A DNA stretch of 64,000 bases from Trypanosoma brucei (lineage: Eukaryota). Numbering within the stretch: the first letter of the stretch is position 1; each line of letters begins with the position of its first letter. This document shows positions 1 to 64,000 of this stretch, in pieces. The notes beneath the pieces were generated by a model. It was not told the DNA's origin. It did not search any database and saw only the letters and a list, made by a program, of their open reading frames with translations. The position numbers and the translations under genes were made by a program. Location of the stretch: assembly GCA_000002445.1 (NCBI GenBank), contig CP000071.1:320001-384000 (forward strand). Reading direction: 5' to 3'.

Positions 1-856
1 ACTGATTCTATCTTTAATCGTATCAAAAGCTGGAGACCGGCATGACATCGACCAGGAAGGCCGTTTCATCGCACTTTCACCCTGCAACTGTCGTTGCCTC
101 ATATAAATCACGAGACAATACTACACAAGAAAACGCAAGATTGGTGACAGCACCTTTCCGCTACGTCAGCAATCCCCCTCCTGCACCACGCGAGCCCTCA
201 GCAGGTCGTTTAGAACCCCTCAGAAGAGATAGCCACAAGGTACTGAAAAATGGGTGAAGGGCTCACCCACAACAGTCAAAGAGAGAAGAAAAGGGAAAAT
301 ATGTGCAACAAGGGTGCTGACGCCTCATTTCAAAAAATGAAGGGAAACCAAAGAAAATAGTGCTGCTAATAAAGAAAAAGTGTAGAATGGAGGAGAAAGC
401 GGGAAACCCCTTGGCTTGAATGCATTGCCACTTGTACAAACCGTTGCGGTCGATCATTTAGATGAAAGTTCGGTTACCTAAGTGCACCGCACATTTATTC
501 CGGTTATTGGAACAGACGACAGGAAAATAGAAAAAAAATGGTCTGAGAAGAATGATGCAGTAATGGCAAGGAGGTTGGTATGAAAAGCACTGCCGCGGCG
601 CGAAAACAAAAAAAATTGAAGTAATTTAAAAACAGAAAAGGCAAAAGAAGTAACTTCCCATCACAACAACGCGATTACCATGATGCTGCTCTCAGCAACT
701 AAAAAGAGAGAGTGTGTGAGTAACGGACGCCACCTCATAAATGCAACATTCAGACACCATCTATATGTGATTCTTCCTGGATACGGGCCTCCATTGCACC
801 CGCAGCGACACACTTCACTTGCTTCTATTGGATGTCACATACACACAAACAAGTTG

Positions 857-2128
857 TTACAACACCCGGTTCTCAGCTTGTCCGCCGTCGTGTATACCAT
901 TAAGAATGGTCCTTATGGCCCGAACAGCATTGAGCTCGTCACTTACAACACTCTGGGGATTCACAGCAGCTCCCTCCGCGAGGCTCTGATTAGCATCACT
1001 CCACGCGCGGCCTCTCTGCATATTAGTCAGCTGCCGCAGTTGTTCCTCCCTCCGGCTCGGCTCAAAGAAGACAACCCCTGGCGGATGGTGCGCCCGGACG
1101 ACTAGCCGCCCTTTTTCCTCAGGGATGAAGGGCCAGCCCCTTGCTATCGTATTGTTCTCAATACGCTGGCGTCGTGCTCGCTCCAGAGCACGCAGCTCCC
1201 GTTCCTTGGAAGTGGTGACAACGTTGTAATCGGTGCCGCTTTGGCCGCCGAAACCCCTCGCAAGCGAGTACCGCTGAGCATCAAGACGCTCGGCAGCGGC
1301 GGCCTCGCGACTGGACTGAATTCGGTCGTTCATTTCTTGGCGCAGTCGCTGCAACTCCGCAAGACGTTCGTGCCGCGCGAAACTCTCCGCCATCTTCCAC
1401 CCATCGTCATGCATCCAATCACGATACCGCCTGTACGCCAGAAGGAAAAGTACACATATGCCGAGGTAAGCTACAATGGCACGAAGAAGAATGGAACTCA
1501 TCGGCATGTTCCATGCCCGTCGTACCTGGGCGTGCATCGAAAAGGGGTTCGAGGTCGAGAAGGGATTATCTGTGAAGCTACGGTCACTTTGCTTGTACGT
1601 ATAGAAGCCTCGCCGGGGGTTAGCGGTCTGCTTGAAATAGTCTGCGTTCGAAGCGCCGCGATAGTCGTAACTGGTGCCTGCATCGTGCGAACCCTGCGCG
1701 GCGTACCGACCAGAGGTATCGTAAGAAGGAGTTCCATTACCACTGCTACCTGCGCGGCTACTGTAGTGGTAACTACCGCCTCGATAAGTCGCTTGCTGAG
1801 CCTTGAATTGCTCCCGCTCTAGCTTGGAAAGATCCTTTAACCGATTATATGCCACGGTTATGCGGCTCATTGCGGCCGCATCACCACCGGCGTCAGGGTG
1901 GTGCTTCTGGACGAGGCCACGGTAAATCTTCTTCAAATGTTTTGGGTCACTATCCACATCAACCCCTAGCACGGAGCATGCATCCCTCACTTCGTCATAT
2001 GTCGGGGCACGTTGCCCAGCCGATGCAAAACGACGCGCGGTCACCTGCGGCCATGCAGGCGGCAGAGTTGCGAAGCGAATGCCGGTTCGAGCCGTCAAGC
2101 CTGAGCGGAGGAGCGCGGCAGAAGTCAT
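857..2128 (-). CDS. J-domain (DnaJ/Hsp40-like) membrane protein: N-terminal Arg/Ser-rich presequence-like segment, J domain with HPD motif (KIYRGLVQKHHPDAGGD), G/S/Y-rich linker, one TM helix (ILLRAIVAYLGICVLFLLAY), C-terminal coiled coil. Putative mitochondrial J protein.
   Basis: Track ORF 857..2446(-) begins with a TTG in a purine-rich tract (MQVRVESKSREKE...), so I trimmed it to the in-frame ATG at 2128..2126 (+ strand 'cat', verified). The HPD motif and flanking J-domain helix consensus can be read directly. An alternative ATG at 2329 cannot be excluded. Confidence 0.6.
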   Translation of the reverse strand: MTSAALLRSGLTARTGIRFATLPPAWPQVTARRFASAGQRAPTYDEVRDACSVLGVDVDSDPKHLKKIYRGLVQKHHPDAGGDAAAMSRITVAYNRLKDLSKLEREQFKAQQATYRGGSYHYSSRAGSSGNGTPSYDTSGRYAAQGSHDAGTSYDYRGASNADYFKQTANPRRGFYTYKQSDRSFTDNPFSTSNPFSMHAQVRRAWNMPMSSILLRAIVAYLGICVLFLLAYRRYRDWMHDDGWKMAESFARHERLAELQRLRQEMNDRIQSSREAAAAERLDAQRYSLARGFGGQSGTDYNVVTTSKERELRALERARRQRIENNTIARGWPFIPEEKGRLVVRAHHPPGVVFFEPSRREEQLRQLTNMQRGRAWSDANQSLAEGAAVNPQSVVSDELNAVRAIRTILNGIHDGGQAENRVL

Positions 2129-3311
2129 TAGTGGCGTGCTGCGAGCATATGCACGTGGACGTGACACTAAAGTCTCAACATATCCAAATGGCGACTCGGT
2201 GTCGCTTCGACTGCGCTGTGGAGAGCACGAAGGCCTCCTCCACAAGATATGCGCTACCCTCCGACACATAGTTACATGACTCATAAGAAAATGTGGCGAA
2301 TAGACGCCAGCCCACTTGCCATAACTCATTTTCGTTGCGTTTCTTCTAACAGCTCCCACTATCCTCAATTCCTTTTCCTTTTTCTCTTTTTCCTCCTTTT
2401 CCCACGTCTCTTTCTCCCTACTCTTGCTCTCAACCCTTACTTGCAACTCGATAATCGTGGCGTATCTTCCTACACCGAATCACTGTACCTGTCGCACACG
2501 ATGGAAAACAGAGGAAGGAGGGGGGAAATGGAAAATGAGGATAATAGCAACAATAACAACGGTGATAATGATACAAGTGCTACACAGCACTCTTCACTGT
2601 AGTTTACACCTTGCACCACACACGAATATATCCAACTGTGCCAGGACTCCTGGGAAGAAAGGGAGTTGGTAGTGAAGAGTAACTTCAAATCCCCTTCCGT
2701 AACCGGAAAGGTTACGAAAAAGGAATAAAACAAATGGATTAAAAGGAAGCAAGCAACATATAACCAACCATGAATAAATATGATGAATGCCCACACTCCG
2801 AGCCGTTCCCCCCACCACACCGGGTATGTGCCACTACCTCACTTGTCCCCATTTCCGACACAACTCCTAGTGAGTCTGCGGAAACAATAAAATAAAAAGC
2901 GGCCAAACACCCCGCTTTACGGGTCGATATGCTTCGGATAATGCACACCGCACTGCGCACATGATATTGTTCACGGTGAGGTAACCAAAAACCGGGAAAA
3001 TATAGTGGAAATAAAAAGAGGCTAAAAGTGAGGAATGGACGAAAAAGGGATCAAAAATGGAGGGTAGGCGCTTAACCGCCCGTCAGATCCGTCAGCAACA
3101 GCGATACTTCAAATACAGATAATTAAAAAAACATACCGCCTCTGAGACTAACATTTAAAAATAAAAACAGAACTACAACTGCACGCGTTTTTTTTCCTTT
3201 TTTTTCTTGAAAGGAGAGTGATAGAAGAATGGAAGGGGGGAAACCACTCATAAGACCGTTGTGAACGCAGCCCGTGTCGGCCGGTTCACGCTTGGATGGA
3301 AAAGATAATGC

Positions 3312-3333
3312 ATATATATATATATATATATAT
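3312..3333. repeat. (AT)11 microsatellite.
   Basis: Direct read. Confidence 0.9.
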
Positions 3334-3521
3334 CATATGCCCGCAGTGTGTCGAAGGGCTTTCACTCTCAACCAAGAGAAGTGGGGGGGGGAAAAGGAAA
3401 AAAGAAAAAAACTTATGGCTTCAAATAACAGAAGGTCATGCCCCGAATATAGGATGAAGCAGTGTCTCATCACCCATCCCGTTTGCTTCACTCGTCTATG
3501 ATCGTCTTTCCATCTTTGACC

Positions 3522-5630
3522 TCATTCCACCGGTGCAGCTTCATCCTGCTCGTCAAAACGCAGTTCCTCCAGCGAAGTCATGCCTTTGCTATCGTATGTA
3601 CACTTCCACACGGTACGATACGGTACATCCAACCACATGCAACTCTCTGCAGAAATACTCCCAAAGTACGTCAGTAGGGCGCGTAGCACAGCACGGTGCG
3701 CAACAATAACAACAACGCGGTCTGTGTTCTCAAGTTCCATGATGACGGGCTCAAGGCGTTGTACAAGGTCCTTGTAGCTTTCACCCTTGGGATAACGAAA
3801 GCTAAATTTGTTGCAATTGCGGAGCTCCTGCATCAGTGGGCACTGCTCACGAAGTTCCGCGTGCGTCAAATTCTCGCAGACACCGGCATACAATTCGTTC
3901 AGGCTGTGGCACCGTGTTGTCTTAATCCCAAGCAACTGCTCACACTTCTCTACGGTTTGAATTGCGCGATATAGTTGACTCGTCCATATCACGACACGTT
4001 GCGGGCTGTCGGGAAACCCGTAAGCACTATGAGTATCGGTGCTTGCACACGTTCCACTCCCTTCCCGCACCCGACCATCTCCATCACCAGCCGTATGCGC
4101 AGTTTCGCAAACGCAGGAATCTGTATCATTCCTCTCTTGCTCCACGTACTGCGTCAAGGAAGCAACAAACTCAAGCAACTCAATAGTATCCTGCTCTCCC
4201 TCTGGAGAAAGCGGCGAGTCGCCACCGATTCGATCCTCGCAATGGTAAACAGACATACCATTACGAACAAAGTAAATAGGGTGTTGAACCTTCAGTTGAG
4301 TGACGTTCATAACAAACGAAACAATGCGACTAGCGATGTATCCCATCACACCACACACCTCCACTTCGTGGAAGTTATTTACCCTCACGTACCGCTTGGT
4401 GCCCCTCTGCTTAGCAACCTTCTCCTCCAACATGGTGCAAGCACTATTGTCGCCAGTTTTCGAGTTCGACTGGTTCGCACAGCATGAGGCAGCGCCGACA
4501 GACGTGTACACACTCTTCAGGTAATCCACACGCCGCTCAAAATCTCTTTTTGCATCGTTCAGTTTTACACTTGAGTGATATTCCATTACATCCCTCACCT
4601 TAAATTCATCAAATGTTTTGTTAAATTTGTTGCTTCGCACCACCTCTACGAAGAACGTCTGTGTACAAAGTGGGGAAAATAGACCTTCGGCTTCGTCACG
4701 CAACTCTTCCGTAGGGAAGTCATCATTGAGCACAAGCACTTCACCGCCTTCGGCGTAGAAGTTCTGGGCGTCATGAGCATACTGCTGCAGAACGCAACGG
4801 TAGAGCCTCCGCTCAACGCTGTTCGAATCACTTACAAGCGCATGGAAGTGCTCCGCCCGAACGTAAACCGGGTCCTTTTCCTTCAGCCTGCTCCGTTCAG
4901 ACCGTGATTCATCTCCTTGCCCGTTATAGTAATTCATCAGCAACCGTCGCCAAGCAACCTGAACGTTTAGAACCTTTGCACGGTGACCATGCCACCCCAG
5001 TAGTCGGCAAACCTTGTGCGCAAGAAACGTTTTACCGCGTGCTGGTAAACCCACCATGATGACACACAACGTAGTCGTATAGGAATGTGTCTTATCATCA
5101 AAGTGTACTGGGCCTTGGTAAGATAACGGTCCGGTATAGTTGTCCAGTGGTGGGGAAGCGCTAACAGCGGGTGAGTAAAGAGGGGTGGAGCTGACCTGTG
5201 ATGCACCTGCAACATGTGAGCCCTCTCCGACACACAAATCAACGTCGTTTTGAAAGTCCACCGCGGGAGAATTAAGGGAAGCAATAGACTTGGAGACCGT
5301 GTCCGCATCCCCACGATCCACCCCCGGTTCTTCACCGTTTTGTTCACCGGAGACCCCGACCACAGTGTGGGCGGACGTTTTAGCTATTTCTGCCCTCCTC
5401 TGCAGGTTAATCTTTCGCCATTTCCACTTGTGAAAGGGGCGAATAGGGCCGTGAAGCAATTTTTTCACAACCAACATGCGCTGTGACGCATCCAACGGAC
5501 ACGAGGCATCGACCTCACTGCAACAACCTCCGCGACTATATCTGTTACCCTTGTTCATGGCATTGCGCTCACTCAACTCCATCAGCACCTCGGCCTCAGA
5601 AGTTGTCTGGGGCTTAGGAGCCTCCGTCAT
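3522..5630 (-). CDS. 6-phosphofructo-2-kinase / fructose-2,6-bisphosphatase (bifunctional PFK-2/FBPase-2 family).
   Basis: PFK-2 nucleotide-binding signature GLPARGKTF is present, and a C-terminal histidine-phosphatase (FBPase-2) region follows (VVVIVAHRAVLRALLTYF). The track start at 5735 is GTG, so I trimmed to the first in-frame ATG at 5630..5628 (verified). The N-terminal extension before the kinase core is typical of kinetoplastid isoenzymes. Confidence 0.75.
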   Translation of the reverse strand: MTEAPKPQTTSEAEVLMELSERNAMNKGNRYSRGGCCSEVDASCPLDASQRMLVVKKLLHGPIRPFHKWKWRKINLQRRAEIAKTSAHTVVGVSGEQNGEEPGVDRGDADTVSKSIASLNSPAVDFQNDVDLCVGEGSHVAGASQVSSTPLYSPAVSASPPLDNYTGPLSYQGPVHFDDKTHSYTTTLCVIMVGLPARGKTFLAHKVCRLLGWHGHRAKVLNVQVAWRRLLMNYYNGQGDESRSERSRLKEKDPVYVRAEHFHALVSDSNSVERRLYRCVLQQYAHDAQNFYAEGGEVLVLNDDFPTEELRDEAEGLFSPLCTQTFFVEVVRSNKFNKTFDEFKVRDVMEYHSSVKLNDAKRDFERRVDYLKSVYTSVGAASCCANQSNSKTGDNSACTMLEEKVAKQRGTKRYVRVNNFHEVEVCGVMGYIASRIVSFVMNVTQLKVQHPIYFVRNGMSVYHCEDRIGGDSPLSPEGEQDTIELLEFVASLTQYVEQERNDTDSCVCETAHTAGDGDGRVREGSGTCASTDTHSAYGFPDSPQRVVIWTSQLYRAIQTVEKCEQLLGIKTTRCHSLNELYAGVCENLTHAELREQCPLMQELRNCNKFSFRYPKGESYKDLVQRLEPVIMELENTDRVVVIVAHRAVLRALLTYFGSISAESCMWLDVPYRTVWKCTYDSKGMTSLEELRFDEQDEAAPVE

Positions 5631-6868
5631 ATGCCAATTAAATCCGACTATAACCGACTTTTGGCACCGCAGCAGTAGCTGCACCCCGCCTACAGCCTCT
5701 GCTTCGTTGTTGTTGTTGTTTTCACCCTCCCCCACACTCTCTCTTTTGCTTCAAAAAGAGAAACGTCTATTTTGCCAACTGTTTTTCCTTTTCGTTGCGC
5801 CGAGACCTTGTGGTGTATCTGCCTTGTCCTGCGGGGACACCAATGATACAATAATCCCGAAAGAAAAGTGGACCTGAGTGTCGCGCGAAAAGATAAATCT
5901 CGTACGTATGTAAGATATGATTATTTATGCGTATGTATGTATACCGGAAAGAATAGTTACGGAAGCAAACCTGTACTCCTGGAGGCCAACGGACTAATGG
6001 GTCCTCCTTTCCTTCGTTGCGCTTCTGCTGTCCTTACTGCAAATGCTACCGGTAGATTTCCCTTGTCTTCTCTTCTCCCTTGAGGTATCCGTCTTTCCCA
6101 CACTTTCTTAATCTTTGAATATATTTCTGACTGACCCTCGTCACTAAAACTGCTTTGTTCTTTGATGATATACTCCCTTGTATTATAGTGATAATGATTA
6201 TCACGCTCTCACTGCTTCCTTATGAGCACTCACGAGTAAAGCAAAACAACAGTAATAATAAATGATCACATCTGAGATTGTGAAACGCGTCAGAGGACGG
6301 TTTAAACTCCTTTCCAGCGGAAGTAGCGACAACGGTAGCAGCGCCACTAAATTTCGCATTTGTAATTGGGTCACTGTTCAGGTAAAAAGGTGACCACAAA
6401 AAAACGAGTGCATACATATATGCATATGTATACATGTATATTAAAGCGGTAACAAATAACGGATAAAACGCCCCGTAGGGGCCACATCAACGAGCGATAA
6501 GGAAAAAAAAAAGACTCAAACACAATCCATGCATATATATATATATACATGTGTATCTGTATATGTGCGTGTGCGCGCGCACTCATATGCGGTGCAACAT
6601 TATCGATATAAGTTGAACGAGGACAGAGGGTTACACACTGATGTCCCTTCAACCACTCGTACCGCCATCCCACCATTTCCGATGTCTATTACGACCAACA
6701 CTGCCGGGCGATTATAACCATGGGTAGGTGTCAGTAAGCGTACCCAACAGGTTACAGAAAAGAGGGGGGGAAATCTCGACGCAATGATTCCCACTCGGAG
6801 GTGAACCAGGGGTTAATGAATACACGACAGACCCAACAGCAAAATAGCGCACTTAAAACCACAGACCT

Positions 6869-7750
6869 TCACCTCAATTCACGTTTGGAAAAAGACTCAG
6901 AATTGGTGTAGAGGCCCCGCGCGGCGTAGTGTTTCTTCACTGCCACAAAAATCATACAAATAAGCAAAAAGACGGTGACGGCAAAAACACCAGCGACTAT
7001 ATGGCGGCCAAACGCCGCACTGACAATCTGCGCCCGCTCTGCCCGCTGCCTGGTCCTCGCCCATTCGTCAGCATTGGCACCAAACAACCCCGATGGTGCA
7101 CGAGACCCAAAACTGCCAGCACAACAGTCCCTAAATCGACCACCAGCCAGGTGACCTGTACGCCTGTACTCGCGGAGTATTTCAGCAGCGGAGACTCGTG
7201 CGTCCGTTGCCGCGCCACCTAAAACATAAAACAAAAAGGACCGCCTTTGATTTCTTGGTGGGTGGTTGTCCACCTTCCACGGTGGGGCCTCGTTCCTCAT
7301 CTCACGCCGACGCTGCTCAAATTTGTTGAACTCAAATGTAGCTCTGCTCCCTTCGCCCTTTCGGCCAGCCACACCTTCGTATACTCTCCGCCCTCGCTCT
7401 GTTTCCTCTTCCTGCTGTACTCTTTGCTTTAAAAGGGCATGTCGTTCCGCCTCAGTGAATCGGCGCAGCAACTTATACGCCTCTACCCCGCGGCGCATTT
7501 TGTCCTCGGCAACTGACGACTCCTCGGTGCCACCTTGCAAGACATCAGGATGGTTACTCTTAGCCAATGATTGAAAGCGATCCCTTACCTCGGCGTCACT
7601 GGCACTATCGGAGAGTGAAAGGACTCGTAGCGCCTGTCTAATTTCCTCTACCAAATGAGCGGTCGATGTTGAGAGAAAACGACGTTGGAAGACATACCAG
7701 CGAGCAGCAACATCGCTTATGAGAGCCCTGCGGAGGCCCTCTGTCCGCAT
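6869..7750 (-). CDS. Second J-domain membrane protein: presequence-like N-terminus (MRTEGLRRALISDVAARWYVFQRRFLST), J domain with HPD (FQSLAKSNHPDVLQGG ... AYKLLRRF), C-terminal TM helix (IVAGVFAVTVFLLICMIFVAV).
   Basis: The track ORF starts on GTG at 7756; the first ATG is at 7750..7748 (verified 'cat' on +). J-domain motifs and hydrophobic segment can be read directly. Same architecture as the gene at 857..2128. Confidence 0.6.
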   Translation of the reverse strand: MRTEGLRRALISDVAARWYVFQRRFLSTSTAHLVEEIRQALRVLSLSDSASDAEVRDRFQSLAKSNHPDVLQGGTEESSVAEDKMRRGVEAYKLLRRFTEAERHALLKQRVQQEEETERGRRVYEGVAGRKGEGSRATFEFNKFEQRRREMRNEAPPWKVDNHPPRNQRRSFLFYVLGGAATDARVSAAEILREYRRTGHLAGGRFRDCCAGSFGSRAPSGLFGANADEWARTRQRAERAQIVSAAFGRHIVAGVFAVTVFLLICMIFVAVKKHYAARGLYTNSESFSKRELR

Positions 7751-8539
7751 ACTCACAAGGTTCTCTCCTTCCCCCTCCCTCCCTCCGTTTACCCACGCCG
7801 CCGCTAGAACACTTCAACGTCTTCCTTCGTAATTAATCTCCACTTGCTACCGCTACGGTGAGGCAGCTACGCGTGATGGTAACAAAACAGGCAGGTAGAA
7901 GAGGTAGAAAGAACTGCTGAATAACAAAAGACCTCGTTGACGGAATGCCCATTCACACCTAACATGTGTGAAGGAGAGGATGGAGACCAACAAAGCATCA
8001 CTGTCAGATAGGGGTAGACAAGCTCTGGTTTGGCCGAGGAAAGAGAAAAGAAAGAAGGGTGTGTGTAAGCACTCATTTGCAATTATGTCTGCCTCTCACT
8101 ATATATTTAAAAAAAACGAAAATAAACGAACAAAGGACGTTAATAGGGAAGTTGGGCTTCCACTGCTGCAGCGGAAGCGACCAACCGTTAGCACACATAC
8201 ATACACATCTACATCGATAAATAAATATATATGTTTATATGCGGAGTCACACAGATTTATCGATTTGCAGAAATCGGAGAAACATCCGACCACCGCGCAC
8301 AACGCTTGTACCGTTGGGATTCGCCTCACAAAAATGCAAATGAGGGGCATAAGTGCCTAAAACTGCGGGTTCATCCTGAAAAGACCCCGACTGCATAAAC
8401 TGACTACACCCATATATCCTTGATGCAAAGAAATCAAATAAAAACAAACTAGGGTTGCACAGCCTTTCCCACAGGTACACACAAGTATGCGTGTTCCACT
8501 GATGCAAGCGTGTAAGCCCTTCCCCCTTTGCGAAGCGAC

Positions 8540-8974
8540 TCAGTGAAACCGAGTTCCACAATAACAATGTTCTCTCGTGCACGGTGGACGCTTTTTGCGA
8601 CGGCTACCGCATGACCCCTGAGCTCCTGCGCCACCCTCACCATCACCGCAGGCTTCACCATTTTGCTTCGCCTCATTGTTGTTTGCACAACCGTGGCAGC
8701 TGTCATCCTGATCACTACAACTACTACTAGTGCTGTCATCATCACTGCTGCTCTCACCAAAGAGTTTCTTTTTGTGGAAAATGCAGCAACTCTTACTTAC
8801 GCGTTGGTTTTGGTTATCCTTTACGTTAGCCTCCCAAGAGATGTGTCGGTCCCGGGAAGCCGATGAGGGGGCGGGACGCAAATGAAGTGTCACCTCTCGG
8901 CGCGGAATAAAAGCAACTTGCGTCTGTTGTATTCCTTCCGCCTGGTGGGTGCCCAATTGCTGAGACGAAGACAT
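8540..8974 (-). CDS. Protein phosphatase 1 regulatory subunit 11 / inhibitor-3 / Ypi1-like small protein.
   Basis: Conserved family core RHISWEANVKDNQNQRVSKSCCIFHKKKLFGESSSDDDS...SCHGC aligns with human PPP1R11 ...[42 protein letters not shown]...GCGH. The track ORF starts at 9025 on a non-ATG codon; I trimmed to the ATG at 8974..8972 (verified). The overlapping ORF 8449..8760(-) is an out-of-frame artefact. Confidence 0.55.
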   Translation of the reverse strand: MSSSQQLGTHQAEGIQQTQVAFIPRREVTLHLRPAPSSASRDRHISWEANVKDNQNQRVSKSCCIFHKKKLFGESSSDDDSTSSSCSDQDDSCHGCANNNEAKQNGEACGDGEGGAGAQGSCGSRRKKRPPCTREHCYCGTRFH

Positions 8975-9959
8975 GACAAAAGAGCACCTTCCCTTTTTTC
9001 TTTCCTTTTTTTCCTTAATTTTCACCTTTTTGTATTCTTGCTTTGCTTAGATCGTAACTGTATTGCTAGTAACTGGGGCGAATATTGAGTACTGTGGGGT
9101 AAAATTAACTGAGATAAAATAAAAGGCGCTCTTTGTTCCTCTTTTCCACACACCAGTGTTATCACCACTATCGCCGCTAGTGGCACTGTTTCTACTCGAA
9201 ATATGTATAGGACAACTGCTTTTTAGTGTTTACTTGACTGATTATTTTTTTTTCCCCCTTCGGTGAGCCCGATGTGTTTAGTGAAGTAATGAATTAAGAT
9301 TTAGAGAAGAATTTTAAAAAAAGAAAAATAAAGAGGAAATGGAAAGGGAAGGAAAGCTAAGAATCAATAACGTTTAGAGTCGTATGAAGCACAGGGAGCG
9401 ATCCAGCGAGTAAAATACGAACACTGAACAGTGTACGAGAAAGGGAAGTAACTGTGCATCAAAGTGGAACAGAAACACATGGCAAGTCGAATACGTCACG
9501 GAATGAAACATGCTTATGGAAAACGGCAAAAAAAAATACATATACAGGTGCACACACGGACTGCAACTAAGAGGAAGACAACAATGAAAAAGAGAACCAG
9601 TGCCACTTACATCTCCGCATAACAACATTTCGTGCGAAGATATCAACCATGCGGGAATGCACATATGCACACGTGTACTCCCACCCACCCACCCCCCAGC
9701 AATCCTTCGCCTCTTAATTCAGCAGCGCACTCATTCGCTCCTTTTAGCACAAGTGAAAGCGGACCACCAAAAAGGAAAGTAAAATAAAAATGTGGAACAC
9801 ACCTGCATTACGTGACAAACCACAACAAACACATTTGTCTAGTGTCTTTATCTTCATATGTACATGAACAACACAATAGACACAACCTTGTCTACTGCTA
9901 CACTCGAGAACCAAAGAAATAGGCCCCAACACAACAGCGCCCTTCACGCAAACAAACAA

Positions 9960-9979
9960 CCACACACACACACACACAC
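9960..9979. repeat. (CA)10 microsatellite in an intergenic region.
   Basis: Direct read. Confidence 0.9.
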
Positions 9980-10506
9980 GTACAAAGAGGGTCAATGAGA
10001 CATGTAAAAGCGAACAAACAGATCAAAAAGCAAAGAAAAAAAAAGGAAAAACACAGTTCAACCAAACGGGCGACGAACGCCCCAACTTATAATTTTATCG
10101 CTGTGATACTTAATCTCTTCATCCCTATCCTACCCCATCTATCCATGCGCACATGCGCATCTCCCCCATGACGTCTAAATTAATGTGAAAGAAAAGGAAA
10201 AATCAAAGCTCCTAGGGGGGTAAACGGGAGGGGAAAAAAAGTAATGCCAAAATGATACACCGCACCGGATGACGTAATAACACTGAAAGGAAATAAGCAC
10301 ACGCACATAAGGCTGTAGACTGGTCTTGAACTATTTGATGTTCCACCGCCTTCCCCACATCTCAATCCTCATATCTACAGTTCAACGATAGTGGCGACAA
10401 CAATGCTTCAGAGTACATTATTTTTCCTCTTCCTACTTGTTACGTGCACTTTTCCCAACACTTCTGTCTCACTACGGTACAACAAATCACCCGGTACTTC
10501 ACTTGT

Positions 10507-10557
10507 GAACCGTAACTGACGGGTGCTGGCTTTCGGAGCACCCGTCAGCTACGGTTC
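10507..10557. repeat. Near-perfect hairpin/palindrome: 21-bp stem (one mismatch at 10515/10549) with a 9-nt loop, gaaccgtaactgacgggtgct-ggctttcgg-agcacccgtcagctacggttc.
   Basis: Arms paired base by base from the sequence. It lies in the intergenic region 8975..10826, in the 3' flank of the 2653-aa gene. Confidence 0.85.
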
Positions 10558-10826
10558 TCGGCACTCATTTGCAGTGAACAAGCATTACCCTCACCTGCAC
10601 TGCGCCTTTCTTGAAGCGGTTATAAACTCAACCCGTCACTCCTCATCACGTTCCTGAGTCAACACTTCTACCCCCCCCCAACAATTGCGGGGGCGACGAA
10701 ACAACGGTGGACAAGAAATAAAAAGAACCCTAAACGATAAAACAGCACCCCACCAAAACCATATAAATTCACACAATCTAATAATGGAACTCACTCACAC
10801 ATACATACACACACACGTGAAATCCG

Positions 10827-13800
10827 CTAAGGACGGCAAGGTTGCGGGATACGGGGGTTCGGCGAGGTCACACCCGCACGACCATCGACAGCATTTGAAT
10901 TACCCTCCTTTTGAAATCCCTGAGGGCTCACTCCCCACTCATTCCCCAAAGTGGTAGTTCCATTTGCTCTTAACGGCTGTTGATAATTGCGGGGACGACT
11001 GTCCCTGGTACTTCTTGGTGGCGTTAGAACTGTGCGACCCGTTCGCGACAACTTGGCTCGCTGATTTTGTTGTTTGCTCTCCAGCGTCCAACGTATGTTC
11101 ATCGTGGGGTGCATACTACCGCGCCCGCTCTCGGCAACGTCGTCCAAGTGGGGGCGGGGACGGCGCGACTCCACTTCTTGGAATGGTTTGAGATGTGTCT
11201 CTGACCATTTTCCTCCAATGGCTGTGGTTGAGATAGCAGAAGGCGTTTTGGTTGGGCTTCGTAAATCGTGAGTCTCCGTAAAAAAGAAACTGCAGCGCTT
11301 GCCTGTCGCCGTATTTTCGTTAGCGTTTGCGTTCAGATACTGTGAACTGCCTCTCCTCAACCGCGTTCGGTCTAAGTGTTGGGGTTCCCCTTCCGACTGC
11401 AGTAACCCTAAATCTTCTTCAACATTACTAGGGCTCATGACGAGCAGAGGGTCAGCTAATGTGGTTACTCCTTTACCCATATCACCACATCGCAAAGGGG
11501 TTTCCTTCGTGAGGATTGAGGGCAAGATGCCTGCTATCGGAGGCACTTGCACACTCCCACGACTTACATCACCTACTCTCTGCCCCCGTCCCAAGTAGGG
11601 GCTCGGTGAAATACTAACACACTGAAACGAATCCATGGTTAACGCGCCGTCACTGCTGTTGATGTAAAGCTTCAATGCCTCCTCTAACGCGATCCATTGA
11701 GAGTTCGCAGCCAACTGCGGCAAGTCAAACTCGAACTGCGGATTTAGTTGCCCCTCGCGGCGCTCTGAGAGGGCGACGACGATGACACCCGGACGCCCCA
11801 CAACGCCAGCCTGCGCGAACTGCGGTAAGGAGGCGGTAACAGCTGTTTCCCCATCAGGAGTGCTAGGAAGTGATTCCTTGGCATCCTGAGTTCGAGAAAA
11901 ACTAAACGGGGGGCGTTGTAATTTGCTATGAAGGGAAATGAATGTAACACTGTGCCCCGTCCGGCTCAACGAATTACCATGCTGAGACGTGTACTCTCCA
12001 TCGTCCAGCTTCCTCTTGGCTTCTACATAAAACGAGGTCATGTGCTTCTCGTGCGAAGAGATAAAAAAAGAGATACTTGTATCAACGGCTGACTCAGCCT
12101 CTCCACCTCGCTTTACGTCGGTAGCAGATAGCGGCGGCCCTGCACCGGCAAACGTTTGACTCTCATCAGCATTTAGTTTAACTCTATCCAACACACCACT
12201 GTACCTCGCACTCGGAAAGGGATCCAGGCCTTGGCCATCCGAACAGCAAACATCCCTCAAGAGGCGCGCAACGGAAAGATCGACAGCCGCTGCATAGGCC
12301 TTCCCGTCAAGATCCTCAAGCTCTGACAAAACAGACATTTGCATCGGCAAGAAGTAAAGGTCCTCCATAATGATACCTTTCGAATCCATTTCTGACTCAT
12401 CGATCGGTAGTGCAGCCATGAGCAATTCCTTCGGTTTCTTAATCAAGTTTTGCATCTCATTATGTAGGGTTGTGGGCATACTGCCCAGGGACTGAAATCC
12501 CACATGTGACATGGCCCGCCGCGGTGATGCTTGCTTTCTACCATCAGCGCCACTAGAGTTTCCCCCGCCTGGTGAGTTGTAAACGCCAGAGCCACCACCT
12601 CTTTTGGCACCCTGCTTTAACAACGCCACCCTGTACTTCAACGTAATATTGCGCATCATTGCTTCGTGGAGCTTCTGTTTATTAGTCCCACTGGCATAAG
12701 CTTTACGTTGTCGTAGATTTTCCGCACTCTTCCACTGCTTCGTGAATTGGGTCTTCACAAACTCACCGATCCGCCGAATACCAGCGTCCAATGGGTTACA
12801 TGGTGAAAACTCCTGAAGACGCGCACACGCGTAGGGTGTCCACACACTAACCGACCCGTCCGCGCTCCCCACGTACAGGACGCCATTGCGTCGCGTTGTA
12901 ATACACTGCACTGCGTTATTATCTTCTGAAAAAAAAACTTCCTCGTCACGGCTCGCGCCTTCGTGGCAGCGACGTAACGCCTCGGTAATGCAGTCAGGTG
13001 GGGCTCCTTCGAGAAAAGCGTTCCAGTTGACGGAGATGGATTTATGCTGCCATCGGGACGATGCACCACCCTCTCGGTGGTCAGTTCCCTCCCTCGCGAG
13101 AAGACGCCTCTCGTCAACATACTTCATCAGTATTCTCACGCGCTCACGACGCTCGCGCCGTGCCCGCTCGATTATGGCTTCCATGGACAACAGGGTGAGA
13201 GGAGAGCTGGACACGGTGTTCACGGCGTGACGACGGAATAGAAGTTCCACCCAGTCCCCTGTTATCGGGGCCGGTCCTTCCTCTAACTCACCCGACGCCG
13301 CAATCGTTTCGACAAACTCCTCAATGTGGCAATTCGAGACCCGATTCGTGGAAGTGGGGTGCGAGCTATTGATTTCTTCAAACATGCTTTTTCGGTGGTG
13401 AAGCTCCTCCAAAATGCACTGACGAATGTGTCGCAAATCCTGCGAATTTATCATCGCAGCACACTTGGTTGTTTGGTCTCCATCCATTGCTCCATAATCC
13501 GTGGACGATGGTTGGCCGCTTCGTTGTGTTTGCATGAGCTGTAGCACATAGTGCAGAATTGCCGCCCCCAATAAAAGATCCGAGAGAGTTACGGTTGCAA
13601 GGTCCAACAAGGAAAACGTCGGTTCCGATGGGCCCCGGAACGTGGACGTTGAGGTCGGGTGTGGATGAAACAGCGATCGACAGGAATCATAGATCCACAA
13701 AAGCGATGGTCGCCACGACTGCAACGGCACCGCTGTCTGTGGCCTTTCCGACTGCCCATCAACTTCAGGGTTTGAAGATCCCTTGGGTAACCTCAGGGTC

Positions 13801-16800
13801 CCCAAGCTGGTGGATCTGCTAGAACTCACGGGCTTCGGTACGGAGGGCGCATTGCCTTCATCTGTGGAATCATCCGTTGCAGTCGGTTGTACCGTTGCAG
13901 CGGAGCCGCTCACCAAACTCCGTCGACGGCGATTTAGGAATGCGAGATCGTTGCGCTGCCTATTTATGGTCCTCATCACACGGTCAGGAGTCAGGTTAAA
14001 GAACACCAGCAAAACATTACACAACTCCACCTCTGCGCTGCCGCTTTGACCTTGTACAGACATTCTGCCGCGGGACATCAAGCTGGGCGATCTTCCAGAT
14101 AAAGAAGCAGGGTGAAGGTTCGCAGCAACTATTAGATTTCGCACCAAATACGATGTGACGAAGCCCTGCTGCGTACCAACGTACAGTGAGCAACAATGTG
14201 GGTCAAAGTGAAGCGTCGTCGGGGCACCGGGAACACGGAACCACCATACACAGGGAGTGGAGTTTAGACCATGCTGGTTAGTGCTCTCCACACTCGATTC
14301 CGTCAACTTGTCAACATTAAAAAGTTCCACGGATGGCTCATGCAAACTGGCTTGTTGCTGCCGCCGATATAACAACAAAGCCTTGTAGAAGTTATCAAAG
14401 AGGTCCAAAAAGGAAGCACCCTTCAGGAGGTAGAAACCAACAGTTCCCTGTACCTCTCCCACAACCAGGCAGGGATAGCCGCCAAGAAACGAAATAGTAG
14501 ACACCTCACTAGCAACATAAAACACTTGCAGGGCCATTCCGACGGCGGAGCCCATTCCCATCAGAGAGACACGACCGTTAACTTGCACGAGACATACAAG
14601 GTTTAACGCATGGCTAACAGTGATAAAACTAACTGCGTCGGCCTCCACCATTACGTTACGATATGCCTCGGCTGCCTCACTCTCGGTGCATCTAGTTGTA
14701 CGGCCACTTCTGTTGGCTGCTTCTTTCCTCATCAACGTGTTCTCCATCCGTAAATATGAAAGGGCCTTACTCACAAGAAACTCGGGAATGATGATGCGAT
14801 GCGCGTGCACACTACTGCCTAGAAGCGGGAAGAAACGGATAACTCCATCAACGTACACGACACACAACTCATGAGAGTTACGAGGGGTCATCATCCCGAC
14901 TACTTCACGGTGAACTGAAGAAGTTTTCGATCTCTCTAACGGAAGTTTGTGGCCCTCCCGGAGGAGACGTTGCAGGACAAAGGCGACATCATGAACGCCT
15001 ACGTGAGCCCCAACGTAACCATCTGGTGACTTCACATCATCACAGTCCTGGTTGTGTCGATTTTCGCCGGGGTTTCTAGTATACGTATACATGTGACGGC
15101 ACTGGAGCACAGCAGCGTAGATGAGCTCTGTAGAAGGGGACATAGTCAACAGCGTTTTCACCAATTGACCACTCTTTATTCGGTGCATACGAACATCCCC
15201 GCTTCCCAGGGCATAAAAAACGAACCGCTCTTGTGCATCTACGTGAGCGCAAATGACCCTATGCGTGGCCATCTGCTTTGACGAAACATCATCTTCGCCT
15301 GAGTTGTCTGCTCCTGCCGCGGCGGCTGCGGCGAATCGTGGAGTTGGAAGACCGCGAGCGGTTTGGTGGTTTGACTCCGGCGAAGGTCGGGAACCACCGC
15401 CGGCATCGCGGGCGGTGGACGCCTCGTGTTTCTGGGCGACCATCGCACGGCTGTTCTCCCGACGAGCCAAATCGGCCCGTTCAGTCGCGACACGGATAAC
15501 ATCATTTATTGTGGGAAGTGGCTGCTTGCATTCATCCAACTTATAGCGTTCCAAATCGGCAGCGGCGTTTGCGAGTTGTGCATCCGTGGGCAAATTCGAG
15601 CGTGACGCGAATGTGAGAGCCAAACGGGCCATGAGAAACTCTGGGTTATTCACCTTGAAACCAACCACAAGTTTGCTACTCTGGCAATCCCACACGCGAC
15701 AATCTGTGGGGCTCACGCTCACAAGCCACCGGTTTCGCTCACACATACCCACGTACAATGGCGGCGAGGAATGTGTTTTCATCGCAACTGAACCACTGAT
15801 GAACACACACACCAAATTATTTTTGGCCCCCGAAACAAACAGACGCCTCGTGTAGGCATCGTATGCAACCGTGCGAATGGGGTGAAGACTTCTTCTCTTC
15901 TGGTCATCCTCTAGCTTTGCGAATGACGTTTGCAAGATCGCGGCCAGTGCCCGGGAACCGGTGTCCCCAGCAACTCTCAAACGTTTATTGCCTGCATCAT
16001 CAACATCGAAGAGCCTAAAACCATTATTAGGTCCCATGTTTTCCTCCGACAAAAATCCCAAAGAGTTCATGCATTCTTCCGAAACAGCATAAAACGAAAA
16101 CTTGACGAGAGCGGTCCTCAGACTCCACACCTTTATGTGGCCACTCGTGTCAACGGTCGTTAGTTGCTCGAGGCTCTCATCAACTATAAATGATGCAATT
16201 TGGAAGTAATGGGGAGATATGGGGTCGTAAAAGTCTACACGAGAACTTTGGTGCGTCGTCCCCCATAGTGAAACACGGTTAGAGGAACTCAATGTCACAA
16301 TGGCGTTACCCGTCGGTGTGATATACGCAAGTCGCACTCCTCCACCAGTTTCCAATCGAAATGAGCGTACAAGTGTCATAGTACTCGCTCGGCTAAGAAC
16401 GATAGCACCGTCTAAGCTAGAGGTTAGAAGCATATCAGACGCTGTGAGGCATACGGATGTGACAACCTCCGAGTGAATTTTTTGCTCCTGCACAACGCGC
16501 CTTTCGAAGCGATCACGAACAGTTGAGGCAGCCACAATACCAGTAGTCATAATATCACTTGTTGAGGTCTGTGCTGAGATCATGCGTCGGAGAATTGCCT
16601 GTAGATCCAGTTTAATTACCTTTCCTGACCGTGTCCCAACGAAAAGGAAACCCTTTAACGGTAGGTTTTCATCAGCCGCCGCTGCACACCAGTCCATGGC
16701 GCAGATCGTCTCCTTCACATTCATCGTCAGACTCTCGGGAACCACCCAGATATGCTGATCCATGTTGTAGAAACGAATGATAAGATCATTCGTTAGGGTG

Positions 16801-18788
16801 ATAATAGTCTTGGGCAAATTGGGCCCAACGTCTTTTACCTCCATGCAGCATTCAATAGTGGGTTTGTTCCGATAATTGTTCTGGTCAGTTCGCTTTTCCT
16901 CCTTCTTTCGTTCGTCTTCCTCCTCTTCTGACAGACCCTGCTCTTTCTTCTGCTTCCGCTGCAGAGTAAACAACAACGACTGCTTTCCCCCGCCGTCCTG
17001 CAAGCGTCCATCCTCGTAGAGCACGTACCCCTTGGTAAACTTTTCCTGCTCCTTATTGTTTTCCCCTGTGCCAGCGTGGATGTCCCATCGTTCGGGGTCC
17101 CACGCGTCGGTTGCCCCATGACAATGCATAAGAAGCATTTCCGACGACCGTACCAACAGCTTCCGCTGAATAAGCCCATGGTATGAACTATCACACACCG
17201 CAAAGTCATTTGTTCCTTCCACGAGTACAGCAGCAGGGTTGTGACGGACCTTCGTTACCGCACGAACATAACCTAAGCGCCGCAACATTGATGGAAAGGG
17301 TTCTACCACACAATCGTCAAACACTGCCACGCCACTGCGTTCACTATCCTCACCGCAGTCCTGATCACACAACCCGCGGAGCTTTTCTTCCATGCATTCC
17401 GTAAGAGCATCTGTAAAGACCGACCAACTAATAACCCCCTTCTGCTCTGTATCAAATATATCAAAGCCCTGCATTGCAACCCGCCGGCACTCTTCCAGGA
17501 GAGAAACAGCCTCCTGAAGAAGAGAGTGGAGGGCTTCGTAACGAGGTGACACCAGAGGAGAAACGTTGTGAAGTGAATTACTTCCAGAGTCTCCCATGAC
17601 AACCGAAAGGCTAACCTCTGTCCTCGGTGTTGAGCCTCCGGCACAACTGGCACCCTGATTTGTTTGCTGAGACTTCACGCTGAATGCTTCCGCGGGAAAG
17701 CGGTCAAGGTAGTGCAAACGAAACAAGGCCCTGCTCAGCACGTACACAAAAACCGGAAGCGGTAGCACAAGGTTATCGGCATCTGTAACTAAGTGTGTGT
17801 GTCCGACTTTCTCACCTGCCTCATTTAAGCAGCTGCCGATCCCGTCGTGCAAGTCAAGATCCCGCATGTTCCTCGGCTTCGGTGCATTGCGTAAGTTTAC
17901 CATGAGTTCCTTTGTTCCGGCGTCAGGGAACTGTCTCGATACCACTGCAGTGAAAGTATCATTCGGGCGGGCCTTTCGCTTAGCCCTCAGCTCAAAAATC
18001 CTCTGCTGAACGTAACGATCATATATCCAAGTACACAACATTGCCTTCGTCTGCGAAGGAACATCCATCATACTCTTGACTGACTCCTCAACGGAAACAT
18101 CCGATGACGATTGGTCGTCTAAACTCTGCCAGGCCCGATCCGTTCCACCATCAGCGTTCGCACCGTCGTCTTCGCTTCTCACAGATGCTTGGTAAGATGG
18201 GGCTTTCGACCCCTGCCGCCCACGATGGGATCTATCCAAATGCTGCTCACCATACCGCATCTCCCTCTCGACGTGATTAACCAGCTTCTGCATGTCATTC
18301 AGGTCCCCGTGATTAAGAATGGCAGCGTGGGCCACGAATGACAACTTCAGCTTGTCGAGGTCTGTTGTCGCTAAATCTAATACCGACAGGGTGGAAGGAT
18401 TGCGGTAAGCACCGAGGGAACGAAAGGACTTTCTAGTGATGCGTGATTGCTTGGGGCGCCGCTTTAAGGGAGGCACCAGCGACTTGGACGACCACAAGCC
18501 GTCCTTCGGTTGTTCATCGGCGTCTGTGAAACTCACGAAAGGCACCGAAACGCTTCGGTTACGCACAGCATGTGACCCTGAAGGACTCGCAGGTGCACGG
18601 CTAATCGACTCCCCCTCCTCAGCCAACTTGGTGTCGGCTGCAGGGGAAGAAAATTCTGCGAAGCAGGACTTCGTCTCTGCCTCGTCATCGCCATGACTTG
18701 CGGCGGCGTTTACTTCGAAGTCCAGTGAAACTCCTACAGTGCTGCCGTGAGCTGAATTGGGCCCAACGGAACCAGTTAATGTAGACAT
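10827..18788 (-). CDS. Very large (2653 aa) WD40/beta-propeller repeat protein with a degenerate EF-hand-like loop (FDIFDTEQKGVISWSVF); function unknown, possibly cytoskeletal or flagellar.
   Basis: Single uninterrupted 7.96 kb ORF with an ATG start at 18788 (verified). There are multiple WD-like repeat segments (e.g. SLDGAIVLS, SSSNRVSLWG, TSGHIKVWSL, GSADGSVSVWT). No catalytic motif was recognised. Confidence 0.65.
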   Translation of the reverse strand: MSTLTGSVGPNSAHGSTVGVSLDFEVNAAASHGDDEAETKSCFAEFSSPAADTKLAEEGESISRAPASPSGSHAVRNRSVSVPFVSFTDADEQPKDGLWSSKSLVPPLKRRPKQSRITRKSFRSLGAYRNPSTLSVLDLATTDLDKLKLSFVAHAAILNHGDLNDMQKLVNHVEREMRYGEQHLDRSHRGRQGSKAPSYQASVRSEDDGANADGGTDRAWQSLDDQSSSDVSVEESVKSMMDVPSQTKAMLCTWIYDRYVQQRIFELRAKRKARPNDTFTAVVSRQFPDAGTKELMVNLRNAPKPRNMRDLDLHDGIGSCLNEAGEKVGHTHLVTDADNLVLPLPVFVYVLSRALFRLHYLDRFPAEAFSVKSQQTNQGASCAGGSTPRTEVSLSVVMGDSGSNSLHNVSPLVSPRYEALHSLLQEAVSLLEECRRVAMQGFDIFDTEQKGVISWSVFTDALTECMEEKLRGLCDQDCGEDSERSGVAVFDDCVVEPFPSMLRRLGYVRAVTKVRHNPAAVLVEGTNDFAVCDSSYHGLIQRKLLVRSSEMLLMHCHGATDAWDPERWDIHAGTGENNKEQEKFTKGYVLYEDGRLQDGGGKQSLLFTLQRKQKKEQGLSEEEEDERKKEEKRTDQNNYRNKPTIECCMEVKDVGPNLPKTIITLTNDLIIRFYNMDQHIWVVPESLTMNVKETICAMDWCAAAADENLPLKGFLFVGTRSGKVIKLDLQAILRRMISAQTSTSDIMTTGIVAASTVRDRFERRVVQEQKIHSEVVTSVCLTASDMLLTSSLDGAIVLSRASTMTLVRSFRLETGGGVRLAYITPTGNAIVTLSSSNRVSLWGTTHQSSRVDFYDPISPHYFQIASFIVDESLEQLTTVDTSGHIKVWSLRTALVKFSFYAVSEECMNSLGFLSEENMGPNNGFRLFDVDDAGNKRLRVAGDTGSRALAAILQTSFAKLEDDQKRRSLHPIRTVAYDAYTRRLFVSGAKNNLVCVFISGSVAMKTHSSPPLYVGMCERNRWLVSVSPTDCRVWDCQSSKLVVGFKVNNPEFLMARLALTFASRSNLPTDAQLANAAADLERYKLDECKQPLPTINDVIRVATERADLARRENSRAMVAQKHEASTARDAGGGSRPSPESNHQTARGLPTPRFAAAAAAGADNSGEDDVSSKQMATHRVICAHVDAQERFVFYALGSGDVRMHRIKSGQLVKTLLTMSPSTELIYAAVLQCRHMYTYTRNPGENRHNQDCDDVKSPDGYVGAHVGVHDVAFVLQRLLREGHKLPLERSKTSSVHREVVGMMTPRNSHELCVVYVDGVIRFFPLLGSSVHAHRIIIPEFLVSKALSYLRMENTLMRKEAANRSGRTTRCTESEAAEAYRNVMVEADAVSFITVSHALNLVCLVQVNGRVSLMGMGSAVGMALQVFYVASEVSTISFLGGYPCLVVGEVQGTVGFYLLKGASFLDLFDNFYKALLLYRRQQQASLHEPSVELFNVDKLTESSVESTNQHGLNSTPCVWWFRVPGAPTTLHFDPHCCSLYVGTQQGFVTSYLVRNLIVAANLHPASLSGRSPSLMSRGRMSVQGQSGSAEVELCNVLLVFFNLTPDRVMRTINRQRNDLAFLNRRRRSLVSGSAATVQPTATDDSTDEGNAPSVPKPVSSSRSTSLGTLRLPKGSSNPEVDGQSERPQTAVPLQSWRPSLLWIYDSCRSLFHPHPTSTSTFRGPSEPTFSLLDLATVTLSDLLLGAAILHYVLQLMQTQRSGQPSSTDYGAMDGDQTTKCAAMINSQDLRHIRQCILEELHHRKSMFEEINSSHPTSTNRVSNCHIEEFVETIAASGELEEGPAPITGDWVELLFRRHAVNTVSSSPLTLLSMEAIIERARRERRERVRILMKYVDERRLLAREGTDHREGGASSRWQHKSISVNWNAFLEGAPPDCITEALRRCHEGASRDEEVFFSEDNNAVQCITTRRNGVLYVGSADGSVSVWTPYACARLQEFSPCNPLDAGIRRIGEFVKTQFTKQWKSAENLRQRKAYASGTNKQKLHEAMMRNITLKYRVALLKQGAKRGGGSGVYNSPGGGNSSGADGRKQASPRRAMSHVGFQSLGSMPTTLHNEMQNLIKKPKELLMAALPIDESEMDSKGIIMEDLYFLPMQMSVLSELEDLDGKAYAAAVDLSVARLLRDVCCSDGQGLDPFPSARYSGVLDRVKLNADESQTFAGAGPPLSATDVKRGGEAESAVDTSISFFISSHEKHMTSFYVEAKRKLDDGEYTSQHGNSLSRTGHSVTFISLHSKLQRPPFSFSRTQDAKESLPSTPDGETAVTASLPQFAQAGVVGRPGVIVVALSERREGQLNPQFEFDLPQLAANSQWIALEEALKLYINSSDGALTMDSFQCVSISPSPYLGRGQRVGDVSRGSVQVPPIAGILPSILTKETPLRCGDMGKGVTTLADPLLVMSPSNVEEDLGLLQSEGEPQHLDRTRLRRGSSQYLNANANENTATGKRCSFFFTETHDLRSPTKTPSAISTTAIGGKWSETHLKPFQEVESRRPRPHLDDVAESGRGSMHPTMNIRWTLESKQQNQRAKLSRTGRTVLTPPRSTRDSRPRNYQQPLRANGTTTLGNEWGVSPQGFQKEGNSNAVDGRAGVTSPNPRIPQPCRP

Positions 18789-18880
18789 GTTATTTCCTTT
18801 TTTTTTTTGGCGGTGAATGTAACCTTAATGCCACGGGGAACAGCGAAGGTCACACGAATAATCTCTGCCACCTACAGAAG

Positions 18881-19010
18881 GCAATAAAGAATGTGAAATA
18901 GAGGTGGCAATAAGGAAACAACAAAACAAAATGCGTTTGAAGAAGGCACGATAATAACAATGACTTGGGAATTTTTTTTAACCGATAAAGCAACACGACT
19001 AAAAAAAAAA
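18881..19010 (-). promoter_or_regulatory. Purine-rich tract on the + strand, i.e. a polypyrimidine tract on the coding strand, upstream of the 2653-aa gene. Candidate trans-splicing acceptor region.
   Basis: Composition only; established kinetoplastid gene architecture. The exact AG acceptor was not determined. Confidence 0.3.
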
Positions 19011-19212
19011 AAACTCCTCCGTAACTCACTTGATTACCACTGCACACCTAAGTAGCATTGGAAAAGAACGTAATAACAGCAGTCCAGATAAAACTTTTTG
19101 AACTTCTCTCTAGCAGGCTAGAGGTTCACAACCCATCGTGCCACACTCACTCCGGTGCTCAGTTTCACTTTATGTACGCAGTCACATAGCAAATAAAAAA
19201 TTTAAGCGCTGC

Positions 19213-19275
19213 ACTCGGCCAATCCAAGCGGGAATAGCCTGGTTAACTGAAGTGGAGCACGCACATTGGCCGAGT
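19213..19275. repeat. Perfect 11-bp inverted repeat (actcggccaat / attggccgagt) separated by 41 nt.
   Basis: Read directly. Located in the intergenic region 18789..19736. Confidence 0.7.
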
Positions 19276-19736
19276 TGAAACAAAAAAGATAACAAACGAA
19301 ACGAGTGGGCAAACAAATGGTAAAGTAATGCAGGAAATTAGAAAGAAATAACATACGAAATAGAAAAGGTGAAGGAAGGAAGAAGTTCACCTCGCTCGGA
19401 AAGGAAAGAGAAAACACTAATCCAAAAAGAGGGTCAGTTCAAAAAGAACGGGAAGACTAATCGTCACATACCAAGTCCTTGTTCCCCTCCTCCTCCTCCC
19501 TCCATGGCTTCACAAAGGAGGGTTAGCTTCCCACCCACCCGCCTCCGAAACAAGATGAAATAAGCACCGAAAAGGTACGCACATCAAACAAGTGTTGAGA
19601 ACGGCGATTCATGTAACTATACGAAAGACATATGTGCATCAAACATGAGATTATTACCAAACACACATATGCGTGCATGCCCCCAAAAGGGAGGAAAAAA
19701 GTATGTCGCATGCAAGCAAGAAGCAGAAAAAATACG

Positions 19737-21962
19737 TTAGGATATGTTGAGGAGTCGAAGAACATCATCCCCAATAGGCACACTTCGTTGCATCCCATAG
19801 GCCTTTACACGCTCATCCACACAAGCGGGTTCGTAGAGGTAATTCACCATTACAGTGGCACTCTGTCTGCTACCATCCGCAGTGCAGTTGGCAAGAAAAT
19901 TCAGTCGGAACATGGTGGCCCCGTTCGATATATGAAAGTTCCCTACCGGATCGAGAATACGATTACGGTGCTTCTCCTTATACAAATAGTGCGCTACCGA
20001 GCGGAGAAGCGGTTTCTCAACGGTACGTGTAAACTCACTATCATTCCACCATGGTGAAATGACATCCTCATCTGCTTTGCCGGGGGCACCGCTCTCACCG
20101 GTGCCATCCTCCTCAGGGGACCCAAAAAGAGCCAACAGATACTGCATGGTGACGAGGTTAGCAGCATCTTCATTCCCCTCACGTAGGTGGTAGTGAAGTC
20201 GTGAAATAAAGTGCCCACAACCCCTCCCTCTGTGATGTGACAAACCGAGGACGGCGCCGCGAAGTATTGAAAAAAGCTCCGCCGCCTTGGGTTTCGAGCA
20301 TTCTCCGAAAATTCGAGGTTGCGCGAATTTTTTCGAGGAAGAACACAACGAAATGCTTCCGCTGCGCATTTCCACCTGTTGCTGAAGCTTTGCCACCTCT
20401 CCAACCAACCATCTTAAGTACCCAGGGACGGGAGAAATTGTGGAAAATGTGGTAATGGGTGAGAGGCCGGCACAATGACGCTCGCCGTTGAGTCGTGCTT
20501 CAATTTCCCGCACTACACGTTTGATGAGCATATTTCCAAGGTTAACACCACGTAGTGCTGACTGCACCGAGTTGATACTGTAAAACATGGAAGTGTCTAC
20601 GTCCTCTACAGGATCATGCTTTCGTGCCCCTGAACAAGCATCGGCCACCTCACCATTGGCAGCCCCCAATTGGTCGTTTTGGCGCTCCTGAACGCTTGGG
20701 GGGTGGGGACGACCTAAAATAATGTCGACGGAGCGGGCAATACCACGCGTAAGGGCCACTTGTACAGCAATTAGGGGTTCCTCCACAACCGCCGGGTGAA
20801 AAAACGCGAAGAGGTGTCTATTTTTCGCAGGCTGCAACCGCTGCTTCATATCCACAAGACCCCCAACAAAGGGATGAACGCTTTCGGCGGCCATCACCTT
20901 CTCAAGCAGAAGAGGTGGGGTAGTACGCCACGTGAGTTCCTCCATAACAAGCCACTGCTTCGAGAAAAAATCGCCGAAAAGGTACTCCAGCGACACGTCA
21001 ATAGATGAGACATGATGCTGACGGAGGAGCCAAAGTTCAAGCTCTCTATTCGTAGTCAGTGGACCACTGTTTGGAGGTGAATCGATTACTTGACGCGACG
21101 ACTGCCGCTCATGTTGACGCTTCAACTCGGCCTGAAGCTGTGCCACCTGGCAATGGCACCTCTTTTGAAAATACATTACACATCGACGCAAATCCATCAG
21201 TCTGCGCACTCCACGCTCCACAGAAGCAGATTGCTTAAACCACATGTAATACACAGGAGAACCCGCATGTAGTGCAGCAACGCATTGCCGAAGCAAATTG
21301 TTCTTAGCCTTAACAAGCTTGGAGGACAAAACAGCAGCACCCACACCGCTGCGGTTCTCTTCCCTAAAGCAACTTTCCGCTGACACGGTCGCAGAACATC
21401 CACCAGCGATAAATTGACCCGATTGAGCGTTGAGGTCCTCGATATTTTGAATGGTATTGTTAAGCTGCGCCACCGCCGCTTGTACCTCTACGATATCGAC
21501 GTCAAGCTCCATCAACAGAGCAACGAAACTAAAAAACGCATCTTCTTGGTTGGGAGATATGGTCTCACTCAAGTCGAACAGCGTGCTGGGAGGAATGATA
21601 GACTCGTATACATCCCACACGGCAGACACAACAGATGGCGGTAGCTGCCCTTTCTCTCCAACCAAAACAGATTTCATTTCCTCAACAAGCGTAAATTCAG
21701 TATGAGGGCCCCGACCACTGAATACCGACCCCGACTTTGTCGTTCCATTACTTGCGGGAACTGCCGAACCATCATCATCACCATCACCACCACCCTGCGC
21801 TAAGGCCCAAAGCCTCCGACACCAGTTCGCCAGTCGGTCCTCTGACAGTTGTAGTGTGACATCCGTTGCGTTGTACCGATGTGACACCCGTGAGATGTTG
21901 TCTAAGTGAAAAGGGAACCTCATACGCCTGGAGCAATAAGGGCGCCGGACTAAGGTCAACAT
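19737..21962 (-). CDS. Malonyl-CoA decarboxylase (MLYCD family).
   Basis: C-terminal catalytic-domain conservation DPVGNFHISNGATMFRLNFLANCTADGSRQSATVMVNYLY matches human MLYCD [22 protein letters not shown]...LMANYRY. ATG at 21962 verified. The N-terminus MLTLVRRPYCSRRMRFPFHL looks like a targeting sequence. Confidence 0.7.
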   Translation of the reverse strand: MLTLVRRPYCSRRMRFPFHLDNISRVSHRYNATDVTLQLSEDRLANWCRRLWALAQGGGDGDDDGSAVPASNGTTKSGSVFSGRGPHTEFTLVEEMKSVLVGEKGQLPPSVVSAVWDVYESIIPPSTLFDLSETISPNQEDAFFSFVALLMELDVDIVEVQAAVAQLNNTIQNIEDLNAQSGQFIAGGCSATVSAESCFREENRSGVGAAVLSSKLVKAKNNLLRQCVAALHAGSPVYYMWFKQSASVERGVRRLMDLRRCVMYFQKRCHCQVAQLQAELKRQHERQSSRQVIDSPPNSGPLTTNRELELWLLRQHHVSSIDVSLEYLFGDFFSKQWLVMEELTWRTTPPLLLEKVMAAESVHPFVGGLVDMKQRLQPAKNRHLFAFFHPAVVEEPLIAVQVALTRGIARSVDIILGRPHPPSVQERQNDQLGAANGEVADACSGARKHDPVEDVDTSMFYSINSVQSALRGVNLGNMLIKRVVREIEARLNGERHCAGLSPITTFSTISPVPGYLRWLVGEVAKLQQQVEMRSGSISLCSSSKKFAQPRIFGECSKPKAAELFSILRGAVLGLSHHRGRGCGHFISRLHYHLREGNEDAANLVTMQYLLALFGSPEEDGTGESGAPGKADEDVISPWWNDSEFTRTVEKPLLRSVAHYLYKEKHRNRILDPVGNFHISNGATMFRLNFLANCTADGSRQSATVMVNYLYEPACVDERVKAYGMQRSVPIGDDVLRLLNIS

Positions 21963-22516
21963 AGTTTTGTATTAGTCACCCCTTTCGGCAGCAGTGACTT
22001 CGGTACGCTGTGCACTTGCTCCCCCTAATAAAAAAAAAAAGATTACCCAGCCTTTTGGGTGTGCTGGTGGTCGGTTCCCGCAGCTCTTTGAACCTACTCT
22101 CTTCCGTTCCTTCCGGCAGATATTCTCTCAAAACTGGCACGCCGGGTAGAAAGGCCATGTTGCAACTCCAAACAAAATAAGGCGGAAAGAAAAGATAAAA
22201 GTTACATAAACAAACAGATCCCAACTTGTACGACAATGCGAAGATAACGATAAGAGATTCAAAACAAAAATAAGGAACCAACTAGCAAGTAAAAGAAGGC
22301 ACACACGTCGCATAACACTGTTCGGACGGGGCCTGAAAACATGTATAAAGATGGTTAGTATGTAAACTTTGTATCTGCCCTTCAACACCAGCCCTCCCAG
22401 ACTTATGCTGGAGGGCAATCATTCTAACACTGAGATGTAAGCACCGCTTAGGGGAAACGCTAACGGTGCCTCTATATATCTTCTATATGTGTGCATGGAG
22501 AAATTCTTCCGACCGC

Positions 22517-25171
22517 TCAGCACTTTCTTTCCACACCACCCAAAAGTTTCCCAATCCGAACCAACAGATCCGCTCGCCGTCCGCTTTCCAGCGCCTCATC
22601 GCCGCAGCCACCGTAAGAACAGTCGCGAATGGTACCCCCAACTGCAGCTGCATGTTCCATACCGGAGCAGTCGCACTGTTCGTTATTATAGCTTCGACTA
22701 GCAAGTTGTCGCCACATTAAGTCACTTTTTGGTAAAGCTGGAGAGACAAAATAGTCCCTTCCGGAGGGTAACAGCGATCCACAGTGAAGCGAAGGTCCCA
22801 ACGGCGCTCTCCACGCATCTTTCACTTCGTCGTGCACAACCTGCGGCGCTGCCTCGGGTTGTGTTGGCTCATAAATTGAAGGAGGGTGGTGATACGATGG
22901 CGTTCTGGCGAAGCGATAATCATAGGGAGCGGCACGGGAGCTGCCCAACCCAGTTGAGTAGCAGCACCGAGCTGCTGAAGAAGATGAAGAAACCGGCACT
23001 GAAGAGGTAGCAAAGCCCCACGGCGCGTTGCACGAGACCCTTTGTTCCATTGGCATCTGCCATGGTCCTTGCCCAGACTCCTTGCGAGGAAATGCAAGTG
23101 ACGTCCCCGTTTTAGAGGGGACCAGGGGACGAGTCATGTCGCCGCATGTCGGTTCCCATGTCTCAACATGAGCTGCGTTAGGAACCGACGGGGCGCAGAG
23201 GTGGTACACAGGGCCACGACGATGGCGGCCGTTACCATTCAGATCCCCACATCCGCCGTTGTTGCTTGCACAAACAGGGGTATAGTCAACAGCTGAAGAT
23301 GCCCTGGTGCACAAAGATGCGGTTCGATGGGAGCACCCGTCTCTTTTAGGTCCCACTGCCGCTGCTTTTGGGTTCCCTGGCCGTTTCGAAGCCTCTCGAG
23401 TGCGACTACAGCGAGATGAACTTGCGCAGGTACCAGGGTTGCGCTCCATCATTGCCTTTCCACCATGACCTTCCCCACCCGCAGTTTTTAAAGTAGACAC
23501 CTCCGCCAGGTGCCGTGATCTGCCGTTGCGAAGGTAAAAAGCCGCCATGCGCTCTGCGTCAACGGAAGCACCGCGTGTCTGTCCCCTTGGTGCCCTAGAT
23601 CCACTCCCACCTCCTTCTGTAGGTGCGTACGGGTCAACATAAGTTCGAGCCGGCTCAGCCACATGGATAGCAGCGGTGGCGCGACTTGGCTTTTTCCCTA
23701 TGTGATTCGAACAGCAGCTACGCAAAGACTCACGTTCTGCGCAGCGGTTAACGTCAGTGCCAACTGCGGCGGCAGAGCCAGTAGTGTTATTATCATCAAC
23801 GACAGCGACAGGAGTTACCGTAGTAAGTGTTGGTGGTTTTGCTGCACGCGCCTTGCGAACAGATGCCCCACGCCGCCTCGGTACGGCACTGCATCCTGAA
23901 ACTTTCAATGCTAACCGACGGCCAACAGTCTTACAGGGGCACCCCTCTTGTCGGCCGTCGTGTTCAAGGCTGCTGCGGAAACTCGAGGGAAAATGGGAGG
24001 GCCCACCAGCGGATGAAACCGACAAGGAGGACGGCTGCCGATGTTCTAAGGCTTTTTTGGTAGTAGCATGCAGTGCAGCTTCGTAGCGGTTACGCAACTC
24101 CAACAATTTAGCCTTCTCTCTGCTCAATGCCTCACCAGAAGCTGAGCCTATCCGAAAAACGTTTTGCCGCTGTACCCCTTCCATCCGAGCCACCTCAGCA
24201 TCGACCAACTTGATTTGACGAAGAAGGCAACGCCGCCGCCTCTCGGTTGCACACGATCTTGCCACAGCAGGTTTCCGCTGCCCGTCCGCTTCCACACATG
24301 TGGCATCCTCACGCTCAGAAACACAGCTTACTACTCTCTCAACGTGTTCCATACTGTTGGGCCTCTCCGGGGTGTTTGCGCAACTCCATAACCTTCTGTT
24401 GCTGTCACCGGAATGGGTGCCGACTTCGTCAAGAGAATCATCGGAACTAACGGTGTTACTACCATCACGCACCGCTGCTTCTGCTGCACCCGGTGGCGGC
24501 GCAGAACTAACTACTGTCAAATTTACGTCGTTGCCGCCACTGGCTGTTTTGAGGGGTGACATGAAAATAACTGCGGGTGGCAGTTGTGGAGGGTGGCACT
24601 TATTGAAACCACTATCATTGTCCCCGGAATCACCAATGCCGCCGTGGTTCAATTCATCCTTGCTTGACCCAACGGCTCTCTCCTCGGGTGGGCAGCTCTG
24701 CTTTGTAGGAGCTACACCATGGTTTGAAGAATCACATCTCCCTGTCGCCTGGGACACTGACGCCTGCAGTGGTGGCTTTAGTGCCGAGGAGTGTTTTGCA
24801 CGACTGTTAGTTTGGCGTCCATTGACATCCCCGCCTGCTGTGCAGCTAACGGAAAAAGGCAACACTTTCCGCACGCCGCACAGAACGGACTCGCCGCCAC
24901 ACTTCCCTTCCACCGCCGGCTGCTGTTGGATTTGTTGTTCTGGACTCCCCGCCAAGTTATGGGTTCCGCGGATAGTATCCCCTATATCTTTCCAATCATC
25001 TGCAGGAGGGTCAGTGTTCCATAGTGACGATGATGATGAAAGCGAACACATTCCGGAAAGCGCTGTGGAACGAGGGGGTGAGGCGCTTACCGTTGCAACG
25101 TTTGTAAACGTGGATCGGGCGCATGTGGTCACCGTGCTACTCGGCTGAGAAAGGACAGTAACACTGTGCAT
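22517..25171 (-). CDS. Hypothetical Ser/Ala/Pro/Arg-rich low-complexity protein (884 aa) with one predicted coiled-coil segment (LLRQIKLVDAEVARMEGVQRQ...KAKLLELRNRYEAAL).
   Basis: Long ORF with ATG at 25171 verified, co-oriented and evenly spaced with its neighbours. No recognisable domain. The biased composition makes the antisense ORF 24300..25148(+) a likely artefact. Confidence 0.5.
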   Translation of the reverse strand: MHSVTVLSQPSSTVTTCARSTFTNVATVSASPPRSTALSGMCSLSSSSSLWNTDPPADDWKDIGDTIRGTHNLAGSPEQQIQQQPAVEGKCGGESVLCGVRKVLPFSVSCTAGGDVNGRQTNSRAKHSSALKPPLQASVSQATGRCDSSNHGVAPTKQSCPPEERAVGSSKDELNHGGIGDSGDNDSGFNKCHPPQLPPAVIFMSPLKTASGGNDVNLTVVSSAPPPGAAEAAVRDGSNTVSSDDSLDEVGTHSGDSNRRLWSCANTPERPNSMEHVERVVSCVSEREDATCVEADGQRKPAVARSCATERRRRCLLRQIKLVDAEVARMEGVQRQNVFRIGSASGEALSREKAKLLELRNRYEAALHATTKKALEHRQPSSLSVSSAGGPSHFPSSFRSSLEHDGRQEGCPCKTVGRRLALKVSGCSAVPRRRGASVRKARAAKPPTLTTVTPVAVVDDNNTTGSAAAVGTDVNRCAERESLRSCCSNHIGKKPSRATAAIHVAEPARTYVDPYAPTEGGGSGSRAPRGQTRGASVDAERMAAFYLRNGRSRHLAEVSTLKTAGGEGHGGKAMMERNPGTCASSSRCSRTREASKRPGNPKAAAVGPKRDGCSHRTASLCTRASSAVDYTPVCASNNGGCGDLNGNGRHRRGPVYHLCAPSVPNAAHVETWEPTCGDMTRPLVPSKTGTSLAFPRKESGQGPWQMPMEQRVSCNAPWGFATSSVPVSSSSSAARCCYSTGLGSSRAAPYDYRFARTPSYHHPPSIYEPTQPEAAPQVVHDEVKDAWRAPLGPSLHCGSLLPSGRDYFVSPALPKSDLMWRQLASRSYNNEQCDCSGMEHAAAVGGTIRDCSYGGCGDEALESGRRADLLVRIGKLLGGVERKC

Positions 25172-25869
25172 CCTTCTACGATCAGCTTCTTACTTTACGG
25201 AAGGTCAACAAATTTGTGAGGATAAGGCATCAGGCGGAGCCAAACTGGTGCAGCACAGGGACAGAAAGAAAACAGCGCTTGCAGTGGGAAATTATCACTA
25301 CACACGAAACATTAATCTCTTTGCAACCACGCCGCTCAGACGAAGCAGCTTCAGGTGCGACTGGACAATCTCGCCCTCGTAACGAGTCGTAGGAAGTTCT
25401 ATTTGACCTACGAAGCACACATACACGCAGAGAGGACGGTACGCTCAGTCCCACCACCTTTTTGCAGAAGTCGAGTCAGCAGTAGATTGCGCCGAACAGA
25501 GAATTTTTACACATGGAAATAGGAAAATAGCCACTTATTTCTTTCTATGCAACCGAACTCGTCCCCCACCACTACCACCACCACCACCACCCCCCCTGCG
25601 CCTGCAGTCTCTGATCTATTTTTCCTCACCCTCATCCACACAAATTCGACACTTCCTTATTCACATGCCGACTGTAGACTCAGCATCTAACGGATTCCCT
25701 CCCAATCCTCTGCACATTTCACTGCCAACTCCACTCTTTCCGCATTGGCAAACATGCACTTGAAGGAGGAAGAGGGGAAAGGGGTACAAATATACATACA
25801 CGCACCAAAGCTCTACCAGCTGTAATCAACAAAACCCCTCATCCATAGCTCACTATACGACTTCGCTCC

Positions 25870-26460
25870 CTAATAGAGCGAAGTTTTCTTCATGATGCGA
25901 AGGAACTCCTCCTCACTTACCTCACCGTCACCGTCCCTATCAGCCTCGTCGATCATCTCTTGTATTTCAGAGTCCGTCATGTTTTCGCCCAACTCCTGCG
26001 CGACCCGTTTCAGGTTCTTGAAAGTTATCTTTCCCGTTTTGTCGTCGTCGAATAGGTGAAACGCCTTCAACATCTCCTCACGTGAGTCACGCTCATTCAT
26101 CTTGCGCGCCATCAGATCAACAAACTCGGCAAACCCGATGACGTGGTTGTCCGCACCAGGTGCAGTACCAGGTTTAACAGGTGCCGGGTCACCACGCTCC
26201 TCCATTGTCGACGCGATCAAGCGGCGCACTTCATCCTTCCGTGGTTCAAATCCCAGCGCCCTCATCGCAACCTTCAGTTCCTTCACGTCAATGGTTCCAC
26301 TGCCATCAGTATCGAAGAGATCGAAAGCCTCCTTAATTTCTTGGCGCTGCTCCTCCGTCAGTACGGCAAGGGCGGAGCCGCTCAGACTCATCCCCGGAGC
26401 TATCGAACGGTTCACACTCTGCGCGACGGGGGAATTACCGCCACGGTTGGTGGTGCTCAT
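25870..26460 (-). CDS. Centrin (caltractin), four EF-hand calcium-binding protein with an N-terminal extension.
   Basis: EF-hand loops [24 protein letters not shown] and [13 protein letters not shown] are present, and overall similarity to centrins is high. The track ORF starts on TTG at 26487; the first ATG is at 26460..26458 (verified). It may correspond to T. brucei centrin 2, but that is recalled from memory and not confirmed. Confidence 0.8.
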
Positions 26461-27670
26461 AGGTGTGTTGGCAGGTGGAGAAATCAATCAACGGCACTGC
26501 AAGTCGAAAAAATTACAATAGAGGAGTATAGTAATGCAAAAGAGCTCTTTCGCGTGGTGGCTTGTCCACCGTTTGCTGCTGAATAAACAAAAGACAAGTT
26601 TAAAGCGAGCAGGTATGCAGAATTGAGCAAAAATACGAGAAAGGCAAAATGGCAGACAGTGAATTCATTTCCCATTTTTTTTCTCTCAGAGAGAAAGAGA
26701 AATGAGGGAGGGAAACACGTCCCTTTCGTTTATAACAACTACACGCAACTGGGGACCACCAACGTATATGGCATCACCATTCTCACAACCAGAGCAGAGG
26801 CTGGAAAAAAGGGCAGAAATAGAAACAGATATAGGGAAGAGCGAAGAAAAAGAAAACATGTAAGGTGCAAAAGGAGGCTAAACGGTTAAAAAGTACGAAC
26901 ACAACAACAACCCACGCAACGACCCAAACCCAGTCTTGTCACACAGCTGCCTGTCAAACAACACATAAGCACGTGCAACGTCTCATCCCCCGGACAAAAA
27001 AAAACAAAAAAGAAAACAAGACAAAGTTTCTCCACGAAGCATTGCGTCAAGGCGTTTTTTACTTGAAACTTCGCTTGTGCACCCTCTCCTTTCCTTTACT
27101 GCCGGTCATTCATTATTCCCCCTCTCTCTCCCCCCCCCTCATCACTCACCTTTCGCTAATGTCCCTGATAGTTGCACACCCGGCAATCAGGAAATAGCTA
27201 ATATCAAATGACCTGATGGGGGGAAGTGGAAGTATATACTTCATAGTTTTCACTCTTACTCGCCATCCCTCGGTTGCCTTAACACTCTCTCCCTTCTCTC
27301 GCTTTCGTTTCCGCCATCCCATCCTATTCCTTCCCCAACACATACAGACACACACACACAAATTATTGCCACATTACCGTTCCACCGACAAATGCAGAAA
27401 AGAAGAAAGAGTGGCTAACAAACACGCCCTCCTTTTCCCCTCTTCACATCCCGACTTTCTCCGTGAGTGTCCCACTCAAGCCACAGTTGCACAAAAAGGC
27501 GGAGATGCCGAGGCTGTGAAAAGGAGAAAAGGAAACGAAGCCCGAATATCAGCAGAAAACAGAAGAAAAACACGAGACGAATCCCACGTGACGCCGTACG
27601 CGCAAAAGGGAAAGGAAAAGGAAAAAAGAAGGAGAGCAAAGTTATGCACGCATACACACACAAACTGACA

Positions 27671-29911
27671 TTAACGTCGGGTCAATGACCGAGCCGTGCG
27701 GACCGAACTGTCGTTCGATGAGCAACTGTCGCCCCTCCTACTCTTGGAGAACTTGTCTTCGTTACTATCTTCACGAGGTCGTTTGTGAGAAACCAACCTA
27801 TCACTTGTGGGAGGGCAGCTGAGAAGCGAAACGTTTTCAAGCATGCGCTCCCTCCTCTGTTTGTGCTCATCTACAACCTGCTGCAACACAAGACGGCCAT
27901 TCGGATCTTGCAAGAGTGACCCATGTGCTTCGATTATGGCCTGTCGCCTCTTCACACTTTCCCCATCCACGTGCAAGATGCGTGACAGCAGCGTTGGGCG
28001 TTGGTCAATGTGCAACGCATCAGGAGAGGAAGAACCCGGCCTACGGTTGGGTTCAAATACCGCTGTTAACGCACGGAATGCATGGGTGAAAGAAGTTGCA
28101 ATGACATTAAAATTACGAAGTGAACTAGCTGCATTATTCTCGGGACATCCCGGGTCCTCCAGTAACACTTGTGGTGGCCCAGATTGCGGTCCTCCTCTCC
28201 CAAGCGAGCTATTGGCTCCATTGGTCATGGGCCGCACTGAAGAAGCACAAACGTCCGTACGTTTAAAGCATCTGCCAGTACCAACAACTGACAAACCGCA
28301 GCGATCATAACGAAAGTACATGCCATAATAACGGAAGAAATCCACAAGAAGGCGGCCTAGTCCACAGTAAAGACGTTGATCCGGAGAGCCTGTGTATATT
28401 GGGTGTTGTTGCAAAAAACTTATTGCCATAAGGGTGAGGGCAAAGGAACCCAAACCGCCATGGTACGGTTCGTCCATTCCACGCTGATGCAAAAAGTATT
28501 TCACGACTACAATCAGCGGCTCTGCCTCGCGATAGTGTTTCAGCAAATCAATGACAATCAACGTGTTCCGCGGCCCGTCTCGTGCGTTGATGCTTATATC
28601 AACATCCAGCAACGAACCACAGTGCTGAAACTTTAGCAGCGGAACTTTTGCCTTAAGAACCAGCTGCGGGTAAGCGGTATTGCAGATGCCGGACAAACTA
28701 ATCTCACGCGCCAGAAGCCTTAGAGCTTCCTCTGTCGGCACATCCACATTGAGGATAGTTATGTCAACATCGGAGAGTGGCAACAGAAGCCCTGTGGCCA
28801 TACTTCCAAACACCACAGGTTCACACTTTGGCCACAGTTGTTTGGCGATGGTGACTACCTCCGCTTCTACTAAGCACCGTATAGCAATTTCAGCCTCAGT
28901 AGGTTGATGAAACTTGACGAAATCACATATCTCCTGGTGAAGAGCGATAGCCGCGTCTTTGGCGTATTCTTTTTGTCCGGTTAGACGACCCACACACCAC
29001 AGAGGCACAGACCGTGTTTCCTCCCCCAAATAGGAGTGCCCAGGGTCGTATCCACCTTGACCTGATGAAACCTCATCTGAGGCTAAAACGCACTTTCCAT
29101 TCTTCAAAGTTACAGTCGCCTGCACTGCGTATCGCGAATCCGCATTTTTTTCGCTGTCTCCCTTAGAAAACCCGAGAAAATCGTCGAGAAATCCCTTTTC
29201 CGCTTCATCAGAGTTCGTGGAAGGTGCGGCAACTGCCGAGCCCACGACCGTAGTTTCCTCACCCCCCTGTTGTTTTAACGAACGATATCCGCGGGTGTCT
29301 TCCTGGGGGACGTACTCCACGTCACTGTCACTTTTACCGTCGTCGGCACCTTGTTTCCTGAGTTCCTCATTCAAAGCCTCTAGTCTTCCCTCATCCCGGT
29401 TCTTAACTGCACTGCTTCCTGTAGTCTTGAGGGTGACCTCATCTCTACTTATCTGCATTTGGGCCTGTCGCTCTCGTAATTTCATTACCAACTCGGCAGC
29501 AATGGGGGGTTCACTAGGCTGATTAGCCGCATTCTCTTCTTGAAGCAGCATCCAATCGGAACTAAAGTCACCCCTCCTCTCCTGGAATTTCGAAAACAAA
29601 CCAACTGACGGGGCAGGTGGGGGAATATCCACTACCTTCGATCTTTTGTTGGTGATCGCGTCACCGGCACGGTTTCTTGTGGAAACTGAGCCACACCGAT
29701 CAACAGCAGCATCGCTTGAGTCAACGGCGACGGGGCTTGTAGGTTTAGCAGGTTCGTCAGCAAGAGCATTTTCTTCAGCATCCTTACCGCAAATGGGAGT
29801 ACGCCCGGGGCGGTTCTTAGAACTGGTAGCCTTATTCCTGGCAGCCCCGCGGGCACGCGCAGTGGGCACATCTTCACTTCCAACGTGAACAGCGGCCGAC
29901 CGATCTTTCAT
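27671..29911 (-). CDS. Non-canonical nucleotidyltransferase of the Cid1/Trf4 (PAP/TUTase) family (pol-beta superfamily, PAP-associated domain).
   Basis: Catalytic signature GSMATGLLLPLSDVDITIL ([GS]x(9-13)DxD) plus a downstream PAP/25A-associated region (...VKYFLHQRGMDEPYHGGLGSFAL...). The track start at 29941 is TTG; the first ATG is at 29911..29909 (verified). Confidence 0.7.
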   Translation of the reverse strand: MKDRSAAVHVGSEDVPTARARGAARNKATSSKNRPGRTPICGKDAEENALADEPAKPTSPVAVDSSDAAVDRCGSVSTRNRAGDAITNKRSKVVDIPPPAPSVGLFSKFQERRGDFSSDWMLLQEENAANQPSEPPIAAELVMKLRERQAQMQISRDEVTLKTTGSSAVKNRDEGRLEALNEELRKQGADDGKSDSDVEYVPQEDTRGYRSLKQQGGEETTVVGSAVAAPSTNSDEAEKGFLDDFLGFSKGDSEKNADSRYAVQATVTLKNGKCVLASDEVSSGQGGYDPGHSYLGEETRSVPLWCVGRLTGQKEYAKDAAIALHQEICDFVKFHQPTEAEIAIRCLVEAEVVTIAKQLWPKCEPVVFGSMATGLLLPLSDVDITILNVDVPTEEALRLLAREISLSGICNTAYPQLVLKAKVPLLKFQHCGSLLDVDISINARDGPRNTLIVIDLLKHYREAEPLIVVVKYFLHQRGMDEPYHGGLGSFALTLMAISFLQQHPIYTGSPDQRLYCGLGRLLVDFFRYYGMYFRYDRCGLSVVGTGRCFKRTDVCASSVRPMTNGANSSLGRGGPQSGPPQVLLEDPGCPENNAASSLRNFNVIATSFTHAFRALTAVFEPNRRPGSSSPDALHIDQRPTLLSRILHVDGESVKRRQAIIEAHGSLLQDPNGRLVLQQVVDEHKQRRERMLENVSLLSCPPTSDRLVSHKRPREDSNEDKFSKSRRGDSCSSNDSSVRTARSLTRR

Positions 29912-31666
29912 ACCGTTGCAGAGACCCCAAAACAAGCGCAATAAGAATTATTAGAGTGGGCGAGCACAAAAAAATATGCCTGCGAACTTTCGCTTCGCGC
30001 CTTCAGCTGCTAGTTTTTTTTTTTTTTAACCGCTACCCTTTCCTTCCCCGCGCACAACGTCGTCACAGGGCAGTCGTCACTTATTCGAAAACGTTAACAA
30101 CAAACACGCCTACACGCAAGTGTTAGCACCCCACTTTTCCGCTAAAATTCGCCCCACTTTCTTCTACTTCAGTTGGTACCACCATTTAGAGGGAAACGAG
30201 TGGTAAAAGGAACGTGGGGAAGAACAAAAAATTAAGACAAAAAATAATGCGGTAAAGAAGAAAAAGTAGAAAAGATGGTAAAGGGTCAGTTGCCAAAGAC
30301 GCAAAGAACAAATCGCCGAAAAAAAAAACAGCCATGGATATACGCTGAAAGGGAGACGGTATGACAGAACTTAGTAACACAAACACACACTCTCACATCC
30401 TCTCCAAGCAACGAAAAGAAGGAAGGGTGATTTCAACATATATTTATGATCGTAAGAGAAAACAATAGTAGTAGTAATAATAATAATAATAAAAGGGGGG
30501 ATAACAACGGCAAGATAAGACAGTAAGCGAAAAAGTAATATTCACGAAACAAAAAATCAGGGGATTCACGAATGATATAAAAATAACAACATAAAGGGCA
30601 TGCAATTCTGCGGGGAAGAGATAAAAAAAATGAGAAAAATGCGCACGAAGTGTTACTCGAATATCCTACAACAAGGTAACATATGTGATCCAATGTTTCA
30701 ATATTTTATCATTCTTTCTATCTTCTCTCTCTCTTTTTTTTCACTCATCCACCGCTACAATCGGCCCAGATCCTCAATATAATCCCCTTTGATCTACTCC
30801 CGCACACGCTTATTGGGTCCCAATCCGTTGTATGTACACCACAATTTAATTTACACATCCGCAAACAGCATCACAAACAAACAGACTTATCAGCAACCGG
30901 TGGGTAGAAGGAAAGAGGAAAAATGAAGATGGGTATAAGGCGTGCAGTTACGCATGAGAGCAACTGATTCTTTACGACTCCGCCAGCTACCACTCGAATA
31001 ATTGCCGTCCCTGAGTACAAAACAAAAAAAAGAAAGGAAAGGAGGTAAAGAGGGCCCCTCCCCGCCCTCACTCCACTTCCGTGATTTAAAAAAAAAAGGC
31101 AGTGACGGAAGGTGATGAAAAGGCGGCAAAACAGATGTTTAGAACACATTTAAGTAGTAAGAATGAGGCAAGGAGCGAATAATGACAAAATGAAAAAAAT
31201 GAAAGTAAAGAGCGAAGTAACTCGCCTTCCTCCCAGGAGACAAAGTCCCAATACACAGCCGCCCAACAATCAGGCACAACCACCAGAACACAATACGTCG
31301 CTGTTTAAATTTGAAGTCGTTTCACTGAAGAAATATTGAGAAACACAGCGGGTACTTTACCTTTGTTGTGCCTGCTTACTTGCGTTTGTCGAGCCGCTGT
31401 TTCTTTCCAGCCTTTTAAATTATCCACTCCCGCGCTCCTCCTTCGGAGCTGCAGCCTCTCGATTGTGACAACTTCTCACTTAAACCATCGTACAAAGTTA
31501 TCATTACAATATGCTTTATTCACCTTGACTCCTGCTACTGATACACCTCCCCCGTTTCAACTCTTCTTTTCTTTTAAAATATTTTTCTTAGTTTTTCATA
31601 TTTTTGTCATTTTTTTTTCTTTTTTTGACAGTCCCTTACACACAAATCGCTCATACCACTCTCCAG

Positions 31667-34324
31667 TTAGCGGGTGACCAAGAAAGGATGTCTTAACATC
31701 TCTTCACAGTTTGGTCTTTCCTCAGGCCGAATGTGTAGGCACGAATGCAGAAAATCTTCCAATGAAACAAGCAACTGCATGTTTAGTAGACTCTCTATAT
31801 CACATTTGAAGTGATTTGCAGCATTCTCTGATCGATCGCAACGCAGAACGGTGGCCGCGTCGTATCTTCGTTCCTCTTCTCCTTCATGTGCCAACAATTT
31901 AGCAGCACTGTGATGATCATGAACGTCCCTTCCATTAGCCTCAGCGTCATTGCTGTAGCACGCTAACCACCACCGTGCATCACGTACCGCCTCCACAATG
32001 CGTGGCGGTAGCGGCAAATCCTCTTTTGTTGAGGCAACACGAAACATAACGCACAACTGCTCTTCTGCCATATGTTGCCACGGCACTTCTCCTGTTGCAA
32101 GTTCCATAGCCACACAACCAGCGGCCCACACATCGCTGGGCGCGCCTATCCGACTTTTGTCCAGACGGATCACCTCTGGGGCAACGTAAAGCGCAGTGCC
32201 ACGGGGCTCCGCAGTTAGTTCATCATCAACCAACGTGGGATACATAACGGAATCTCCACCGCTTACGCAATTGCAGCTTCCACTCCCGTGAATCCCCGCG
32301 GCCCCAGCCGTCGCGTCGCCACTCTCGGACATCGATGCCACCGGTGGTGTTGAGAGATTATGACGTGTTGGGTCGGAAGGGGCAATGGAACCAGAAAAAG
32401 CAGCCGCATGCGGAGTGCCATCTAAAAGACCCGACGGCCACACAGCGTGACTATGCCCCACACAAGTATGCAGCGAGGTGGGACCCTGCCGTAAGCGCCC
32501 GCAACATCCAAAGTCTGCGAGACGCACGTCACCATCCGCCGTGACAAGAATATTGGCAGTCTTCACATCTAAGTGCGCATAACCATTGGAATGAAGAAAA
32601 TGAAGTGCCTCAACTGTTTGTCGCATAAACCGCTGAATCTCTCTGATGGGAAGCGCAAGTGGGTTGGACCAGGGGCGCTCGGCATTGGCGCGCTGCCTGC
32701 AATCAGAAGAGTAAGGGGAAACTTGGGGAAGTGGAGGAAGAATTCCTCCATCAGTTTCTTCCCTCAAAGAACCTTCTACGGGTCGGTGATTACTCGTCCC
32801 CCCTGCACCTTTTTCCACACACGACGACTGGCAGTACAAATCGTCCCTTCGATGGGGCAGTGGAGAACCACCCCGCTCACTGACGATCTCGGCGCCACAT
32901 CTCGAAGTCAAACGCCGCGCTGCCGCGACGTGCTGCGTCAGGTAGTCAAGCAGCGAACCACGAGCACAGTACTCCATAAAGAGTAAAACGGAAGAACCAC
33001 GTCTCTCCACCCCACGGAATCCAACAATCCACGGCACGCGGCAACGATTCGCCAACCTCAGCACATCCAGTTCGAGTCGCAACTCGCCTACACGTTGCCG
33101 CACTTTCGGGTCATTATCGTCAAAAATAAGCTGTTTTACTGCCAAAACCTCACCTGTCTCGGGGTTACAGCACTGGAAAACTTTTCCCCACCTCCCTCTT
33201 CCGAGGAAGCGGCCTATCCGCATTTCACCATGACGCACGGTAGCACCTTGGATCCATGGTCCAGAGGGCGGATGGGCGGTGCCGGCTTTAGCTTCGACGT
33301 CATCAGTTTGCTTAGCAACCGAGGCGTGACCACATGAAAACGACGGGGGATTAAGCGGGGGCACAGTGGTGTACTGGTTTGTAGAGTAACTGCTCCTCAA
33401 CAGGTGTTGTGCTACTGCATCCGCGTGGAGGGCACCAGTTATTCCTGCTGCGCTGTTATCCCCTACTCTCACCACCAACTCGCAGTGTGTGTCCGAAGTT
33501 TCATCCATTACTTTTACATCCGCTTGTGCTACCGGTCGCTGCTGCGTCCCGCAACGTGTGTGCATTCCATCTGCCTCACTGGAAATCAAACGCGATCGCA
33601 GTAAAAGTAGTTGTGATGATGGAAAAGAAAATGTCCAACGATTTCTGAGGAAATTCAGGTTAGGGATCTCACATCTAACGAAGCGAGGCACAGCATCAAC
33701 AACCAATGACATGATCGCAACTGCTCTTGGCCACAACACGTCACTGAGGAGGTTCATACCTTGAGCTATCGCGTGGGCCATCAAGCCTTGACTGGCATTC
33801 TTGCGTTTGTTATGCCGCACCATTCCATTACGCCTTCCACCACGGCAGATGGGTGCGTGCATGTAGAGGATAGGAATGTGCGCGGAAGAAAACAAGGAAC
33901 TTGAGGGGCTAACTTCAACGCACAGAGGGGTGGTGCCCCGCGGTAACAGCACTGCCGACGACGTTGCGGTCACCACTCCCGACCCACCGGCGCATCGTGT
34001 GCCCTCATCGGTGCTGTCAATGTCCCACAACGTACTGGTGGTGGTGCTCTCTCCCGTCGCAACATTTATCTGGGTTGCGCCGAGTTTCACACGCCGTGGA
34101 GCATTACGATTGGCATGACCGAAAAGACCTGGTGCACCCTTCCACCGAGGCGAACTGGAACAAATGTAAGTGAAAAAGGCTGTGCATACGACCGCCGAGC
34201 CGACGGCAACGGGCAACAGTGAGTTTTGTGCGGCCAACCGAGTTCCCGTCGCGTAGACGAACTTCAGCAAGAAGGGGCCAGTTTGTCGCAACGTACACCC
34301 ACCCGCTGCGCTGTCCTCACTCAT
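31667..34324 (-). CDS. Serine/threonine protein kinase (STE-group-like) with a long N-terminal non-catalytic region and large kinase-domain inserts.
   Basis: Gly loop LGRGRWGKV, VAVK-like LAVKQL, catalytic loop HLDVKTANIL, DFG (ADFGCCG) and APE (YVAPEVIR). The track start at 34357 is GTG; the first ATG is at 34324..34322 (verified). Confidence 0.75.
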   Translation of the reverse strand: MSEDSAAGGCTLRQTGPFLLKFVYATGTRLAAQNSLLPVAVGSAVVCTAFFTYICSSSPRWKGAPGLFGHANRNAPRRVKLGATQINVATGESTTTSTLWDIDSTDEGTRCAGGSGVVTATSSAVLLPRGTTPLCVEVSPSSSLFSSAHIPILYMHAPICRGGRRNGMVRHNKRKNASQGLMAHAIAQGMNLLSDVLWPRAVAIMSLVVDAVPRFVRCEIPNLNFLRNRWTFSFPSSQLLLLRSRLISSEADGMHTRCGTQQRPVAQADVKVMDETSDTHCELVVRVGDNSAAGITGALHADAVAQHLLRSSYSTNQYTTVPPLNPPSFSCGHASVAKQTDDVEAKAGTAHPPSGPWIQGATVRHGEMRIGRFLGRGRWGKVFQCCNPETGEVLAVKQLIFDDNDPKVRQRVGELRLELDVLRLANRCRVPWIVGFRGVERRGSSVLLFMEYCARGSLLDYLTQHVAAARRLTSRCGAEIVSERGGSPLPHRRDDLYCQSSCVEKGAGGTSNHRPVEGSLREETDGGILPPLPQVSPYSSDCRQRANAERPWSNPLALPIREIQRFMRQTVEALHFLHSNGYAHLDVKTANILVTADGDVRLADFGCCGRLRQGPTSLHTCVGHSHAVWPSGLLDGTPHAAAFSGSIAPSDPTRHNLSTPPVASMSESGDATAGAAGIHGSGSCNCVSGGDSVMYPTLVDDELTAEPRGTALYVAPEVIRLDKSRIGAPSDVWAAGCVAMELATGEVPWQHMAEEQLCVMFRVASTKEDLPLPPRIVEAVRDARWWLACYSNDAEANGRDVHDHHSAAKLLAHEGEEERRYDAATVLRCDRSENAANHFKCDIESLLNMQLLVSLEDFLHSCLHIRPEERPNCEEMLRHPFLVTR

Positions 34325-34392
34325 CCTTGACGAAGCGCAAGCAAAGCAGTAACGCACAGGCGTGAGATCTCACCTCTGTCGCAAACTCTTCC

Positions 34393-34408
34393 CCGTTACT
34401 TATATACG

Positions 34409-34429
<21 letters not shown>
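34393..34429. repeat. Interrupted (TA)n microsatellite.
   Basis: Direct read (tatatacgtatatatataaatatatatatatatatat). Confidence 0.85.
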
Positions 34430-34439
<10 letters not shown>

Positions 34440-34816
34440 TCTGTTCCTCACTTGTTAGAAGAGCAACCTCCCAGCACACCCTGATTTGTTTCCGAATTCC
34501 CCTGATTTCTCCTCCCTTCCAGACCTGAACTTCAAAAAACACCAAAGCAGGAACCCTTTGCTTTCTTCTACGAAGTAACCCCGAGCTGCCTGTTTTTCAG
34601 TCCACTTCCTCTCTCCAACCAACAGACACAGCGGTGGGAAACAAGAGAGCCCTTTGCTTTTTTTTGGTATTTCGTGCAAGCACGAGCACCCAAAACGCAG
34701 CTCGCAAGCTGATGAATGAGTGAAAGGAAAGTGGGGACCTTTCCGCGCTTAGTCTGAGCCAACTATCCCCCTCCCTTTGGAGAATAAACCCGAGAATACA
34801 CACAGACGCAGACGAG

Positions 34817-34841
34817 CACACACACACACACACACACACAC
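34817..34841. repeat. (CA)12 microsatellite.
   Basis: Direct read. Confidence 0.9.
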
Positions 34842-35679
34842 GTAAGGAATATTTGCGGAATGCACCAACAAAGGCCTAAAAGCCACCCTTACACACTTTC
34901 TGTGCACCGTCGCCCACCTTTCCCTGTATACCCTTTTCTCTCCTTTTTATTTGCAGCTGCCGTATATCCTCGTGTAGAAGTATGTTTTTTTTTTCTTTCT
35001 CCGTAAATGGGTAAACTGATGTGCAGTGCCTTCCACTTGAATCACCGTCTAAAACACAAAGCACGCACCGTTTGACTACTTTACAGCAATCTCACGGTGT
35101 AGTTTGGGCACGTCCCTTTCCCTTTTGCTTGGGCGTAAACACCAAACCTTCCCCAATTACTACAGCAATGATGTGGAAGGAAAGAAAAGGGGGAAAGCAT
35201 GAAAATTAACACAGCTACGGCGAGATGGAAATAAAACGACTAACAAAACAAGAGAGACAGGCGGTGTTAGCGCCCTTCGCAAGGCTCCCGGGGAAATTTC
35301 AACAGTAAAAAAAAAAAGAAGCACAAGAAACGTGCACAAAAAATGGGGAAGGCACCCAAAAATTATAAAGTGGCTGCATCACCGCTACTACTGCCTCACA
35401 CGCCAATAGCATCATACCTGACTTACTCTTGCCCGACGTGCTTTCGGTTATTCTTTCACTCTTCAGTTGGTCCAAGTGCACTCACTCGCCCCATCACCTC
35501 CACTTTGTTGCCCACCTTTTCACCCCTGTGGCCGCCTCTTTGTAAAAGAAAAAAGCAGACAAGCAAATGGGGGAAAGGCGCAAGTTCACATAATGGGATT
35601 CCGATGGCATGCGAGTCCAACTTGTCGCCCAAACGCGTCACGTCTTCTCTCTGTCAAGCGCCATATGACCCCTTGGTGC

Positions 35680-36252
35680 TTACTCGTCATCATCACCACC
35701 ACCGCTACCCTTCTTCGCAGCGTTCCTTTTCACACGCTTCACGCGACCTGGGCGACCATTGCCGAATGGCGACGCATCCGCAAAGGCGATGTGGTGCTCA
35801 GAGCTCACGCGCACGATAAAGGAAGGAATCGTAACGATTTGCTTAGCAACAGCAATGTGCCGCTGTTGGATAAGAACACGGGAGTGGTGAACTGACTTTG
35901 CGAGGCCATGCTTGAAGACGACCGTTTGAAGGCGGCGCTCGAGAATGTCGGGAACGGTGAGAGAAAGCACATAATCGAGTTTGTCCTTATCTTCGTCGAG
36001 GAAACCATATCCGTGGCAGCGGCGCATAATCGCAGAGCCCTCAAGAAGGCGGCGCGGGTGGTTCTCCGGAAGCGTCAGCAAAAGGCGAGCAGTGCGACGC
36101 ATCTTTGAGAGTGTCATGTTGACGCGCCAAATCTCGCGCTTGCAGCGCAGGCCGTACTGCCCGCAGAGCTTCATCTCACGGTCGAGACGCTCCTTCTCGA
36201 AGGGTCGCCGTGGGGCCTTCCACACGCGGTTGAAGTTGTTGTAGTTGCGCAT
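35680..36252 (-). CDS. RPS9: 40S ribosomal protein S9 (uS4).
   Basis: Near full-length identity pattern to eukaryotic S9 ([44 protein letters not shown]...). ATG at 36252 verified. Acidic C-terminal tail. Confidence 0.9.
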
Positions 36253-36390
36253 GGGCGTGCCGATCTGTTACTCTGCAAATAATGCACGGACGCGATGATT
36301 GCCCTTTATTTTTGATTGTGGTTGTTATATTGTTGTTGTTATTGTTGTTTTAAGTTTGCGAGGCATCGGCGGCCACATTTGTTTGTTTGC

Positions 36391-36470
36391 GAACAAAAGG
36401 CACAGCGGTTCGCAACGAAGTGAGAAACACCAAGAAAAACAAAGGGAAAGGGACGGGGAGATAAAGGAGT
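36391..36470 (-). promoter_or_regulatory. Polypyrimidine tract (coding strand) upstream of RPS9. Candidate trans-splicing acceptor region.
   Basis: Purine-rich on the + strand (gaacaaaaggcacagcgg...aaagggaaagggacggggagataaaggag). Composition only. Confidence 0.3.
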
Positions 36471-37126
36471 TCCATGAGTTGCCTTCAAGTATATACCAGC
36501 AGGAATGACATAGAGAGAGAGAGCGGTGACGTCATTTGGGCATTATAACTATGAGTCGAAGGCGTGCAAACGGAAGGGCACACACACACACACACATGAG
36601 TGTGGCAGTGGCTATAGTATGAAAGACGGAGAGAAAAAAAAAGGAAATACCGCCGTCAAACAAACACCCACCACCGGCATCCCAGACTCCAAAAGCAGGG
36701 ATGAAATCACGGGGAGACCGAAGCAAAACAAACAAAAGAGGGATAAATTATGGGCACGAAGAGGGAGGGACGGAAAGCATCATGTTCACATAAAATCACG
36801 ACTCAAAACGCGCAAACAGACACATTTATAGATGATAAAGGGGACATATTGGCGGCACCACAAGGATGGAATTCCTGCCCGTGCGCAATAAAGTTTTGTA
36901 CAACCGAGAAGTTATGCGACACCATTCCCCTCTCATCACGCCTGCGCACACCGAAACATCAACCTTTCTCACTGCTTTCATTCTCTACGTCCTGTGTCAC
37001 TGCCCATCCCTTCTTTCAACGATTTCCTTTTTTTTTTCTTTCTCTACCTTTCCCACTTGTTTGTCCCTACCTCCTTTACACGAGGTTATGTACCCAATAC
37101 CTTCACTGATCAGCCTCTCCGGCGAG

Positions 37127-37498
37127 CTAAACTTTCCCCAGAAACTTCCTGTAGAAGAGGTATACGTCCAATACGAAGAGCAAAGTTAAGACAAGACCCT
37201 TGATAACCCACTCCTTGTACACACGCAGGCGAATATCTCGAATAATCCTACGCGCTTCGCGCAGTTCTCCTCGCGTTTCCCCCACGTGTTCCACAGAGTT
37301 TGTAATTGTTTCCTTTTGCCTACTTAGCTCTTGCATGGTGGCATATCCGGCCTCGTTCGTGGAGGTGTTTGTCCGCAACGCACGCAACAAATTCTCATTC
37401 GCCTCTCGCATCATTTGTTCGGTACTTTTAGTTTTAGCAACGCCACCTGTTGCCCCATCCCGTTTCGAGCCGTAAACTCCAACGCCGTCCCCGCTCAT
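37127..37498 (-). CDS. Small tail-anchored coiled-coil protein, possibly a Qc/Qb-SNARE-like (Bet1/Sft1-type) protein.
   Basis: Trimmed to the ATG at 37498..37496 (verified). Gly-rich N-terminus, central heptad-like region (ATMQELSRQKETITNSVEHVGETRGELREARRIIRDIRLRV) and C-terminal TM helix (VIKGLVLTLLFVLDVYLFY). The family call is a pattern-based guess. Confidence 0.4.
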   Translation of the reverse strand: MSGDGVGVYGSKRDGATGGVAKTKSTEQMMREANENLLRALRTNTSTNEAGYATMQELSRQKETITNSVEHVGETRGELREARRIIRDIRLRVYKEWVIKGLVLTLLFVLDVYLFYRKFLGKV

Positions 37499-39789
37499 TC
37501 GACTACACAACACGTAAACAAACAAACAAACAATTTCCAATGCTGGTGCTGGTGTTACCGTTTCCTTCCCTTCCCCTTTCTGGCAACGAGCTAGTGAAAT
37601 ATAAGAAGAAAATGAAAATGAAAATGAAAAAATAAATACAAAGGGACGCCAACATATTCACCAAAGTGGCAAATGCATTTCAGAAACAAAATAAAGAAAA
37701 GAGAAGGTGATCAGGAAATGAGGTGCCGCACGGATGGGTTTCCACACTCGTTTACTTGAACTGACCGTGTCATTTGCTTTTTTCTTTCTTTCCTTTTCCC
37801 CTTTCTTGCCTCTGACACCCTTTTTTTAACGGCATTTGCGGGATCATACGCTCCCACACCGTTATTTACGGGTGCGGCGGCAAGTTTCCCCATGCAAACA
37901 TTCATTTAGTCCTTCCGGTCACACATCAAAATACAAAAAGCCATAGCAAAACGCAAACATGCGCAGCACAGTCGCAATTGATACATATTAACGGAAGAAA
38001 AATAAAAAGAAAAAAAAATCGAATTGGGAAGCAGAAACGAAGAAGTATCGACCCTGCAGAATAGACAAAAATTACGAATATAGAAAAAACGAAAAAAACG
38101 AAAACAAGTAAAAAATGAAAGGGAATAGTGAAAAACAAGGTTCAACACGAATTTGAAACATCAGAAACGACACGAAACATATGACTTCAAGACACTGACA
38201 CTTCTATTCCAATTTTTCATGCAGCCCCTCTTCTCCCTTTCCTTGCTCACCTTCATACCCTCGCACATTTGCTTTTATTTATTTATTATTGTTATTTTTC
38301 TCGCTTCTAACCGCTTTATTTATTTATTTCCACTTTCGTTTTCACCTTATTTCGTTTGGGTGCTTGTTTCTTTTTTCTTTTTTTTTTTGATAACTGTCTG
38401 TTTTTTTTCCTTTTCCGAAGTCCAACATCAAATATATTCCACACCGTTACCCCCTTTTCCATCCCCCCGGTTGTCTGCACGTCAGTTGTTAATTCGCATT
38501 TTCTTCACTTGCATCAAATTGATTTAAAAGGCAAACGAAAAAAAAAAAATGACGGCACTCAGCTGCACGCACCTCAACAGCGAATGAAATAAGCGACGAT
38601 GAATATAATAATAGTAGTAATAAACAATATTATTATTACTGTTATATGGCCTTTTATAAATCGTGGAACTACTTTTATGATTAAAACGACGACTAGAAAA
38701 GCAGTAAAATCAATAAAAAGCGGCATTGAAATATCATTGTAGTTGCCACCCAAACACAACGTAACCACTCACGTAATATATTCGAAACCAGTGGAAGGAA
38801 GAAGAAGGGGGAAAAAACAAAGTAAACAAATATCTAATTGAAAAAAGTAGAAAAAGGTGATGCAAATGAAGGAACGATATTGAATATTTGTCATCGGTTA
38901 TTCAAAATATCTCATTTGATCTCTCTTTTTTATATTTTTTTTATATACTGCCTTTCGTGCTTTCAACGTGAGTAATTTAAACAATAAACAAAAAAGTAGA
39001 CGACTCTACCTAACCGTAACCACGCATAAAATCAAATATACATATATTGAAATCTTTGCATCTTATACATTTTTTTCATTAATTTTAACGCACCTTATGT
39101 TTTAAATATAAACAAGACAGATATAACCATTTGCTTCGATCACTTCACATATGATCGAATGGAGCGAGAAGCTAAACATGATGATAAAAAAAAAACAACG
39201 GAAAAAACTAAGTTATAATCATAAAGTTGGAAAATAAAATAATATGGAAGTACAAAAAGATGAGAATAGACCGCTTTTTTTTTTTCAATATACCGTACCT
39301 TATATAAATAAGTTGACATAAATATGTCCTCGATACTTTACTTTGGTATAACACAATATTGCCCATTGCGTTCACCAACTGCCTCCAACGTTGCACCTCC
39401 TCGCTTCACTTTAGTTCCCCTTCACCCCGCCTTTTGCTTCCAACATTGTCAATGCCCTTCATATTTTATTTATTACTTGATCACTCGTTCATCCCTGCGC
39501 GGGTGCTGAAGGAGGGAGTAGGAGACCACAAAAGGGCGAAAAAACAAAAAAATAAGGTAATAGTGTTGGAAAGTACTGATATGATTGTTTCTAACGCAGG
39601 CAATAGCAATCAGTATGCAACTCTGTTTATTAAATGTCGCTCACATCGCAGCTCTTCTTTTCGTTCAGATTTATAAACTTTTGACCGTTTGTCTGTTCCC
39701 TCTACGGCACTGACAAACAGTTCTGTCTTCGCATCCAATTACTCACACCGTAGAGTTGCTGTTTATTTCGTCGTAAGTGATCCCACTGT

Positions 39790-42700
39790 TTAACCAGAAT
39801 GGTCACCGTCACCTCCAAGCAGCGTACTAGATAAGGAGAAATTGTCCCGGCATGTCGATCTCCCCGTTGCATTGGCTGCAAGCGACTCTGAAGTTGGTAC
39901 CATCTCGCCGTACGGAGCTTGTGGAGGAATGGGAGAAGGAGACCCCTCCCGTACCGACCCGGAGGTGTGGTCACTGCTTAAGGGGGACGAGAATCCGGTT
40001 CGCTGTCGCGCGCGATCGCGGTTTAGATGCCCGCGACATGACCGTAGGGCTCGTCTGTGCAGCGGTGACTGCTGTTCAGAACCGATTCGCGGTAACGGTG
40101 ACTGCTGTTCAGAACGATACCTTAGGAGCGGGGACTGCTGTTCTGAATTGAATCGTGATGGCGCGGCGTGCGGGCTTCGCGCGACGCAGCTTATTGGTAA
40201 TCGCTCCTGTTTTGCACACCGAGGGAGCATGGTTCGGGGTAATCGGCGTCGCCTCCTGCCCTCCCGCCGCGCAAAAGCATCCTCCCGCCCATCTGCCTGC
40301 ACAGGTGGCACTGCGGACGGTCGCTCAGCTCGTGTCTCGGCATCAGCAGATCCCACAGCGGTAGCAACGGCTGCCGTGTCCTCCGACGGCACGCACTGAT
40401 CTAAACACCACAACGGACACAGTTTTAGCGCGCCCACTTTAGAAGTATCTCCACTGTTGCAACTGCCAGACTCTCCGAAGTTGGTGGTCCATTCTTTACA
40501 GCCACTTTCAGCGACGTGATCGTCATAATGGCATGAGTGCTCGCCGTGCGAAATAGATACGGTAGAGAAGAATGTAACAAACTGGTCTCTCGTGAGGTAA
40601 TCTGCTTGAGCATTTTTTACGCCGATGTTGTTCACAACACTTTTGAGTAACGCCACTTGGCACCTCAGGGACGACGCCCTCGACAATGCCCTGCTCAACA
40701 CCCCCAAGGACTCTGACAAACTACAACACTCCGCCGATCCAAGAAGGTGTTGCCCCACGTCGCGTATTAGACAAAATATAATTTGCTGCTCTTGACGTGT
40801 TGGCGGATCCAGCATGCATCGACCAATGTGATTAAAAGTAACGGCAAATTGATCAAATGTCAGTTTCCCATCGTGCGTGTTGTTGAGTGCCTTAAAGTGT
40901 TGCAGGGTTGATCGGATGGTATCACAGGCAAACCTCTCGTGCAAATGCAGCAAGACAGGATATACTCTCATGCAATCCAAGTCGCTCATAGTGGCACTTA
41001 CGGATTGTCGGCTCCACAACACGGATGACGAGTGCGTTGAAGATTCCTCATCTGAGTCCACAGCCATTTCGACATGCGCCGGCGTATAAGAAGCTAGCGC
41101 TGTACTGCTAGCTGAGTTTGCTGGAGTCCAATCGTCGCAGTACTCTCCTGCTTTGGATACCGGGGAAGGCATGGGAATGACAGCGTCTGCGGACACACCG
41201 CTAGGCTCGTCACACAACACTGTTGTTCCGGCTGCTGGCTTCTCATCAGAGCCTCTCTGGGGGAAAAAATCGATGTCAAACGACCCGGTGAGGTCCAAAA
41301 CCACAGATTCATCAGAATCCTCGACACCGACACTATCAACAACGTCAACGATGTCACCCACTGCCGCATGTCCACACGCATCCTTGTCAAAGATTTGAAA
41401 TAGAGTGAATATAGTGTTGTCCTCCATCATCCCACCGGCACGTGAAATGGAGCGGAGCGCTGAAACCAGAGAGTTGAAACTCAACCTTATTTTCCGCCAA
41501 GAGTCATCCCTCTGGTTGCCTCCTCCGCAACATCCGCCCGACGGTAGGACGGAAGATCCCCCCATTGTATTCGGGATTCCCCTACATCCGTCACCTGTTC
41601 TTTCAGCCAAATTCAACATTAAACCACTGGGGGAGAGAGTTACTCCGCTCCCGATGAATTTGCCATTATCATCTGTGATCGGCTGCTCTTCGGCAAAATG
41701 GTCCGTTGTAATGCATGACAAGAGGTCACCAGGCATGTCAACATCACGAAAAACGTGACGCAGCAACGCCGTTTGGAAACGAGCTGAGAACAGTGACGTG
41801 AAGCATGGGTTGAACCTGCGAAGAAAGGTCACATACCGTATATATGGCGATCCCTCTTCATAAGACGACCCAACAAGGTACGGAGCTAGAAAGTACCACG
41901 GTATGTCCATGTTTAGGACCTTCCGCATGATATCACACCATTCGACCTTGTGGATGGTGCCATTCTTCCCACTATCCGCTCTGACAAATGAGGAAAGTAA
42001 GGAGTACCGGCTGCTATAGATAATTCCGACGAGGACATCAAGCATGCGTGCCCTTGCCAGCATCCGCTCCCTTGTATCGTCCACGCACCGCACCAACTCA
42101 ATTGGTGAATGGACTGGGCCAGCCTTTCTGGAACTATCAACAGTCTTGGCGCGTGGACTCTCATGATGTGAGGGAGATTCCCCATCCTTAACACTCGAAA
42201 CTCCCCCCATGGCTTTGGTGTCGCCGGAACCGTTGCCGTCTTGCCCAACCGGCGACTCTTCAGCATCCACACCGCGTGAAAAGTCGGTGAGTCCCTCCAG
42301 CAGATCACTCATAACAACGTCCCTCACCACCGTTTCGGCATCTCGCAAAAACCATGTGTGAAAGGTCGGCTGCACAGAACCCTTTTCCAACACTGCGATG
42401 GCTCCACGATTGTTGGAAACACCAGTGTAGTTTGATGCGCTAAAAACCGTACAGTTACTACGCCCATGAACAAACTGAAACCCTGCCTGCACCATCTGAT
42501 GGGAACGGACAACGAGTTTCAGTTTATTTAACCGCAGAAAATTCTCAGTGATGGGTTCAAGATACTCCACACCAACGCCCCGCACGCTGCTCCGCCAATT
42601 CGCACCTTGATGCCTCACCCCTATCCTACGGGAAAGATAAGTATCCACAGGATCATTCCACAGGAGCTCTGAGGCCAACCGCTCGCCGTCTGTTCGCGGC

Positions 42701-44082
42701 TCCAGAGCCGAAAACTTCGTCACGCGACCCACAGCCTCAATTTCAGCCACCGTAGCGCCGTTCCGTGGAACCCCACCATGCACCACAATCACATCCTCAT
42801 CCACAAGAGTAGCCCACGCCATGACGTCGTAACTCGCCGAGAACAAGTCAAGGAGTTGTTTAGCCTCCCAGTAGGTGTACTTGCTAAACACTTCCGCTTG
42901 AAAACCATACTCAGCATTCACACGAGAGTCTTCGTGGTTGCCACGATTGATGAACACATAATCGGGAAAGAGACACTGTAAAAGTAAAACGTGCAGAAGC
43001 ACACCCACACCGTTGGAACCGCGGTCAACATAATCACCGTTGAAGACATAATACCTCCTAGGTGAAGGAAGGCCGCAGAGACGGTTTAGCACTAACGCAA
43101 GGTCCTTCAACTGTCCATGCAAATCTCCCACAACAACGGCGTCACCACCATCAGGAATATTCACGCGCAGCACAGCCGAGCGCTTGGACATAATGGCAAT
43201 GGCATTGGTCAATATTCGCACGGCTATCTTAAAGCACACAACTCCTCCTGAAAGGATCGACTCGCTGATGTCAACGTATTCTTCCATAGTTATGGAGTAA
43301 TCCGCCGGTTCGGCCGTGTTGGGAGAGGATGGCCGTTGCCTGGGGGAGTGAGACCGTGACCTTGTGGAGATGCAGCCACCGAGTTCGGGTGGTCCTCGGG
43401 AAACGCGGCGGAACTCAATGCCATTCCACACCTGCTTAAACGCTGTGTCCAGCATTCGCTCGTAGATGGAAGCACTGCGCCACATCCTTTGAAGGCGTGT
43501 CAGGGGGTTCCTATTTCGCTCAGGAAAATCCAACTTGATCCGCGAGAATTTTGAAAACGGTGCCAGAGGGGGCTCATCCCACAGTTTCTCATGATGTGAG
43601 GTTGCCGCACCCTCAGTTGAAGCATGTTTGTTGCCTTTACCAATGTTAGGGCTCGAACGAGCCCTGCTACTAATTTCATTGTTCATTCTGACCTTACTTG
43701 GGCAACACTCAATCAGGCGGGCGGGCACTCTCTCGCCGCAATACACGCACTGGTGCAACAGGCACTTCTGCTTATGTTGCCGATAGTCTGACTCCTTTAT
43801 GCGCAAACGACAGTTTGGGCACTGTACCAACTGAACATCAGTGGCGCATTTGAGTAAATGTGCCCCACGTTGGGACTGTGGGACAAAAGCCCGACACCAG
43901 TCGTTCTTGCAAGTTACAAAATTATCCTCTCCACCCCTGTACGCCTGGATTAAACCCAAAAGGTAAGAAAAGGGATCTGTCGGCCGGACTCGCGCAACTT
44001 CTTCAGTCCACTCCTCCATGAGCCAATTGAAACGAAAGCGGGCGAGATATTCTTCACCAGAGCCACTGAATTCATGGCTCAT
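39790..44082 (-). CDS. Large (about 1430 aa) PPP-family Ser/Thr protein phosphatase with an N-terminal Cys/His-rich zinc-finger-like module and a long C-terminal extension ending in three tandem SEQQSPL repeats.
   Basis: PPP catalytic motifs GDLHGQ, GDYVDRG, GNHE, HGG (VIVVHGGVP), WNDP, RSSVRG and SASNY. N-terminal C/H cluster (CKNDWC...KCATDVQLVQCPNCRL...HKQKCLLHQCVYCGE...CCP). A possible EF-like loop (IFDKDACGHAAV). The track start at 44163 is GTG; the first ATG is at 44082..44080 (verified). Confidence 0.7.
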   Translation of the reverse strand: MSHEFSGSGEEYLARFRFNWLMEEWTEEVARVRPTDPFSYLLGLIQAYRGGEDNFVTCKNDWCRAFVPQSQRGAHLLKCATDVQLVQCPNCRLRIKESDYRQHKQKCLLHQCVYCGERVPARLIECCPSKVRMNNEISSRARSSPNIGKGNKHASTEGAATSHHEKLWDEPPLAPFSKFSRIKLDFPERNRNPLTRLQRMWRSASIYERMLDTAFKQVWNGIEFRRVSRGPPELGGCISTRSRSHSPRQRPSSPNTAEPADYSITMEEYVDISESILSGGVVCFKIAVRILTNAIAIMSKRSAVLRVNIPDGGDAVVVGDLHGQLKDLALVLNRLCGLPSPRRYYVFNGDYVDRGSNGVGVLLHVLLLQCLFPDYVFINRGNHEDSRVNAEYGFQAEVFSKYTYWEAKQLLDLFSASYDVMAWATLVDEDVIVVHGGVPRNGATVAEIEAVGRVTKFSALEPRTDGERLASELLWNDPVDTYLSRRIGVRHQGANWRSSVRGVGVEYLEPITENFLRLNKLKLVVRSHQMVQAGFQFVHGRSNCTVFSASNYTGVSNNRGAIAVLEKGSVQPTFHTWFLRDAETVVRDVVMSDLLEGLTDFSRGVDAEESPVGQDGNGSGDTKAMGGVSSVKDGESPSHHESPRAKTVDSSRKAGPVHSPIELVRCVDDTRERMLARARMLDVLVGIIYSSRYSLLSSFVRADSGKNGTIHKVEWCDIMRKVLNMDIPWYFLAPYLVGSSYEEGSPYIRYVTFLRRFNPCFTSLFSARFQTALLRHVFRDVDMPGDLLSCITTDHFAEEQPITDDNGKFIGSGVTLSPSGLMLNLAERTGDGCRGIPNTMGGSSVLPSGGCCGGGNQRDDSWRKIRLSFNSLVSALRSISRAGGMMEDNTIFTLFQIFDKDACGHAAVGDIVDVVDSVGVEDSDESVVLDLTGSFDIDFFPQRGSDEKPAAGTTVLCDEPSGVSADAVIPMPSPVSKAGEYCDDWTPANSASSTALASYTPAHVEMAVDSDEESSTHSSSVLWSRQSVSATMSDLDCMRVYPVLLHLHERFACDTIRSTLQHFKALNNTHDGKLTFDQFAVTFNHIGRCMLDPPTRQEQQIIFCLIRDVGQHLLGSAECCSLSESLGVLSRALSRASSLRCQVALLKSVVNNIGVKNAQADYLTRDQFVTFFSTVSISHGEHSCHYDDHVAESGCKEWTTNFGESGSCNSGDTSKVGALKLCPLWCLDQCVPSEDTAAVATAVGSADAETRAERPSAVPPVQADGREDAFARREGRRRRRLPRTMLPRCAKQERLPISCVARSPHAAPSRFNSEQQSPLLRYRSEQQSPLPRIGSEQQSPLHRRALRSCRGHLNRDRARQRTGFSSPLSSDHTSGSVREGSPSPIPPQAPYGEMVPTSESLAANATGRSTCRDNFSLSSTLLGGDGDHSG
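40064..40162 (-). repeat. Three imperfect tandem 33-bp repeats (ggtgactgctgttcagaac...) inside the phosphatase CDS, encoding SEQQSPL(L/P)R(Y/I)(R/G) x3 near the C-terminus.
   Basis: Read from the DNA and from the translation FNSEQQSPLLRYRSEQQSPLPRIGSEQQSPLHRR. Confidence 0.8.
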
Positions 44083-45166
44083 CGCCCTCACCTCAGCAAT
44101 GTTTCGCTTCACCGCTGCTGTTAAATCGCTTCCTCTTTCCCTTTCAAAGTATCGCAACAACACCTCCGATACAAATTAGGAGGGACTGAGGTTCCCAGCA
44201 CGGTCAATTTACTTAAATCTTCCTTAATGCAAGTGTAAAAGGCGCCAATTTCACCTCTCTTAGGTCACTCGCGAAAAAATGGAGGAGAAACGTGCACACC
44301 ACCCTCCAGCTCCTTTTTGTTTCTACTCAACTAGCAGTTCCTTCACCGCCCTTAGCAACTTCCAATTGTCTCCAAAAGGCAGCACTAAAAGATGCCCTCC
44401 AGTGGTATCAATATTCTGTGTGCCGACGTCTCGTAACGTGAAGAGATATGTTTCCGTTTAGTCACCTTCACTTCAGTGCTTCACAAATGCCCTTTCTCCC
44501 CCTGCCCCACGGATCATACAAGACAAGAAAAGATAAAAAGAAGGCGCCACACTCACCAAGGGCGATGTCGAAGGTATCCCTTCAGATGTCCCTTATTTAT
44601 TTGTTAAAATTGCGCCCAGAAAGACGCGACGACAATGATGACAGCGGAATACTCAACCAAACGGAAAGATATGAGCCGTTTAACCTACAAGGACAGTCGA
44701 AAGAAATCACCACACCGCTACGAGTACTTTTAGAAAATTGTTGAGGCAAACAGGTGGGGGAAAATGAACAAGGAAACAAGTATGAAAAGATAAAAAGTAC
44801 ACGTAACGACACACAAGGAATGCGACAGCCACGCGGCGGTTATAAAAGGGAGCGAAACAACAAGAAATTCAGAGAGGCAAATAGTAGCACGGAAGCGATT
44901 CAACGAAAACGTGAAAAACAGAAAGGTAACAAGTGATGGGTGATAAACAAAAACGGAAGGTGATCCACAGTACACATGGATAAAATAGTGAGAAGCGAGA
45001 CAAACCAAGCACCGAAAAGGAATGCAACCGTTACTCGCGCATTTAAGTGACCTCACGAACTGTCAATACATTATGTACAGTTCTTCAAGGGGATACGAGG
45101 CGTCATCACCAATAATATATATATGTGTGTGTGTTTTTTTGGCACAAGAAATGCGAATATGTAGCT

Positions 45167-46222
45167 TTAGTGCCCACCACAGTGTCCGCAACACGGGCAG
45201 AAGTTAAGCACCTGATTCTCCCTCGATGTTGCCTCATCCCACTTAACATCCTCACCACTAATGAATCCCTTTAGTGGCACTAGCTCCAATCCCAGCCCAA
45301 TCCCCAGAGATGACGAAATGATCTGCACATCCTCCATCGGTTTCCCCTTCTGGTGATGATCTCCTACAAAAACAACTGGTGGCGCCGTCAACTGGGGGCC
45401 GGAGCCGCTTCCCACAGACGAGGTATCGCTGAGGCGCCTTAGCGTAGACACAAGCTCGGCAGCAGTTGAACCGACAAAGTGCACATCAACAGCGCACGAG
45501 GAGCCACTCTTCACAAAGTCACGTGCACAGAGAGTGAGATGTTCAGCTAAAAAGTCCAAACCCTCCTGCACGATGGGGTTCTTTTTCTCGCAGCCAACGA
45601 TACAATCATACGGCAACCGCACTACCACATGTTTTATTCGGTTAAACACCCCACGAAGCGAGGCATAGGCGGCCAGCCACGCCACCTCAACAGCAATCTT
45701 GGTGGCTGCTTCCTCCAGCAGAATGTACGAGACGTCTAACACAACCACCTCCCCAAAATTCACGTCCTTCGAGAGTCGGAACTGAATTAGTTCGGGTGGG
45801 AAGTAATGTGTAACAACAACTGGTGTCTGAGATGAGGTACGCGATGTTAGTTGAGTATATCCTGTCGAGCCCAGGTTTTGATCCGACTGCCTACCAGCGC
45901 TGAAACTGGAAGAAAAGAAGGTGGTGGTTACGTTTGCCTTCGGAGGAAAGATACACAAATCGTCATATACTATGTCGTACATGTTCCAGATCTCCCTCCA
46001 CACGGCACTGCACAACTGCGCGTTCACCTCCGCATTATTGTCAACATCAGGAACCTGAACACCCACATGGAAGTGAGAGAAAATCATAGGTTGGGTTTTA
46101 CCGCTCAGTGTGAAGTCCACCGCGGGTGGACGTGTGTTTGTAAGGCGAAAGCCCCGCAGATGAACCAGTAGCGCCTGCGAATTCTCTGGCGAGGCGCCAT
46201 TGCCGCGAACGCGAAGAAACAT
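45167..46222 (-). CDS. Conserved hypothetical protein (351 aa), no recognisable domain; C-terminus CPCCGHCGGH.
   Basis: ORF with an ATG start (MFLRVRG...), co-oriented with and evenly spaced from its neighbours. Confidence 0.5.
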   Translation of the reverse strand: MFLRVRGNGASPENSQALLVHLRGFRLTNTRPPAVDFTLSGKTQPMIFSHFHVGVQVPDVDNNAEVNAQLCSAVWREIWNMYDIVYDDLCIFPPKANVTTTFFSSSFSAGRQSDQNLGSTGYTQLTSRTSSQTPVVVTHYFPPELIQFRLSKDVNFGEVVVLDVSYILLEEAATKIAVEVAWLAAYASLRGVFNRIKHVVVRLPYDCIVGCEKKNPIVQEGLDFLAEHLTLCARDFVKSGSSCAVDVHFVGSTAAELVSTLRRLSDTSSVGSGSGPQLTAPPVVFVGDHHQKGKPMEDVQIISSSLGIGLGLELVPLKGFISGEDVKWDEATSRENQVLNFCPCCGHCGGH

Positions 46223-47459
46223 TAATGCCCCTGTTCGTTGTCAACCTCTCTTTTTTTTTTTTCGCCCTCAGGTCTTTCTTGGTTTGTACAAATGTTCACC
46301 TTTCCATCCCCAATGAGCAAAAAAAAAAAAGGAAAAATAAAAGGAAAAAGAGTAAACAAAAGAAAAGGTAAGAGGTGTTAACTACAACACCGATAGGAAG
46401 CGTCACAACGGAGCAACGCTCAGAGAGAGAGAGAGAATCGAGCAATGAAGACAGCGGGTAACAACAGAAAAACGCAGAACAGTCCCTTATCATGAACTGA
46501 AAAAAGCAGAATGGAAAGAAATGAACGAATAGGGGAAACAAACGGAATATAGAACATAACCCATACCTTCCTCCCTTCCACTTTTGGAAACAACTATCGC
46601 ACCACACTTCAACCCCGTGTCCCCCTTCTCTAACATTTCTTATTGATACTACCGCTCCTTTTTCCTGTAATTTACTCCCTTCCAATCTAATTTAACTTTA
46701 GTACCCTTCTCTCCACTCCTCATGTCTTATCACTCATCCACCAACGCCAGGAATTTGGTAGGGAGGGGGGATCAAAAAAAAAAAAATGTTATTTCCCCCT
46801 TTTTTAAAGAAAATTAAAAAAAAGGGGGCGAAAACCTTCCCCACATACGTCCACGTCCCATCCCGGTTCCCAATTCTAAAACCTTCCACTCCAAAGCAAA
46901 TATATGCACTGTTTACCCGAGAGAAAATGCTCGGGACGGTGAAGATGTTTTACCTCCTTTGTTGTGTCGCGTGAGTGACAGGATGGCGGGAGTACATGCC
47001 CGTCTTTGCATGAGTGGAGTATGAACCGCTAACACTTAAACACACACACACACACAATTCGGTAATCACCAAAATATAAAAAATAAAAAAACAAGAAAGG
47101 ATCTAGAAAGAGAAGTGTATAAAAAAAAAAAAGCATGCCCGTAAATGCACCCCCGTGACGAAGGACCATCCCCACAGACACATCTGTCACTGCCGGACAA
47201 TCCGCGCCGTCACGCCACCGAGTTGAAAGCAACGATAAACAGTTAAAATGGAAGAAGGGCGGGGTGTAAAAGAAGGCACACAAAATGTACGCTCCCTCCA
47301 ATCTAAGTTTGAAAAAAGGGGGGGAAGGAGGGAGGGAGCGGTGAAAAAAAATAATAATGTGTGGTCATCTCATCTCTAAGTGCCGTGTCCCCAAGAAAAT
47401 GTAGCATGTAGACAAAACAGTAGCTGCCGTTCGATAATCTGAAATGCCGGCGAGAAGGT

Positions 47460-48488
47460 TCAGATGTTCGTGGAGTCTCGAAGCAACTCATGCTTCCTCC
47501 CCGCCACCCTTTTGGTATCTGCGTACGAAAACGCCCTCTGAGAGGCTGCGCCCCGGATTTTGACAATGTTCTCTGAGTCCCCACTTACTAAGGACTGTGA
47601 TGTCGCCCGCGATACGGGAGCGGAATGGAAATGTTGTGACACACCCTGTCCTGTGGATCCGCTGCCATTGGTGCTACGGCGGCGGTTGGCCACAGTGTTT
47701 CTACCGGTCTCTAATTCATTGGAAAAGCGATTCCCCCCTGTGGAGTTGTTGTTCTTAAAACACGAACGGATCTGCCGCGTCGGGAGACACGATGACTTGT
47801 TAATGGCGATAAACTGTTGCTCCTTCCGGTTTGCTTCCAACGGTTCGAAAGCCTGTGTGTGGACCGCCGCTACGGTTGGGCGTTGCGAAGGGGGTTGTGG
47901 CGTCCCCCGACGGCTCCTTAGGAGACCCTGCGATTCCTGTTGTAAATCCTCCCGGCGCGCAATCCGTTCCTGCTCCAACTTCTTCGTCATCTCTGCCAGC
48001 TCCGTTTCTAGCGTTTCTACCTCCTTCCGGCGCTCCTTTCTCGCCTGCTTCAGAGTAGTGTTATGAGTTGAAACGGAAGCAATGAGTTGCCGCTCACGGT
48101 CTGCCCACGTAGTGTTCTCTTCTTCTAACACAGCCTCAAAGTCCGTCCGGTCTTGTAGTCGTTTATCTCCCTCTTTGATGAAAGTTACCGTGTCGCTCAT
48201 TTTCACGTACCGTTTAACAGCCTCGTCGTGTTCTTTCTTTAGCCACTCTCTGCGCGACCGAACTTCTTCAAACTCTCGTACAGACCTATTGATTTTTGCC
48301 TCCTGCTCCTCCACGATACCGAGCAGTTCCGCCCTTTCCTTTTCCACTCTCTTGAGGTCATCATCGATTGTTTTCCTAAGTTCAATTCGGTGCTTCCTGG
48401 CGGTTTCAAGGTCGCGCTTGATCAACTCTCTCGTCTCCTCCAACTTGCCAGCGCAACTCGAAAAGGACCGCGTAAGAACCGAGGACAT
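47460..48488 (-). CDS. Coiled-coil protein (N-terminal ~200 aa highly charged heptad-rich region, C-terminal Ser/Thr/Asn-rich tail).
   Basis: Trimmed from the TTG track start to the ATG at 48488..48486 (verified). Sequence such as RELIKRDLETARKHRIELRKTIDDDLKRVEKERAELLGIVEEQEAKI is typical of a coiled coil. Confidence 0.5.
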   Translation of the reverse strand: MSSVLTRSFSSCAGKLEETRELIKRDLETARKHRIELRKTIDDDLKRVEKERAELLGIVEEQEAKINRSVREFEEVRSRREWLKKEHDEAVKRYVKMSDTVTFIKEGDKRLQDRTDFEAVLEEENTTWADRERQLIASVSTHNTTLKQARKERRKEVETLETELAEMTKKLEQERIARREDLQQESQGLLRSRRGTPQPPSQRPTVAAVHTQAFEPLEANRKEQQFIAINKSSCLPTRQIRSCFKNNNSTGGNRFSNELETGRNTVANRRRSTNGSGSTGQGVSQHFHSAPVSRATSQSLVSGDSENIVKIRGAASQRAFSYADTKRVAGRKHELLRDSTNI

Positions 48489-49464
48489 AATATAGAAGTA
48501 AAACACGTAGGTCACCAACGTAACGAAGGAACAGTGCCCGGCCCTGCTCCTGTGGCACCCCGTATATTTAAGCGAAAAAAATCTTGCTCTTCCACCTGCT
48601 TACTTTGTCAGTGGAAACGCTACAACCTAATTTAAGAAGAAGGAGTTGTTGTTGGGACGAATAAAAGTAGCAGGTTTAGAGAAAATTGGTAGCATACGCA
48701 CTGTCTCTAACCATATCTCTCTTAATGGTCTGAAGCGACCGTGTATACACCGCCGAACCGCTGACCCCTACACACGTGCGCCAATGTTGTCCTCACATGC
48801 TTTCATGCATGAAGGTCGCGGCGATGGTGAGGGAAGGAAAAGAAAGGAAAGGATTGAGTTAAAAGATGTGTCCCGCAACCGTCTAAATGCCACAAGAAAA
48901 CCCCACGGCGGAAAATGTAGGAAAAGGCAACCCTTCCTTTCAGTGCGGGTCAACGGCACATGAGAAGTCGACAAAAGTGATACAAAGAATGGTGTTTCCC
49001 AAGAATGCAAAGGCACAACAAAAGTATTTTTAATACTAGCAAGGAACAAGGGTAACAGTAAAGGAACATGTCGCAGGTTCACAGGGTCCATGATCACTAA
49101 AGTCCACAATCAACAACAGAACGAGAGTTGTAGGAAAACAAAAATTGGTCAAAAGTTTTACTCACATTATCATTATAGCATGCAGAGTCCCCAAAGGGTA
49201 AAGGAAACAGAAAAACTATATGAACCAATACTCACCCCGCACCTACCCACTGCATAACACTTACATCAAATACCAAAGTGCTCACACATTTACGTAAGTG
49301 CAAATTCCCTTCTTTCATGCCTCCGTGCAACCGAAAAAAAAAACCTCCATCACACGCAGGTTTCGTTTGCAACCACGTATATGAATTATCAACCCCCCCC
49401 TCCCCTCCGCATCCCTACACTCCCTCCTCACTCTCTTCTCTTCTCTTCTCAAACATTTCCTACA

Positions 49465-52400
49465 TCATCTAATACGTTCCTCGCACCAAGCGCTCATACG
49501 TCTCCATCCTCGCTCCCGAGGATGACTATGCCTCGACCACCAAAACTGGCTAACGCCCCGCATTGTTACATGTTCTCTCACCCTCTGCCATTGTGCCCTC
49601 GCCACCAGGCGCTGTCCAAAACGCATATAACTTCCCACATTATTCGAAGCAGAAGAATGATGCTCAACATCCTCAGCTAACTTCACGGCAATGCGACGCG
49701 CCCCCGGTTCCATGTCCTCCAGTTCAGCACCCTTTTCAAATGAGGGTTCCGACACCGGAATCAGGCGGGAAACAGAAACAAATACAAGTGTCAGCGATGC
49801 AATCAGAATCGATGCAATCCACTGTTCTGCTCTCAACGGTACACACGACATAAACTCTTTTAAGACCTCCACGGCCAAAACCTGAAAACCCACACAACAA
49901 ACCACGATAACCAAAAATGACTTTGAACGAATAAAAAGCCCTTCAAATACATTAACTTCATCATACACTTTGCGGGCATTAAACATATTAAATATGGTAA
50001 AGAAAATAAAAACGTTAAAAACAACAGTTGGAAGTTCCTTCCCCTTCGCCTTTAACCACTTACCACCATATTGGGTTAATAAAAGAACGCTAACAACCTG
50101 AACTACAGTAGCAGTCAGTATTGTCAACCACATTCGACGTGAGACAAGGGGAGCTCGGGGGGAAGACGGACCACGATTTAAGCAATCCTCTGTCGGTTGC
50201 TCCGTTGCGAGAGCGAGGGCCGCAAGTGTGTCCATAAGAAGATTTACCCATAACAGCTGTACAGTCGTTAACGGTGACATATCATGAGCAGACAAAAAAG
50301 AACCAACAAAAACAACAACAATAGAAGCAATATTAATAGAAAGTTGTAACTGCAGGAACTTGCGGATGTTGTCATTCACAGTCCGTCCCCAAACAACGGC
50401 ACGCTGGACAGAACGGAAGTTGTCGTCTAAAAGCACAATATCACCGGACTTCACCGCTATATCCGTGCCACTGCGCATCACAAAACCCACATTTGCAAGA
50501 CGCAGCGCAGGGGCGTCATTTGTCCCATCACCAGTCACAGCAACGACCTCACCACGGAGCATCAGCATCAGTACGAGCAGTTGCTTGTCCAGAGGCTGCG
50601 AACGCCCCATCACCATCATCCGGTCAAGAACAGGCCAGAACTTCTCCATGTTCGCCTCGTCACCATAAGTGTCATACACAAGGTTGCGGAAGTCCTTCCC
50701 AGTGAGCGCAAGATCACCACGCAGTCGATTGTAAATTCCACATTGCCGAGAAATTGCAACGGCTGTGTCGAGATTGTCACCCGTACACATCCTCACTGTC
50801 ACTCCCGCACGCTGGCACATTCGCACAGCATCCACAACCTCTGGACGAAGCGGGTCCTGGATGCCTAATAGTGCAAGCCACACAAATGGTCCCTCGGGTT
50901 CCTCCTCGGGAACCGCACCGTCCGTACCGATACGCCCGTATGCCACGCCGATTGTGCGATTTGCGTCCCCCGCTATTGACCGTATCTGCGCAGTGATCAT
51001 CTCAGTTACCTCCTCCGTCAGCGGCTCCTCACGACCCTCTGACGACAAGTATCGGTTGCACATGCCAAGCACACGATCAGAGCCCCCTTTCACGTACTGC
51101 ATCACAACTCCATCCGCACCTGCAACCACAGCAGTCATAAACTTCCGTTCGCTCGTAAAAGGAAAGATGGCAAAGCCACGGCTGCGGTTTGTCATGCGTA
51201 ACTTCTGGTGTGGAAGCTCCTTGTCATTACAACTACCCGGTACCGATATCAACACGCGATCCACAAAATCCAATATCGCTTGGTCAGTTTTGTTGCCCTT
51301 GTCGGTACGCCACGTCCATCGAGACAGTAAGTCAGACTCAGCTCCCACATTACCTGGTAAAAGCTCCTTCTCACTCGAACTATTCAGTGCAAGACCAAGC
51401 ATTAGTAACGACTGTGCATCACTAGACACACCCTCCAGATTAACCGTGGACGAGGGATCTCCGGGATTCGAGACACGGAACCGCCGCATCCCAATGTAAC
51501 CTTGTACCACAGTCATACGATTCTGAGTCAGCGTCCCAGTTTTATCACTACAAATCTGTGTTGCATTGCCCATTGTCTCACAAGCACACAAACGCCTCAC
51601 CTGATTATTGTCCTTCTGCATCTGGCTCTGTGAGTACGCAAGAGCAATCGTCACCGCCAACGGCAAGCCCTCTGGCACTGCGACGACAACAATCGTCACA
51701 CAAAGTAAAAAAATATCAAGAAACTTTTTTGCGCGTAACTCTTCTTTACCACGAAGAACGAGAAGGATGTAAAACAAAGAAAGCAGAGACATAAGTATCA
51801 CTGCCGCTCCAATTCCTATCCGACCAATAAACCCAGCTAATTCGTCCAATCGCTCCTGCAAGGGAGTCGCCCTCGGTTCACCGTCGAGACGAGATTCCAT
51901 TAGCAGCTTTCCACCAAAAGAAGACTCACCGACGGCGCACGCAAGAATGTAAGCATCCTCAGCCGTACTCACAACAGTCCCAGAAAGTAAGATTGGATGT
52001 TCGGCGCCTTTCTTTTTCAGATCATTCTCGCCAGTCACACTCGACTCATCAACAACAACACTCAAACCACGTACGTATAAACCATCTACAGGGATAACAA
52101 GACCCGGTGACAAGGACACAAGATCACCCACAACAATTTCTGTCACATCCACCGTAACCTTGTGACCATCACGAATGACGGAGATTGGCTGAGCAGAGTT
52201 CTCCTCCACAAGAGCACGGAATTTCAACTCCTTGCGGTAATCCTGAATAGACGATGCTGAGGTTACTGCAATCACGGCCATAAGAATGGCGGTGCCCTCT
52301 ATCCAACCTGTCTTATAGTCAACCTTCTCGTGTCCGGGTTCCGGCACAGTTAACCCGAGGATAAGCGACACACATGCGGCAAGGGTCAAAAGTATGATCA

Positions 52401-52773
52401 TGCGGTCACTCCATGCAGCTTTAAAAATCTTCCAGAATGTCAGCGGAGCCTCCTCAGGAAGCTCATTCCTCCCATACACAGCACGCCGATTCTCTACAGA
52501 AAAAGAGTCGATGCCATCTGTTATACTCGTGCCAAGTCGTTCGGCAATACCCTCAACGCCGCCAAGTTCCTCGTATAGGGGCTTAGCGTCACCGACGCAA
52601 CTGAACAAGGTGTGAAGCTCTCCCTTAATCCCTATGCCGATACGATCTTCGAGCTCCACCTCCACTGCAACGGACCCATCACTTCTGGTAAGGCCAGTGG
52701 ATAAAAACGCTTGCCTCTCTCGACCGCGGCCGGCAAGTGTACCGTAGTTCGAAGTGTCTTTTGGGGAAATCAT
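49465..52773 (-). CDS. PMCA/vacuolar-type Ca2+-transporting P-type ATPase, array copy A (1102 aa), with a C-terminal ~270 aa divergent from copies B and C.
   Basis: P-type ATPase motifs CSDKTGTLTQN (phosphorylation site), MCTGDN, GDGTNDAPAL and PEGLPLAVTIALAYS. The track start at 52776 is GTG; the ATG is at 52773..52771 (verified). The length of 1102 aa matches my recollection of one of the two T. brucei PMC proteins (TbPMC2), which is unconfirmed. Confidence 0.85.
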   Translation of the reverse strand: MISPKDTSNYGTLAGRGRERQAFLSTGLTRSDGSVAVEVELEDRIGIGIKGELHTLFSCVGDAKPLYEELGGVEGIAERLGTSITDGIDSFSVENRRAVYGRNELPEEAPLTFWKIFKAAWSDRMIILLTLAACVSLILGLTVPEPGHEKVDYKTGWIEGTAILMAVIAVTSASSIQDYRKELKFRALVEENSAQPISVIRDGHKVTVDVTEIVVGDLVSLSPGLVIPVDGLYVRGLSVVVDESSVTGENDLKKKGAEHPILLSGTVVSTAEDAYILACAVGESSFGGKLLMESRLDGEPRATPLQERLDELAGFIGRIGIGAAVILMSLLSLFYILLVLRGKEELRAKKFLDIFLLCVTIVVVAVPEGLPLAVTIALAYSQSQMQKDNNQVRRLCACETMGNATQICSDKTGTLTQNRMTVVQGYIGMRRFRVSNPGDPSSTVNLEGVSSDAQSLLMLGLALNSSSEKELLPGNVGAESDLLSRWTWRTDKGNKTDQAILDFVDRVLISVPGSCNDKELPHQKLRMTNRSRGFAIFPFTSERKFMTAVVAGADGVVMQYVKGGSDRVLGMCNRYLSSEGREEPLTEEVTEMITAQIRSIAGDANRTIGVAYGRIGTDGAVPEEEPEGPFVWLALLGIQDPLRPEVVDAVRMCQRAGVTVRMCTGDNLDTAVAISRQCGIYNRLRGDLALTGKDFRNLVYDTYGDEANMEKFWPVLDRMMVMGRSQPLDKQLLVLMLMLRGEVVAVTGDGTNDAPALRLANVGFVMRSGTDIAVKSGDIVLLDDNFRSVQRAVVWGRTVNDNIRKFLQLQLSINIASIVVVFVGSFLSAHDMSPLTTVQLLWVNLLMDTLAALALATEQPTEDCLNRGPSSPRAPLVSRRMWLTILTATVVQVVSVLLLTQYGGKWLKAKGKELPTVVFNVFIFFTIFNMFNARKVYDEVNVFEGLFIRSKSFLVIVVCCVGFQVLAVEVLKEFMSCVPLRAEQWIASILIASLTLVFVSVSRLIPVSEPSFEKGAELEDMEPGARRIAVKLAEDVEHHSSASNNVGSYMRFGQRLVARAQWQRVREHVTMRGVSQFWWSRHSHPRERGWRRMSAWCEERIR

Positions 52774-53425
52774 CACTCCCTCAAAACTTTCCCTCCCACT
52801 CGGTCACACTTCGCGCAACCAAACGTTACTTTATCCTGTACTCGCTTTGGGCCACTCAACAACAATCCAGAAATATCACCTACCTGTATCGCAAATGACA
52901 CCTAACGTTATTCTCATTATTTTTCAAAATTGCATTTGATATAATTGTTACAAGTCAATGAAGGGAAAGAAAGAGACAGGGAAAGGGAGTGACAGAAGTG
53001 TTCCTAAGTGGTTAATTGAACATGACTTTTGAGTCACGTAAGGAAAGAAAGGTGAACACAAAAGCATCCACTGGTCTTCCCCCTCCCTTTCTACACCTAA
53101 TATTCCCTAATCGGCCTCTTCCGTTAATATTACCTGCGCGTCACCGAAAGTACAGAAGGGTGAAGTGGGGCCCCTTGCACAGACGTATGCGAACTGCCGG
53201 TTCACAGGCACACCATGAAACCATTAACCTTATCCTGTTTCTTACTTCACACAACAATTTCTCTTACGCTTACTTTCAGTCCGGCTGCTTCATCCTCATG
53301 AAGAAGCAGTTATGCACTTCCGCATTACTTGGTAATATTTGGTTGTTGTTATTGCTCCCCTTCGCTTTCATTTATCACCAATGACCACAGGCTGTTCACT
53401 GTAGAGTTGCTTCTCAGGTACATAC

Positions 53426-54421
53426 CTACAGGTCACGTAGGAGTGATGAAATGAGAAGGGTACCATCGCACAGAGCCTCTAGATGCTGAGCCTGTTCCCT
53501 AAGTTGCACCAGTGCCAACATTGTGTCCACTCCACGTGCGGGGGGTACATTGTTTTCATCTCGCTGGTTTCTGGAAGTTTCCCGACTGAGTTTGCCCTCC
53601 AAATCACTTAAGTTTCGCTGTACAGACTCAAGGAGGGCAACCTTGTAATCAGCCATAGAATCAGAGTGATGTACTGTACTGTTGCTTGGCAACGGTGCGA
53701 TATCAATGCCGTTTAGGCAAAAAAGTTGATAAGCATCCACCTCCACCTCCACCTTCACCTCGCGAAGCACACCTTGCTTGGGGACCGAACACGCACGCAG
53801 AAGCCGTGCTTCTTCCTGCATCCCACTCTTCTTGTCAGTCTTTTTGGTTTTTTTGTTCTTTCTGGAAAAGTCGAGAAATGCATCCGTCGGCACGAACGCA
53901 CGAAGGTACAACTTACCCATTAGGCCGGTACGGAAGGGGTCGTAGACAAGAAGCACACTTGGGTGACCGTCAATTGCCAAGTTCGCCAACCGATCAGCTG
54001 TCACAACCGAGTAGGGATCATTCACACAAGCACTGGAAACAATGAAGTAACCTACGCTATAACTGTCTAGGCACTCCTTACGCAGCATCTCCTTTACTTT
54101 CTCGTACATCTTCTGCTGCTGTTTACTCTCGGCCGTGTCATCCCGCTCATCCTCTGCGTCACCAGAAGCTCCCAGGCTGGGAAGAACACTCGTGATGAGA
54201 ATCGTATCCCCTTGTTGAACTCCACAAAGACGTCCGCCGACGGCACTGTGGCACGTGGCATCCTGCGAGAAGCTGCCGAGATGTGTGAGGGCGGGAAATG
54301 ATATGCGAACTTTCTTCGCTGGCGGCAGTTCCACGTGAGAATCACTATCCTTCGCGAATATCGATTCGCCAGTGGGGGCGTCGTCGGAAACGACCTGAAC
54401 CTGCGGAAAACCGTGAAACAT
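53426..54421 (-). CDS. MPN (JAB/Mov34) domain protein with a C-terminal coiled-coil tail, likely translation initiation factor eIF3 subunit h; array copy 1.
   Basis: MPN-like core (GDTILITSVLPS...GYFIVSS...HPSVLLVYDP) and a C-terminal helical region. ATG at 54421 verified. The eIF3h assignment is from fold pattern and memory of a duplicated eIF3h at this locus, so it is an inference. Confidence 0.6.
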   Translation of the reverse strand: MFHGFPQVQVVSDDAPTGESIFAKDSDSHVELPPAKKVRISFPALTHLGSFSQDATCHSAVGGRLCGVQQGDTILITSVLPSLGASGDAEDERDDTAESKQQQKMYEKVKEMLRKECLDSYSVGYFIVSSACVNDPYSVVTADRLANLAIDGHPSVLLVYDPFRTGLMGKLYLRAFVPTDAFLDFSRKNKKTKKTDKKSGMQEEARLLRACSVPKQGVLREVKVEVEVDAYQLFCLNGIDIAPLPSNSTVHHSDSMADYKVALLESVQRNLSDLEGKLSRETSRNQRDENNVPPARGVDTMLALVQLREQAQHLEALCDGTLLISSLLRDL

Positions 54422-55581
54422 TTTCGAGCAAGCGGCTCAAACGTGAAGCGATGGACCCTATCGGTGCTTATTTTAATACCTTAAAACCTGGAAGCCAATG
54501 AAGCAGTTTGTGTCCACATGGGGCGACGGCAGATAATAGCAACATTGAAATTGACAAGAAGAATAGGATGAAAGGAAATTTGTAACAATGAGCAAGACAG
54601 AAGAGAAGCTGCGGCATGCACAACTACGACGGTGGACCCATACACCAGCACACGAATCTCTGATAAATCTTGATCAATTTATAATACTCCGTAAACATTT
54701 TCCGCTCCCGAAGCTTCCCGGAGGTTTCGATAATGGCATACCTTAACGTGTCCTGTGCCCTTTCCTTCACCCCTCCGGAGGGTAAGAAAATAAAGCATCA
54801 AACACCAACCATCAAACCTAAAAAGAATAGTAAAATGATGACAAGAGGGGGGATAGTGTTAGGACATTTAAGATTTACACAAGAAGATGAAAACGCTGGT
54901 TGCTGTGAACAGAAAAAAAACAGAAAACGTATAAAATGGGACGAGTGAGCGGAAGCTAAAACAGTCGCTACGCAGCCCCTTCAATTTAAAAAGAGGAGTA
55001 CGCAGAAGAATATGTAAGTGCGAAGCCCATTAGGAGCGTATGATACATAACATATTATGTATGCAAAAAGTAAAATAGCGAAAAATAACTTCTTTTCTCC
55101 TAAAAAAGGGAAAAAGAAAGCCAATGAAAAGAGAGAAGAGAAAAATGAACGGTGTCGTACACATTTTTTGTATCATTTTCTTTTTGATATTCTCTGTTGC
55201 CCCTCCTCGATGTCACGCGGAGCAAAGGGCCCACCATTCTTATGCATCCTCAGCCATCCACTCCAGTCCCTCACATCAACTGTCATACCACCGCAAAACA
55301 GGGACGAAACGCTTCAAATAAAAGATCTGAGAAATAACGAAATGGGGGGGGTGGAAATGATGCGGTAGGGCAGCAACGGTGGTGTTACCAAAAAATGACC
55401 GTGTGGAAGGAATCCACGCCAAGCTTCCGCACCGCAATTTATTATTAGAAAGAACGCAAAATAACAATAAAAGAGCTTACGAACGGGACTGGAGAACTCT
55501 TCATCCGATCCAAACAAATCATTTAGGAGGAAAAAGTTATTAAAAGATGAGGGGTAAGGTCAGGGTATAAAAGACAAACAT

Positions 55582-58500
55582 TCATACCATCCTTAATGTG
55601 TCATAAAGTTGTCGGGTGGAGCCCCGTTTCATATCGCGATCCGTCCATGCGCGGCGGAATGCATTAACAACACGAGGTTTCTTCACATGCTCTGCCTGAA
55701 GTCTACGCCACCGCGACTGCGCACGCAACCGACCCGCAAGAAGCGAAGAGGCGTCACTTGTCCCGTCCGTCTCCCGCTGCCTCTGCTCCGCAGCCACCGA
55801 AACATCTTTGATGAGGCGAGAGGCACTACCGTCGACATTTCTACTATCTGGTATCAGTGCAAACACAGGTTCCCTGATGCTCACCACCCGGCTCAAAATA
55901 CCCACAACAAGTGAAATGGCAGCAATACCGATACTTACACCCCATTGCTTGATCGAAAGGGGACGGACACCCATAAAGTCGTTAAAGGTGCAGATGGCCA
56001 ACACTTGAAACGCAATGCACGAACCGACGACAACAATAAAAAATACCGACCGACCCATCCCTTCAAACACATTAAGTTCTCGGTACAATTTGCGACAATT
56101 TAACATGTGGAATATAGTGCCGAAAACAAAAACGTTGAATAGAAATGTTCGGTGCAAATGCTTGCCATTCTCATCCTCCCCAAAATACTTTCCACCAAAC
56201 GTGAGCACAGAAAAGAAAGCAGTTAGCTGAACTGTGGCAACGGAAAAAATTGTGAACCACATTCGACGTGAGACAAGGGGAGCTCGGGGGGAAGACGGAC
56301 CACGATTTAAGCAATCCTCTGTCGGTTGCTCCGTTGCGAGAGCAGGGGCCGCAAGTGTGTCCATAAGAAGATTTACCCATAACAGCTGTACAGTCGTTAA
56401 CGGTGAAGACTTACCCTCCCTCACGAGGGTACCTACGACGGTTAATGAAAAACACACCAAATTCACCGTGAACTGTAACTGCAGGAACTTGCGGATGTTG
56501 TCATTCACAGTCCGCCCCCAAACAACGGCACGCTGGACGGAACGGAAGTTGTCGTCTAAAAGCACAATATCACCGGACTTCACCGCTATATCCGTGCCAC
56601 TGCGCATCACAAAACCCACATTTGCAAGACGCAGCGCAGGGGCGTCATTTGTCCCATCACCAGTCACAGCAACGACCTCACCACGGAGCATCAGCATCAG
56701 TACGAGCAGTTGCTTGTCCAGAGGCTGCGAACGCCCCATCACCATCATCCGGTCAAGAACAGGCCAGAACTTCTCCATGTTCGCCTCGTCACCATAAGTG
56801 TCATACACAAGGTTGCGGAAGTCCTTCCCAGTGAGCGCAAGATCACCACGCAGTCGATTGTAAATTCCACATTGCCGAGAAATTGCAACGGCTGTGTCGA
56901 GATTGTCACCCGTACACATCCTCACTGTCACTCCCGCACGCTGGCACATTCGCACAGCATCCACAACCTCTGGACGAAGCGGGTCCTGGATGCCTAATAG
57001 TGCAAGCCACACAAATGGTCCCTCGGGTTCCTCCTCGGGAACCGCACCGTCCGTACCGATACGCCCGTATGCCACGCCGATTGTGCGATTTGCGTCCCCC
57101 GCTATTGACCGTATCTGCTCAGTGATCATCTCAGTTACCTCCTCCGTCAGCGGCTCCTCACGACCCTCTGACGACAAGTATCGGTTGCACATGCCAAGCA
57201 CACGATCAGAGCCCCCTTTCACGTACTGCATCACAACTCCATCCGCACCTGCAACCACAGCAGTCATAAACTTCCGTTCGCTCGTAAAAGGAAAGATGGC
57301 AAAGCCACGGCTGCAGTTTGTCATGCGTAACTTCTGGTGTGGAAGCTCCTTGTCATTACAACTACCCGGTACCGATATCAACACGCGATCCACAAAATCC
57401 AATATCGCTTGGTCAGTTTTGTTGCCCTTGTCGGTACGCCACGTCCATCGAGACAGTAAGTCAGACTCAGCTCCCACATTACCTGGTAAAAGCTCCTTCT
57501 CACTCGAACTATTCAGTGCAAGACCAAGCATTAGTAACGACTGTGCATCACTAGACACACCCTCCAGATTAACCGTGGACGAGGGATCTCCGGGATTCGA
57601 GACACGGAACCGCCGCATCCCAATGTAACCTTGTACCACAGTCATACGATTCTGAGTCAGCGTCCCAGTTTTATCACTGCAAATCTGTGTTGCATTGCCC
57701 ATTGTCTCACAAGCACACAAACGCCTCACCTGATTATTGTCCTTCTGCATCTGGCTCTGTGAGTACGCAAGAGCAATCGTCACCACCAATGGCAAGCCCT
57801 CTGGCACTGCAATAACAACAATCGTCACACAAAGTAGGAGAAAGTTCAGGAACTTCTTCGGGTAAAATTGTTGTTTGTTTGTAGCAATTCGCTCAATTTC
57901 GATGATACAAAGTACTATGAAAAAAAGAACGGCGGATATAATTGCAACTCGAGCGATGAAGCTAACTAAGTTTTGCGACCGCTCCTGCAAGGGAGTCGCC
58001 CTCGGTTCACCGTCGAGACGAGATTCCATTAGCAGCTTTCCACCAAAAGAAGACTCACCGACGGCGCACGCAAGAATGTAAGCATCCTCAGCCGTACTCA
58101 CAACAGTCCCAGAAAGTAAGATTGGATGTTCGGCGCCTTTCTTTTTCAGATCATTCTCGCCAGTCACACTCGACTCATCAACAACAACACTCAAACCACG
58201 TACGTATAAACCATCTACAGGGATAACAAGACCCGGTGACAAGGACACAAGATCACCCACAACAATTTCTGTCACATCCACCGTAACCTTGTGACCATCA
58301 CGAATGACGGAGATTGGCTGAGCAGAGTTCTCCTCCACAAGAGCACGGAATTTCAACTCCTTGCGGTAATCCTGAATAGACGATGCTGAGGTTACTGCAA
58401 TCACGGCCATAAGAATGGCGGTGCCCTCTATCCAACCTGTCTTATAGTCAACCTTCTCGTGTCCGGGTTCCGGCACAGTTAACCCGAGGATAAGCGACAC

Positions 58501-58902
58501 ACATGCGGCAAGGGTCAAAAGTATGATCATGCGGTCACTCCATGCAGTTTTAAAAATCTTCCAGAATGTCAGCGGAGCCTCCTCAGGAAGCTCATTCCTC
58601 CCATACACAGCACGCCGATTCTCTACAGAAAAAGAGTCGATGCCATCTGTTATACTCGTGCCAAGTCGTTCGGCAATACCCTCAACGCCGCCAAGTTCCT
58701 CGTATAGGGGCTTAGCGTCACCGACGCAACTGAACAAGGTGTGAAGCTCTCCCTTAATCCCTATGCCGATACGATCTTCGAGCTCCACCTCCACTGCAAC
58801 GGACCCATCACTTCTGGTAAGGCCAGTGGATAAAAACGCTTGCTTCTCTCGACCGCGGCCGGCAAGTGTACCGTAGTTCGAAGTGTCTTTTGGGGAAATC
58901 AT
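55582..58902 (-). CDS. PMCA/vacuolar-type Ca2+-transporting P-type ATPase, array copy B (1106 aa).
   Basis: Same P-type motifs as copy A. ATG at 58902..58900 (verified; the track start at 58905 is GTG). Nearly identical to copy A over about two thirds of its length, but with a different TM3/TM4 patch and C-terminal region. The length of 1106 aa matches my recollection of TbPMC1, which is unconfirmed. Confidence 0.85.
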   Translation of the reverse strand: MISPKDTSNYGTLAGRGREKQAFLSTGLTRSDGSVAVEVELEDRIGIGIKGELHTLFSCVGDAKPLYEELGGVEGIAERLGTSITDGIDSFSVENRRAVYGRNELPEEAPLTFWKIFKTAWSDRMIILLTLAACVSLILGLTVPEPGHEKVDYKTGWIEGTAILMAVIAVTSASSIQDYRKELKFRALVEENSAQPISVIRDGHKVTVDVTEIVVGDLVSLSPGLVIPVDGLYVRGLSVVVDESSVTGENDLKKKGAEHPILLSGTVVSTAEDAYILACAVGESSFGGKLLMESRLDGEPRATPLQERSQNLVSFIARVAIISAVLFFIVLCIIEIERIATNKQQFYPKKFLNFLLLCVTIVVIAVPEGLPLVVTIALAYSQSQMQKDNNQVRRLCACETMGNATQICSDKTGTLTQNRMTVVQGYIGMRRFRVSNPGDPSSTVNLEGVSSDAQSLLMLGLALNSSSEKELLPGNVGAESDLLSRWTWRTDKGNKTDQAILDFVDRVLISVPGSCNDKELPHQKLRMTNCSRGFAIFPFTSERKFMTAVVAGADGVVMQYVKGGSDRVLGMCNRYLSSEGREEPLTEEVTEMITEQIRSIAGDANRTIGVAYGRIGTDGAVPEEEPEGPFVWLALLGIQDPLRPEVVDAVRMCQRAGVTVRMCTGDNLDTAVAISRQCGIYNRLRGDLALTGKDFRNLVYDTYGDEANMEKFWPVLDRMMVMGRSQPLDKQLLVLMLMLRGEVVAVTGDGTNDAPALRLANVGFVMRSGTDIAVKSGDIVLLDDNFRSVQRAVVWGRTVNDNIRKFLQLQFTVNLVCFSLTVVGTLVREGKSSPLTTVQLLWVNLLMDTLAAPALATEQPTEDCLNRGPSSPRAPLVSRRMWFTIFSVATVQLTAFFSVLTFGGKYFGEDENGKHLHRTFLFNVFVFGTIFHMLNCRKLYRELNVFEGMGRSVFFIVVVGSCIAFQVLAICTFNDFMGVRPLSIKQWGVSIGIAAISLVVGILSRVVSIREPVFALIPDSRNVDGSASRLIKDVSVAAEQRQRETDGTSDASSLLAGRLRAQSRWRRLQAEHVKKPRVVNAFRRAWTDRDMKRGSTRQLYDTLRMV

Positions 58903-59554
58903 CACTCCCTCAAAACTTTCCCTCCCACTCGGTCACACTTCGCGCAACCAAACGTTACTTTATCCTGTACTCGCTTTGGGCCACTCAACAACAATCCAGA
59001 AATATCACCTACCTGTATCGCAAATGACACCTAACGTTATTCTCATTATTTTTCAAAACTGCATTTGATATAATTGTTACAAGTCAATGAAGGGAAAGAA
59101 AGAGACAGGGAAAGGGAGTGACAGAAGTGTTCCTAAGTGGTTAATTGAACATGACTTTTGAGTCACGTAAGGAAAGAAAGGTGAACACAAAAGCATCCAC
59201 TGGTCTTCCCCCTCCCTTTCTACACCTAATATTCCCTAATCGGCCTCTTCCGTTAATATTACCTGCGCGTCACCGAAAGTACAGAAGGGTGAAGTGGGGC
59301 CCCTTGCACAGACGTATGCGAACTGCCGGTTCACAGGCACACCATGAAACCATTAACCTTATCCTGTTTCTTACTTCACACAACAATTTCTCTTACGCTT
59401 ACTTTCAGTCCGGCTGCTTCATCCTCATGAAGAAGCAGTTATGCACTTCCGCATTACTTGGTAATATTTGGTTGTTGTTATTGCTCCCCTTCGCTTTCAT
59501 TTATCACCAATGACCACAGGCTGTTCACTGTAGAGTTGCTTCTCAGGTACATAC

Positions 59555-60550
59555 CTACAGGTCACGTAGGAGTGATGAAATGAGAAGGGTACCATCGCAC
59601 AGAGCCTCTAGATGCTGAGCCTGTTCCCTAAGTTGCACCAGTGCCAACATTGTGTCCACTCCACGTGCGGGGGGTACATTGTTTTCATCTCGCTGGTTTC
59701 TGGAAGTTTCCCGACTGAGTTTGCCCTCCAAATCACTTAAGTTTCGCTGTACAGACTCAAGGAGGGCAACCTTGTAATCAGCCATAGAATCAGAGTGATG
59801 TACTGTACTGTTGCTTGGCAACGGTGCGATATCAATGCCGTTTAGGCAAAAAAGTTGATAAGCATCCACCTCCACCTCCACCTTCACCTCGCGAAGCACA
59901 CCTTGCTTGGGGACCGAACACGCACGCAGAAGCCGTGCTTCTTCCTGCATCCCACTCTTCTTGTCAGTCTTTTTGGTTTTTTTGTTCTTTCTGGAAAAGT
60001 CGAGAAATGCATCCGTCGGCACGAACGCACGAAGGTACAACTTACCCATTAGGCCGGTACGGAAGGGGTCGTAGACAAGAAGCACACTTGGGTGACCGTC
60101 AATTGCCAAGTTCGCCAACCGATCAGCTGTCACAACCGAGTAGGGATCATTCACACAAGCACTGGAAACAATGAAGTAACCTACGCTATAACTGTCTAGG
60201 CACTCCTTACGCAGCATCTCCTTTACTTTCTCGTACATCTTCTGCTGCTGTTTACTCTCGGCCGTGTCATCCCGCTCATCCTCTGCGTCACCAGAAGCTC
60301 CCAGGCTGGGAAGAACACTCGTGATGAGAATCGTATCCCCTTGTTGAACTCCACAAAGACGTCCGCCGACGGCACTGTGGCACGTGGCATCCTGCGAGAA
60401 GCTGCCGAGATGTGTGAGGGCGGGAAATGATATGCGAACTTTCTTCGCTGGCGGCAGTTCCACGTGAGAATCACTATCCTTCGCGAATATCGATTCGCCA
60501 GTGGGGGCGTCGTCGGAAACGACCTGAACCTGCGGAAAACCGTGAAACAT
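59555..60550 (-). CDS. MPN-domain protein (eIF3h-like), array copy 2, with protein identical to 53426..54421.
   Basis: Identical 331-aa translation. ATG at 60550 verified. The longer overlapping ORF 60223..60729(-) is in another frame and is an artefact. Confidence 0.6.
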   Translation of the reverse strand: MFHGFPQVQVVSDDAPTGESIFAKDSDSHVELPPAKKVRISFPALTHLGSFSQDATCHSAVGGRLCGVQQGDTILITSVLPSLGASGDAEDERDDTAESKQQQKMYEKVKEMLRKECLDSYSVGYFIVSSACVNDPYSVVTADRLANLAIDGHPSVLLVYDPFRTGLMGKLYLRAFVPTDAFLDFSRKNKKTKKTDKKSGMQEEARLLRACSVPKQGVLREVKVEVEVDAYQLFCLNGIDIAPLPSNSTVHHSDSMADYKVALLESVQRNLSDLEGKLSRETSRNQRDENNVPPARGVDTMLALVQLREQAQHLEALCDGTLLISSLLRDL

Positions 60551-61715
60551 TTTCGAGCAAGCGGCTCAAACGTGAAGCGATGGACCCTATCGGTGCTTCT
60601 CTCAACATACGCACCTAAAACCCGGAAGCCAATGAAGCAGTTTGTGTCCACATGGGGCGACGGCAGATAATAGCAACATTGAAATTGACAAGAAGAATAG
60701 GATGAAAGGAAATTTGTAACAATGAGCAAGACAGAAGAGAAGCTGCGGCATGCACAACTACGACGGTGGACCCATACACCAGCACACGAATCTCTGATAA
60801 ATCTTGATCAATTTATCATACTCCGTAAACATTTTCCGCTCCCGAAGCTTCCCGGAGGTTTCGATAATGGCATACCTTAACGTGTCCTGTGCCCTTTCCT
60901 TCACCCCTCCGGAGGGTAAGAAAATAAAGCATCAAACACCAACCATCAAACCTAAAAAGAATAGTAAAATGATGACAAGAGGGGGGATAGTGTTAGGACA
61001 TTTAAGATTTACACAAGAAGATGAAAACGCTGGTTGCTGTGAACAGAAAAAAAACAGAAAACGTATAAAATGGGACGAGTGAGCGGAAGCTAAAACAGTC
61101 GCTACGCAGCCCCTTCAATTTAAAAAGAGGAGTACGCAGAAGAATATGTAAGTGCGAAGCCCATTAGGAGCGTATGATACATAACATATTATGTATGCAA
61201 AAAGTAAAATAGCGAAAAATAACTTCTTTTCTCCTAAAAAAGGGAAAAAGAAAGCCAATGAAAAGAGAGAAGAGAAAAATGAACGGTGTCGTACACATTT
61301 TTTGTATCATTTTCTTTTTGATATTCTCTGTTGCCCCTCCTCGATGTCACGCGGAGCAAAGGGCCCACCATTCTTATGCATCCTCAGCCATCCACTCCAG
61401 TCCCTCACATCAACTGTCATACCACCGCAAAACAGGGACGAAACGCTTCAAATAAAAGATCTGAGAAATAACGAAATGGGGGGGGTGGAAATGATGCGGT
61501 AGGGCAGCAACGGTGGTGTTACCAAAAAATGACCGTGTGGAAGGAATCCACGCCAAGCTTCCGCACCGCAATTTATTATTAGAAAGAACGCAAAATAACA
61601 ATAAAAGAGCTTACGAACGGGACTGGAGAACTCTTCATCCGATCCAAACAAATCATTTAGGAGGAAAAAGTTATTAAAAGATGAGGGGTAAGGTCAGGGT
61701 ATAAAAGACAAACAT

Positions 61716-64000
61716 TCATACCATCCTTAATGTGTCATAAAGTTGTCGGGTGGAGCCCCGTTTCATATCGCGATCCGTCCATGCGCGGCGGAATGCATTA
61801 ACAACACGAGGTTTCTTCACATGCTCTGCCTGAAGTCTACGCCACCGCGACTGCGCACGCAACCGACCCGCAAGAAGCGAAGAGGCGTCACTTGTCCCGT
61901 CCGTCTCCCGCTGCCTCTGCTCCGCAGCCACCGAAACATCTTTGATGAGGCGAGAGGCACTACCGTCGACATTTCTACTATCTGGTATCAGTGCAAACAC
62001 AGGTTCCCTGATGCTCACCACCCGGCTCAAAATACCCACAACAAGTGAAATGGCAGCAATACCGATACTTACACCCCATTGCTTGATCGAAAGGGGACGG
62101 ACACCCATAAAGTCGTTAAAGGTGCAGATGGCCAACACTTGAAACGCAATGCACGAACCGACGACAACAATAAAAAATACCGACCGACCCATCCCTTCAA
62201 ACACATTAAGTTCTCGGTACAATTTGCGACAATTTAACATGTGGAATATAGTGCCGAAAACAAAAACGTTGAATAGAAATGTTCGGTGCAAATGCTTGCC
62301 ATTCTCATCCTCCCCAAAATACTTTCCACCAAACGTGAGCACAGAAAAGAAAGCAGTTAGCTGAACTGTGGCAACGGAAAAAATTGTGAACCACATTCGA
62401 CGTGAGACAAGGGGAGCTCGGGGGGAAGACGGACCACGATTTAAGCAATCCTCTGTCGGTTGCTCCGTTGCGAGAGCGAGCGCCGCAAGTGTGTCCATAA
62501 GAAGATTTACCCATAACAGCTGTACAGTCGTTAACGGTGAAGACTTACCCTCCCTCACGAGGGTACCTACAACAGTTACTAGAAAAGAAACAACGTTCAC
62601 GGTTAATTGCAGCTGCAGGAACTTGCGGATGTTGTCATTCACAGTCCGCCCCCAAACAACGGCACGCTGGACAGAACGGAAGTTGTCGTCTAAAAGCACA
62701 ATATCACCGGACTTCACCGCTATATCCGTGCCACTGCGCATCACAAAACCCACATTTGCAAGACGCAGCGCAGGGGCGTCATTTGTCCCATCACCAGTCA
62801 CAGCAACGACCTCACCACGGAGCATCAGCATCAGTACGAGCAGTTGCTTGTCCAGAGGCTGCGAACGCCCCATCACCATCATCCGGTCAAGAACAGGCCA
62901 GAACTTCTCCATGTTCGCCTCGTCACCATAAGTGTCATACACAAGGTTGCGGAAGTCCTTCCCAGTGAGCGCAAGATCACCACGCAGTCGATTGTAAATT
63001 CCACATTGCCGAGAAATTGCAACGGCTGTGTCGAGATTGTCACCCGTACACATCCTCACTGTCACTCCCGCACGCTGGCACATTCGCACAGCATCCACAA
63101 CCTCTGGACGAAGCGGGTCCTGGATGCCTAATAGTGCAAGCCACACAAATGGTCCCTCGGGTTCCTCCTCGGGAACCGCACCGTCCGTACCGATACGCCC
63201 GTATGCCACGCCGATTGTGCGATTTGCGTCCCCCGCTATTGACCGTATCTGCTCAGTGATCATCTCAGTTACCTCCTCCGTCAGCGGCTCCTCACGACCC
63301 TCTGACGACAAGTATCGGTTGCACATGCCAAGCACACGATCAGAGCCCCCTTTCACGTACTGCATCACAACTCCATCCGCACCTGCAACCACAGCAGTCA
63401 TAAACTTCCGTTCGCTCGTAAAAGGAAAGATGGCAAAGCCACGGCTGCGGTTTGTCATGCGTAACTTCTGGTGTGGAAGCTCCTTGTCATTACAACTACC
63501 CGGTACCGATATCAACACGCGATCCACAAAATCCAATATCGCTTGGTCAGTTTTGTTGCCCTTGTCGGTACGCCACGTCCATCGAGACAGTAAGTCAGAC
63601 TCAGCTCCCACATTACCTGGTAAAAGCTCCTTCTCACTCGAACTATTCAGTGCAAGACCAAGCATTAGTAACGACTGTGCATCACTAGACACACCCTCCA
63701 GATTAACCGTGGACGAGGGATCTCCGGGATTCGAGACACGGAACCGCCGCATCCCAATGTAACCTTGTACCACAGTCATACGATTCTGAGTCAGCGTCCC
63801 AGTTTTATCACTGCAAATCTGTGTTGCATTGCCCATTGTCTCACAAGCACACAAACGCCTCACCTGATTATTGTCCTTCTGCATCTGGTTCTGTGAGTAC
63901 GCAAGAGCAATCGTCACCGCCAACGGCAAGCCCTCTGGCACTGCGACGACAACAATCGTCACACAAAGTAGGAGAAAGTTCAGGAACTTCTTCGGGTAAA
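61716..64000 (-). CDS. PMCA/vacuolar-type Ca2+-ATPase, array copy C, 5'-truncated by the window edge (the N-terminal about 350 codons lie beyond 64000).
   Basis: The reading frame is open to the window end. The track's M at 63962 is an internal GTG, not a start. The C-terminal region matches copy B, and an internal segment around 63900..63960 matches copy A. Confidence 0.8.
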   Translation of the reverse strand, partial: YPKKFLNFLLLCVTIVVVAVPEGLPLAVTIALAYSQNQMQKDNNQVRRLCACETMGNATQICSDKTGTLTQNRMTVVQGYIGMRRFRVSNPGDPSSTVNLEGVSSDAQSLLMLGLALNSSSEKELLPGNVGAESDLLSRWTWRTDKGNKTDQAILDFVDRVLISVPGSCNDKELPHQKLRMTNRSRGFAIFPFTSERKFMTAVVAGADGVVMQYVKGGSDRVLGMCNRYLSSEGREEPLTEEVTEMITEQIRSIAGDANRTIGVAYGRIGTDGAVPEEEPEGPFVWLALLGIQDPLRPEVVDAVRMCQRAGVTVRMCTGDNLDTAVAISRQCGIYNRLRGDLALTGKDFRNLVYDTYGDEANMEKFWPVLDRMMVMGRSQPLDKQLLVLMLMLRGEVVAVTGDGTNDAPALRLANVGFVMRSGTDIAVKSGDIVLLDDNFRSVQRAVVWGRTVNDNIRKFLQLQLTVNVVSFLVTVVGTLVREGKSSPLTTVQLLWVNLLMDTLAALALATEQPTEDCLNRGPSSPRAPLVSRRMWFTIFSVATVQLTAFFSVLTFGGKYFGEDENGKHLHRTFLFNVFVFGTIFHMLNCRKLYRELNVFEGMGRSVFFIVVVGSCIAFQVLAICTFNDFMGVRPLSIKQWGVSIGIAAISLVVGILSRVVSIREPVFALIPDSRNVDGSASRLIKDVSVAAEQRQRETDGTSDASSLLAGRLRAQSRWRRLQAEHVKKPRVVNAFRRAWTDRDMKRGSTRQLYDTLRMV

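What the first reader, a model, noticed from the sequence alone, without database searches (positions are those of the whole stretch)
10507..10557. Near-perfect 51-nt hairpin in the 3' flank of the giant WD-repeat gene
A 21-bp stem with a single mismatch and a 9-nt loop is highly non-random for intergenic DNA here, where low-complexity A/T- and CA-rich runs predominate. On the transcribed (minus) strand it would form the same hairpin in RNA. Possibilities include a binding site for an RNA-binding protein in a 3'UTR, a small structured RNA, a precursor-like hairpin, or a DNA-level cruciform. I cannot tell these apart from sequence alone.
Basis: seen in the sequence. Interest (0 to 1): 0.5.

Follow-up and report, generated by a model that had tools for sequence, protein, structure and literature searches.

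The report
Trypanosome hairpin with a strain-flipped loop
A unique 51-base hairpin just downstream of a giant Trypanosoma brucei gene is real, and its 9-base loop sits in opposite orientations in different strains, which is the known footprint of DNA folding back on itself during copying and not evidence of a new regulatory RNA.

Summary
Arms 10507-10527 and 10537-10557 pair over 21 positions with one mismatch and a 9-nt loop. This is the only such non-low-complexity hairpin in 64 kb and lies far beyond shuffled background.

The window is T. b. brucei TREU927 chromosome 8. The hairpin lies 270-320 nt 3' of the stop codon of a 2653-aa WD/EF-hand gene (inferred Tb927.8.1050). On the sense strand the mismatch is a G.U wobble.

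The main new result comes from four independent T. brucei-group assemblies. Stems and flanks are identical in all four, but the loop is CCGAAAGCC in TREU927 and T. equiperdum OVI and its exact reverse complement, GGCTTTCGG, in T. b. gambiense DAL972 and T. b. equiperdum DPX39. The flip follows the two local haplotypes, so one event suffices. It is the only inversion-type change in about 45 kb compared. This matches the known hairpin-mediated template-switch (or break-repair) microinversion.

No counterpart exists in T. vivax or T. cruzi. There is no Rfam family. The stem is shorter than T. brucei siRNAs, and the locus is absent from the published siRNA catalogue.

Best reading: a young, lineage-specific inverted repeat made and remodelled by replication or repair fold-back, carried passively in a 3' UTR or spacer. 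An RNA function is neither shown nor excluded. It is a new member of a known kind, of modest interest.

The parts
10507..10527 (.). Left arm of the inverted repeat on the + strand (3' arm of the sense-strand RNA hairpin)
   Evidence: Identical in all four T. brucei-group genomes.
10528..10536 (.). 9-nt loop, the visibly inverted segment. On the sense strand it reads CCGAAAGCC in TREU927 and T. equiperdum OVI, and GGCTTTCGG in DAL972 and DPX39.
   Evidence: It is an exact reverse complement of the same length.
10537..10557 (.). Right arm of the inverted repeat on the + strand (5' arm of the sense-strand RNA hairpin)
10516..10548 (.). Largest possible extent of the inverted segment: the loop plus the inner 12 perfect base pairs. 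The breakpoints must lie inside this interval, because the mismatch at 10515/10549 keeps its orientation in both alleles.
   Evidence: Inference from the alignments and the pairing shown.
10515..10515 (.). The single mismatch position, pairing with 10549. It is A.C on the + strand and G.U on the sense (-) strand, and is shared by both loop alleles.
10827..18788 (-). Upstream gene: 2653-aa WD40/EF-hand protein, identical to T. b. brucei TREU927 XP_846942.1 (locus tag inferred to be Tb927.8.1050). The hairpin lies 270-320 nt 3' of its stop codon.
   Evidence: Pfam beta-propeller hits.
8540..8974 (-). Next gene downstream in the polycistron: a 144-aa Ypi1-type protein phosphatase inhibitor. Its start codon is about 1.53 kb 3' of the hairpin.
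10187..10241 (-). First polypyrimidine tracts of the spacer on the sense strand, about 265 nt 3' of the hairpin. This is a candidate processing signal that could set a proximal poly(A) site. Further tracts lie at 10032-10051 and 9316-9448.
   Evidence: Their role is inferred from general knowledge of trypanosome mRNA processing and was not tested.

Best explanation
The feature is a young, single-copy inverted repeat specific to the T. brucei group. It has a 21-bp stem and a 9-nt spacer and sits in the 3' UTR or intergenic spacer of Tb927.8.1050. It behaves as a DNA secondary-structure element. Shown: at some point after the two local haplotype groups diverged, the loop, with up to 12 bp of inner stem on each side, was copied in reverse complement. 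This gave two alleles that differ only in loop orientation. Inferred mechanism: during replication or break repair the nascent strand folded back, or switched template, within one arm of the repeat, copied across the loop from the complementary strand, and switched back within the other arm. This is a short template-switch mutation; microhomology-mediated break-induced replication is a variant. The same class of event, a fold-back or template switch that copies adjacent sequence in reverse complement, is also the most economical origin for the near-perfect repeat itself. At the RNA level the transcript, if it includes this region, would form a very stable hairpin (about -39 to -40 kcal/mol for either allele). 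I consider this most likely a passenger with no selected function.
For: The loop is the exact reverse complement between strains, with identical stems and about 60-nt flanks, in four independently produced assemblies, two per orientation. Nine adjacent changes that give exactly the reverse complement cannot plausibly arise by point substitution at a local divergence of about 0.5-1% (inference). Loop orientation co-segregates with two local haplotypes that differ at about 40 fixed sites over 8.7 kb, so a single event suffices. It is the only multi-base substitution cluster in 16 kb, and the only inversion-type cluster in about 45 kb of TREU927-DAL972 comparison outside tandem paralogues. The retained mismatch places the breakpoints in the perfectly paired inner stem, as the template-switch model requires. 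Both alleles fold identically as RNA and as DNA. [quoted passage not shown] No counterpart exists in T. vivax or T. cruzi. There is no known RNA family and no tRNA.
Against: The polarity of the flip is unknown because no alignable outgroup was available. Only four genomes were compared, so recurrent flipping and heterozygosity are untested. The claim that the hairpin itself arose by template switching is an inference with no ancestral sequence to show it. The mismatch being G.U on the sense strand is what an RNA-level constraint would predict, although any transition has a 50% chance of falling that way. Divergence within the T. brucei group (0.5-1%) is too low to test for selection on the stem: about 0.2-0.4 substitutions are expected in 42 nt. 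The 316-nt substitution-free stretch around the hairpin (10397-10711) is about the longest gap expected by chance for roughly 22 substitutions in 1.85 kb (my estimate). Passive passenger status is therefore a default, not a demonstration.
Confidence: 0.6

Rival explanations
1. The hairpin is a functional RNA element in the 3' UTR of Tb927.8.1050. A stable 21-bp A-form stem would be recognised by shape, for example by a double-stranded-RNA-binding protein or nuclease, or would act as a barrier or landmark for 3'-end processing or decay. The loop sequence would be irrelevant, which is why its inversion is tolerated.
For: On the sense strand the only mismatch is a G.U wobble, so the RNA stem has 21 of 21 pairs, whereas the antisense RNA has an A.C mismatch. 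The hairpin is unique in 64 kb and intact in both haplotype groups. Both loop alleles keep the same fold and energy. The first polypyrimidine tract lies about 265 nt downstream. A second, shorter mRNA species, about 20% of the total and independent of ORF length, was reported for Tb927.8.1050 (PMC5842037), which would fit alternative 3'-end formation near this region.
Against: There is no conservation beyond the T. brucei group. No covariation is available, because the stems are invariant at 0.5-1% divergence. The G.U orientation is a coin-flip for a single transition. Whether the hairpin is inside the mature mRNA was not determined here. The link to the shorter mRNA is speculative; the paper gives no 3'-end mapping. 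No known trypanosome 3' UTR element has this architecture (own knowledge).
Confidence: 0.2
2. The hairpin is a small-RNA precursor (miRNA-like or endo-siRNA hairpin) processed by TbDCL1 or TbDCL2 and loaded into TbAGO1.
For: T. brucei has a complete RNAi pathway. The hairpin gives weak generic matches to pre-miRNA covariance models (MIR5387 23.6 bits, mir-284 23 bits). Template switching is a documented route to new miRNA hairpins (PMC8794818; bioRxiv 10.1101/2023.04.19.537475, listed).
Against: The Rfam hits are far below the gathering scores of 52-69 bits and occur on both strands, as expected for any perfect hairpin. T. brucei siRNAs are 22-25 nt, longer than the 21-bp stem. Deep sequencing of AGO1-bound RNA found no miRNAs, and the only inverted-repeat sources were 422-10,011 bp (PMC3447711; PMC3683921). 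The supplementary siRNA locus tables list nothing at Tb927.8.1040 or Tb927.8.1050. No second copy or target-like sequence occurs in the available sequence.
Confidence: 0.05
3. The hairpin is a functional DNA element. A cruciform-forming palindrome would serve as a protein-binding site or landmark for replication, chromatin or transcription, or as a programmed invertible switch.
For: The DNA demonstrably adopted a fold-back or cruciform-competent state at least once, as the loop inversion shows. Each DNA strand can form a hairpin of about -22 to -23 kcal/mol.
Against: It is a single copy with no related sites in about 211 kb. It lies inside a unidirectional polycistron, away from strand-switch regions. 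A 9-nt spacer carries no plausible regulatory cargo and is too short for recombinase-type synapsis (argument in PMC8755829). Orientation follows haplotype, as expected for one rare event and not for switching.
Confidence: 0.05
4. The loop difference is a sequencing or assembly artefact, or the hairpin belongs to a dispersed repeat or mobile-element remnant.
For: Strong hairpins can cause chimeric or fold-back library artefacts (own knowledge). I could not scan the whole T. brucei genome for further copies.
Against: Each orientation is seen in two separately produced assemblies and agrees with the surrounding haplotype over 8.7 kb. There are no adjacent target-site duplications and no extension of the repeat. 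No further copies occur in the window or loci. No match exists in 241 million metagenome records or in 185,579 prokaryotic genomes.
Confidence: 0.05

Closest known systems
Template-switch mutation (TSM) loop inversions at perfect hairpins (Loytynoja and Goldman 2017, PMC5453318; Monttinen and Loytynoja 2022, PMC8794818)
   Same: A perfect or near-perfect stem flanks a short loop. The alleles differ by the exact reverse complement of the loop, with unchanged length and untouched stems. [quoted passage not shown]
   Different: Those cases are in rRNA and miRNA genes of animals and bacteria. This one is in a kinetoplastid nuclear spacer or 3' UTR with no demonstrated RNA product. It has a longer stem (21 bp) and a 9-nt loop that is not self-complementary, so all nine positions change.
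Inverted-repeat-flanked microinversions between human and chimpanzee (PMC8755829)
   Same: The inversions are clean and precise, the segment is under 33 nt, and it is bounded by inverted repeats whose inner edges abut the inversion. The mechanistic options are the same: two template switches, or microhomology-mediated break-induced replication.
   Different: Those are fixed differences between species, detected only at 17 nt or more. This one is 9 nt visible (up to 33 nt actual) and is a polymorphism among very closely related subspecies and strains.
Minute hairpin-loop inversions in chloroplast non-coding DNA (Kelchner and Wendel 1996, cited from memory; usage seen in the plastome papers)
   Same: Small loops between stable stem arms flip orientation between close relatives.
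   Different: Those are organellar genomes, where the inversions are often highly homoplasious. This is nuclear DNA, and the four genomes show no homoplasy.
Long inverted repeats IR1-IR7 of T. brucei that generate siRNAs (Tschudi et al. 2012, PMC3447711)
   Same: Same organism. [quoted passage not shown]
   Different: Their arms are 422-10,011 bp with kilobase spacers and documented Dicer-dependent siRNAs. The arms here are 21 bp, and the locus is not in the siRNA catalogue.
Short templated inverted duplications at DNA double-strand breaks (PMC11724301)
   Same: Fold-back priming generates inverted duplications of about 5-34 bp, a plausible origin for a 21-bp repeat with a short spacer (abstract).
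   Different: That was observed experimentally in yeast at induced breaks. No break or ancestral sequence is documented here.

Membership tests
Hairpin-mediated microinversion / template-switch loop inversion | The segment is bounded by a perfect or near-perfect inverted repeat whose inner edges abut the inverted segment | tested here: met
   21-bp arms, of which the inner 12 bp are perfect, lie directly against the 9-nt loop.
Hairpin-mediated microinversion / template-switch loop inversion | The alleles differ by the exact reverse complement of the segment, with unchanged length and no other change in the arms or flanks | tested here: met
   CCGAAAGCC against GGCTTTCGG. The stems and at least 60 nt on each side are identical in four genomes.
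Hairpin-mediated microinversion / template-switch loop inversion | The event is real, that is, seen independently and consistent with genealogy | tested here: met
   There are two assemblies per orientation, and orientation co-segregates with two haplotypes defined by about 40 fixed sites in 8.7 kb. Raw reads were not available.
Hairpin-mediated microinversion / template-switch loop inversion | The ancestral and derived states can be assigned to a branch | not testable with these tools
   T. vivax and T. cruzi spacers are unalignable. T. congolense DNA is not on record.
Hairpin-mediated microinversion / template-switch loop inversion | The switch points lie within complementary sequence; an imperfect position crossed by the switch would be converted or swapped | tested here: met
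   The mismatch at pair 9 is unchanged in both alleles, so the switch points lie in the inner 12 perfect pairs.
miRNA / hairpin endo-siRNA precursor | The stem is long enough to yield a Dicer product of the organism's size class (22-25 nt in T. brucei) | tested here: not met
   The stem is 21 bp, while siRNAs are 22-25 nt (PMC3447711).
miRNA / hairpin endo-siRNA precursor | Discrete small RNAs map to the arms and depend on Dicer and Argonaute | not testable with these tools
   No read data were available. The published catalogue lists no locus at this gene, and no miRNAs were detected in T. brucei.
miRNA / hairpin endo-siRNA precursor | The sequence matches a curated family at its gathering score | tested here: not met
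   The best hits are 23.6 bits against a gathering score of 69, on both strands.
T. brucei long inverted repeats (IR1-IR7, siRNA sources) | The arms are hundreds to thousands of bp long and siRNA production is documented | tested here: not met
   The arms here are 21 bp, whereas IR1-IR7 are 422-10,011 bp and the only chromosome 8 member lies at 1,048-1,059 kb.
Trypanosomatid single-hairpin H/ACA-like snoRNA | A hairpin interrupted by an internal pseudouridylation pocket and followed by a 3' AGA box; usually found in snoRNA clusters (own knowledge of the family) | tested here: not met
   The stem is continuous with no internal loop. There are no Rfam snoRNA hits at the hairpin. The motif after the stem is ACA, not AGA.
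Programmed invertible DNA switch (recombinase-driven inverton) | An invertible segment long enough to synapse and carrying a regulatory or coding cargo, with both orientations present in populations | tested here: not met
   The spacer is 9 nt (33 nt at most), below any feasible looping length (argument in PMC8755829). Orientation follows haplotype. Within-clone heterogeneity was not testable.
Conserved structured RNA element (covariation-supported) | The structure is retained across species through compensatory changes | tested here: inconclusive
   The stems are invariant within the T. brucei group, so there is no information. The element is absent or unalignable in T. vivax and T. cruzi.

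The most novel reading that the evidence does not exclude
The hairpin is a selected, shape-recognised dsRNA element in the 3' UTR of Tb927.8.1050 in an RNAi-competent parasite. It might, for example, set the proximal 3'-end isoform seen as the shorter mRNA, or be bound or cleaved by a dsRNA-specific factor. Its perfect pairing would be kept up by repeated template switching between the arms, and the loop flip would be the visible by-product of that homogenisation.
Probability: 0.1. Interest if true: 0.6.

Novelty: new member of a known kind. Interest (0 to 1): 0.3.

Why it matters
If the main reading holds, this is a clean natural example of a hairpin-mediated microinversion. It shows that short template-switch or fold-back mutations operate in a kinetoplastid nuclear genome. 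The searchable literature returned no paper that mentions both Trypanosoma and microinversions.

There are practical consequences. Such events create clusters of apparent SNPs, here 9 of the 110 substitutions between TREU927 and DAL972 in 16 kb. These can mislead variant calling, phylogenies and divergence estimates for the closely related T. brucei subspecies. The flip also offers a compact two-state marker that tags the two haplotype groups at this locus.

It also illustrates how perfect RNA-hairpin-forming sequences can appear from nothing in 3' UTRs of an organism that regulates genes almost wholly post-transcriptionally. It does not open a major unsolved question.

Tried and rejected
- **Known RNA families:** The Rfam gathering scan of the whole window gave no hits. 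The permissive scan of 10000-10900 gave only sub-threshold generic pre-miRNA-like hits on both strands. ARAGORN found no tRNA or tmRNA.
- **Coding potential:** Only mechanical ORFs of 21-44 aa overlap the hairpin, so there is none, and no gene-caller handle for fetching more contigs.
- **Dispersed repeat:** There are no extra copies with up to 3 mismatches in the window, or with up to 5 in about 211 kb of window plus loci. There are no exact matches in JGI metagenomes or GTDB prokaryotic genomes. The full T. brucei genome could not be scanned.
- **Conservation in distant orthologous flanks:** The T. vivax spacer gives no alignment. Its only 13-nt inverted repeat folds no better than shuffles (z = -0.25). 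The T. cruzi flank has only (TA)n and poly-T/poly-A pairings. The T. congolense protein has no contig on record.
- **More strains:** The exact TREU927 proteins are not indexed to a contig. Logan contigs carrying the neighbouring Ypi1 and PFK2 genes are 1.0-2.9 kb, end at low-complexity runs and do not reach the hairpin. I first thought their ends might mark mRNA boundaries, but no spliced-leader sequence is present, so I dropped that idea.
- **Transposon-footprint origin:** There are no target-site duplications and no extension of pairing beyond the 21 bp.
- **Local conservation:** The 316-nt substitution-free stretch around the hairpin is about the expected longest gap for the observed substitution density, so it is not significant (my estimate).
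- **Other mutation clusters:** The other multi-base clusters in the extended comparison are simple-repeat indels, paralogue mosaics in the tandem Ca2+-ATPase array, or two 3-nt clusters (29917-29919 and 47389-47391) that are not reverse complements.
- **SECIS, histone-type and Rnt1-type stem-loops:** I considered these from memory and dropped them. The stem has no internal loop or kink-turn, and the loop is not a defined tetraloop.

Full report
**1. The observation**

The sequence at 10507-10557 is a 51-nt inverted repeat. The arms are GAACCGTAACTGACGGGTGCT (10507-10527) and AGCACCCGTCAGCTACGGTTC (10537-10557), separated by 9 nt. Twenty of the 21 positions are Watson-Crick pairs.

The exception is 10515/10549. 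It is A.C on the + strand and G.U on the - strand, so the minus-strand RNA forms an uninterrupted 21-pair stem.

- Folding 10480-10590 gives -50.9 kcal/mol on the - strand (z = -5.5).
- It gives -44.6 kcal/mol on the + strand (z = -6.1).
- No shuffle out of 200 folds as well on either strand.

In the whole 64 kb this is the only perfect stem of at least 12 bp with a 3-30 nt loop. One hundred dinucleotide-preserving shuffles gave 0.1 such stems on average, and none exceeded 16 pairs. The other long inverted repeats in the window are (TA)n or homopurine/homopyrimidine low complexity.

**2. Where it is**

All large ORFs in the window are on the minus strand, and the spacers are CA- and pyrimidine-rich. 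This is the layout of a trypanosomatid polycistron.

The 2653-aa ORF at 10827..18788 is identical to T. b. brucei TREU927 XP_846942.1. Ten further proteins of the window match TREU927 accessions exactly. The window is therefore TREU927 chromosome 8.

From the run of accession numbers, and from locus tags I remember for the neighbours (KKT9, ncPAP1, PFK2), I infer that the gene is Tb927.8.1050. This fits its use as a model very long ORF in PMC5842037, but the tag was not verified directly.

On the sense strand the hairpin begins 270 nt after the stop codon. The next gene, a 144-aa Ypi1-type phosphatase inhibitor at 8540..8974, starts about 1.53 kb further on. Polypyrimidine tracts, which in trypanosomes direct trans-splicing and the coupled upstream polyadenylation (general knowledge), lie at 10241-10187, 10051-10032 and 9448-9316.

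The hairpin is thus probably inside the 3' UTR of at least the longer mRNA isoforms. This is an inference; I had no transcript-end data.

**3. What it is not**

- Rfam gives no family at gathering score anywhere in the window.
- The permissive scan gives only generic pre-miRNA-like matches of about 23 bits, against gathering scores of 52-69, and on both strands. Any perfect hairpin would do this.
- There are no tRNAs.
- No ORF longer than 44 aa overlaps the hairpin.
- The arm has no other copy in the window or in about 211 kb of window plus related loci.
- It has no match in the metagenome or prokaryotic genome collections.

**4. Comparison with other genomes: the main result**

I fetched the orthologous locus from three other T. 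brucei-group assemblies:

- T. equiperdum OVI (CZPT02001112.1, locus L001);
- T. b. gambiense DAL972 (FN554971.1, locus L003);
- the assembly labelled T. brucei equiperdum with DPX39 locus tags (GCA_003543875.1, CM010679.1, locus L005).

Over 16 kb the window is 99.8% identical to OVI and 99.0% to DAL972.

The hairpin is present in all of them, with identical stems and flanks. The loop differs. On the sense strand it reads CCGAAAGCC in TREU927 and OVI, and GGCTTTCGG, the exact reverse complement, in DAL972 and DPX39.

All nine positions differ, and they differ in precisely the way an inversion predicts. At a local divergence of 0.5-1%, independent substitutions cannot produce this.

The event is isolated:

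- It is the only multi-base substitution cluster in the 16 kb shared by the window, L001 and L003. Every other cluster is an indel in a simple repeat.
- After extending the TREU927-DAL972 comparison to about 45 kb with loci L007 and L008, it remains the only inversion-type cluster outside the tandem Ca2+-ATPase paralogues.

**5. Genealogy and extent of the event**

Over 8.7 kb around the hairpin the four genomes fall into two haplotype groups, {TREU927, OVI} and {DPX39, DAL972}.

- Between groups there are 49-62 substitutions.
- Within groups there are 15-17.

Loop orientation co-segregates with these groups. One inversion on the branch between them therefore explains the data, and there is no sign of recurrent flipping. 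Two independent assemblies per orientation, each consistent with its flanking haplotype, make an assembly artefact unlikely.

The mismatch at pair 9, counted from the outside, has the same orientation in both alleles. The inverted segment therefore did not include it. The breakpoints lie in the inner 12 perfect pairs, and the inverted segment is between 9 nt (10528-10536) and 33 nt (10516-10548).

Polarity cannot be assigned. The T. vivax and T. cruzi spacers are unalignable, and T. congolense DNA was not retrievable.

The two alleles fold into the same hairpin with almost the same energy:

| Molecule (sense strand) | Allele A (TREU927/OVI) | Allele B (DAL972/DPX39) |
|---|---|---|
| RNA | -39.1 kcal/mol | -40.5 kcal/mol |
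| DNA | -23.2 kcal/mol | -23.4 kcal/mol |

**6. Mechanism**

Shown: a precise inversion of the loop, bounded by the inverted repeat.

Inferred: the route. A 9-33 bp segment is far below the length at which duplex arms can synapse for homologous recombination; PMC8755829 makes this argument for segments under 33 bp. The accepted alternatives are:

- two template switches within the arms during replication (the four-point template-switch model, PMC5453318 and PMC8794818);
- repair of a break in the loop by microhomology-mediated break-induced replication (PMC8755829).

PMC8794818 describes exactly this pattern: inversions at a perfectly pairing hairpin that leave no footprint in the stems, including 7-8 nt loops and the MIR633 hairpin.

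The same class of event, or fold-back priming at a break that yields 5-34 bp inverted duplications (PMC11724301), is the most economical origin for a near-perfect 21-bp repeat in otherwise unremarkable spacer DNA.

The single transition mismatch and the absence of the hairpin from T. vivax and T. cruzi fit a young element. It is older than the haplotype split but much younger than the genus.

**7. Does it do anything as RNA?**

This is unresolved.

For a role:
- the wobble falls on the sense strand;
- the hairpin is unique in the window;
- the stem is intact in both haplotype groups.

Against a role, or uninformative:
- a single transition has an even chance of producing G.U on either strand;
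- divergence within the group is too low for covariation or constraint tests;
- the substitution-free 316 nt around the hairpin is no longer than the expected maximum gap (my estimate);
- there is no conservation outside the group.

A role as a Dicer substrate is unlikely. T. brucei siRNAs are 22-25 nt, no miRNAs were found, the known inverted-repeat sources are 422-10,011 bp (PMC3447711; PMC3683921), and the published locus tables list nothing here.

Recognition of a specific loop sequence is disfavoured, because both orientations persist.

One lead remains. PMC5842037 reports a second, shorter mRNA from Tb927.8.1050, about 20% of the total and independent of ORF length. That would fit an alternative 3' end in this spacer, but nothing ties it to the hairpin.

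**8. Verdict**

The feature is a real, highly non-random, single-copy inverted repeat. Its strain-specific loop orientation shows hairpin-mediated template switching, or an equivalent repair process, in a trypanosome nuclear genome.

It is a new member of a known kind of mutational feature. The searchable literature has no paper that mentions both Trypanosoma and microinversions, and none of the seven papers that mention T. brucei, template switching and inverted repeats together is, by title and abstract, about this.

I rate the passive, mutational explanation at about 0.6, a shape-dependent RNA function at about 0.2, and the remaining rivals at 0.05 each or less.

Noticed in passing
window 49465-63962 (compare L008): There are tandem units of about 6.1 kb, each holding a vacuolar-type Ca2+-ATPase gene (49465..52776, 55582..58905, 61716..63962) and a 331-aa gene (53426..54421, 59555..60550). 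The fetched DAL972 stretch shows only one 1077-aa ATPase, which suggests a copy-number difference. The dense mismatch clusters at 51748-51844 and 56344-57977 look like paralogue mosaics and not point divergence. An imperfect palindrome (TTTACCCATAACAGCTGTACAG...) recurs once per unit at 50246, 56372 and 62506.
   Followed up: partly
window 6900-15600 (L001, L003, L005): There are two deep local haplotypes. TREU927 groups with T. equiperdum OVI, and the assembly labelled T. brucei equiperdum (DPX39, GCA_003543875.1) groups with T. b. gambiense DAL972. The two 'equiperdum' assemblies differ by 59 substitutions in 8.7 kb here. That could reflect different origins of the strains, or different haplotypes of a heterozygous diploid being assembled.
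   Followed up: partly
window 21778-21786: A 9-nt in-frame indel (TGATGGTGA on the sense strand) in the malonyl-CoA decarboxylase gene is present in TREU927 and OVI (741 aa) and absent from DAL972 (738 aa).
   Followed up: no
window 8975-10826 (spacer) and PMC5842037: Mulindwa et al. 2018 saw a second, shorter mRNA species, about 20% of the total, from Tb927.8.1050 regardless of how much ORF was removed. This hints at an alternative 3' end. The spacer has three separate groups of polypyrimidine tracts (10187-10241, 10032-10051, 9316-9448) that could drive alternative processing. The spacer is long (1.85 kb) for a downstream gene of 144 aa.
   Followed up: partly
window 10464-10480: About 30 nt 3' of the hairpin on the sense strand, GTACCGTAGTGAGAC resembles the start of the 5' arm (GAACCGTAGCTGACG), sharing the heptamer ACCGTAG followed by TGA with a 1-nt offset. 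It could be chance or the remnant of a local duplication linked to the origin of the repeat.
   Followed up: no
window 34401-34439 and 38001-40000: A (TA)n tract lies at 34401-34439. A low-GC (0.365) stretch without large ORFs lies between the protein kinase and PP-EF phosphatase genes. The DAL972 annotation places only small genes (123 aa, 112 aa and a 190-aa ribosomal protein S4/S9) in this interval.
   Followed up: no
L006, L010, L011, L012 (Logan runs ERR7929156, ERR7929157, ERR7929159, ERR7929163): Short run-level contigs from one sequencing project carry the DPX39-type alleles of Ypi1 and PFK2. They all break at the same low-complexity runs (A8-9 near window 9255-9265 and a TA-rich run at about window 8103). 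The underlying reads could genotype the hairpin loop in more isolates.
   Followed up: partly

What the first reader, a model, noticed from the sequence alone, without database searches (positions are those of the whole stretch)
49465..64000. Tandem ~6.13 kb array alternating PMCA-type Ca2+-ATPase and MPN/eIF3h-like genes (about 2.4 units)
Three Ca2+-ATPase genes (49465..52773, 55582..58902, 61716..>64000) alternate with two identical MPN-domain genes (53426..54421, 59555..60550), all head-to-tail on the minus strand. Units are almost base-identical, including the spacers, which points to recent duplication or ongoing concerted evolution. A calcium pump and a putative translation-factor subunit are amplified together. 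The array continues past the window edge, so copy number is unknown here.
Basis: partly seen in the sequence, partly recalled or inferred. Interest (0 to 1): 0.55.

Follow-up and report, generated by a model that had tools for sequence, protein, structure and literature searches.

The report
Known T. brucei calcium-pump/eIF3h gene array
This is the already annotated and published chromosome 8 locus of Trypanosoma brucei, where three calcium-pump genes (Tb927.8.1160, TbPMC1, TbPMC2) alternate with two identical copies of the translation factor subunit eIF3h; it is real but ordinary.

Summary
A head-to-tail repeat of 6129/6134 bp runs from window 49939 to the window end, and all its genes are on the minus strand. 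Exact-sequence look-ups identify the locus as Trypanosoma brucei brucei TREU927 chromosome 8. The gene order is ATPase XP_846953 (1102 aa, Tb927.8.1160), a 331-aa protein, TbPMC1 (1106 aa), the same 331-aa protein again, then TbPMC2 (1080 aa; residues 321-1080 lie in the window).

The pumps pass the PMCA-type model TIGR01517. The 331-aa protein is the published trypanosome eIF3h (Tb927.8.1170/1190). It is orthologous to chain H of the T. cruzi 43S complex (PDB 7ASE) and has an MPN fold without the JAMM catalytic motif.

The array does not run on. TbPMC2 has a unique N-terminus about 0.85 kb beyond the window, so the reference holds three pumps and two eIF3h genes.

The units are not uniformly identical. 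Copy 1 is a distinct paralogue whose C-terminus groups with the single T. cruzi and T. theileri pumps. The TbPMC1/2 C-terminus groups with a decayed pump relic upstream of eIF3h in T. theileri.

My reading is an old pump-eIF3h-pump arrangement, partly homogenised by gene conversion. One unequal crossover then created the hybrid TbPMC1 and the second eIF3h. The locus is already known; interest is low.

The parts
49465..52773 (-). PMCA-type Ca2+-ATPase, downstream ('D') copy, 1102 aa. Identical to XP_846953.1/AAZ12887.1 'vacuolar-type Ca2+-ATPase, putative' of T. b. brucei TREU927. Assigned to Tb927.8.1160 from the order of accession numbers and from the literature.
   Evidence: Exact-sequence look-up; TIGR01517 1047.7 bits; Pfam P-type domains
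49939..49939 (.). Downstream boundary of the tandem repeat, inside the coding sequence of copy 1 (about aa 945). Sequence below this point is unique.
   Evidence: Self-BLAST at word size 11; sliding identity
49465..50343 (-). C-terminal region of copy 1 (aa 811-1102), diverged from copies 2 and 3. For aa 901-end it is 37% identical to TbPMC1 but 45-46% identical to the T. cruzi and T. theileri pumps.
51730..51849 (-). Diverged patch aa 309-348 of copy 1. It is 25% identical to TbPMC1 and 52.5% identical to the T. cruzi and T. theileri pumps. 100%-identity tracts flank it on both sides.
52774..53425 (-). Spacer between eIF3h #1 and ATPase copy 1 (652 nt), with polypyrimidine tracts at 52960-53052. 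It is 651/652 identical to 58903-59554.
53426..54421 (-). eIF3 subunit h, copy 1 (331 aa, MPN fold without the JAMM motif). Identical to AAZ12888.1 (Tb927.8.1170).
54422..55581 (-). Spacer between ATPase copy 2 and eIF3h #1 (1160 nt), with polypyrimidine tracts at 55102-55145. It is 99.1% identical to 60551-61715.
55582..58902 (-). TbPMC1 (1106 aa), identical to XP_846955.1/AAZ12889.1 'vacuolar-type Ca2+-ATPase 1' (Tb927.8.1180). It is a hybrid: the 5' flank and aa 1-62 match copy 1, while aa 309-348, aa 811-end and the 3' flank match TbPMC2.
58903..59554 (-). Spacer between eIF3h #2 and TbPMC1 (652 nt).
59555..60550 (-). eIF3 subunit h, copy 2. Its DNA is 100% identical to copy 1. Identical to AAZ12890.1 (Tb927.8.1190).
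60551..61715 (-). Spacer between TbPMC2 and eIF3h #2 (1165 nt).
61716..64000 (-). 3' part of TbPMC2. The 760 aa in the window are exactly residues 321-1080 of XP_846957.1/AAZ12891.1 'vacuolar-type Ca2+-ATPase 2' (Tb927.8.1200). The remaining 960 nt of the gene lie beyond the window.

Best explanation
The region is the Tb927.8.1160-Tb927.8.1200 locus of Trypanosoma brucei brucei TREU927 chromosome 8. It lies inside a long minus-strand polycistronic transcription unit. In the direction of transcription the genes run TbPMC2, eIF3h, TbPMC1, eIF3h, then Tb927.8.1160.

How it works (inferred from established trypanosome biology). The genes have no promoters of their own. Each mRNA is cut out of the polycistron by trans-splicing and polyadenylation at the polypyrimidine tracts in the spacers. 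Copy number and the 3' UTR therefore set expression. The array delivers three pump isoforms with almost the same catalytic core but different ends:
- TbPMC2 has a unique N-terminus and is at the plasma membrane (literature).
- TbPMC1 has the other N-terminus and is in acidocalcisomes (literature).
- Tb927.8.1160 has the TbPMC1 N-terminus, a different C-terminal membrane and tail region, and its own 3' UTR.
The array also delivers a double dose of a non-catalytic MPN subunit of initiation factor eIF3.

How it arose (inferred from my comparisons). An old arrangement of upstream pump (U), eIF3h, downstream pump (D) predates the split of T. brucei from T. theileri and T. cruzi. Gene conversion keeps the pump cores 99-100% identical within T. 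brucei, while the C-terminal parts have stayed apart. One unequal crossover between U and D, somewhere in aa 63-308, created the hybrid TbPMC1 (D 5' end, U 3' end) and duplicated eIF3h as a passenger. Conversion is still moving the variable patches between copies in different strains.
For: Identity. The exact protein sequences are deposited as consecutive TREU927 accessions AAZ12887-AAZ12891 on a 2,481,190-bp record. The copy 3 fragment is an exact substring of TbPMC2.

Literature.
- eIF3h is Tb927.8.1170/1190, 331 aa, 'two neighboring genes', and LmjF.07.0640 in L. major (PMC4320536).
- Tb927.8.1180 is TbPMC1, acidocalcisomal (PMC4263762).
- A 6215-bp repeat unit with 3 copies in T. b. brucei, 'Vacuolar-type Ca2+-ATPase' (PMC2854126).

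Families. TIGR01517 scores are 992-1048 bits and all P-type motifs are present. For eIF3h: 7ASE chain H at E=1.6e-186; fold matches to eIF3h and to signalosome and proteasome-lid MPN chains; no JAMM motif.

Origin.
- T. cruzi (3 assemblies) has eIF3h followed by one pump, and the downstream genes are syntenic with the window.
- T. theileri has an internally deleted pump relic upstream of eIF3h plus an intact pump downstream.
- For aa 901-end, copy 1 is closest to the intact T. theileri and T. cruzi pumps (46.5% and 45.2%, against 37.4% to TbPMC1). TbPMC1/2 is closest to the T. theileri relic (46.8%, against 36.5-36.9%). Three shared indels agree with this grouping.
- The core regions aa 63-308 and 349-810 are 98.5-99.6% identical among the T. 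brucei copies but only 72-76% identical to other species.
- TbPMC1 has exactly the D-5'/U-3' composition that a single unequal crossover predicts.
- Patches differ in their assignment between strains: the T. equiperdum D copy carries the U-type patch at aa 314-355, and the Q8I919 TbPMC2 clone carries TbPMC1-type residues throughout.
- Polypyrimidine tracts are present in every spacer.
Against: The locus identity has nothing against it.

The origin model has four weaknesses:
- The U/D grouping rests on one relic sequence, about 200 aligned residues and percent identities. No bootstrapped tree was built.
- The N-terminal 62 aa are too diverged between species to assign.
- The Leishmania arrangement is taken from the literature and from gene numbering; I did not examine it here.
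- Several conversion events could mimic a single crossover.

The trans-splicing and polyadenylation sites are consensus-level guesses without RNA data. [quoted passage not shown]
Confidence: 0.9

Rival explanations
1. Simple recent amplification. A single pump+eIF3h unit was duplicated twice in the T. brucei lineage, and the differences between copies arose afterwards by fast divergence of the ends.
For: Units 2 and 3 are 99.3% identical, the eIF3h genes are 100% identical, and the spacers are 99-100% identical. T. cruzi and the T. b. gambiense assembly have one pump at this locus.
Against: The C-terminal region of copy 1 is closer to the T. cruzi and T. theileri pumps than to TbPMC1/2. The TbPMC1/2 C-terminus is closer to the T. 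theileri upstream relic. Shared indels agree with this. 37% identity next to tracts of 100% identity does not fit uniform post-duplication divergence. L. major also has pump-eIF3h-pump.
Confidence: 0.07
2. Assembly artefact. The repeat, or its copy number, is produced by mis-assembly of a repetitive region.
For: Short-read Logan contigs of related samples break inside the pump genes. PMC2854126 notes that the number of units assembled can be arbitrary.
Against: Each of the three pumps is distinguishable by a unique N-terminus, a unique C-terminus or a hybrid structure. TbPMC1 and TbPMC2 were cloned independently (Q8I920, Q8I919). Independent samples give contigs spanning pump 3' end, eIF3h and pump 5' end at 99.8% identity. 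T. equiperdum assemblies carry 1102-aa and 1080-aa copies. At most, extra TbPMC1+eIF3h units could be collapsed.
Confidence: 0.02
3. Selected co-amplification. The second eIF3h gene is kept because T. brucei needs more eIF3h, or because eIF3h and pump expression are functionally coupled.
For: eIF3h lies beside the pump gene in T. cruzi and T. theileri and between two pump genes in L. major (literature). eIF3h knockdown gives a G1 phenotype in a genome-wide RNAi screen.
Against: T. cruzi and T. theileri have one eIF3h gene. An unequal crossover between the flanking pumps duplicates whatever lies between them, so no selection is needed. Conserved gene order is the rule in trypanosomatid polycistrons. 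No known functional link exists.
Confidence: 0.05

Closest known systems
T. brucei chromosome 8 PMCA array TB3-TB4-TB4b (TbPMC2, TbPMC1, Tb927.8.1160) with interspersed eIF3h genes Tb927.8.1170/1190
   Same: It is this locus. The protein sequences are exact matches. [quoted passage not shown]
   Different: Nothing.
Leishmania major LmjF.07.0630 (pump), LmjF.07.0640 (eIF3h), LmjF.07.0650 (pump)
   Same: Two PMCA-type pumps separated by the eIF3h gene (literature).
   Different: Two pumps and one eIF3h instead of three and two. The sequences were not examined here.
Other trypanosomatid tandem gene arrays with sequence mosaics, as surveyed in the T. b. gambiense genome paper (e.g. pteridine transporter; PMC2854126), plus the H+-ATPase tandem pairs (PMC6884021)
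   Same: Head-to-tail copies in one polycistron, near-identical spacers, gene-conversion mosaics, and strain-specific recombinant copies.
   Different: Here the unit holds two unrelated genes, and the array is bounded by breakpoints inside the first and last pump genes.
Human eIF3h, with the MPN subunits CSN5 and Rpn11
   Same: MPN fold. Human eIF3h chains are the best structural matches outside kinetoplastids. Like human eIF3h (my own knowledge), the protein lacks the JAMM metalloprotease motif.
   Different: Only 16-17% identity in the structural alignments. It falls below Pfam's JAB threshold. Trypanosomatid eIF3 lacks subunit m, the usual partner of the f-h dimer (PMC5311491).

Membership tests
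P2B (PMCA-type) Ca2+-transporting P-type ATPase | Scores above the curated cut-off of the PMCA equivalog model TIGR01517, and better than on the SERCA and PMR1 models | tested here: met
   1047.7, 992 and 1027.6 bits against a cut-off of 507. SERCA and PMR1 models score 308-392 bits, below their cut-offs.
P2B (PMCA-type) Ca2+-transporting P-type ATPase | P-type catalytic motifs: DKTGT phosphorylation site, TGE(S) A-domain loop, PEGLP in TM4, and the TGD and GDGxND hinge | tested here: met
   SDKTGTLT, PEGLPL, MCTGD and GDGTND are present in all copies. The A-domain loop reads TGEN rather than TGES in all Trypanosoma sequences examined.
P2B (PMCA-type) Ca2+-transporting P-type ATPase | Ca2+ transport activity | not testable with these tools
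   Literature only. TbPMC1 and TbPMC2 complement yeast mutants lacking the vacuolar Ca2+-ATPase and the Ca2+/H+ antiporter (PMC6884021, citing Luo et al. 2004). Tb927.8.1160 is uncharacterised.
P2B (PMCA-type) Ca2+-transporting P-type ATPase | Autoinhibitory calmodulin-binding domain in a terminal tail | not tested
   PMC6884021 states that no calmodulin-binding domain could be identified in TbPMC2 or Tca1. I ran no prediction.
MPN (JAB1/Mov34/MPN/PAD-1) superfamily | Match to Pfam PF01398 above the gathering score | tested here: not met
   The window protein scores E=0.021, 15.1 bits, against 22.5. Five of the 10 aligned sequences (the window protein and nine orthologues) match at E<=10, best 9.5e-6. 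The T. congolense orthologue has a precomputed PF01398 hit.
MPN (JAB1/Mov34/MPN/PAD-1) superfamily | MPN fold | tested here: met
   A Foldseek search of the AF2 model gives 160 PDB matches at E<=0.001. All of the 50 listed are chains of eIF3-containing initiation complexes, the COP9 signalosome or the proteasome lid (MPN subunits eIF3h, CSN5, Rpn11 by my reading of the chain labels). The model is weak (mean pLDDT 56.6, TM about 0.4), so this shows the fold class and nothing finer.
MPN (JAB1/Mov34/MPN/PAD-1) superfamily | JAMM metalloprotease motif (E...HxH...S..D), which defines the catalytic MPN+ subclass | tested here: not met
   No H-x-H...S-x-x-D in the window protein or in nine orthologues. 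The corresponding stretch reads VGYFIVSSACVNDPYS. It is therefore a non-catalytic MPN- protein, as expected for eIF3h.
eIF3 subunit h | Orthology to a protein seen as subunit h in an eIF3 structure | tested here: met
   The orthologue profile matches PDB 7ASE chain H 'eIF3H' (T. cruzi 43S complex) end to end, E=1.6e-186. The window protein is 51% identical to the T. cruzi orthologue at 100% coverage. The orthologue sits in the syntenic position in T. cruzi.
eIF3 subunit h | Closer to eIF3h than to the other MPN subunits (eIF3f, Rpn8, CSN6, Rpn11, CSN5) | tested here: inconclusive
   Human eIF3h chains rank directly after 7ASE_H and ahead of the signalosome and proteasome-lid chains. The E-values are close and the model is weak. 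The published phylogeny places it with eIF3h (PMC4320536).
eIF3 subunit h | Physical membership of the T. brucei eIF3 complex | not testable with these tools
   Literature. Purified T. brucei eIF3 contains subunits a through l minus j (PMC5311491 abstract).
Trypanosomatid tandem gene array under concerted evolution | Head-to-tail copies on one strand with near-identical spacers | tested here: met
Trypanosomatid tandem gene array under concerted evolution | Within-genome identity far above between-species identity, with mosaic tracts that differ between strains | tested here: met
   The core is 98.5-99.6% identical within T. brucei and 72-76% identical to T. cruzi and T. theileri. Patches are reassigned in T. 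equiperdum and in the Q8I919 clone.

The most novel reading that the evidence does not exclude
TbPMC1, the acidocalcisomal pump, is a young hybrid gene. A single unequal crossover between two ancient paralogues that have flanked eIF3h since before the trypanosome radiation would have made it. If so, the roughly 62-residue N-terminus alone sets plasma-membrane versus acidocalcisome targeting, because TbPMC1 and TbPMC2 otherwise differ at only 20 positions. The uncharacterised Tb927.8.1160 would then also be acidocalcisomal, but with a differently regulated C-terminal tail. I found no paper in the searched library that states this explicitly, but it is a routine inference for this kind of array.
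Probability: 0.5. Interest if true: 0.2.

Novelty: already known. Interest (0 to 1): 0.08.

Why it matters
It matters little beyond correct annotation. The locus is annotated in the T. brucei reference genome, and two of the pumps are functionally characterised. The 331-aa protein is published as eIF3h, and the 6.2-kb, three-copy repeat is tabulated in the T. b. gambiense genome paper.

Three modest points are useful:
- RNAi or CRISPR reagents and short-read mapping cannot separate the three pumps except at their ends.
- The hybrid structure of TbPMC1 points to the N-terminal ~62 residues as the targeting determinant.
- Tb927.8.1160, rather than TbPMC1 or TbPMC2, carries the C-terminus that is orthologous to the single T. 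cruzi pump Tca1.

Tried and rejected
- Pfam on the 331-aa protein gave nothing at E<=0.01 and only a sub-threshold JAB hit at E<=10. Pfam alone would have wrongly appeared to refute MPN membership. NCBIfam has no model for it.
- The AlphaFold2 model built from the 10-sequence alignment is poor (mean pLDDT 56.6). I used it only for fold class.
- Rfam found no RNA family anywhere in the window. TRF found no short tandem repeats in the array.
- Plus-strand and overlapping ORFs inside the units (50765-51499, 53016-53384, 55057-55368, 56234-56797, 60223-60729) have no Pfam match. I treat them as chance ORFs antisense to, or overlapping, the real genes.
- tblastn found no pump relic upstream of eIF3h in three T. 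cruzi assemblies.
- I considered a second large protein search to fetch the Leishmania eIF3h and pump loci. I did not run it because it could not change the verdict, so the Leishmania arrangement rests on the literature.
- The first homology search listed no T. brucei entry from NCBI, which briefly suggested another species. The exact-sequence look-up showed that the TREU927 entries sit in the same 90% cluster under a Logan representative.

Full report

Yes. The repeat finder reports direct repeats with start-to-start spacing of 6129 and 6134 nt. A self-BLAST of the window gives 51851-57866 vs 57980-64000 at 99.3% over 6023 nt. At lower stringency it gives 49939-57866 vs 56059-64000 at 97.0% over 7957 nt.

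- 49465-52773: 1102 aa from the ATG.
- 53426-54421: 331 aa.
- 55582-58902: 1106 aa.
- 59555-60550: 331 aa.
- 61716 to the window edge: frame open to base 64000.

The two 331-aa genes are identical at all 996 nt. The 652-nt spacer differs at one base between units. The 1160/1165-nt spacer is 99.1% identical.

The whole window carries its large ORFs on the minus strand, and GC skew is negative throughout. This is the look of a trypanosomatid polycistronic unit.

**2. What organism and which genes?**

An exact-sequence look-up settles this.
- Copy 1 is XP_846953.1/AAZ12887.1, 'vacuolar-type Ca2+-ATPase, putative'.
- Copy 2 is XP_846955.1/AAZ12889.1, 'vacuolar-type Ca2+-ATPase 1'.
- The 331-aa protein is AAZ12888.1 and AAZ12890.1, 'hypothetical protein, conserved'.

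All come from Trypanosoma brucei brucei TREU927, on a record of 2,481,190 bp, which I take to be chromosome 8 on the strength of the literature below. The 760 residues of copy 3 that lie in the window are exactly residues 321-1080 of XP_846957.1/AAZ12891.1, 'vacuolar-type Ca2+-ATPase 2'. The five accession numbers are consecutive.

The literature gives the same picture.
- PMC6884021 describes three PMCA genes TB3-TB4-TB4b (1080, 1106 and 1102 aa; TbPMC2, TbPMC1 and an uncharacterised copy). [quoted passage not shown]
- PMC4320536 identifies T. brucei eIF3h as Tb927.8.1170/Tb927.8.1190, 331 aa, 'encoded by two neighboring genes', and the L. major protein as LmjF.07.0640.
- PMC6027440 lists LmjF.07.0630 and LmjF.07.0650 as the Leishmania pumps.
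- PMC4263762 equates Tb927.8.1180 with TbPMC1.
- PMC2854126 tabulates a 6215-bp repeat unit, three copies in T. b. brucei, 'Vacuolar-type Ca2+-ATPase', against one assembled copy in T. b. gambiense. The asterisk on that row means the missing variant was present in the reads.

**3. Family tests**

*The pumps.* They score 992-1048 bits on the PMCA equivalog TIGR01517 (cut-off 507) and fall below the cut-offs of the SERCA and PMR1 models. They carry DKTGT, PEGLP, TGD and GDGTND and the expected Pfam P-type domains.

*The 331-aa protein.*
- It has no Pfam hit at E<=0.01 and only a sub-threshold JAB/MPN hit (E=0.021, 15.1 bits against 22.5). Five of the ten aligned sequences match JAB, best E 9.5e-6.
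- Its homologues at E<=0.001 in the word-indexed search are all Trypanosoma proteins or unnamed assembly-derived proteins. [quoted passage not shown]
- A profile of these orthologues matches chain H ('eIF3H') of PDB 7ASE, the T. cruzi 43S pre-initiation complex, end to end at E=1.6e-186 (structure paper PMC7773551).
- An AlphaFold2 model is weak (mean pLDDT 56.6). Its Foldseek matches are nevertheless coherent: 7ASE_H first, then four human eIF3h chains, then COP9 signalosome chain E and proteasome lid chains, which I take to be CSN5 and Rpn11. There are 160 matches at E<=0.001.
- The JAMM motif is absent in all orthologues.

The protein is therefore a non-catalytic MPN protein and the trypanosome eIF3h.

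**4. Anatomy of the array**

The units are not uniform. A 100-nt sliding comparison shows the following.
- Units 2 and 3 are 100% identical, apart from small patches at 56246-56546 and 57746-57866.
- Unit 1 is 99-100% identical to unit 2 from about 50417 to 51617, and from 51917 through the spacers and eIF3h.
- Unit 1 drops to 49-85% at 51717-51917 (aa 309-348) and to 46-95% from 50417 down to 49939.
- Below 49939 unit 1 cannot be aligned.

Copy 1 and copy 2 are therefore 87% identical in DNA and 82% in protein, and their 3' flanks are unrelated (49.6%).

At the other end, the first 36 residues of TbPMC2 are unrelated to the first 62 residues of copies 1 and 2. The repeat thus ends inside the 5' part of TbPMC2, about 0.85 kb beyond the window. 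The array spans about 14.9 kb, or 2.4 units, and contains three pumps and two eIF3h genes in the reference.

TbPMC1 has the 5' flank and N-terminus of copy 1, and the two variable patches, C-terminus and 3' flank of TbPMC2.

**5. How it arose**

I fetched the eIF3h loci of T. theileri and of three T. cruzi assemblies.
- In T. cruzi the order is eIF3h, one pump (1103 aa), a 341-aa gene, a 360-430-aa gene, then a Metallophos phosphatase. The window genes downstream of copy 1 (47460-48518, 45167-46222, 39790-44163) match these by tblastn.
- T. theileri has the same order. It also has an internally deleted pump relic upstream of eIF3h (L006 7426-7635 and 8196-8816).

Region-by-region identities give a reciprocal pattern for aa 901-end.
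- T. brucei copy 1 is closest to the intact T. theileri pump (46.5%) and the T. cruzi pump (45.2%). It is less close to TbPMC1 (37.4%).
- TbPMC1/2 is closest to the T. theileri relic (46.8%). It is less close to the intact pumps (36.5-36.9%).
- Three indels are shared in the same pattern.
- The aa 309-348 patch behaves the same way: 52.5% against 27.5-32.5%.

By contrast, the core (aa 63-308 and 349-810) is 98.5-99.6% identical among the T. brucei copies and 72-76% identical to the other species.

The simplest reading is an old upstream-pump / eIF3h / downstream-pump arrangement. The upstream copy is decayed in T. theileri, and no trace of it was detected in T. cruzi. According to the literature the arrangement is retained in Leishmania. 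In T. brucei, gene conversion homogenises the cores of the pumps.

A single unequal crossover between the upstream and downstream pumps, within aa 63-308, yields exactly what is seen: U, eIF3h, a hybrid with a D 5' end and a U 3' end, eIF3h, then D. This step is inferred; it is not demonstrated.

Conversion is still active. The T. equiperdum 1102-aa copy carries the U-type patch at aa 314-355. The independently cloned TbPMC2 (Q8I919) carries the TbPMC1-type residue at every position where the TREU927 TbPMC1 and TbPMC2 differ after the N-terminus. This agrees with the 'subspecies-specific sequence mosaics' that PMC2854126 describes for T. brucei arrays in general.

**6. How it works**

This part follows from established trypanosome biology and was not tested here. 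Genes in a polycistron lack individual promoters. Each mRNA is released by trans-splicing and coupled polyadenylation, guided by polypyrimidine tracts, and such tracts are present in every spacer. Dosage and UTRs therefore set expression.

The array supplies three pump isoforms that share one catalytic core:
- TbPMC2, plasma membrane.
- TbPMC1, acidocalcisome. Both localisations come from Luo et al. 2004, as summarised in PMC6884021.
- Tb927.8.1160, uncharacterised, with the TbPMC1 N-terminus, the ancestral downstream-type C-terminus and its own 3' UTR.

After residue 62, TbPMC1 and TbPMC2 differ at only 20 positions. The N-terminus is therefore the likely targeting determinant (inference).

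The second eIF3h gene is most simply a passenger of the crossover. Both T. cruzi and T. theileri have a single copy.

**7. Rivals**

- A simple recent triplication is contradicted by the cross-species grouping of the ends.
- An assembly artefact is unlikely. The three pumps are distinguishable, two were cloned independently, and independent short-read assemblies give pump-eIF3h-pump contigs at 99.8% identity. Those contigs end exactly at the variable patches. Collapse of additional TbPMC1+eIF3h units cannot be excluded without long reads.
- Selected co-amplification of eIF3h has no support beyond conserved linkage.

**8. Verdict**

The locus is already annotated and published. The hybrid origin of TbPMC1 and the antiquity of the flanking pair are small additions of my own that remain to be tested. 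Interest is low.

Noticed in passing
window 55582-58902 (TbPMC1), aa 364, 373, 530, 811-820, 853: The TREU927 TbPMC1 copy has private substitutions at conserved positions: PEGLPLVV instead of PEGLPLAV in TM4, and L853P in the TM6 motif NLLMDTLAAL. The independently cloned TbPMC2 (Q8I919) carries the same residues, so they are segregating conversion tracts and not errors.
   Followed up: partly
proteins P0013, P0018, P0019 (GenBank clones Q8I920, Q8I919, Q7Z1N8), aa 770-778 in TbPMC1 numbering: All three older clones read HGYSGEVRC where the genome reads TDIAVKSGD, part of the stretch GTDIAVKSGDIVLLDDNF that is identical in all three genome copies. This looks like a compensated frameshift error in the deposited clones.
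   Followed up: no
window ATPases aa 247 (221 in TbPMC2); L006 and L007 orthologues: The A-domain dephosphorylation loop reads TGEN instead of the usual P2-type TGES in all Trypanosoma copies examined.
   Followed up: no
L006 7426-7635 and 8196-8816 (T. theileri NBCO01000027.1): An internally deleted PMCA relic (an N-terminal piece and an open 206-aa C-terminal piece) lies upstream of eIF3h. Its C-terminus is closest to TbPMC1/2.
   Followed up: yes
L001-L005 (Logan assemblies ERR7929157-ERR7929164) vs window 57980-62418: Short-read contigs carrying eIF3h are 99.8% identical to the window. The longest contigs end exactly at the edges of the variable pump patches (57980/51851 and 62418/56284), where the assembly graph would branch.
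   Followed up: partly
protein P0016 (T. equiperdum, 1102 aa), aa 314-355: The downstream-type pump of T. equiperdum carries the upstream-type (TbPMC1/2) sequence in the aa 309-348 patch. This is a strain-specific conversion tract.
   Followed up: partly
window 39790-48518: The genes downstream of the array are a 352-aa ORF, a 351-aa ORF and a 1457-aa Metallophos/EF-hand phosphatase. They are syntenic with T. cruzi and T. theileri. The two smaller proteins have no Pfam family.
   Followed up: partly
window 30001-32000 and 38001-40000: GC content dips to 0.416 and 0.365, against about 0.50 elsewhere. These are presumably long intergenic stretches; I did not examine them.
   Followed up: no

What the first reader, a model, noticed from the sequence alone, without database searches (positions are those of the whole stretch)
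50126..50277. 152-bp island of identity embedded in the otherwise divergent 3' end of ATPase copy A
Below ~50345 copy A diverges from copies B and C, through the stop codon and 3' flank. However 50126..50277 is almost identical to 56255..56407 and to the matching stretch in copy C. It encodes [49 protein letters not shown], found in all three proteins. A conserved block flanked by divergent sequence in-frame suggests patchy gene conversion, or strong selection on this transmembrane/loop segment. There is one internal micro-difference, cgag/cagg/cgagcgcc, across the three copies.
Basis: seen in the sequence. Interest (0 to 1): 0.6.

Follow-up and report, generated by a model that had tools for sequence, protein, structure and literature searches.

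The report
Gene-conversion island in trypanosome calcium-pump genes
Three neighbouring calcium-pump genes of Trypanosoma brucei share a 152-base stretch (the calcium-binding membrane helix 6 and the loop after it) that is kept identical by copying between the genes, while the sequence on both sides has drifted far apart; this is a clear but ordinary example of a process already known in this parasite.

Summary
Copy A 50126..50277 equals copy B 56255..56406 (2 mismatches) and copy C 62389..62540 (1 mismatch). The flanks are about 40-50% identical.

The window is T. brucei TREU927 chromosome 8. A is Tb927.8.1160, B is TbPMC1 and C is TbPMC2, all PMCA-type Ca2+-ATPases. The island encodes TM6, with the Ca2+-binding Asn and Asp, plus the L6-7 loop.

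Protein-level selection alone cannot explain the identity:
- None of 45 degenerate codons differs in the island, against 41 of 77 conserved residues in the flanks (p = 2e-11).
- Between T. brucei and T. congolense the same island is only 63% identical.

In trees, the core and the island group by species, while TM7-10 groups by paralogue type. That is concerted evolution by gene conversion.

The island's 3' edge matches, within 2-13 nt, the edge of the homogenised region in the T. vivax, Leishmania donovani and Leptomonas pairs. It is therefore an old, conserved boundary. The 5' edge is a 66-nt divergent TM5 patch seen here only in T. brucei. In copy A, 20 of that patch's 22 codons end in T, which is unexplained.

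Mosaic concerted evolution of T. brucei tandem arrays is already described, and this array is catalogued. The finding is real and cleanly explained, with modest novelty.

The parts
50126..50277 (-). Identity island in copy A (Tb927.8.1160). Codons for S833-W882: TM6 ([26 protein letters not shown]) plus the cytosolic L6-7 loop ([24 protein letters not shown]).
   Evidence: Boundaries and mismatch positions. Synonymous-site test. Alignment to human PMCA1 6A69 residues ~880-928, including N891 and D895.
56255..56406 (-). The same island in copy B (TbPMC1, Tb927.8.1180). It carries the B-specific CTC->CCT (Leu->Pro) at 56344/56345.
   Evidence: The Pro variant is also present in the independent clones Q8I920, Q8I919 and Q7Z1N8.
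62389..62540 (-). The same island in copy C (TbPMC2, Tb927.8.1200). One silent difference from A (GCG vs GCC).
50278..50343 (-). Divergent TM5 patch of copy A (LSINIASIVVVFVGSFLSAHDM), forming the 5' edge of the island. It is 39% nt identical to B, and 20 of its 22 codons end in T.
49465..50125 (-). Type I C-terminal module of copy A (TM7-TM10, cytosolic tail and stop codon), forming the 3' edge of the island. About 50% nt and 34% aa identical to B/C.
   Evidence: It groups with T. congolense P0035 at 91% bootstrap.
50344..51711 (-). Homogenised core of copy A (TM4, the phosphorylation and nucleotide-binding domains, up to FLQLQ). 99% identical to B.
51712..51849 (-). Divergent TM3 patch of copy A. 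51% nt and 30% aa identical to B.
   Evidence: This patch reassorts between copies and strains.
51850..52773 (-). N-terminal third of copy A (long 'YGT' N-terminus, A-domain, TM1-2). 99.7% identical to B.
55582..58902 (-). Copy B, TbPMC1 (1106 aa). Exact match to Q57VN6.
61716..64000 (-). Copy C, TbPMC2; its 5' end lies beyond the window. From the second half of TM5 through the 3' flank it is identical to B apart from three differences inside the island (B 56344, 56345, 56347).
53426..54421 (-). Conserved 331-aa gene between B and A. A second copy lies at 59555..60550 between C and B. It is part of the ~6.13-kb repeat unit.
   Evidence: Orthologous to the gene between the two ATPases in T. vivax (44% identity, 1e-96) and L. 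donovani (33% identity, 9e-54).

Best explanation
The window holds the T. brucei chromosome-8 array of PMCA-type Ca2+-ATPase genes, transcribed from high to low coordinates: C (TbPMC2), a 331-aa gene, B (TbPMC1), a second copy of the 331-aa gene, then A (Tb927.8.1160).

The array descends from an old tandem pair. The upstream 'type II' gene and the downstream 'type I' gene are separated by the same small gene in Trypanosoma and in Leishmania.

In every lineage examined, interlocus gene conversion (concerted evolution) keeps about 2.4 kb of the coding sequence nearly identical between the paralogues. This homogenised region ends a few bases after the codon for the last residue of the L6-7 loop (SRRMW/H). 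The TM7-TM10 and C-tail modules beyond that point stay distinct.

The 152-nt island is the last stretch of this homogenised region. It encodes TM6, with the Ca2+-coordinating Asn and Asp, and the L6-7 loop. It looks like an island only because, in T. brucei, the 66 nt encoding TM5 just upstream (and a ~140-nt TM3 patch further up) are not homogenised between A and B/C.

What is shown:
- nucleotide identity including synonymous sites;
- free synonymous change of the same codons between species;
- opposite tree topologies on the two sides of the 3' edge;
- the same 3' edge in four lineages;
- modules reassorted among copies and strains.

What is inferred:
- The transfers are non-reciprocal conversions. 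TM5 type and tail type stay linked, so a single crossover cannot explain the identity between them; short tracts confined to the island are needed.
- Tracts stop at the edges because the flanks are too diverged to pair, and/or because converted TM5 or TM7-10 variants are selected against.
For: Gene identity. A is an exact match to Q57VN8 and B to Q57VN6, both from TREU927. Pfam domains and the best PDB matches, PMCA1 and PMCA2, agree. The literature names and localises TbPMC1 and TbPMC2 (PMC6884021).

Island statistics.
- Boundaries, and run length against 100,000 permutations.
- 0 of 45 synonymous codon differences in the island against 41 of 77 in the flanks, p = 2.4e-11.

No constraint at nucleotide level. 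The T. brucei and T. congolense islands are 63% identical, and 26 of 34 conserved degenerate codons differ. Inter-species island identity is 0.63-0.75, against 0.98-0.99 among the T. brucei paralogues.

Incongruent trees.
- Core and island: paralogues group by species with 99-100% bootstrap.
- TM7-10: A groups with T. congolense type I (91%). The L. donovani and Leptomonas downstream copies group together (100%), and so do their upstream copies (100%).

Conserved 3' edge. Paralogue identity ends 2, 9, 8 and 13 nt after the SRRM[W/H] codon in T. brucei, T. vivax, L. donovani and Leptomonas, then falls to about 40%.

Conserved synteny. The order is type II, then a 33x-aa gene, then type I.

Ongoing exchange.
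- The N-terminal and TM3 modules reassort among copies and strains. For example, the T. equiperdum OVI type I gene carries the B/C-type TM3.
- TM5 type is always linked to tail type.

Not an assembly artefact. The same TM5 / island / tail mosaic is present in the independent T. b. gambiense and T. b. equiperdum assemblies.

General precedent. Mosaics and concerted evolution in T. brucei tandem arrays are described in PMC1855330 and PMC2854126.
Against: - No conversion event is observed directly, and directionality is unknown.
- 152 bp is a short substrate for independent conversion. I did not measure whether T. brucei recombination works efficiently at that length; my recollection of published substrate-length work is not a test.
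- The age of the TM5 patch is unresolved. T. congolense and T. vivax have homogenised TM5. The patch may therefore be a recent local rewrite rather than an old protected segment, in which case no island-only conversion is needed.
- The NJ tree does not join Leishmaniinae and Trypanosoma tails by type. A single duplication before their split rests on gene order, the N-terminal YGT motif and a one-residue indel, not on the tree.
Confidence: 0.85

Rival explanations
1. The island was never converted on its own. The core and the island formed one continuous homogenised tract, as they do in T. vivax, Leishmania and T. congolense. The 66-nt TM5 segment was then rewritten recently and locally in T. 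brucei, either by codon-repeat slippage or low-complexity remodelling, or by a short patch copied from an unidentified diverged donor. Concerted evolution would still explain the identity. Only the way the island became isolated would differ.
For: - TM5 is homogenised between paralogues in T. vivax, L. donovani and Leptomonas, and nearly so in T. congolense.
- Copy A's patch has an extreme composition. Twenty of 22 codons are NNT, whereas no other of 12,223 22-codon windows exceeds 15. It also contains GTT/ATT/TCT codon runs and a weak tandem-repeat signal.
- B and C are 99% identical elsewhere, yet 15 of their 26 differences sit within 42 nt of the same helix. TM5 is therefore a local hotspot of change.
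Against: - No donor was found; the patch is unique in the window.
- A and B/C patches show no nucleotide similarity above chance, even allowing gaps.
- The A patch still reads as an ordinary group-1 TM5, 50% aa identical to T. vivax. That fits slow in-place divergence as well as a rewrite.
- The A-type patch is identical in the T. b. gambiense DNA and, at protein level, in the two equiperdum type I sequences, so it is not very recent.
Confidence: 0.3
2. The block is identical only because purifying selection on the Ca2+-binding helix TM6 and the L6-7 loop forbids change. No recombination is involved.
For: TM6 is highly conserved in protein sequence from Bodo to Trypanosoma, and aligns with the Ca2+-site helix of human PMCA1.
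Against: - Every synonymous site is identical (0 of 45), whereas conserved residues in the flanks use different codons in 41 of 77 cases.
- The same codons differ freely between species: 26 of 34 conserved degenerate codons, 63% nt identity.
- The loop carries T. brucei-specific residues (GPSSPRAP) shared by all three paralogues.
- There is no RNA structure signal (z = +0.97) and no Rfam match.
Confidence: 0.02
3. The mosaic is an assembly artefact: reads from near-identical repeats were stitched into chimeric copies.
For: - Repeat arrays are hard to assemble.
- The single T. b. gambiense gene (C-like 5' end plus A-like 3' end) is flagged in PMC2854126 as a case where reads of the missing isoform exist but were left unassembled.
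Against: - The TM5 patch, the island and the start of TM7 span under 300 nt, within one Sanger read.
- The same arrangement occurs in TREU927, T. b. gambiense, T. b. equiperdum and T. equiperdum OVI, and in independent cDNA or gene clones.
- All copies are intact, in-frame ORFs.
Confidence: 0.02

Closest known systems
Concerted evolution and sequence mosaics in T. brucei tandem gene arrays (Jackson 2007, PMC1855330; Jackson et al. 2010, PMC2854126)
   Same: Same organism and same process. Tandem duplicates are homogenised by gene conversion, with discrete variant blocks and copies that differ between strains. This array is listed as array 65 in Table S3 of PMC1855330 and as Tbg972.8.740 in Table 1 of PMC2854126.
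   Different: I found nothing in either paper describing this array's internal block structure, though I only term-searched the main text and supplements of PMC1855330 and read passages of PMC2854126. Not found there: the TM6 island, the TM3 and TM5 patches, and the conserved edge at TM7. Jackson 2007 lists only two repeats, so the diverged copy A was apparently not counted.
TbPMC1 / TbPMC2 (Luo et al. 2004, as summarised in PMC6884021)
   Same: B and C are these characterised genes. TbPMC1 is in acidocalcisomes and TbPMC2 is in the plasma membrane. Both complement yeast pmc1 mutants.
   Different: Copy A (TB4b, Tb927.8.1160) carries the divergent TM3, TM5 and TM7-10 and is listed there as uncharacterised. 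A search of the review found no occurrence of the terms gene conversion, recombination, mosaic or chimer-.
Tandem PMCA pairs of Leishmania (LM3/LM4), Leptomonas and T. vivax
   Same: Same gene order (type II, a 33x-aa gene, type I). The same near-100% identical core ends within 2-13 nt of the same codon. The N-termini and the TM7-10 tails are divergent.
   Different: In those species TM3 and TM5 lie inside the homogenised region, so TM6 is not an island. T. brucei also has a third, hybrid copy: B combines a type I N-terminus with a type II tail.
Classic bounded gene conversion between tandem paralogues, e.g. the human fetal G-gamma/A-gamma globin genes (from my own knowledge, not tested here)
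   Same: Paralogues are identical over a defined tract with a sharp boundary, beyond which they are old and divergent.
   Different: Here the boundary lies inside a coding region at a helix junction. It is conserved across genera, and the converted region is interrupted by short unconverted patches.

Membership tests
PMCA-type (P2B) Ca2+-ATPase | P-type ATPase domain set: Cation_ATPase_N, E1-E2_ATPase, Hydrolase/Cation_ATPase and Cation_ATPase_C. | tested here: met
   Pfam hits above the curated cut-offs for copy A.
PMCA-type (P2B) Ca2+-ATPase | Catalytic DKTGT phosphorylation motif, the TM4 PEGL motif, and the TM6 Asn and Asp Ca2+ ligands. | tested here: met
   CSDKTGTLT, VPEGLP and WVNLLMD can be read in A, B and C. 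The TM6 Asn and Asp align to N891 and D895 of human PMCA1 6A69. The role of those residues as ligands is from my own knowledge.
PMCA-type (P2B) Ca2+-ATPase | Closest solved structures are PMCAs rather than SERCA or SPCA. | tested here: met
   PMCA1 scores 9.6e-47 and PMCA2 3.5e-46, against about 1e-16 to 1e-17 for SPCA and SERCA. A is an exact match to Q57VN8 and B to Q57VN6.
PMCA-type (P2B) Ca2+-ATPase | Ca2+ transport activity. | not testable with these tools
   Reported for TbPMC1 and TbPMC2 by yeast complementation (PMC6884021). Copy A is listed there as uncharacterised.
Interlocus gene conversion / concerted evolution | Paralogues within a species are more alike than orthologues between species. 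| tested here: met
   Core and island group by species at 99-100% bootstrap. Identity is 0.98-0.99 within T. brucei, against 0.63-0.75 between species.
Interlocus gene conversion / concerted evolution | Identity includes synonymous sites and exceeds what protein constraint gives. | tested here: met
   0 of 45 against 41 of 77, p = 2.4e-11. 26 of 34 conserved degenerate codons differ between species.
Interlocus gene conversion / concerted evolution | Discrete tract with sharp edges, and adjacent segments giving incongruent phylogenies. | tested here: met
   Edges at 50278 and 50125, with a run-length permutation test. The island tree and the TM7-10 tree disagree.
Interlocus gene conversion / concerted evolution | Non-reciprocal transfer, as opposed to double crossover or unequal exchange, shown directly. 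| not testable with these tools
   Only inferred, from the persistent linkage of TM5 type with tail type on either side of the shared island.
Interlocus gene conversion / concerted evolution | Significant result in a standard breakpoint program (GENECONV, RDP or GARD). | not tested
   These programs were not available. A Sawyer-style permutation of mismatch positions was used instead.
Block conserved by purifying selection alone | Synonymous divergence in the block is comparable to that in the flanks. | tested here: not met

The most novel reading that the evidence does not exclude
The unconverted helices (TM3, TM5, TM7-10) may form a co-adapted, isoform-specific membrane scaffold. Selection would keep this scaffold together against gene conversion. 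The ion-binding helices TM4 and TM6 and all cytosolic domains would meanwhile be shared freely among the copies.

The conversion edge at the TM6/TM7 junction would then be a functionally enforced module boundary that has held at least since Trypanosoma and Leishmania diverged.

The NNT-only TM5 patch of copy A would be a selected U-rich feature, for example one that slows translation during membrane insertion or acts as an RNA signal, rather than mutational noise.
Probability: 0.15. Interest if true: 0.5.

Novelty: new member of a known kind. Interest (0 to 1): 0.3.

Why it matters
The finding gives a base-resolution map of which parts of the three T. brucei PMCA pumps are interchangeable and which are isoform-specific.
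- Interchangeable: the cytosolic domains, TM1-2, TM4 and TM6.
- Isoform-specific: the N-terminus, TM3, TM5, TM7-10 and the tail.

This has three practical uses.
- It guides domain-swap experiments on targeting (acidocalcisome versus plasma membrane) and on the uncharacterised Tb927.8.1160.
- It warns that primers, RNAi fragments or CRISPR guides placed in the core or the island will hit all copies.
- It explains why trees built from different gene segments disagree.

The conserved conversion edge across genera is a tidy example of how ancient paralogue-specific modules survive inside a concertedly evolving gene. It does not change current understanding of gene conversion or of trypanosome Ca2+ handling.

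Tried and rejected
- Frameshift and compensating frameshift as the cause of the TM5 and TM3 patches. Gapped local alignments of the A and B/C patch DNA score no better than shuffles. Rejected.
- A functional RNA or DNA element in the island. There is no Rfam hit. The fold is no more stable than shuffles, z = +0.97. Synonymous sites change freely between species. Rejected.
- A donor for A's TM5 patch inside the window. The patch is unique, even allowing 3 mismatches.
- The genes downstream of A (47460..48518 and 45167..46222) as diverged copies of the 331-aa repeat-unit gene. There is no similarity, so A is the end of the array.
- Homologue search with only the C-terminal 303 aa. It returned only fragments and missed the full-length T. 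brucei proteins. The full-length query was needed.
- T. congolense type I gene (P0035) DNA. It is not on record, so only the B-like T. congolense gene (L006) could be compared at nucleotide level.
- The primary TbPMC1/TbPMC2 paper (Luo et al. 2004) is not held. I relied on the review PMC6884021.
- The first Biopython bootstrap run timed out. It was replaced by a custom Kimura-distance NJ bootstrap.
- The other T. brucei PMCA (Tb927.10.11620) as an ectopic donor for the TM3 and TM5 patches. Its sequence was never retrieved, so this is untested.
- T. b. gambiense's single chimeric gene as the reciprocal product of an unequal crossover. PMC2854126 reports unassembled reads of the other isoform, so assembly collapse is the likelier reading.
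Full report
WHAT IS THERE

The 3' third of the window carries three P-type ATPase ORFs on the - strand:
- A, 49465..52776
- B, 55582..58905
- C, 61716 to beyond the window end

An exact-sequence look-up identifies A as Q57VN8 / XP_846953 (Tb927.8.1160, 'TB4b', 1102 aa). B is Q57VN6 (Tb927.8.1180, TbPMC1, 1106 aa). C corresponds to D6XMU9 (Tb927.8.1200, TbPMC2, 1080 aa). All are from Trypanosoma brucei brucei TREU927 chromosome 8.

According to the review PMC6884021, TbPMC1 is acidocalcisomal and TbPMC2 is in the plasma membrane. Both complement yeast Ca2+-pump mutants. TB4b is listed there as uncharacterised.

Copy A has the full Pfam domain set of a P-type ATPase. Its TM5-TM10 region matches human PMCA1 (6A69, 9.6e-47) and PMCA2 far better than SERCA or SPCA.

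THE OBSERVATION

A nucleotide alignment of the three copies divides the gene into blocks:

| Block (copy A coordinates) | Content | A vs B nt identity |
|---|---|---|
| 51850..52773 | N-terminal third | 99.7% |
| 51712..51849 | TM3 patch | 51% |
| 50344..51711 | Core | 99% |
| 50278..50343 | TM5 patch | 39% |
| 50126..50277 | Island | 98.7% |
| below 50126 | TM7 to stop, then 3' flank | ~50%, then unalignable |

- The last upstream mismatch is at 50278 and the first downstream mismatch is at 50125.
The C counterpart is 62389..62540.
- A and B differ at two adjacent bases inside the island (CTC->CCT, Leu->Pro in B). A and C differ at one silent base.
- From TM5 to the stop codon there are 929 aligned sites with 422-429 differences. 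The longest identical run is 89-92 nt. The maximum in 100,000 permutations was 30 nt.

WHAT THE ISLAND ENCODES

The island encodes residues S833-W882: [26 protein letters not shown] (TM6) followed by [24 protein letters not shown] (the cytosolic L6-7 loop). The Asn and Asp of WVNLLMD align with N891 and D895 of human PMCA1. From my own knowledge, these are the TM6 Ca2+ ligands of PMCAs.

WHY SELECTION ALONE DOES NOT EXPLAIN IT

- Among codons whose amino acid is the same in A and B and which have synonymous alternatives, 0 of 45 differ in the island. In the TM5 and TM7-to-end flanks, 41 of 77 differ (Fisher p = 2.4e-11). Third-position identity is 0.98 in the island and 0.27-0.37 in the flanks.
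- The island is not constrained at nucleotide level. Against the T. congolense B-like gene (L006) it is 63% identical, and 26 of 34 conserved degenerate codons differ. Between species, island identity is 0.63-0.75.
- The loop carries T. brucei-specific residues (GPSSPRAP) shared by A, B and C.
- There is no Rfam hit, and the fold is no more stable than shuffled sequence.

CONCERTED EVOLUTION, WITH AN OLD 3' EDGE

I fetched the orthologous loci.

In L. donovani (L001), Leptomonas pyrrhocoris (L003) and T. vivax (L005), two PMCA genes flank a 332-335-aa gene. That gene is orthologous to the 331-aa ORF lying between the T. brucei copies: 44% identity and 1e-96 against T. vivax, 33% and 9e-54 against L. 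donovani.

In all three species the two paralogues are about 100% identical at nucleotide level from about codon 50-80 up to '...SRRM(W/H)'. Identity then drops to about 40%. The identity ends 2, 9, 8 and 13 nt after that codon in T. brucei, T. vivax, L. donovani and Leptomonas respectively.

Bootstrapped NJ trees:
- For the core and for the island, paralogues group by species (99-100%).
- For TM7-TM10, they group by type. A groups with T. congolense P0035 (91%). The L. donovani and Leptomonas downstream copies group together (100%), as do their upstream copies (100%).

The downstream ('type I') copies also share a long N-terminus with an S/x-YG-T/S motif and an extra residue in EG(L/I)xxRS. 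The upstream ('type II') copies lack both (read).

So the pair is old, the core is repeatedly homogenised within each lineage, and the island's 3' edge is the conserved end of that homogenised region.

The NJ tree does not unite Trypanosoma and Leishmaniinae tails by type. A single duplication before their split therefore rests on gene order and on these signatures, not on the tree.

THE 5' EDGE WAS SEEN ONLY IN T. BRUCEI

TM3 and TM5 lie inside the homogenised region in T. vivax, Leishmania and Leptomonas. TM5 is nearly homogenised in T. congolense, with 3 of 22 residues differing.

In T. brucei there are three TM5 haplotypes:
- A: LSINIASIVVVFVGSFLSAHDM
- B: FTVNLVCFSLTVVGTLVREGKS
- C: LTVNVVSFLVTVVGTLVREGKS

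The A and B/C patches share no nucleotide similarity above chance, even with gaps.

Across eleven T. brucei-group sequences, the N-terminal and TM3 modules reassort among copies and strains. For example, the T. equiperdum OVI type I gene carries the B/C-type TM3. TM5 type, however, is always linked to tail type.

Because the shared island sits between two linked, type-specific blocks, a single crossover cannot explain it. Two possibilities remain:
- Short non-crossover tracts confined to about 152 nt keep the island homogenised.
- TM5 was rewritten recently inside a tract that had been continuous (rival 1).

I cannot decide between these two.

ARRAY HISTORY

B combines a type I N-terminus, 100% identical to A over the first 900 nt, with a type II tail that is 100% identical to C. 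This is what unequal crossing-over between an ancestral type II / type I pair would produce. T. congolense has the same three architectures: P0035 is A-like, P0153 is B-like and P0154 is C-like.

Copy number differs among assemblies: 3 in TREU927, 2 in T. b. equiperdum (L007) and 1 in T. b. gambiense (L004). For the gambiense locus, PMC2854126 states that reads of the missing isoform exist but were left unassembled, so that single chimeric gene is probably an assembly collapse.

Even so, the gambiense and equiperdum assemblies both show the same A-type TM5 / shared island / A-type tail order at 98-100% identity. This rules out a TREU927 assembly artefact.

AN UNEXPLAINED DETAIL

In copy A's TM5 patch, 20 of 22 codons end in T (T3 0.91, GC3 0.09), against T3 of about 0.3 in the rest of the gene. 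No other 22-codon window in the 15 long ORFs of the window exceeds 15 of 22, out of 12,223 windows tested. The patch is identical in T. b. gambiense. It is absent from the TM5 of B, T. vivax, Leishmania and Leptomonas.

The patch contains GTT, ATT and TCT codon runs and gives a weak tandem-repeat signal. Codon-repeat slippage is therefore a candidate cause, but I have no test of it.

COMPARISON WITH WHAT IS KNOWN

Mosaic concerted evolution of T. brucei tandem arrays was described by Jackson 2007 (PMC1855330) and again in the T. b. gambiense genome paper (PMC2854126). This array is listed in both, as array 65 and as Tbg972.8.740.

The internal structure did not turn up in the parts of those papers that I searched, nor in term searches of the P-type ATPase review. 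That structure is the TM6 island, the TM3 and TM5 patches, and the conserved edge at the TM6/TM7 junction.

VERDICT

The 'patchy gene conversion' reading is supported, and 'selection only' is refuted. The phenomenon is a well-resolved new instance of a known kind. Interest is modest (0.3).

Noticed in passing
window 50278..50343 (- strand): In copy A's TM5 patch, 20 of 22 codons end in T (GC3 0.09). This is the most extreme of 12,223 22-codon windows in the 15 long ORFs of the window; the next highest is 15 of 22. It is identical in T. b. gambiense and absent from other species' TM5. It contains GTT/ATT/TCT codon runs. The cause is unknown.
   Followed up: partly
window 56437..56478 (B) vs 62571..62612 (C): B and C show only 26 differences over about 3.2 kb. 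Fifteen of them cluster in 42 nt encoding the first half of TM5, and five more cluster in TM4 (B 57785..57814), where C equals A. TM5 looks like a local hotspot of variation among all three copies.
   Followed up: partly
window 56344..56345 (B); A equivalent 50215..50216: B has Pro instead of the otherwise invariant Leu in TM6 (AAPALATE). The same Pro is present in the independent clones Q8I920, Q8I919 and Q7Z1N8. The review reports that TbPMC1 and TbPMC2 complement yeast mutants, so the variant is probably real and tolerated.
   Followed up: partly
window ~49507 (copy A, 3' end of the CDS): Relative to T. b. gambiense and T. b. equiperdum, TREU927 copy A lacks 7 nt (AGCGAGA, within a GAGCGAG direct repeat). 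The frameshift changes the last ~11 residues: ...ERGWRRMSAWCEERIR instead of ...ERGARMETYGRLVRGTY. The latter resembles the T. congolense C-terminus. T. equiperdum OVI shares the TREU927 version.
   Followed up: partly
window 55582..58902 (B), compared with A and C; T. congolense proteins P0035, P0153, P0154: B (TbPMC1) is a hybrid: a type I N-terminus, identical to A, joined to a type II tail, identical to C. This is what unequal crossing-over would produce. T. congolense has the same three architectures, so the three-gene array may predate the brucei/congolense split.
   Followed up: partly
T. congolense L006 1268..4612 (P0153), and P0154: The T. congolense type II copies carry substitutions in normally invariant P-type ATPase motifs. 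DKTGT is DKTGM or DMTGM, the TM6 NLLMD is NLLNE, and TGDN is TGDD. This suggests altered or lost pump function.
   Followed up: no
L004 (T. b. gambiense) 10001..13234: The single annotated gambiense gene has a C-like 5' end and TM3 joined to an A-like TM5, island and tail. PMC2854126 Table 1 marks this locus as one where reads of the missing isoform were found unassembled, so it is probably a collapsed array.
   Followed up: yes
T. equiperdum OVI protein P0159 (SCU68942): This type I copy (A-type TM5 and tail) carries the B/C-type TM3 patch, unlike TREU927 copy A. That is direct evidence that the TM3 patch moves between copies within the T. brucei group.
   Followed up: partly
window 47460..48518 and 45167..46222 (- strand): The two ORFs downstream of copy A have no Pfam match and are not related to the 331-aa gene of the repeat unit. 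Their order (a 342-aa gene, a 351-aa gene, then a large Metallophos protein) is conserved in T. b. gambiense and T. b. equiperdum.
   Followed up: partly

What the first reader, a model, noticed from the sequence alone, without database searches (positions are those of the whole stretch)
56407..56475. Hypervariable ~65-bp in-frame patch present as three different versions in the three ATPase copies
Immediately upstream (in gene orientation) of the conserved island, each copy carries a different equal-length replacement. These are copy A 50278..50347 (QLQLSINIASIVVVFVGSFLSAHDMS), copy B 56407..56475 (QLQFTVNLVCFSLTVVGTLVREGKSS) and copy C about 62541..62603 (QLQLTVNVVSFLVTVVGTLVREGKSS). B and C share their first 30 nt and then differ. 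All variants stay in frame and hydrophobic, consistent with a transmembrane helix diversified between paralogues. This might relate to different membrane targeting, as acidocalcisome versus plasma-membrane isoforms are known for kinetoplastid PMCAs.
Basis: partly seen in the sequence, partly recalled or inferred. Interest (0 to 1): 0.55.

Follow-up and report, generated by a model that had tools for sequence, protein, structure and literature searches.

The report
Copy-specific membrane helix in trypanosome calcium pumps
Three neighbouring calcium-pump genes of Trypanosoma brucei are kept almost identical by DNA copying between them, but a 72-base stretch encoding the fifth membrane helix has stayed old and different in each copy; this is a clear example of a known process, not a new kind of element.

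Summary
The window is T. brucei brucei TREU927 chromosome 8. It holds the tandem PMCA genes Tb927.8.1160 (A), Tb927.8.1180/TbPMC1 (B) and Tb927.8.1200/TbPMC2 (C). The patch is 24 codons: A 50278-50349, B 56407-56478, C 62541-62612, minus strand. It encodes transmembrane helix M5 and the M5-M6 loop. It holds 41 of the 48 A/B differences across codons 384-882 (P=5e-53). Synonymous divergence is saturated inside it (dS about 2) and 0-0.03 in the flanks.

It is not hypervariable. Versions A and C are base-for-base identical in T. b. equiperdum, and A also in T. b. gambiense. dN/dS is below 1. Core substitutions are shared by paralogues within a strain, which marks concerted evolution.

The patch is one of two internal islands (M3-M4 and M5). 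Both escaped the gene conversion that homogenises codons ~63-882. T. vivax and L. donovani pairs show the same tract boundaries but identical M5, so the large M5 trimorphism was seen only in T. brucei.

The membrane-targeting idea is unsupported. Two points remain open. Copy A's patch has T at 20 of 24 third codon positions. And the non-homogenised membrane blocks include M3, M5 and M7, the helices that wall the PtdIns(4,5)P2/thapsigargin pocket of mammalian pumps.

The parts
56407..56478 (-). Patch, version B (24 codons, LQFTVNLVCFSLTVVGTLVREGKS): M5 helix plus M5-M6 loop of Tb927.8.1180/TbPMC1
   Evidence: Alignment to PMCA1 6a69 and PMCA2 9gsd places it at PMCA2 residues 836-857. It is the fifth hydropathy peak.
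50278..50349 (-). Patch, version A (LQLSINIASIVVVFVGSFLSAHDM) in Tb927.8.1160; T at 20 of 24 third codon positions
   Evidence: The DNA is identical in T. b. gambiense (L001) and T. b. equiperdum (L007).
62541..62612 (-). Patch, version C (LQLTVNVVSFLVTVVGTLVREGKS) in Tb927.8.1200/TbPMC2. The gene-3' 27-30 nt are identical to B; the gene-5' 45 nt carry 15 differences from B.
   Evidence: The DNA is identical in T. b. equiperdum L007.
56254..56406 (-). Homogenised island (M6, SPLTTVQLLWVNLLMDT...RRMW) between the patch and the divergent 3' module. The counterparts are A 50125-50277 and C 62388-62540.
   Evidence: 2-3 differences in 153 nt between any pair; dS 0.025-0.05.
57785..57979 (-). Second internal island: M3, the M3-M4 loop and the N-terminal half of M4 (codons 308-373). 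The counterpart in A is 51656-51850. C is only partly inside the window.
   Evidence: A/B dS is 1.5 over codons 306-352. The block is trimorphic at its 5' end (SQNLVSFIA in B, LDELAAFIG in C, LDELAGFIG in A).
55582..56253 (-). Paralogue-specific 3' module (M7-M10 plus C-terminal tail). It is 100% identical in B and C (C 61716-62387) and 43-44% identical at protein level to A (A 49465-50124).
49465..52773 (-). Copy A gene, Tb927.8.1160 (exact match to XP_846953.1)
   Evidence: gene ID from PMC6027440
55582..58902 (-). Copy B gene, Tb927.8.1180 = TbPMC1 (exact match to XP_846955.1)
61716..64000 (-). Copy C gene, Tb927.8.1200 = TbPMC2. Its 5' end lies beyond the window; the part inside matches XP_846957.1.
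53426..54421 (-). 331-aa hypothetical gene inside the 6.13-kb repeat unit. A second, 100% identical copy lies at 59555-60550.

Best explanation
The patch is the M5 transmembrane helix (plus the M5-M6 loop) of three tandem P2B (PMCA-type) Ca2+-ATPase genes that evolve in concert. Gene conversion and unequal crossing-over between the 6.13-kb repeat units keep codons ~63-882 nearly identical within a genome. Two short internal islands (M3-M4 and this M5 patch), the N-terminal ~60 codons and everything from M7 onward have escaped that homogenisation, and they carry old, copy-specific sequence. Copy B is a hybrid: it has an A-like 5' end and a C-like 3' end. An unequal crossover in an ancestral [C][A] pair would produce this. 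Shown: the mosaic itself; the saturated synonymous divergence inside the patch against about zero outside it; the stability of each version between strains; and the within-strain sharing of core substitutions. Inferred: the island persists because conversion tracts stop at, or are rejected over, such dense mismatches. Each version is kept under purifying selection, possibly because M5 must fit the copy's own M3 and M7. It is a fixed, copy-specific cassette, not a hypervariable or diversity-generating site.
For: Locus identity and PMCA membership. Repeat period 6129/6134. Mosaic map. A/B dS: patch 2.0, M3-M4 1.5, M7-M10 1.14, tail saturated, against core 0-0.01 and M6 0.025. B/C dS: 0.73 over the patch and saturated in its 5' half, against 0 downstream. 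dN/dS is below 1. Concerted evolution: at five core sites (B-CDS nt 1678, 1726, 1758, 2136, 2253) both T. b. equiperdum copies share a base that differs from all three TREU927 copies. In the same alignment all 45 variable columns around the patch sort by paralogue and not by strain. Core identity is 99-100% within species and 68-76% between species, while A's M7-M10 is 62% identical to a T. congolense copy but only 44% to B/C. The same homogenised tract with the same boundaries (about codons 63 and 883) is seen in T. vivax, L. donovani and T. congolense. T. congolense has the same three N-terminus/3'-module combinations. T. vivax and T. b. equiperdum have a two-copy [C-like][A-like] array. General precedent for mosaics and concerted evolution in T. 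brucei arrays, including the chimeric middle PGK copy: PMC1855330. This locus is listed as a 6215-bp, 3-copy segmental duplication in PMC2854126.
Against: A 45-72-nt heterology flanked by kilobases of perfect identity would normally be co-converted. A purely neutral escape therefore needs an unusually effective mismatch barrier. The M6 island (153 nt) is homogenised although it lies between two diverged blocks, which is awkward for simple long-tract conversion. All three T. brucei M5 versions are also unusually far from the kinetoplastid consensus (27-55% identity, against 59-73% among the other taxa within each of the two sequence types). So something beyond passive retention happened in this lineage. 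No conversion event was observed directly. Strain sampling is thin: TREU927, one T. b. equiperdum assembly, one collapsed T. b. gambiense assembly and a few clones.
Confidence: 0.75

Rival explanations
1. Adaptive module. The M5 versions, together with the M3 island and M7-M10, are held apart by selection. They would form a copy-specific helix-packing surface or lipid-regulatory pocket tuned to the membrane each pump works in (acidocalcisome or plasma membrane). Conversions that mix the modules would be eliminated. This accepts the conversion mosaic but makes selection, not a mismatch barrier, the reason the island exists.
For: The non-homogenised membrane blocks are M3 with the first half of M4, M5, and M7-M10. 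In mouse PMCA2 the membrane-facing sides of M3, M5 and M7 form the PtdIns(4,5)P2 pocket, which is the thapsigargin pocket of SERCA (PMC12488499; PMC2828472). The patch starts right after the Q837 equivalent and surrounds the conserved N841 equivalent. The edges are sharp and the island is tiny within kilobases of identity. dN/dS below 1 shows that each version is functional. M5 is otherwise well conserved across kinetoplastids. In the reliable assemblies A-M3/A-M5/A-3' always travel together, and likewise the B and C sets. T. congolense also dips at M3-M4.
Against: T. vivax and L. donovani paralogues work with identical M3 and M5 but different M7-M10. The PMCA2 head-group ligands K347 and Q351 align to E or N and to F here (motif alignment). 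T. congolense islands also fall in cytoplasmic domains. The linkage of A-M5 with A-3' could simply reflect their 153-nt distance. There are no lipid or activity data for these pumps.
Confidence: 0.3
2. Targeting determinant. The M5 version decides whether the pump goes to acidocalcisomes or to the plasma membrane.
For: B (TbPMC1, acidocalcisome) and C (TbPMC2, plasma membrane) differ in the patch. TM length and composition can influence sorting (general knowledge).
Against: B and C differ at only 5 residues of M5, and the length is equal. They differ completely in the N-terminal ~60 residues. Paralogue pairs of other trypanosomatids keep distinct termini but an identical M5. The deposited clone Q8I919 combines a C-type N-terminus with a B-type patch (the reliability of this clone is uncertain).
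Confidence: 0.05
3. Recent import or single mutational burst. A short conversion tract from an outside donor, or one error-prone repair event, wrote the patch into an already homogenised gene.
For: In T. vivax and Leishmania the tract through M5-M6 is fully homogenised, so an ancestor may have been too. The M6 island downstream of the patch is homogenised. Copy A's patch has an alien-looking codon composition.
Against: No donor was found. The patch sequence is unique in the window, and the T. brucei-group protein clusters hold only these three versions. The only other T. brucei PMCA listed, Tb927.10.11620, did not appear among the named T. brucei hits and is probably too distant for conversion; I did not examine it. 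The excess of synonymous over non-synonymous change (6 of 11 changed codons are silent in B/C, dN/dS 0.17) is not what a random burst gives. Version A still matches the T. vivax/T. cruzi M5 at 10-11 of 22 residues, and B/C match the T. congolense/Leishmania type.
Confidence: 0.08
4. Assembly or chimeric-read artefact.
For: Collapsed or chimeric versions of this array do exist in other assemblies: the single T. b. gambiense gene, flagged as an assembly omission in PMC2854126, and the T. vivax Y486 gene.
Against: Each version is seen in independent data with identical DNA or protein. All versions are in frame and under purifying selection.
Confidence: 0.01

Closest known systems
T. brucei phosphoglycerate kinase array (three tandem copies; described in PMC1855330 section 13)
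   Same: Three tandem paralogues in one polycistron. [quoted passage not shown] The array is homogenised but holds retained copy-specific segments, and the isoforms work in different compartments.
   Different: That paper attributes the PGK differences to glycosomal versus cytoplasmic isoforms and does not describe membrane helices. Here the retained islands are membrane helices (M3, M5) of a pump, and no function has been shown for them.
Concerted evolution with 'mixed dynamics' in T. brucei tandem arrays (Jackson 2007, PMC1855330; T. b. gambiense genome paper PMC2854126)
   Same: Within-species homogenisation, mosaic breakpoints, and copies that keep orthology where structure diverges. This very locus is listed there as a 6215-bp, 3-copy segmental duplication with a unique isoform.
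   Different: Neither paper describes the M5 or M3 islands or their boundaries. Jackson 2007 does not mention the ATPase array at all.
PtdIns(4,5)P2 / thapsigargin pocket of mammalian PMCA2 and SERCA (PMC12488499)
   Same: The helix is homologous. The Q837, N841, M872 and D873 equivalents are conserved in all three copies. The walls of the pocket (M3, M5, M7) are among the membrane helices that are copy-specific here.
   Different: The head-group ligands K347 and Q351 are not conserved by alignment. No lipid regulation is known for the trypanosome pumps. This is a resemblance of place only, not a tested function.
Selected islands that resist conversion between duplicated genes, for example primate red/green opsins and RHD/RHCE (own knowledge, not checked here)
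   Same: Short diverged segments with sharp edges, embedded in converted and near-identical paralogues.
   Different: In those cases the selected residues and phenotype are known. Here selection is only one of two candidate causes.
Segmental (mosaic) conversion in VSG genes, and other true hypervariable cassettes
   Same: Same organism and the same recombination machinery; short in-frame replacement blocks.
   Different: There is no repertoire of donors and no between-strain variability, dN/dS is below 1, and only three fixed versions exist.

Membership tests
P2B (PMCA-type) Ca2+-ATPase, helix M5 | Full P-type ATPase domain set, with the closest solved relatives being PMCAs | tested here: met
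   Pfam Cation_ATPase_N, E1-E2_ATPase, Cation_ATPase, Hydrolase and Cation_ATPase_C on the homologues. Best PDB hits are PMCA1 6a69 (E=7e-178) and PMCA2 9gsd.
P2B (PMCA-type) Ca2+-ATPase, helix M5 | Catalytic and ion-site motifs: DKTGT, PEGLP (M4), the N and D of M6, the Asn of M5, and no Glu at the SERCA E771 position (a single Ca2+ site) | tested here: met
   CSDKTGTLT, VPEGLPL and WVNLLMD are present in all copies. The M5 Asn (the PMCA2 N841 equivalent) is conserved in A, B and C. The residue three positions after it is S, C and S (Ala in PMCA2), never Glu.
P2B (PMCA-type) Ca2+-ATPase, helix M5 | The patch coincides with the fifth transmembrane segment | tested here: met
   It is the fifth of ten hydropathy peaks in A. 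It aligns without gaps to M5 of PMCA1 and PMCA2, with a 2-residue insertion in the M5-M6 loop.
Concerted evolution (gene conversion / unequal crossover) in a tandem array | Paralogues within a genome are more alike than orthologues, while some segments keep orthology | tested here: met
   Core identity is 99-100% within T. brucei, T. vivax and L. donovani, against 68-76% between species. A's M7-M10 is 62% identical to T. congolense P0003 but 44% to B/C.
Concerted evolution (gene conversion / unequal crossover) in a tandem array | Strain-specific substitutions shared by the paralogues of that strain | tested here: met
   At five core sites both T. b. equiperdum copies differ from all three TREU927 copies.
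Concerted evolution (gene conversion / unequal crossover) in a tandem array | Sharp breakpoints with contrasting divergence on either side | tested here: met
   dS is 0-0.03 in the flanks against 0.7 to more than 2 in the patch. Hypergeometric P is 5e-53 (A/B) and 4e-17 (B/C).
Concerted evolution (gene conversion / unequal crossover) in a tandem array | Direct observation of conversion events or tracts | not testable with these tools
   This needs pedigrees, experimental lines or population long-read data.
Hypervariable / diversifying-selection region | Variation of the same copy between strains | tested here: not met
   Versions A and C show 0 differences between TREU927 and T. b. equiperdum, and A also matches T. 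b. gambiense, at all 45 variable columns except one silent M6 base in T. b. gambiense. One residue differs in T. equiperdum AQT20549.
Hypervariable / diversifying-selection region | Excess of non-synonymous change (dN/dS above 1) | tested here: not met
   dN/dS is 0.17 (B/C), 0.45 (A/B) and 0.50 (A/C) by NG86. With 24 codons these estimates are noisy.
PtdIns(4,5)P2-regulated PMCA pocket (M3/M5/M7) | M5 latch residues Q837 and N841, and M6 residues M872 and D873 | tested here: met
   KFLQLQ-x3-N and LLMDT are conserved in all three copies. The chain numbering was verified on 9gsd_A.
PtdIns(4,5)P2-regulated PMCA pocket (M3/M5/M7) | Positively charged vestibule and head-group ligands (K334, K347, Q351) | tested here: not met
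   By the TPLQ..L..LA..IG motif alignment, K347 aligns to E (A, C) or N (B) and Q351 aligns to F. K334 was not mapped. The alignment within hydrophobic M3 is uncertain; compare.
PtdIns(4,5)P2-regulated PMCA pocket (M3/M5/M7) | Lipid binding and lipid-dependent activity | not testable with these tools
   This needs biochemistry or cryo-EM.

The most novel reading that the evidence does not exclude
The islands are not leftovers. In T. brucei the membrane parts that resist homogenisation are M3 (with the first half of M4), M5 and M7-M10. M3, M5 and M7 are the three walls of the lipid pocket that binds PtdIns(4,5)P2 in mammalian PMCA2 and thapsigargin in SERCA. Each paralogue may therefore carry its own version of a lipid-regulatory pocket, matched to the lipids of the acidocalcisome or the plasma membrane, and selection may protect it against conversion. 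As a separate oddity, the all-NNT recoding of copy A's M5 may be a nucleotide-level signal, such as a U-rich element or a translational pause during M5-M6 insertion, that distinguishes an otherwise identical mRNA.
Probability: 0.12. Interest if true: 0.6.

Novelty: new member of a known kind. Interest (0 to 1): 0.3.

Why it matters
The genes are known and essential Ca2+ pumps of a human and livestock pathogen, and concerted evolution in trypanosome arrays is well described. The added value is a precise map. Almost all of the pump is identical in the three isoforms. The copy-specific information sits in five places: the N-terminus, M3-M4, M5, M7-M10 and the tail. That map tells experimenters which few segments can explain the different localisation and regulation of TbPMC1, TbPMC2 and the uncharacterised Tb927.8.1160. 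It shows where isoform-specific probes, RNAi or CRISPR guides can be placed: the 72-nt patch is one of the few internal unique tags. It also warns that published single-copy models (T. b. gambiense, T. vivax Y486) are chimeras. If the M3/M5/M7 coincidence is functional, the array would be a natural experiment on the lipid pocket of PMCAs.

Tried and rejected
1. Assembly artefact: rejected, because the versions recur in independent assemblies and clones.

2. Hypervariability or positive selection: rejected (dN/dS below 1; no between-strain differences).

3. Single mutational burst: rejected on the synonymous excess.

4. Donor inside the window: none. The A patch is unique even allowing 3 mismatches.

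5. Microsatellite slippage as the origin of the T-rich A patch: Tandem Repeats Finder finds only a weak 13-nt low-complexity match with score 40.

6. The T. b. gambiense gene (C-type 5' end plus A-type patch and 3' end) as evidence for module shuffling: rejected, because PMC2854126 marks this locus as omitted from the assembly. The same caution applies to T. vivax Y486. It probably also applies to T. equiperdum SCU68942.

7. Exact-protein look-up of copy B in public assemblies: nothing on record.

8. Luo et al. 2004 (JBC) is not held, so I could not tell which deposited TbPMC2 sequence was localised.

9. Jackson 2007 does not mention this array.

10. The neighbour genes give no Pfam clue. The gene after copy A is unrelated to the 331-aa gene of the repeat unit.

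11. A helical-face analysis of the five B/C differences (done by hand, no tool call) gave no clear single face, so it was not used.

12. The tool returns no coordinates, so helix contacts could not be measured.
Full report
**Observation.** The minus strand of the window carries three tandem copies of a P-type ATPase gene, with a period of 6129/6134 nt. In a three-way DNA alignment the copies are about 100% identical on both sides of a 24-codon block (A 50278-50349, B 56407-56478, C 62541-62612). Inside the block A/B differ at 41 of 72 nt, A/C at 36 of 72 and B/C at 15 of 72. The clustering is far beyond chance. 41 of the 48 A/B differences across codons 384-882 lie in the block (hypergeometric P=5e-53). 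15 of the 26 B/C differences across 2283 nt lie in it (P=4e-17).

**What the locus is.** Copies A and B are exact matches to XP_846953.1 and XP_846955.1 of T. brucei brucei TREU927. The part of copy C inside the window matches XP_846957.1. By the literature these are Tb927.8.1160 (uncharacterised), Tb927.8.1180 (TbPMC1, acidocalcisomes) and Tb927.8.1200 (TbPMC2, plasma membrane) (PMC6884021; PMC4263762; PMC6027440). The closest solved structures are human PMCA1 (6a69, E=7e-178) and PMCA2 (9gsd). The block is the fifth hydropathy peak. It aligns to M5 and the short M5-M6 loop of PMCA1/2, and the 'conserved island' downstream of it is M6. On the 9gsd_A numbering the block begins just after the Q837 equivalent and contains the N841 equivalent. 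Both residues, and M872/D873 in M6, are conserved in all three copies.

**The patch is one piece of a mosaic.** Along the gene, A and B are identical from upstream of the start codon to codon ~305. They diverge over codons 308-373 (M3, the M3-M4 loop and half of M4), are identical again over codons 384-808, diverge in the patch (809-832), are identical in M6 (833-882), and diverge completely from M7 to the 3' UTR. B and C are identical from the middle of the patch through the 3' end, the intergenic region and the next gene (a 331-aa ORF, 100% identical between units). They differ in the N-terminal ~60 residues, at the start of M3, at two M4 residues, in the first half of M5 and at one M6 residue. 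B therefore has an A-like 5' end and a C-like 3' end. Unequal crossing-over in a [C][A] pair would produce this (inference). Two-copy arrays of that kind exist in T. vivax and in the T. b. equiperdum assembly.

**Old sequence, not fast-changing sequence.** For A/B, synonymous divergence is 2.0 in the patch, 1.5 in the M3 island, 1.14 in M7-M10 and saturated in the tail. It is 0-0.01 in the core and 0.025 in M6. For B/C, dS is 0.73 over the patch (saturated in its 5' half) and 0 downstream. dN/dS is 0.17 (B/C) and 0.45-0.50 (A/B, A/C). In B/C, 6 of the 11 changed codons are silent. This speaks against diversifying selection and against a single mutational burst. Between strains the patch does not vary. 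At all 45 variable columns around it, T. b. equiperdum copy C equals TREU927 C and copy A equals TREU927 A. T. b. gambiense equals A apart from one silent M6 base. By contrast, at five core sites both T. b. equiperdum copies share a base that differs from all three TREU927 copies. Core variation thus sorts by strain, while patch, M3 and 3' variation sorts by paralogue. That is the signature of concerted evolution. 'Hypervariable' is therefore the wrong word. The three versions are long-lived and copy-specific.

**Comparison across species.** T. vivax has two tandem copies that are about 100% identical from codon ~39 to just after M6 and then diverge, and their M5 differs by one silent base. 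L. donovani paralogues are identical from about residue 65 to about 885, with different termini. T. congolense has three proteins with the same three combinations as T. brucei: short N-terminus with type-2 3' module, long N-terminus with type-2 3' module, and long N-terminus with A-like 3' module. Their M5 sequences are 82-95% identical, and there is a dip at M3-M4. The homogenised tract and its two outer boundaries are therefore shared across the four trypanosomatid species compared, while the large M5 trimorphism was seen only in T. brucei. Version A resembles the T. vivax/T. cruzi type (VFVGSF.S; 45-50% identity). Versions B and C resemble the T. congolense/Leishmania/Bodo type (45-55%). 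All three are further from any outgroup than the outgroups of each type are from one another (59-73%). An old dimorphism retained only in T. brucei would fit these numbers, but 22 residues cannot establish it.

**Mechanism.** The best-supported account is partial concerted evolution. Conversion and unequal crossover homogenise the array, and the patch is an island they have not erased. This is the general behaviour Jackson described for T. brucei arrays, including the chimeric middle PGK copy (PMC1855330). The locus itself is listed as a 6215-bp, 3-copy duplication with a unique isoform in the T. b. gambiense genome paper (PMC2854126). Why the island persists is inferred, not shown. One possibility is that dense mismatches terminate or reject heteroduplex. 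The other is that selection removes recombinants. Several points favour some selection: the tiny size and sharp edges within kilobases of identity; the homogenised 153-nt M6 island just beyond the patch; the otherwise good conservation of M5 in kinetoplastids; and the location of the islands. The non-homogenised membrane blocks are M3 with the first half of M4, M5, and M7-M10. In mouse PMCA2 the membrane-facing sides of M3, M5 and M7 form the PtdIns(4,5)P2 pocket, which is equivalent to the thapsigargin pocket of SERCA (PMC12488499; PMC2828472). Three points argue against a necessary role. T. vivax and L. donovani pair one M3 and one M5 with two different M7-M10 sets. T. congolense islands also fall in cytoplasmic domains. 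And the PMCA2 head-group ligands K347 and Q351 align to E or N and to F here. The alignment inside M3 is uncertain.

**The targeting idea.** I found nothing that ties the patch to sorting. B and C differ at only five M5 residues but over the entire N-terminal ~60 residues. Other species keep distinct termini with an identical or near-identical M5. One deposited clone with the TbPMC2-type N-terminus (Q8I919) carries the B-type M3, the B-type patch and the B-type M6 proline. That clone set also shares an apparent compensated frameshift, and another deposit equals TREU927 C. The original paper could not be read. I therefore treat this clone as weak evidence.

**Unexplained.** Copy A's patch has T at 20 of 24 third codon positions (GC3 0.08). 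The gene mean T3 is 0.35, and the T. brucei singleton GC3 is 0.416 (PMC1855330). Every 24-codon window of the 64-kb window with 16 or more T3 overlaps this patch. The binomial tail is about 2e-6. The amino acids are still homologous to the T. vivax M5, which uses G/C-ending codons (3-4 of 26 T3). So this is a local synonymous shift, and it is conserved in T. b. gambiense and T. b. equiperdum. Slippage is not evident. AT drift in a segment shut out of conversion, a U-rich RNA signal, or a translational pause are all untested.

**Verdict.** The 'hypervariable' and 'targeting' parts are not supported. The phenomenon is a clean new instance of a known kind, so interest is modest. Two leads are worth a bench test: the M3/M5/M7 coincidence and the NNT recoding.

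Noticed in passing
window 50278-50349 (minus strand): Copy A's M5 patch uses NNT codons at 20 of 24 positions (GC3 0.08). It is the only such stretch in the 64-kb window, and it is conserved in T. b. gambiense and T. b. equiperdum. The T. vivax orthologous codons end mostly in G or C.
   Followed up: partly
window 56344-56346 (M6), 57785-57814 (M4) and 57315 (minus strand, copy B): Copy B (TbPMC1) alone carries changes at positions that are the same in the other sequences compared: Leu to Pro in M6 (LAAPALATE), VVIAVPEGLPLVV instead of VVVAVPEGLPLAV in the M4 Ca2+-site motif, and Arg to Cys at residue 530 (column 533 of the alignment). The same changes are present in the independent Luo-lab clones.
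   Followed up: partly
P0130 and P0131 (T. congolense IL3000 proteins), M6: The two T. congolense copies with the type-2 3' module read WVNLLNEVLAALALVLEEP where all other kinetoplastid sequences compared read WVNL(L/I)MDTLAALALATE. The M6 Asp that aligns to the Ca2+-site D873 of PMCA2 is a Glu, and its neighbours are changed too.
   Followed up: no
L001 10001-13234 (T. b. gambiense DAL972); P0133 (T. vivax Y486): The single annotated genes in these assemblies are chimeras of the first and last array members: a C-type or copy-1 N-terminus joined to an A-type or copy-2 3' module. PMC2854126 flags the T. b. gambiense locus as omitted from the assembly. They should not be used as real isoforms.
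   Followed up: yes
L003 3894-7187 (T. melophagium): The upstream tandem ATPase copy is split into two ORFs by frame disruptions that lie inside M5 (…VVL*PFCWNVFVFYQY…). This is either a pseudogene or long-read indel errors.
   Followed up: no
L002 10116-12575 (T. vivax); L. donovani P0013/P0023; T. congolense P0003/P0130: The homogenised tract has nearly the same outer boundaries (about residues 63 and 883, just after M6) in T. brucei, T. congolense, T. vivax and L. donovani. The N-terminus and the M7-to-C-terminus module therefore appear to be kept distinct across trypanosomatids.
   Followed up: partly
P0002, P0127, P0128 (GenBank AAL55433, AAL55434, AAP46286): The three Luo-lab deposits share HGYSGEVRC in place of the conserved TDIAVKSGD, and K for T in GDGTND. 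This looks like a compensated frameshift or sequencing error, not biology.
   Followed up: no
L007 3948-13312 (T. b. equiperdum, GCA_003543875.1): This chromosome-level assembly has only two array members ([C][331-aa gene][A]) and no B-type copy. This is either a copy-number polymorphism or a collapse of the near-identical B unit.
   Followed up: partly
window 56234-56797 and 62368-62931 (plus strand): Identical 187-codon antisense ORFs overlap the patch in copies B and C, but no such ORF is listed in copy A. They are listed mechanically, and there is no evidence that they are genes.
   Followed up: no
window 47460-48518 and 45167-46222 (minus strand): The two ~350-aa ORFs downstream of copy A have no Pfam match. 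They are unrelated to each other, and the one next to copy A is unrelated to the 331-aa gene of the repeat unit. The repeat unit therefore ends inside or just after copy A's 3' module.
   Followed up: partly
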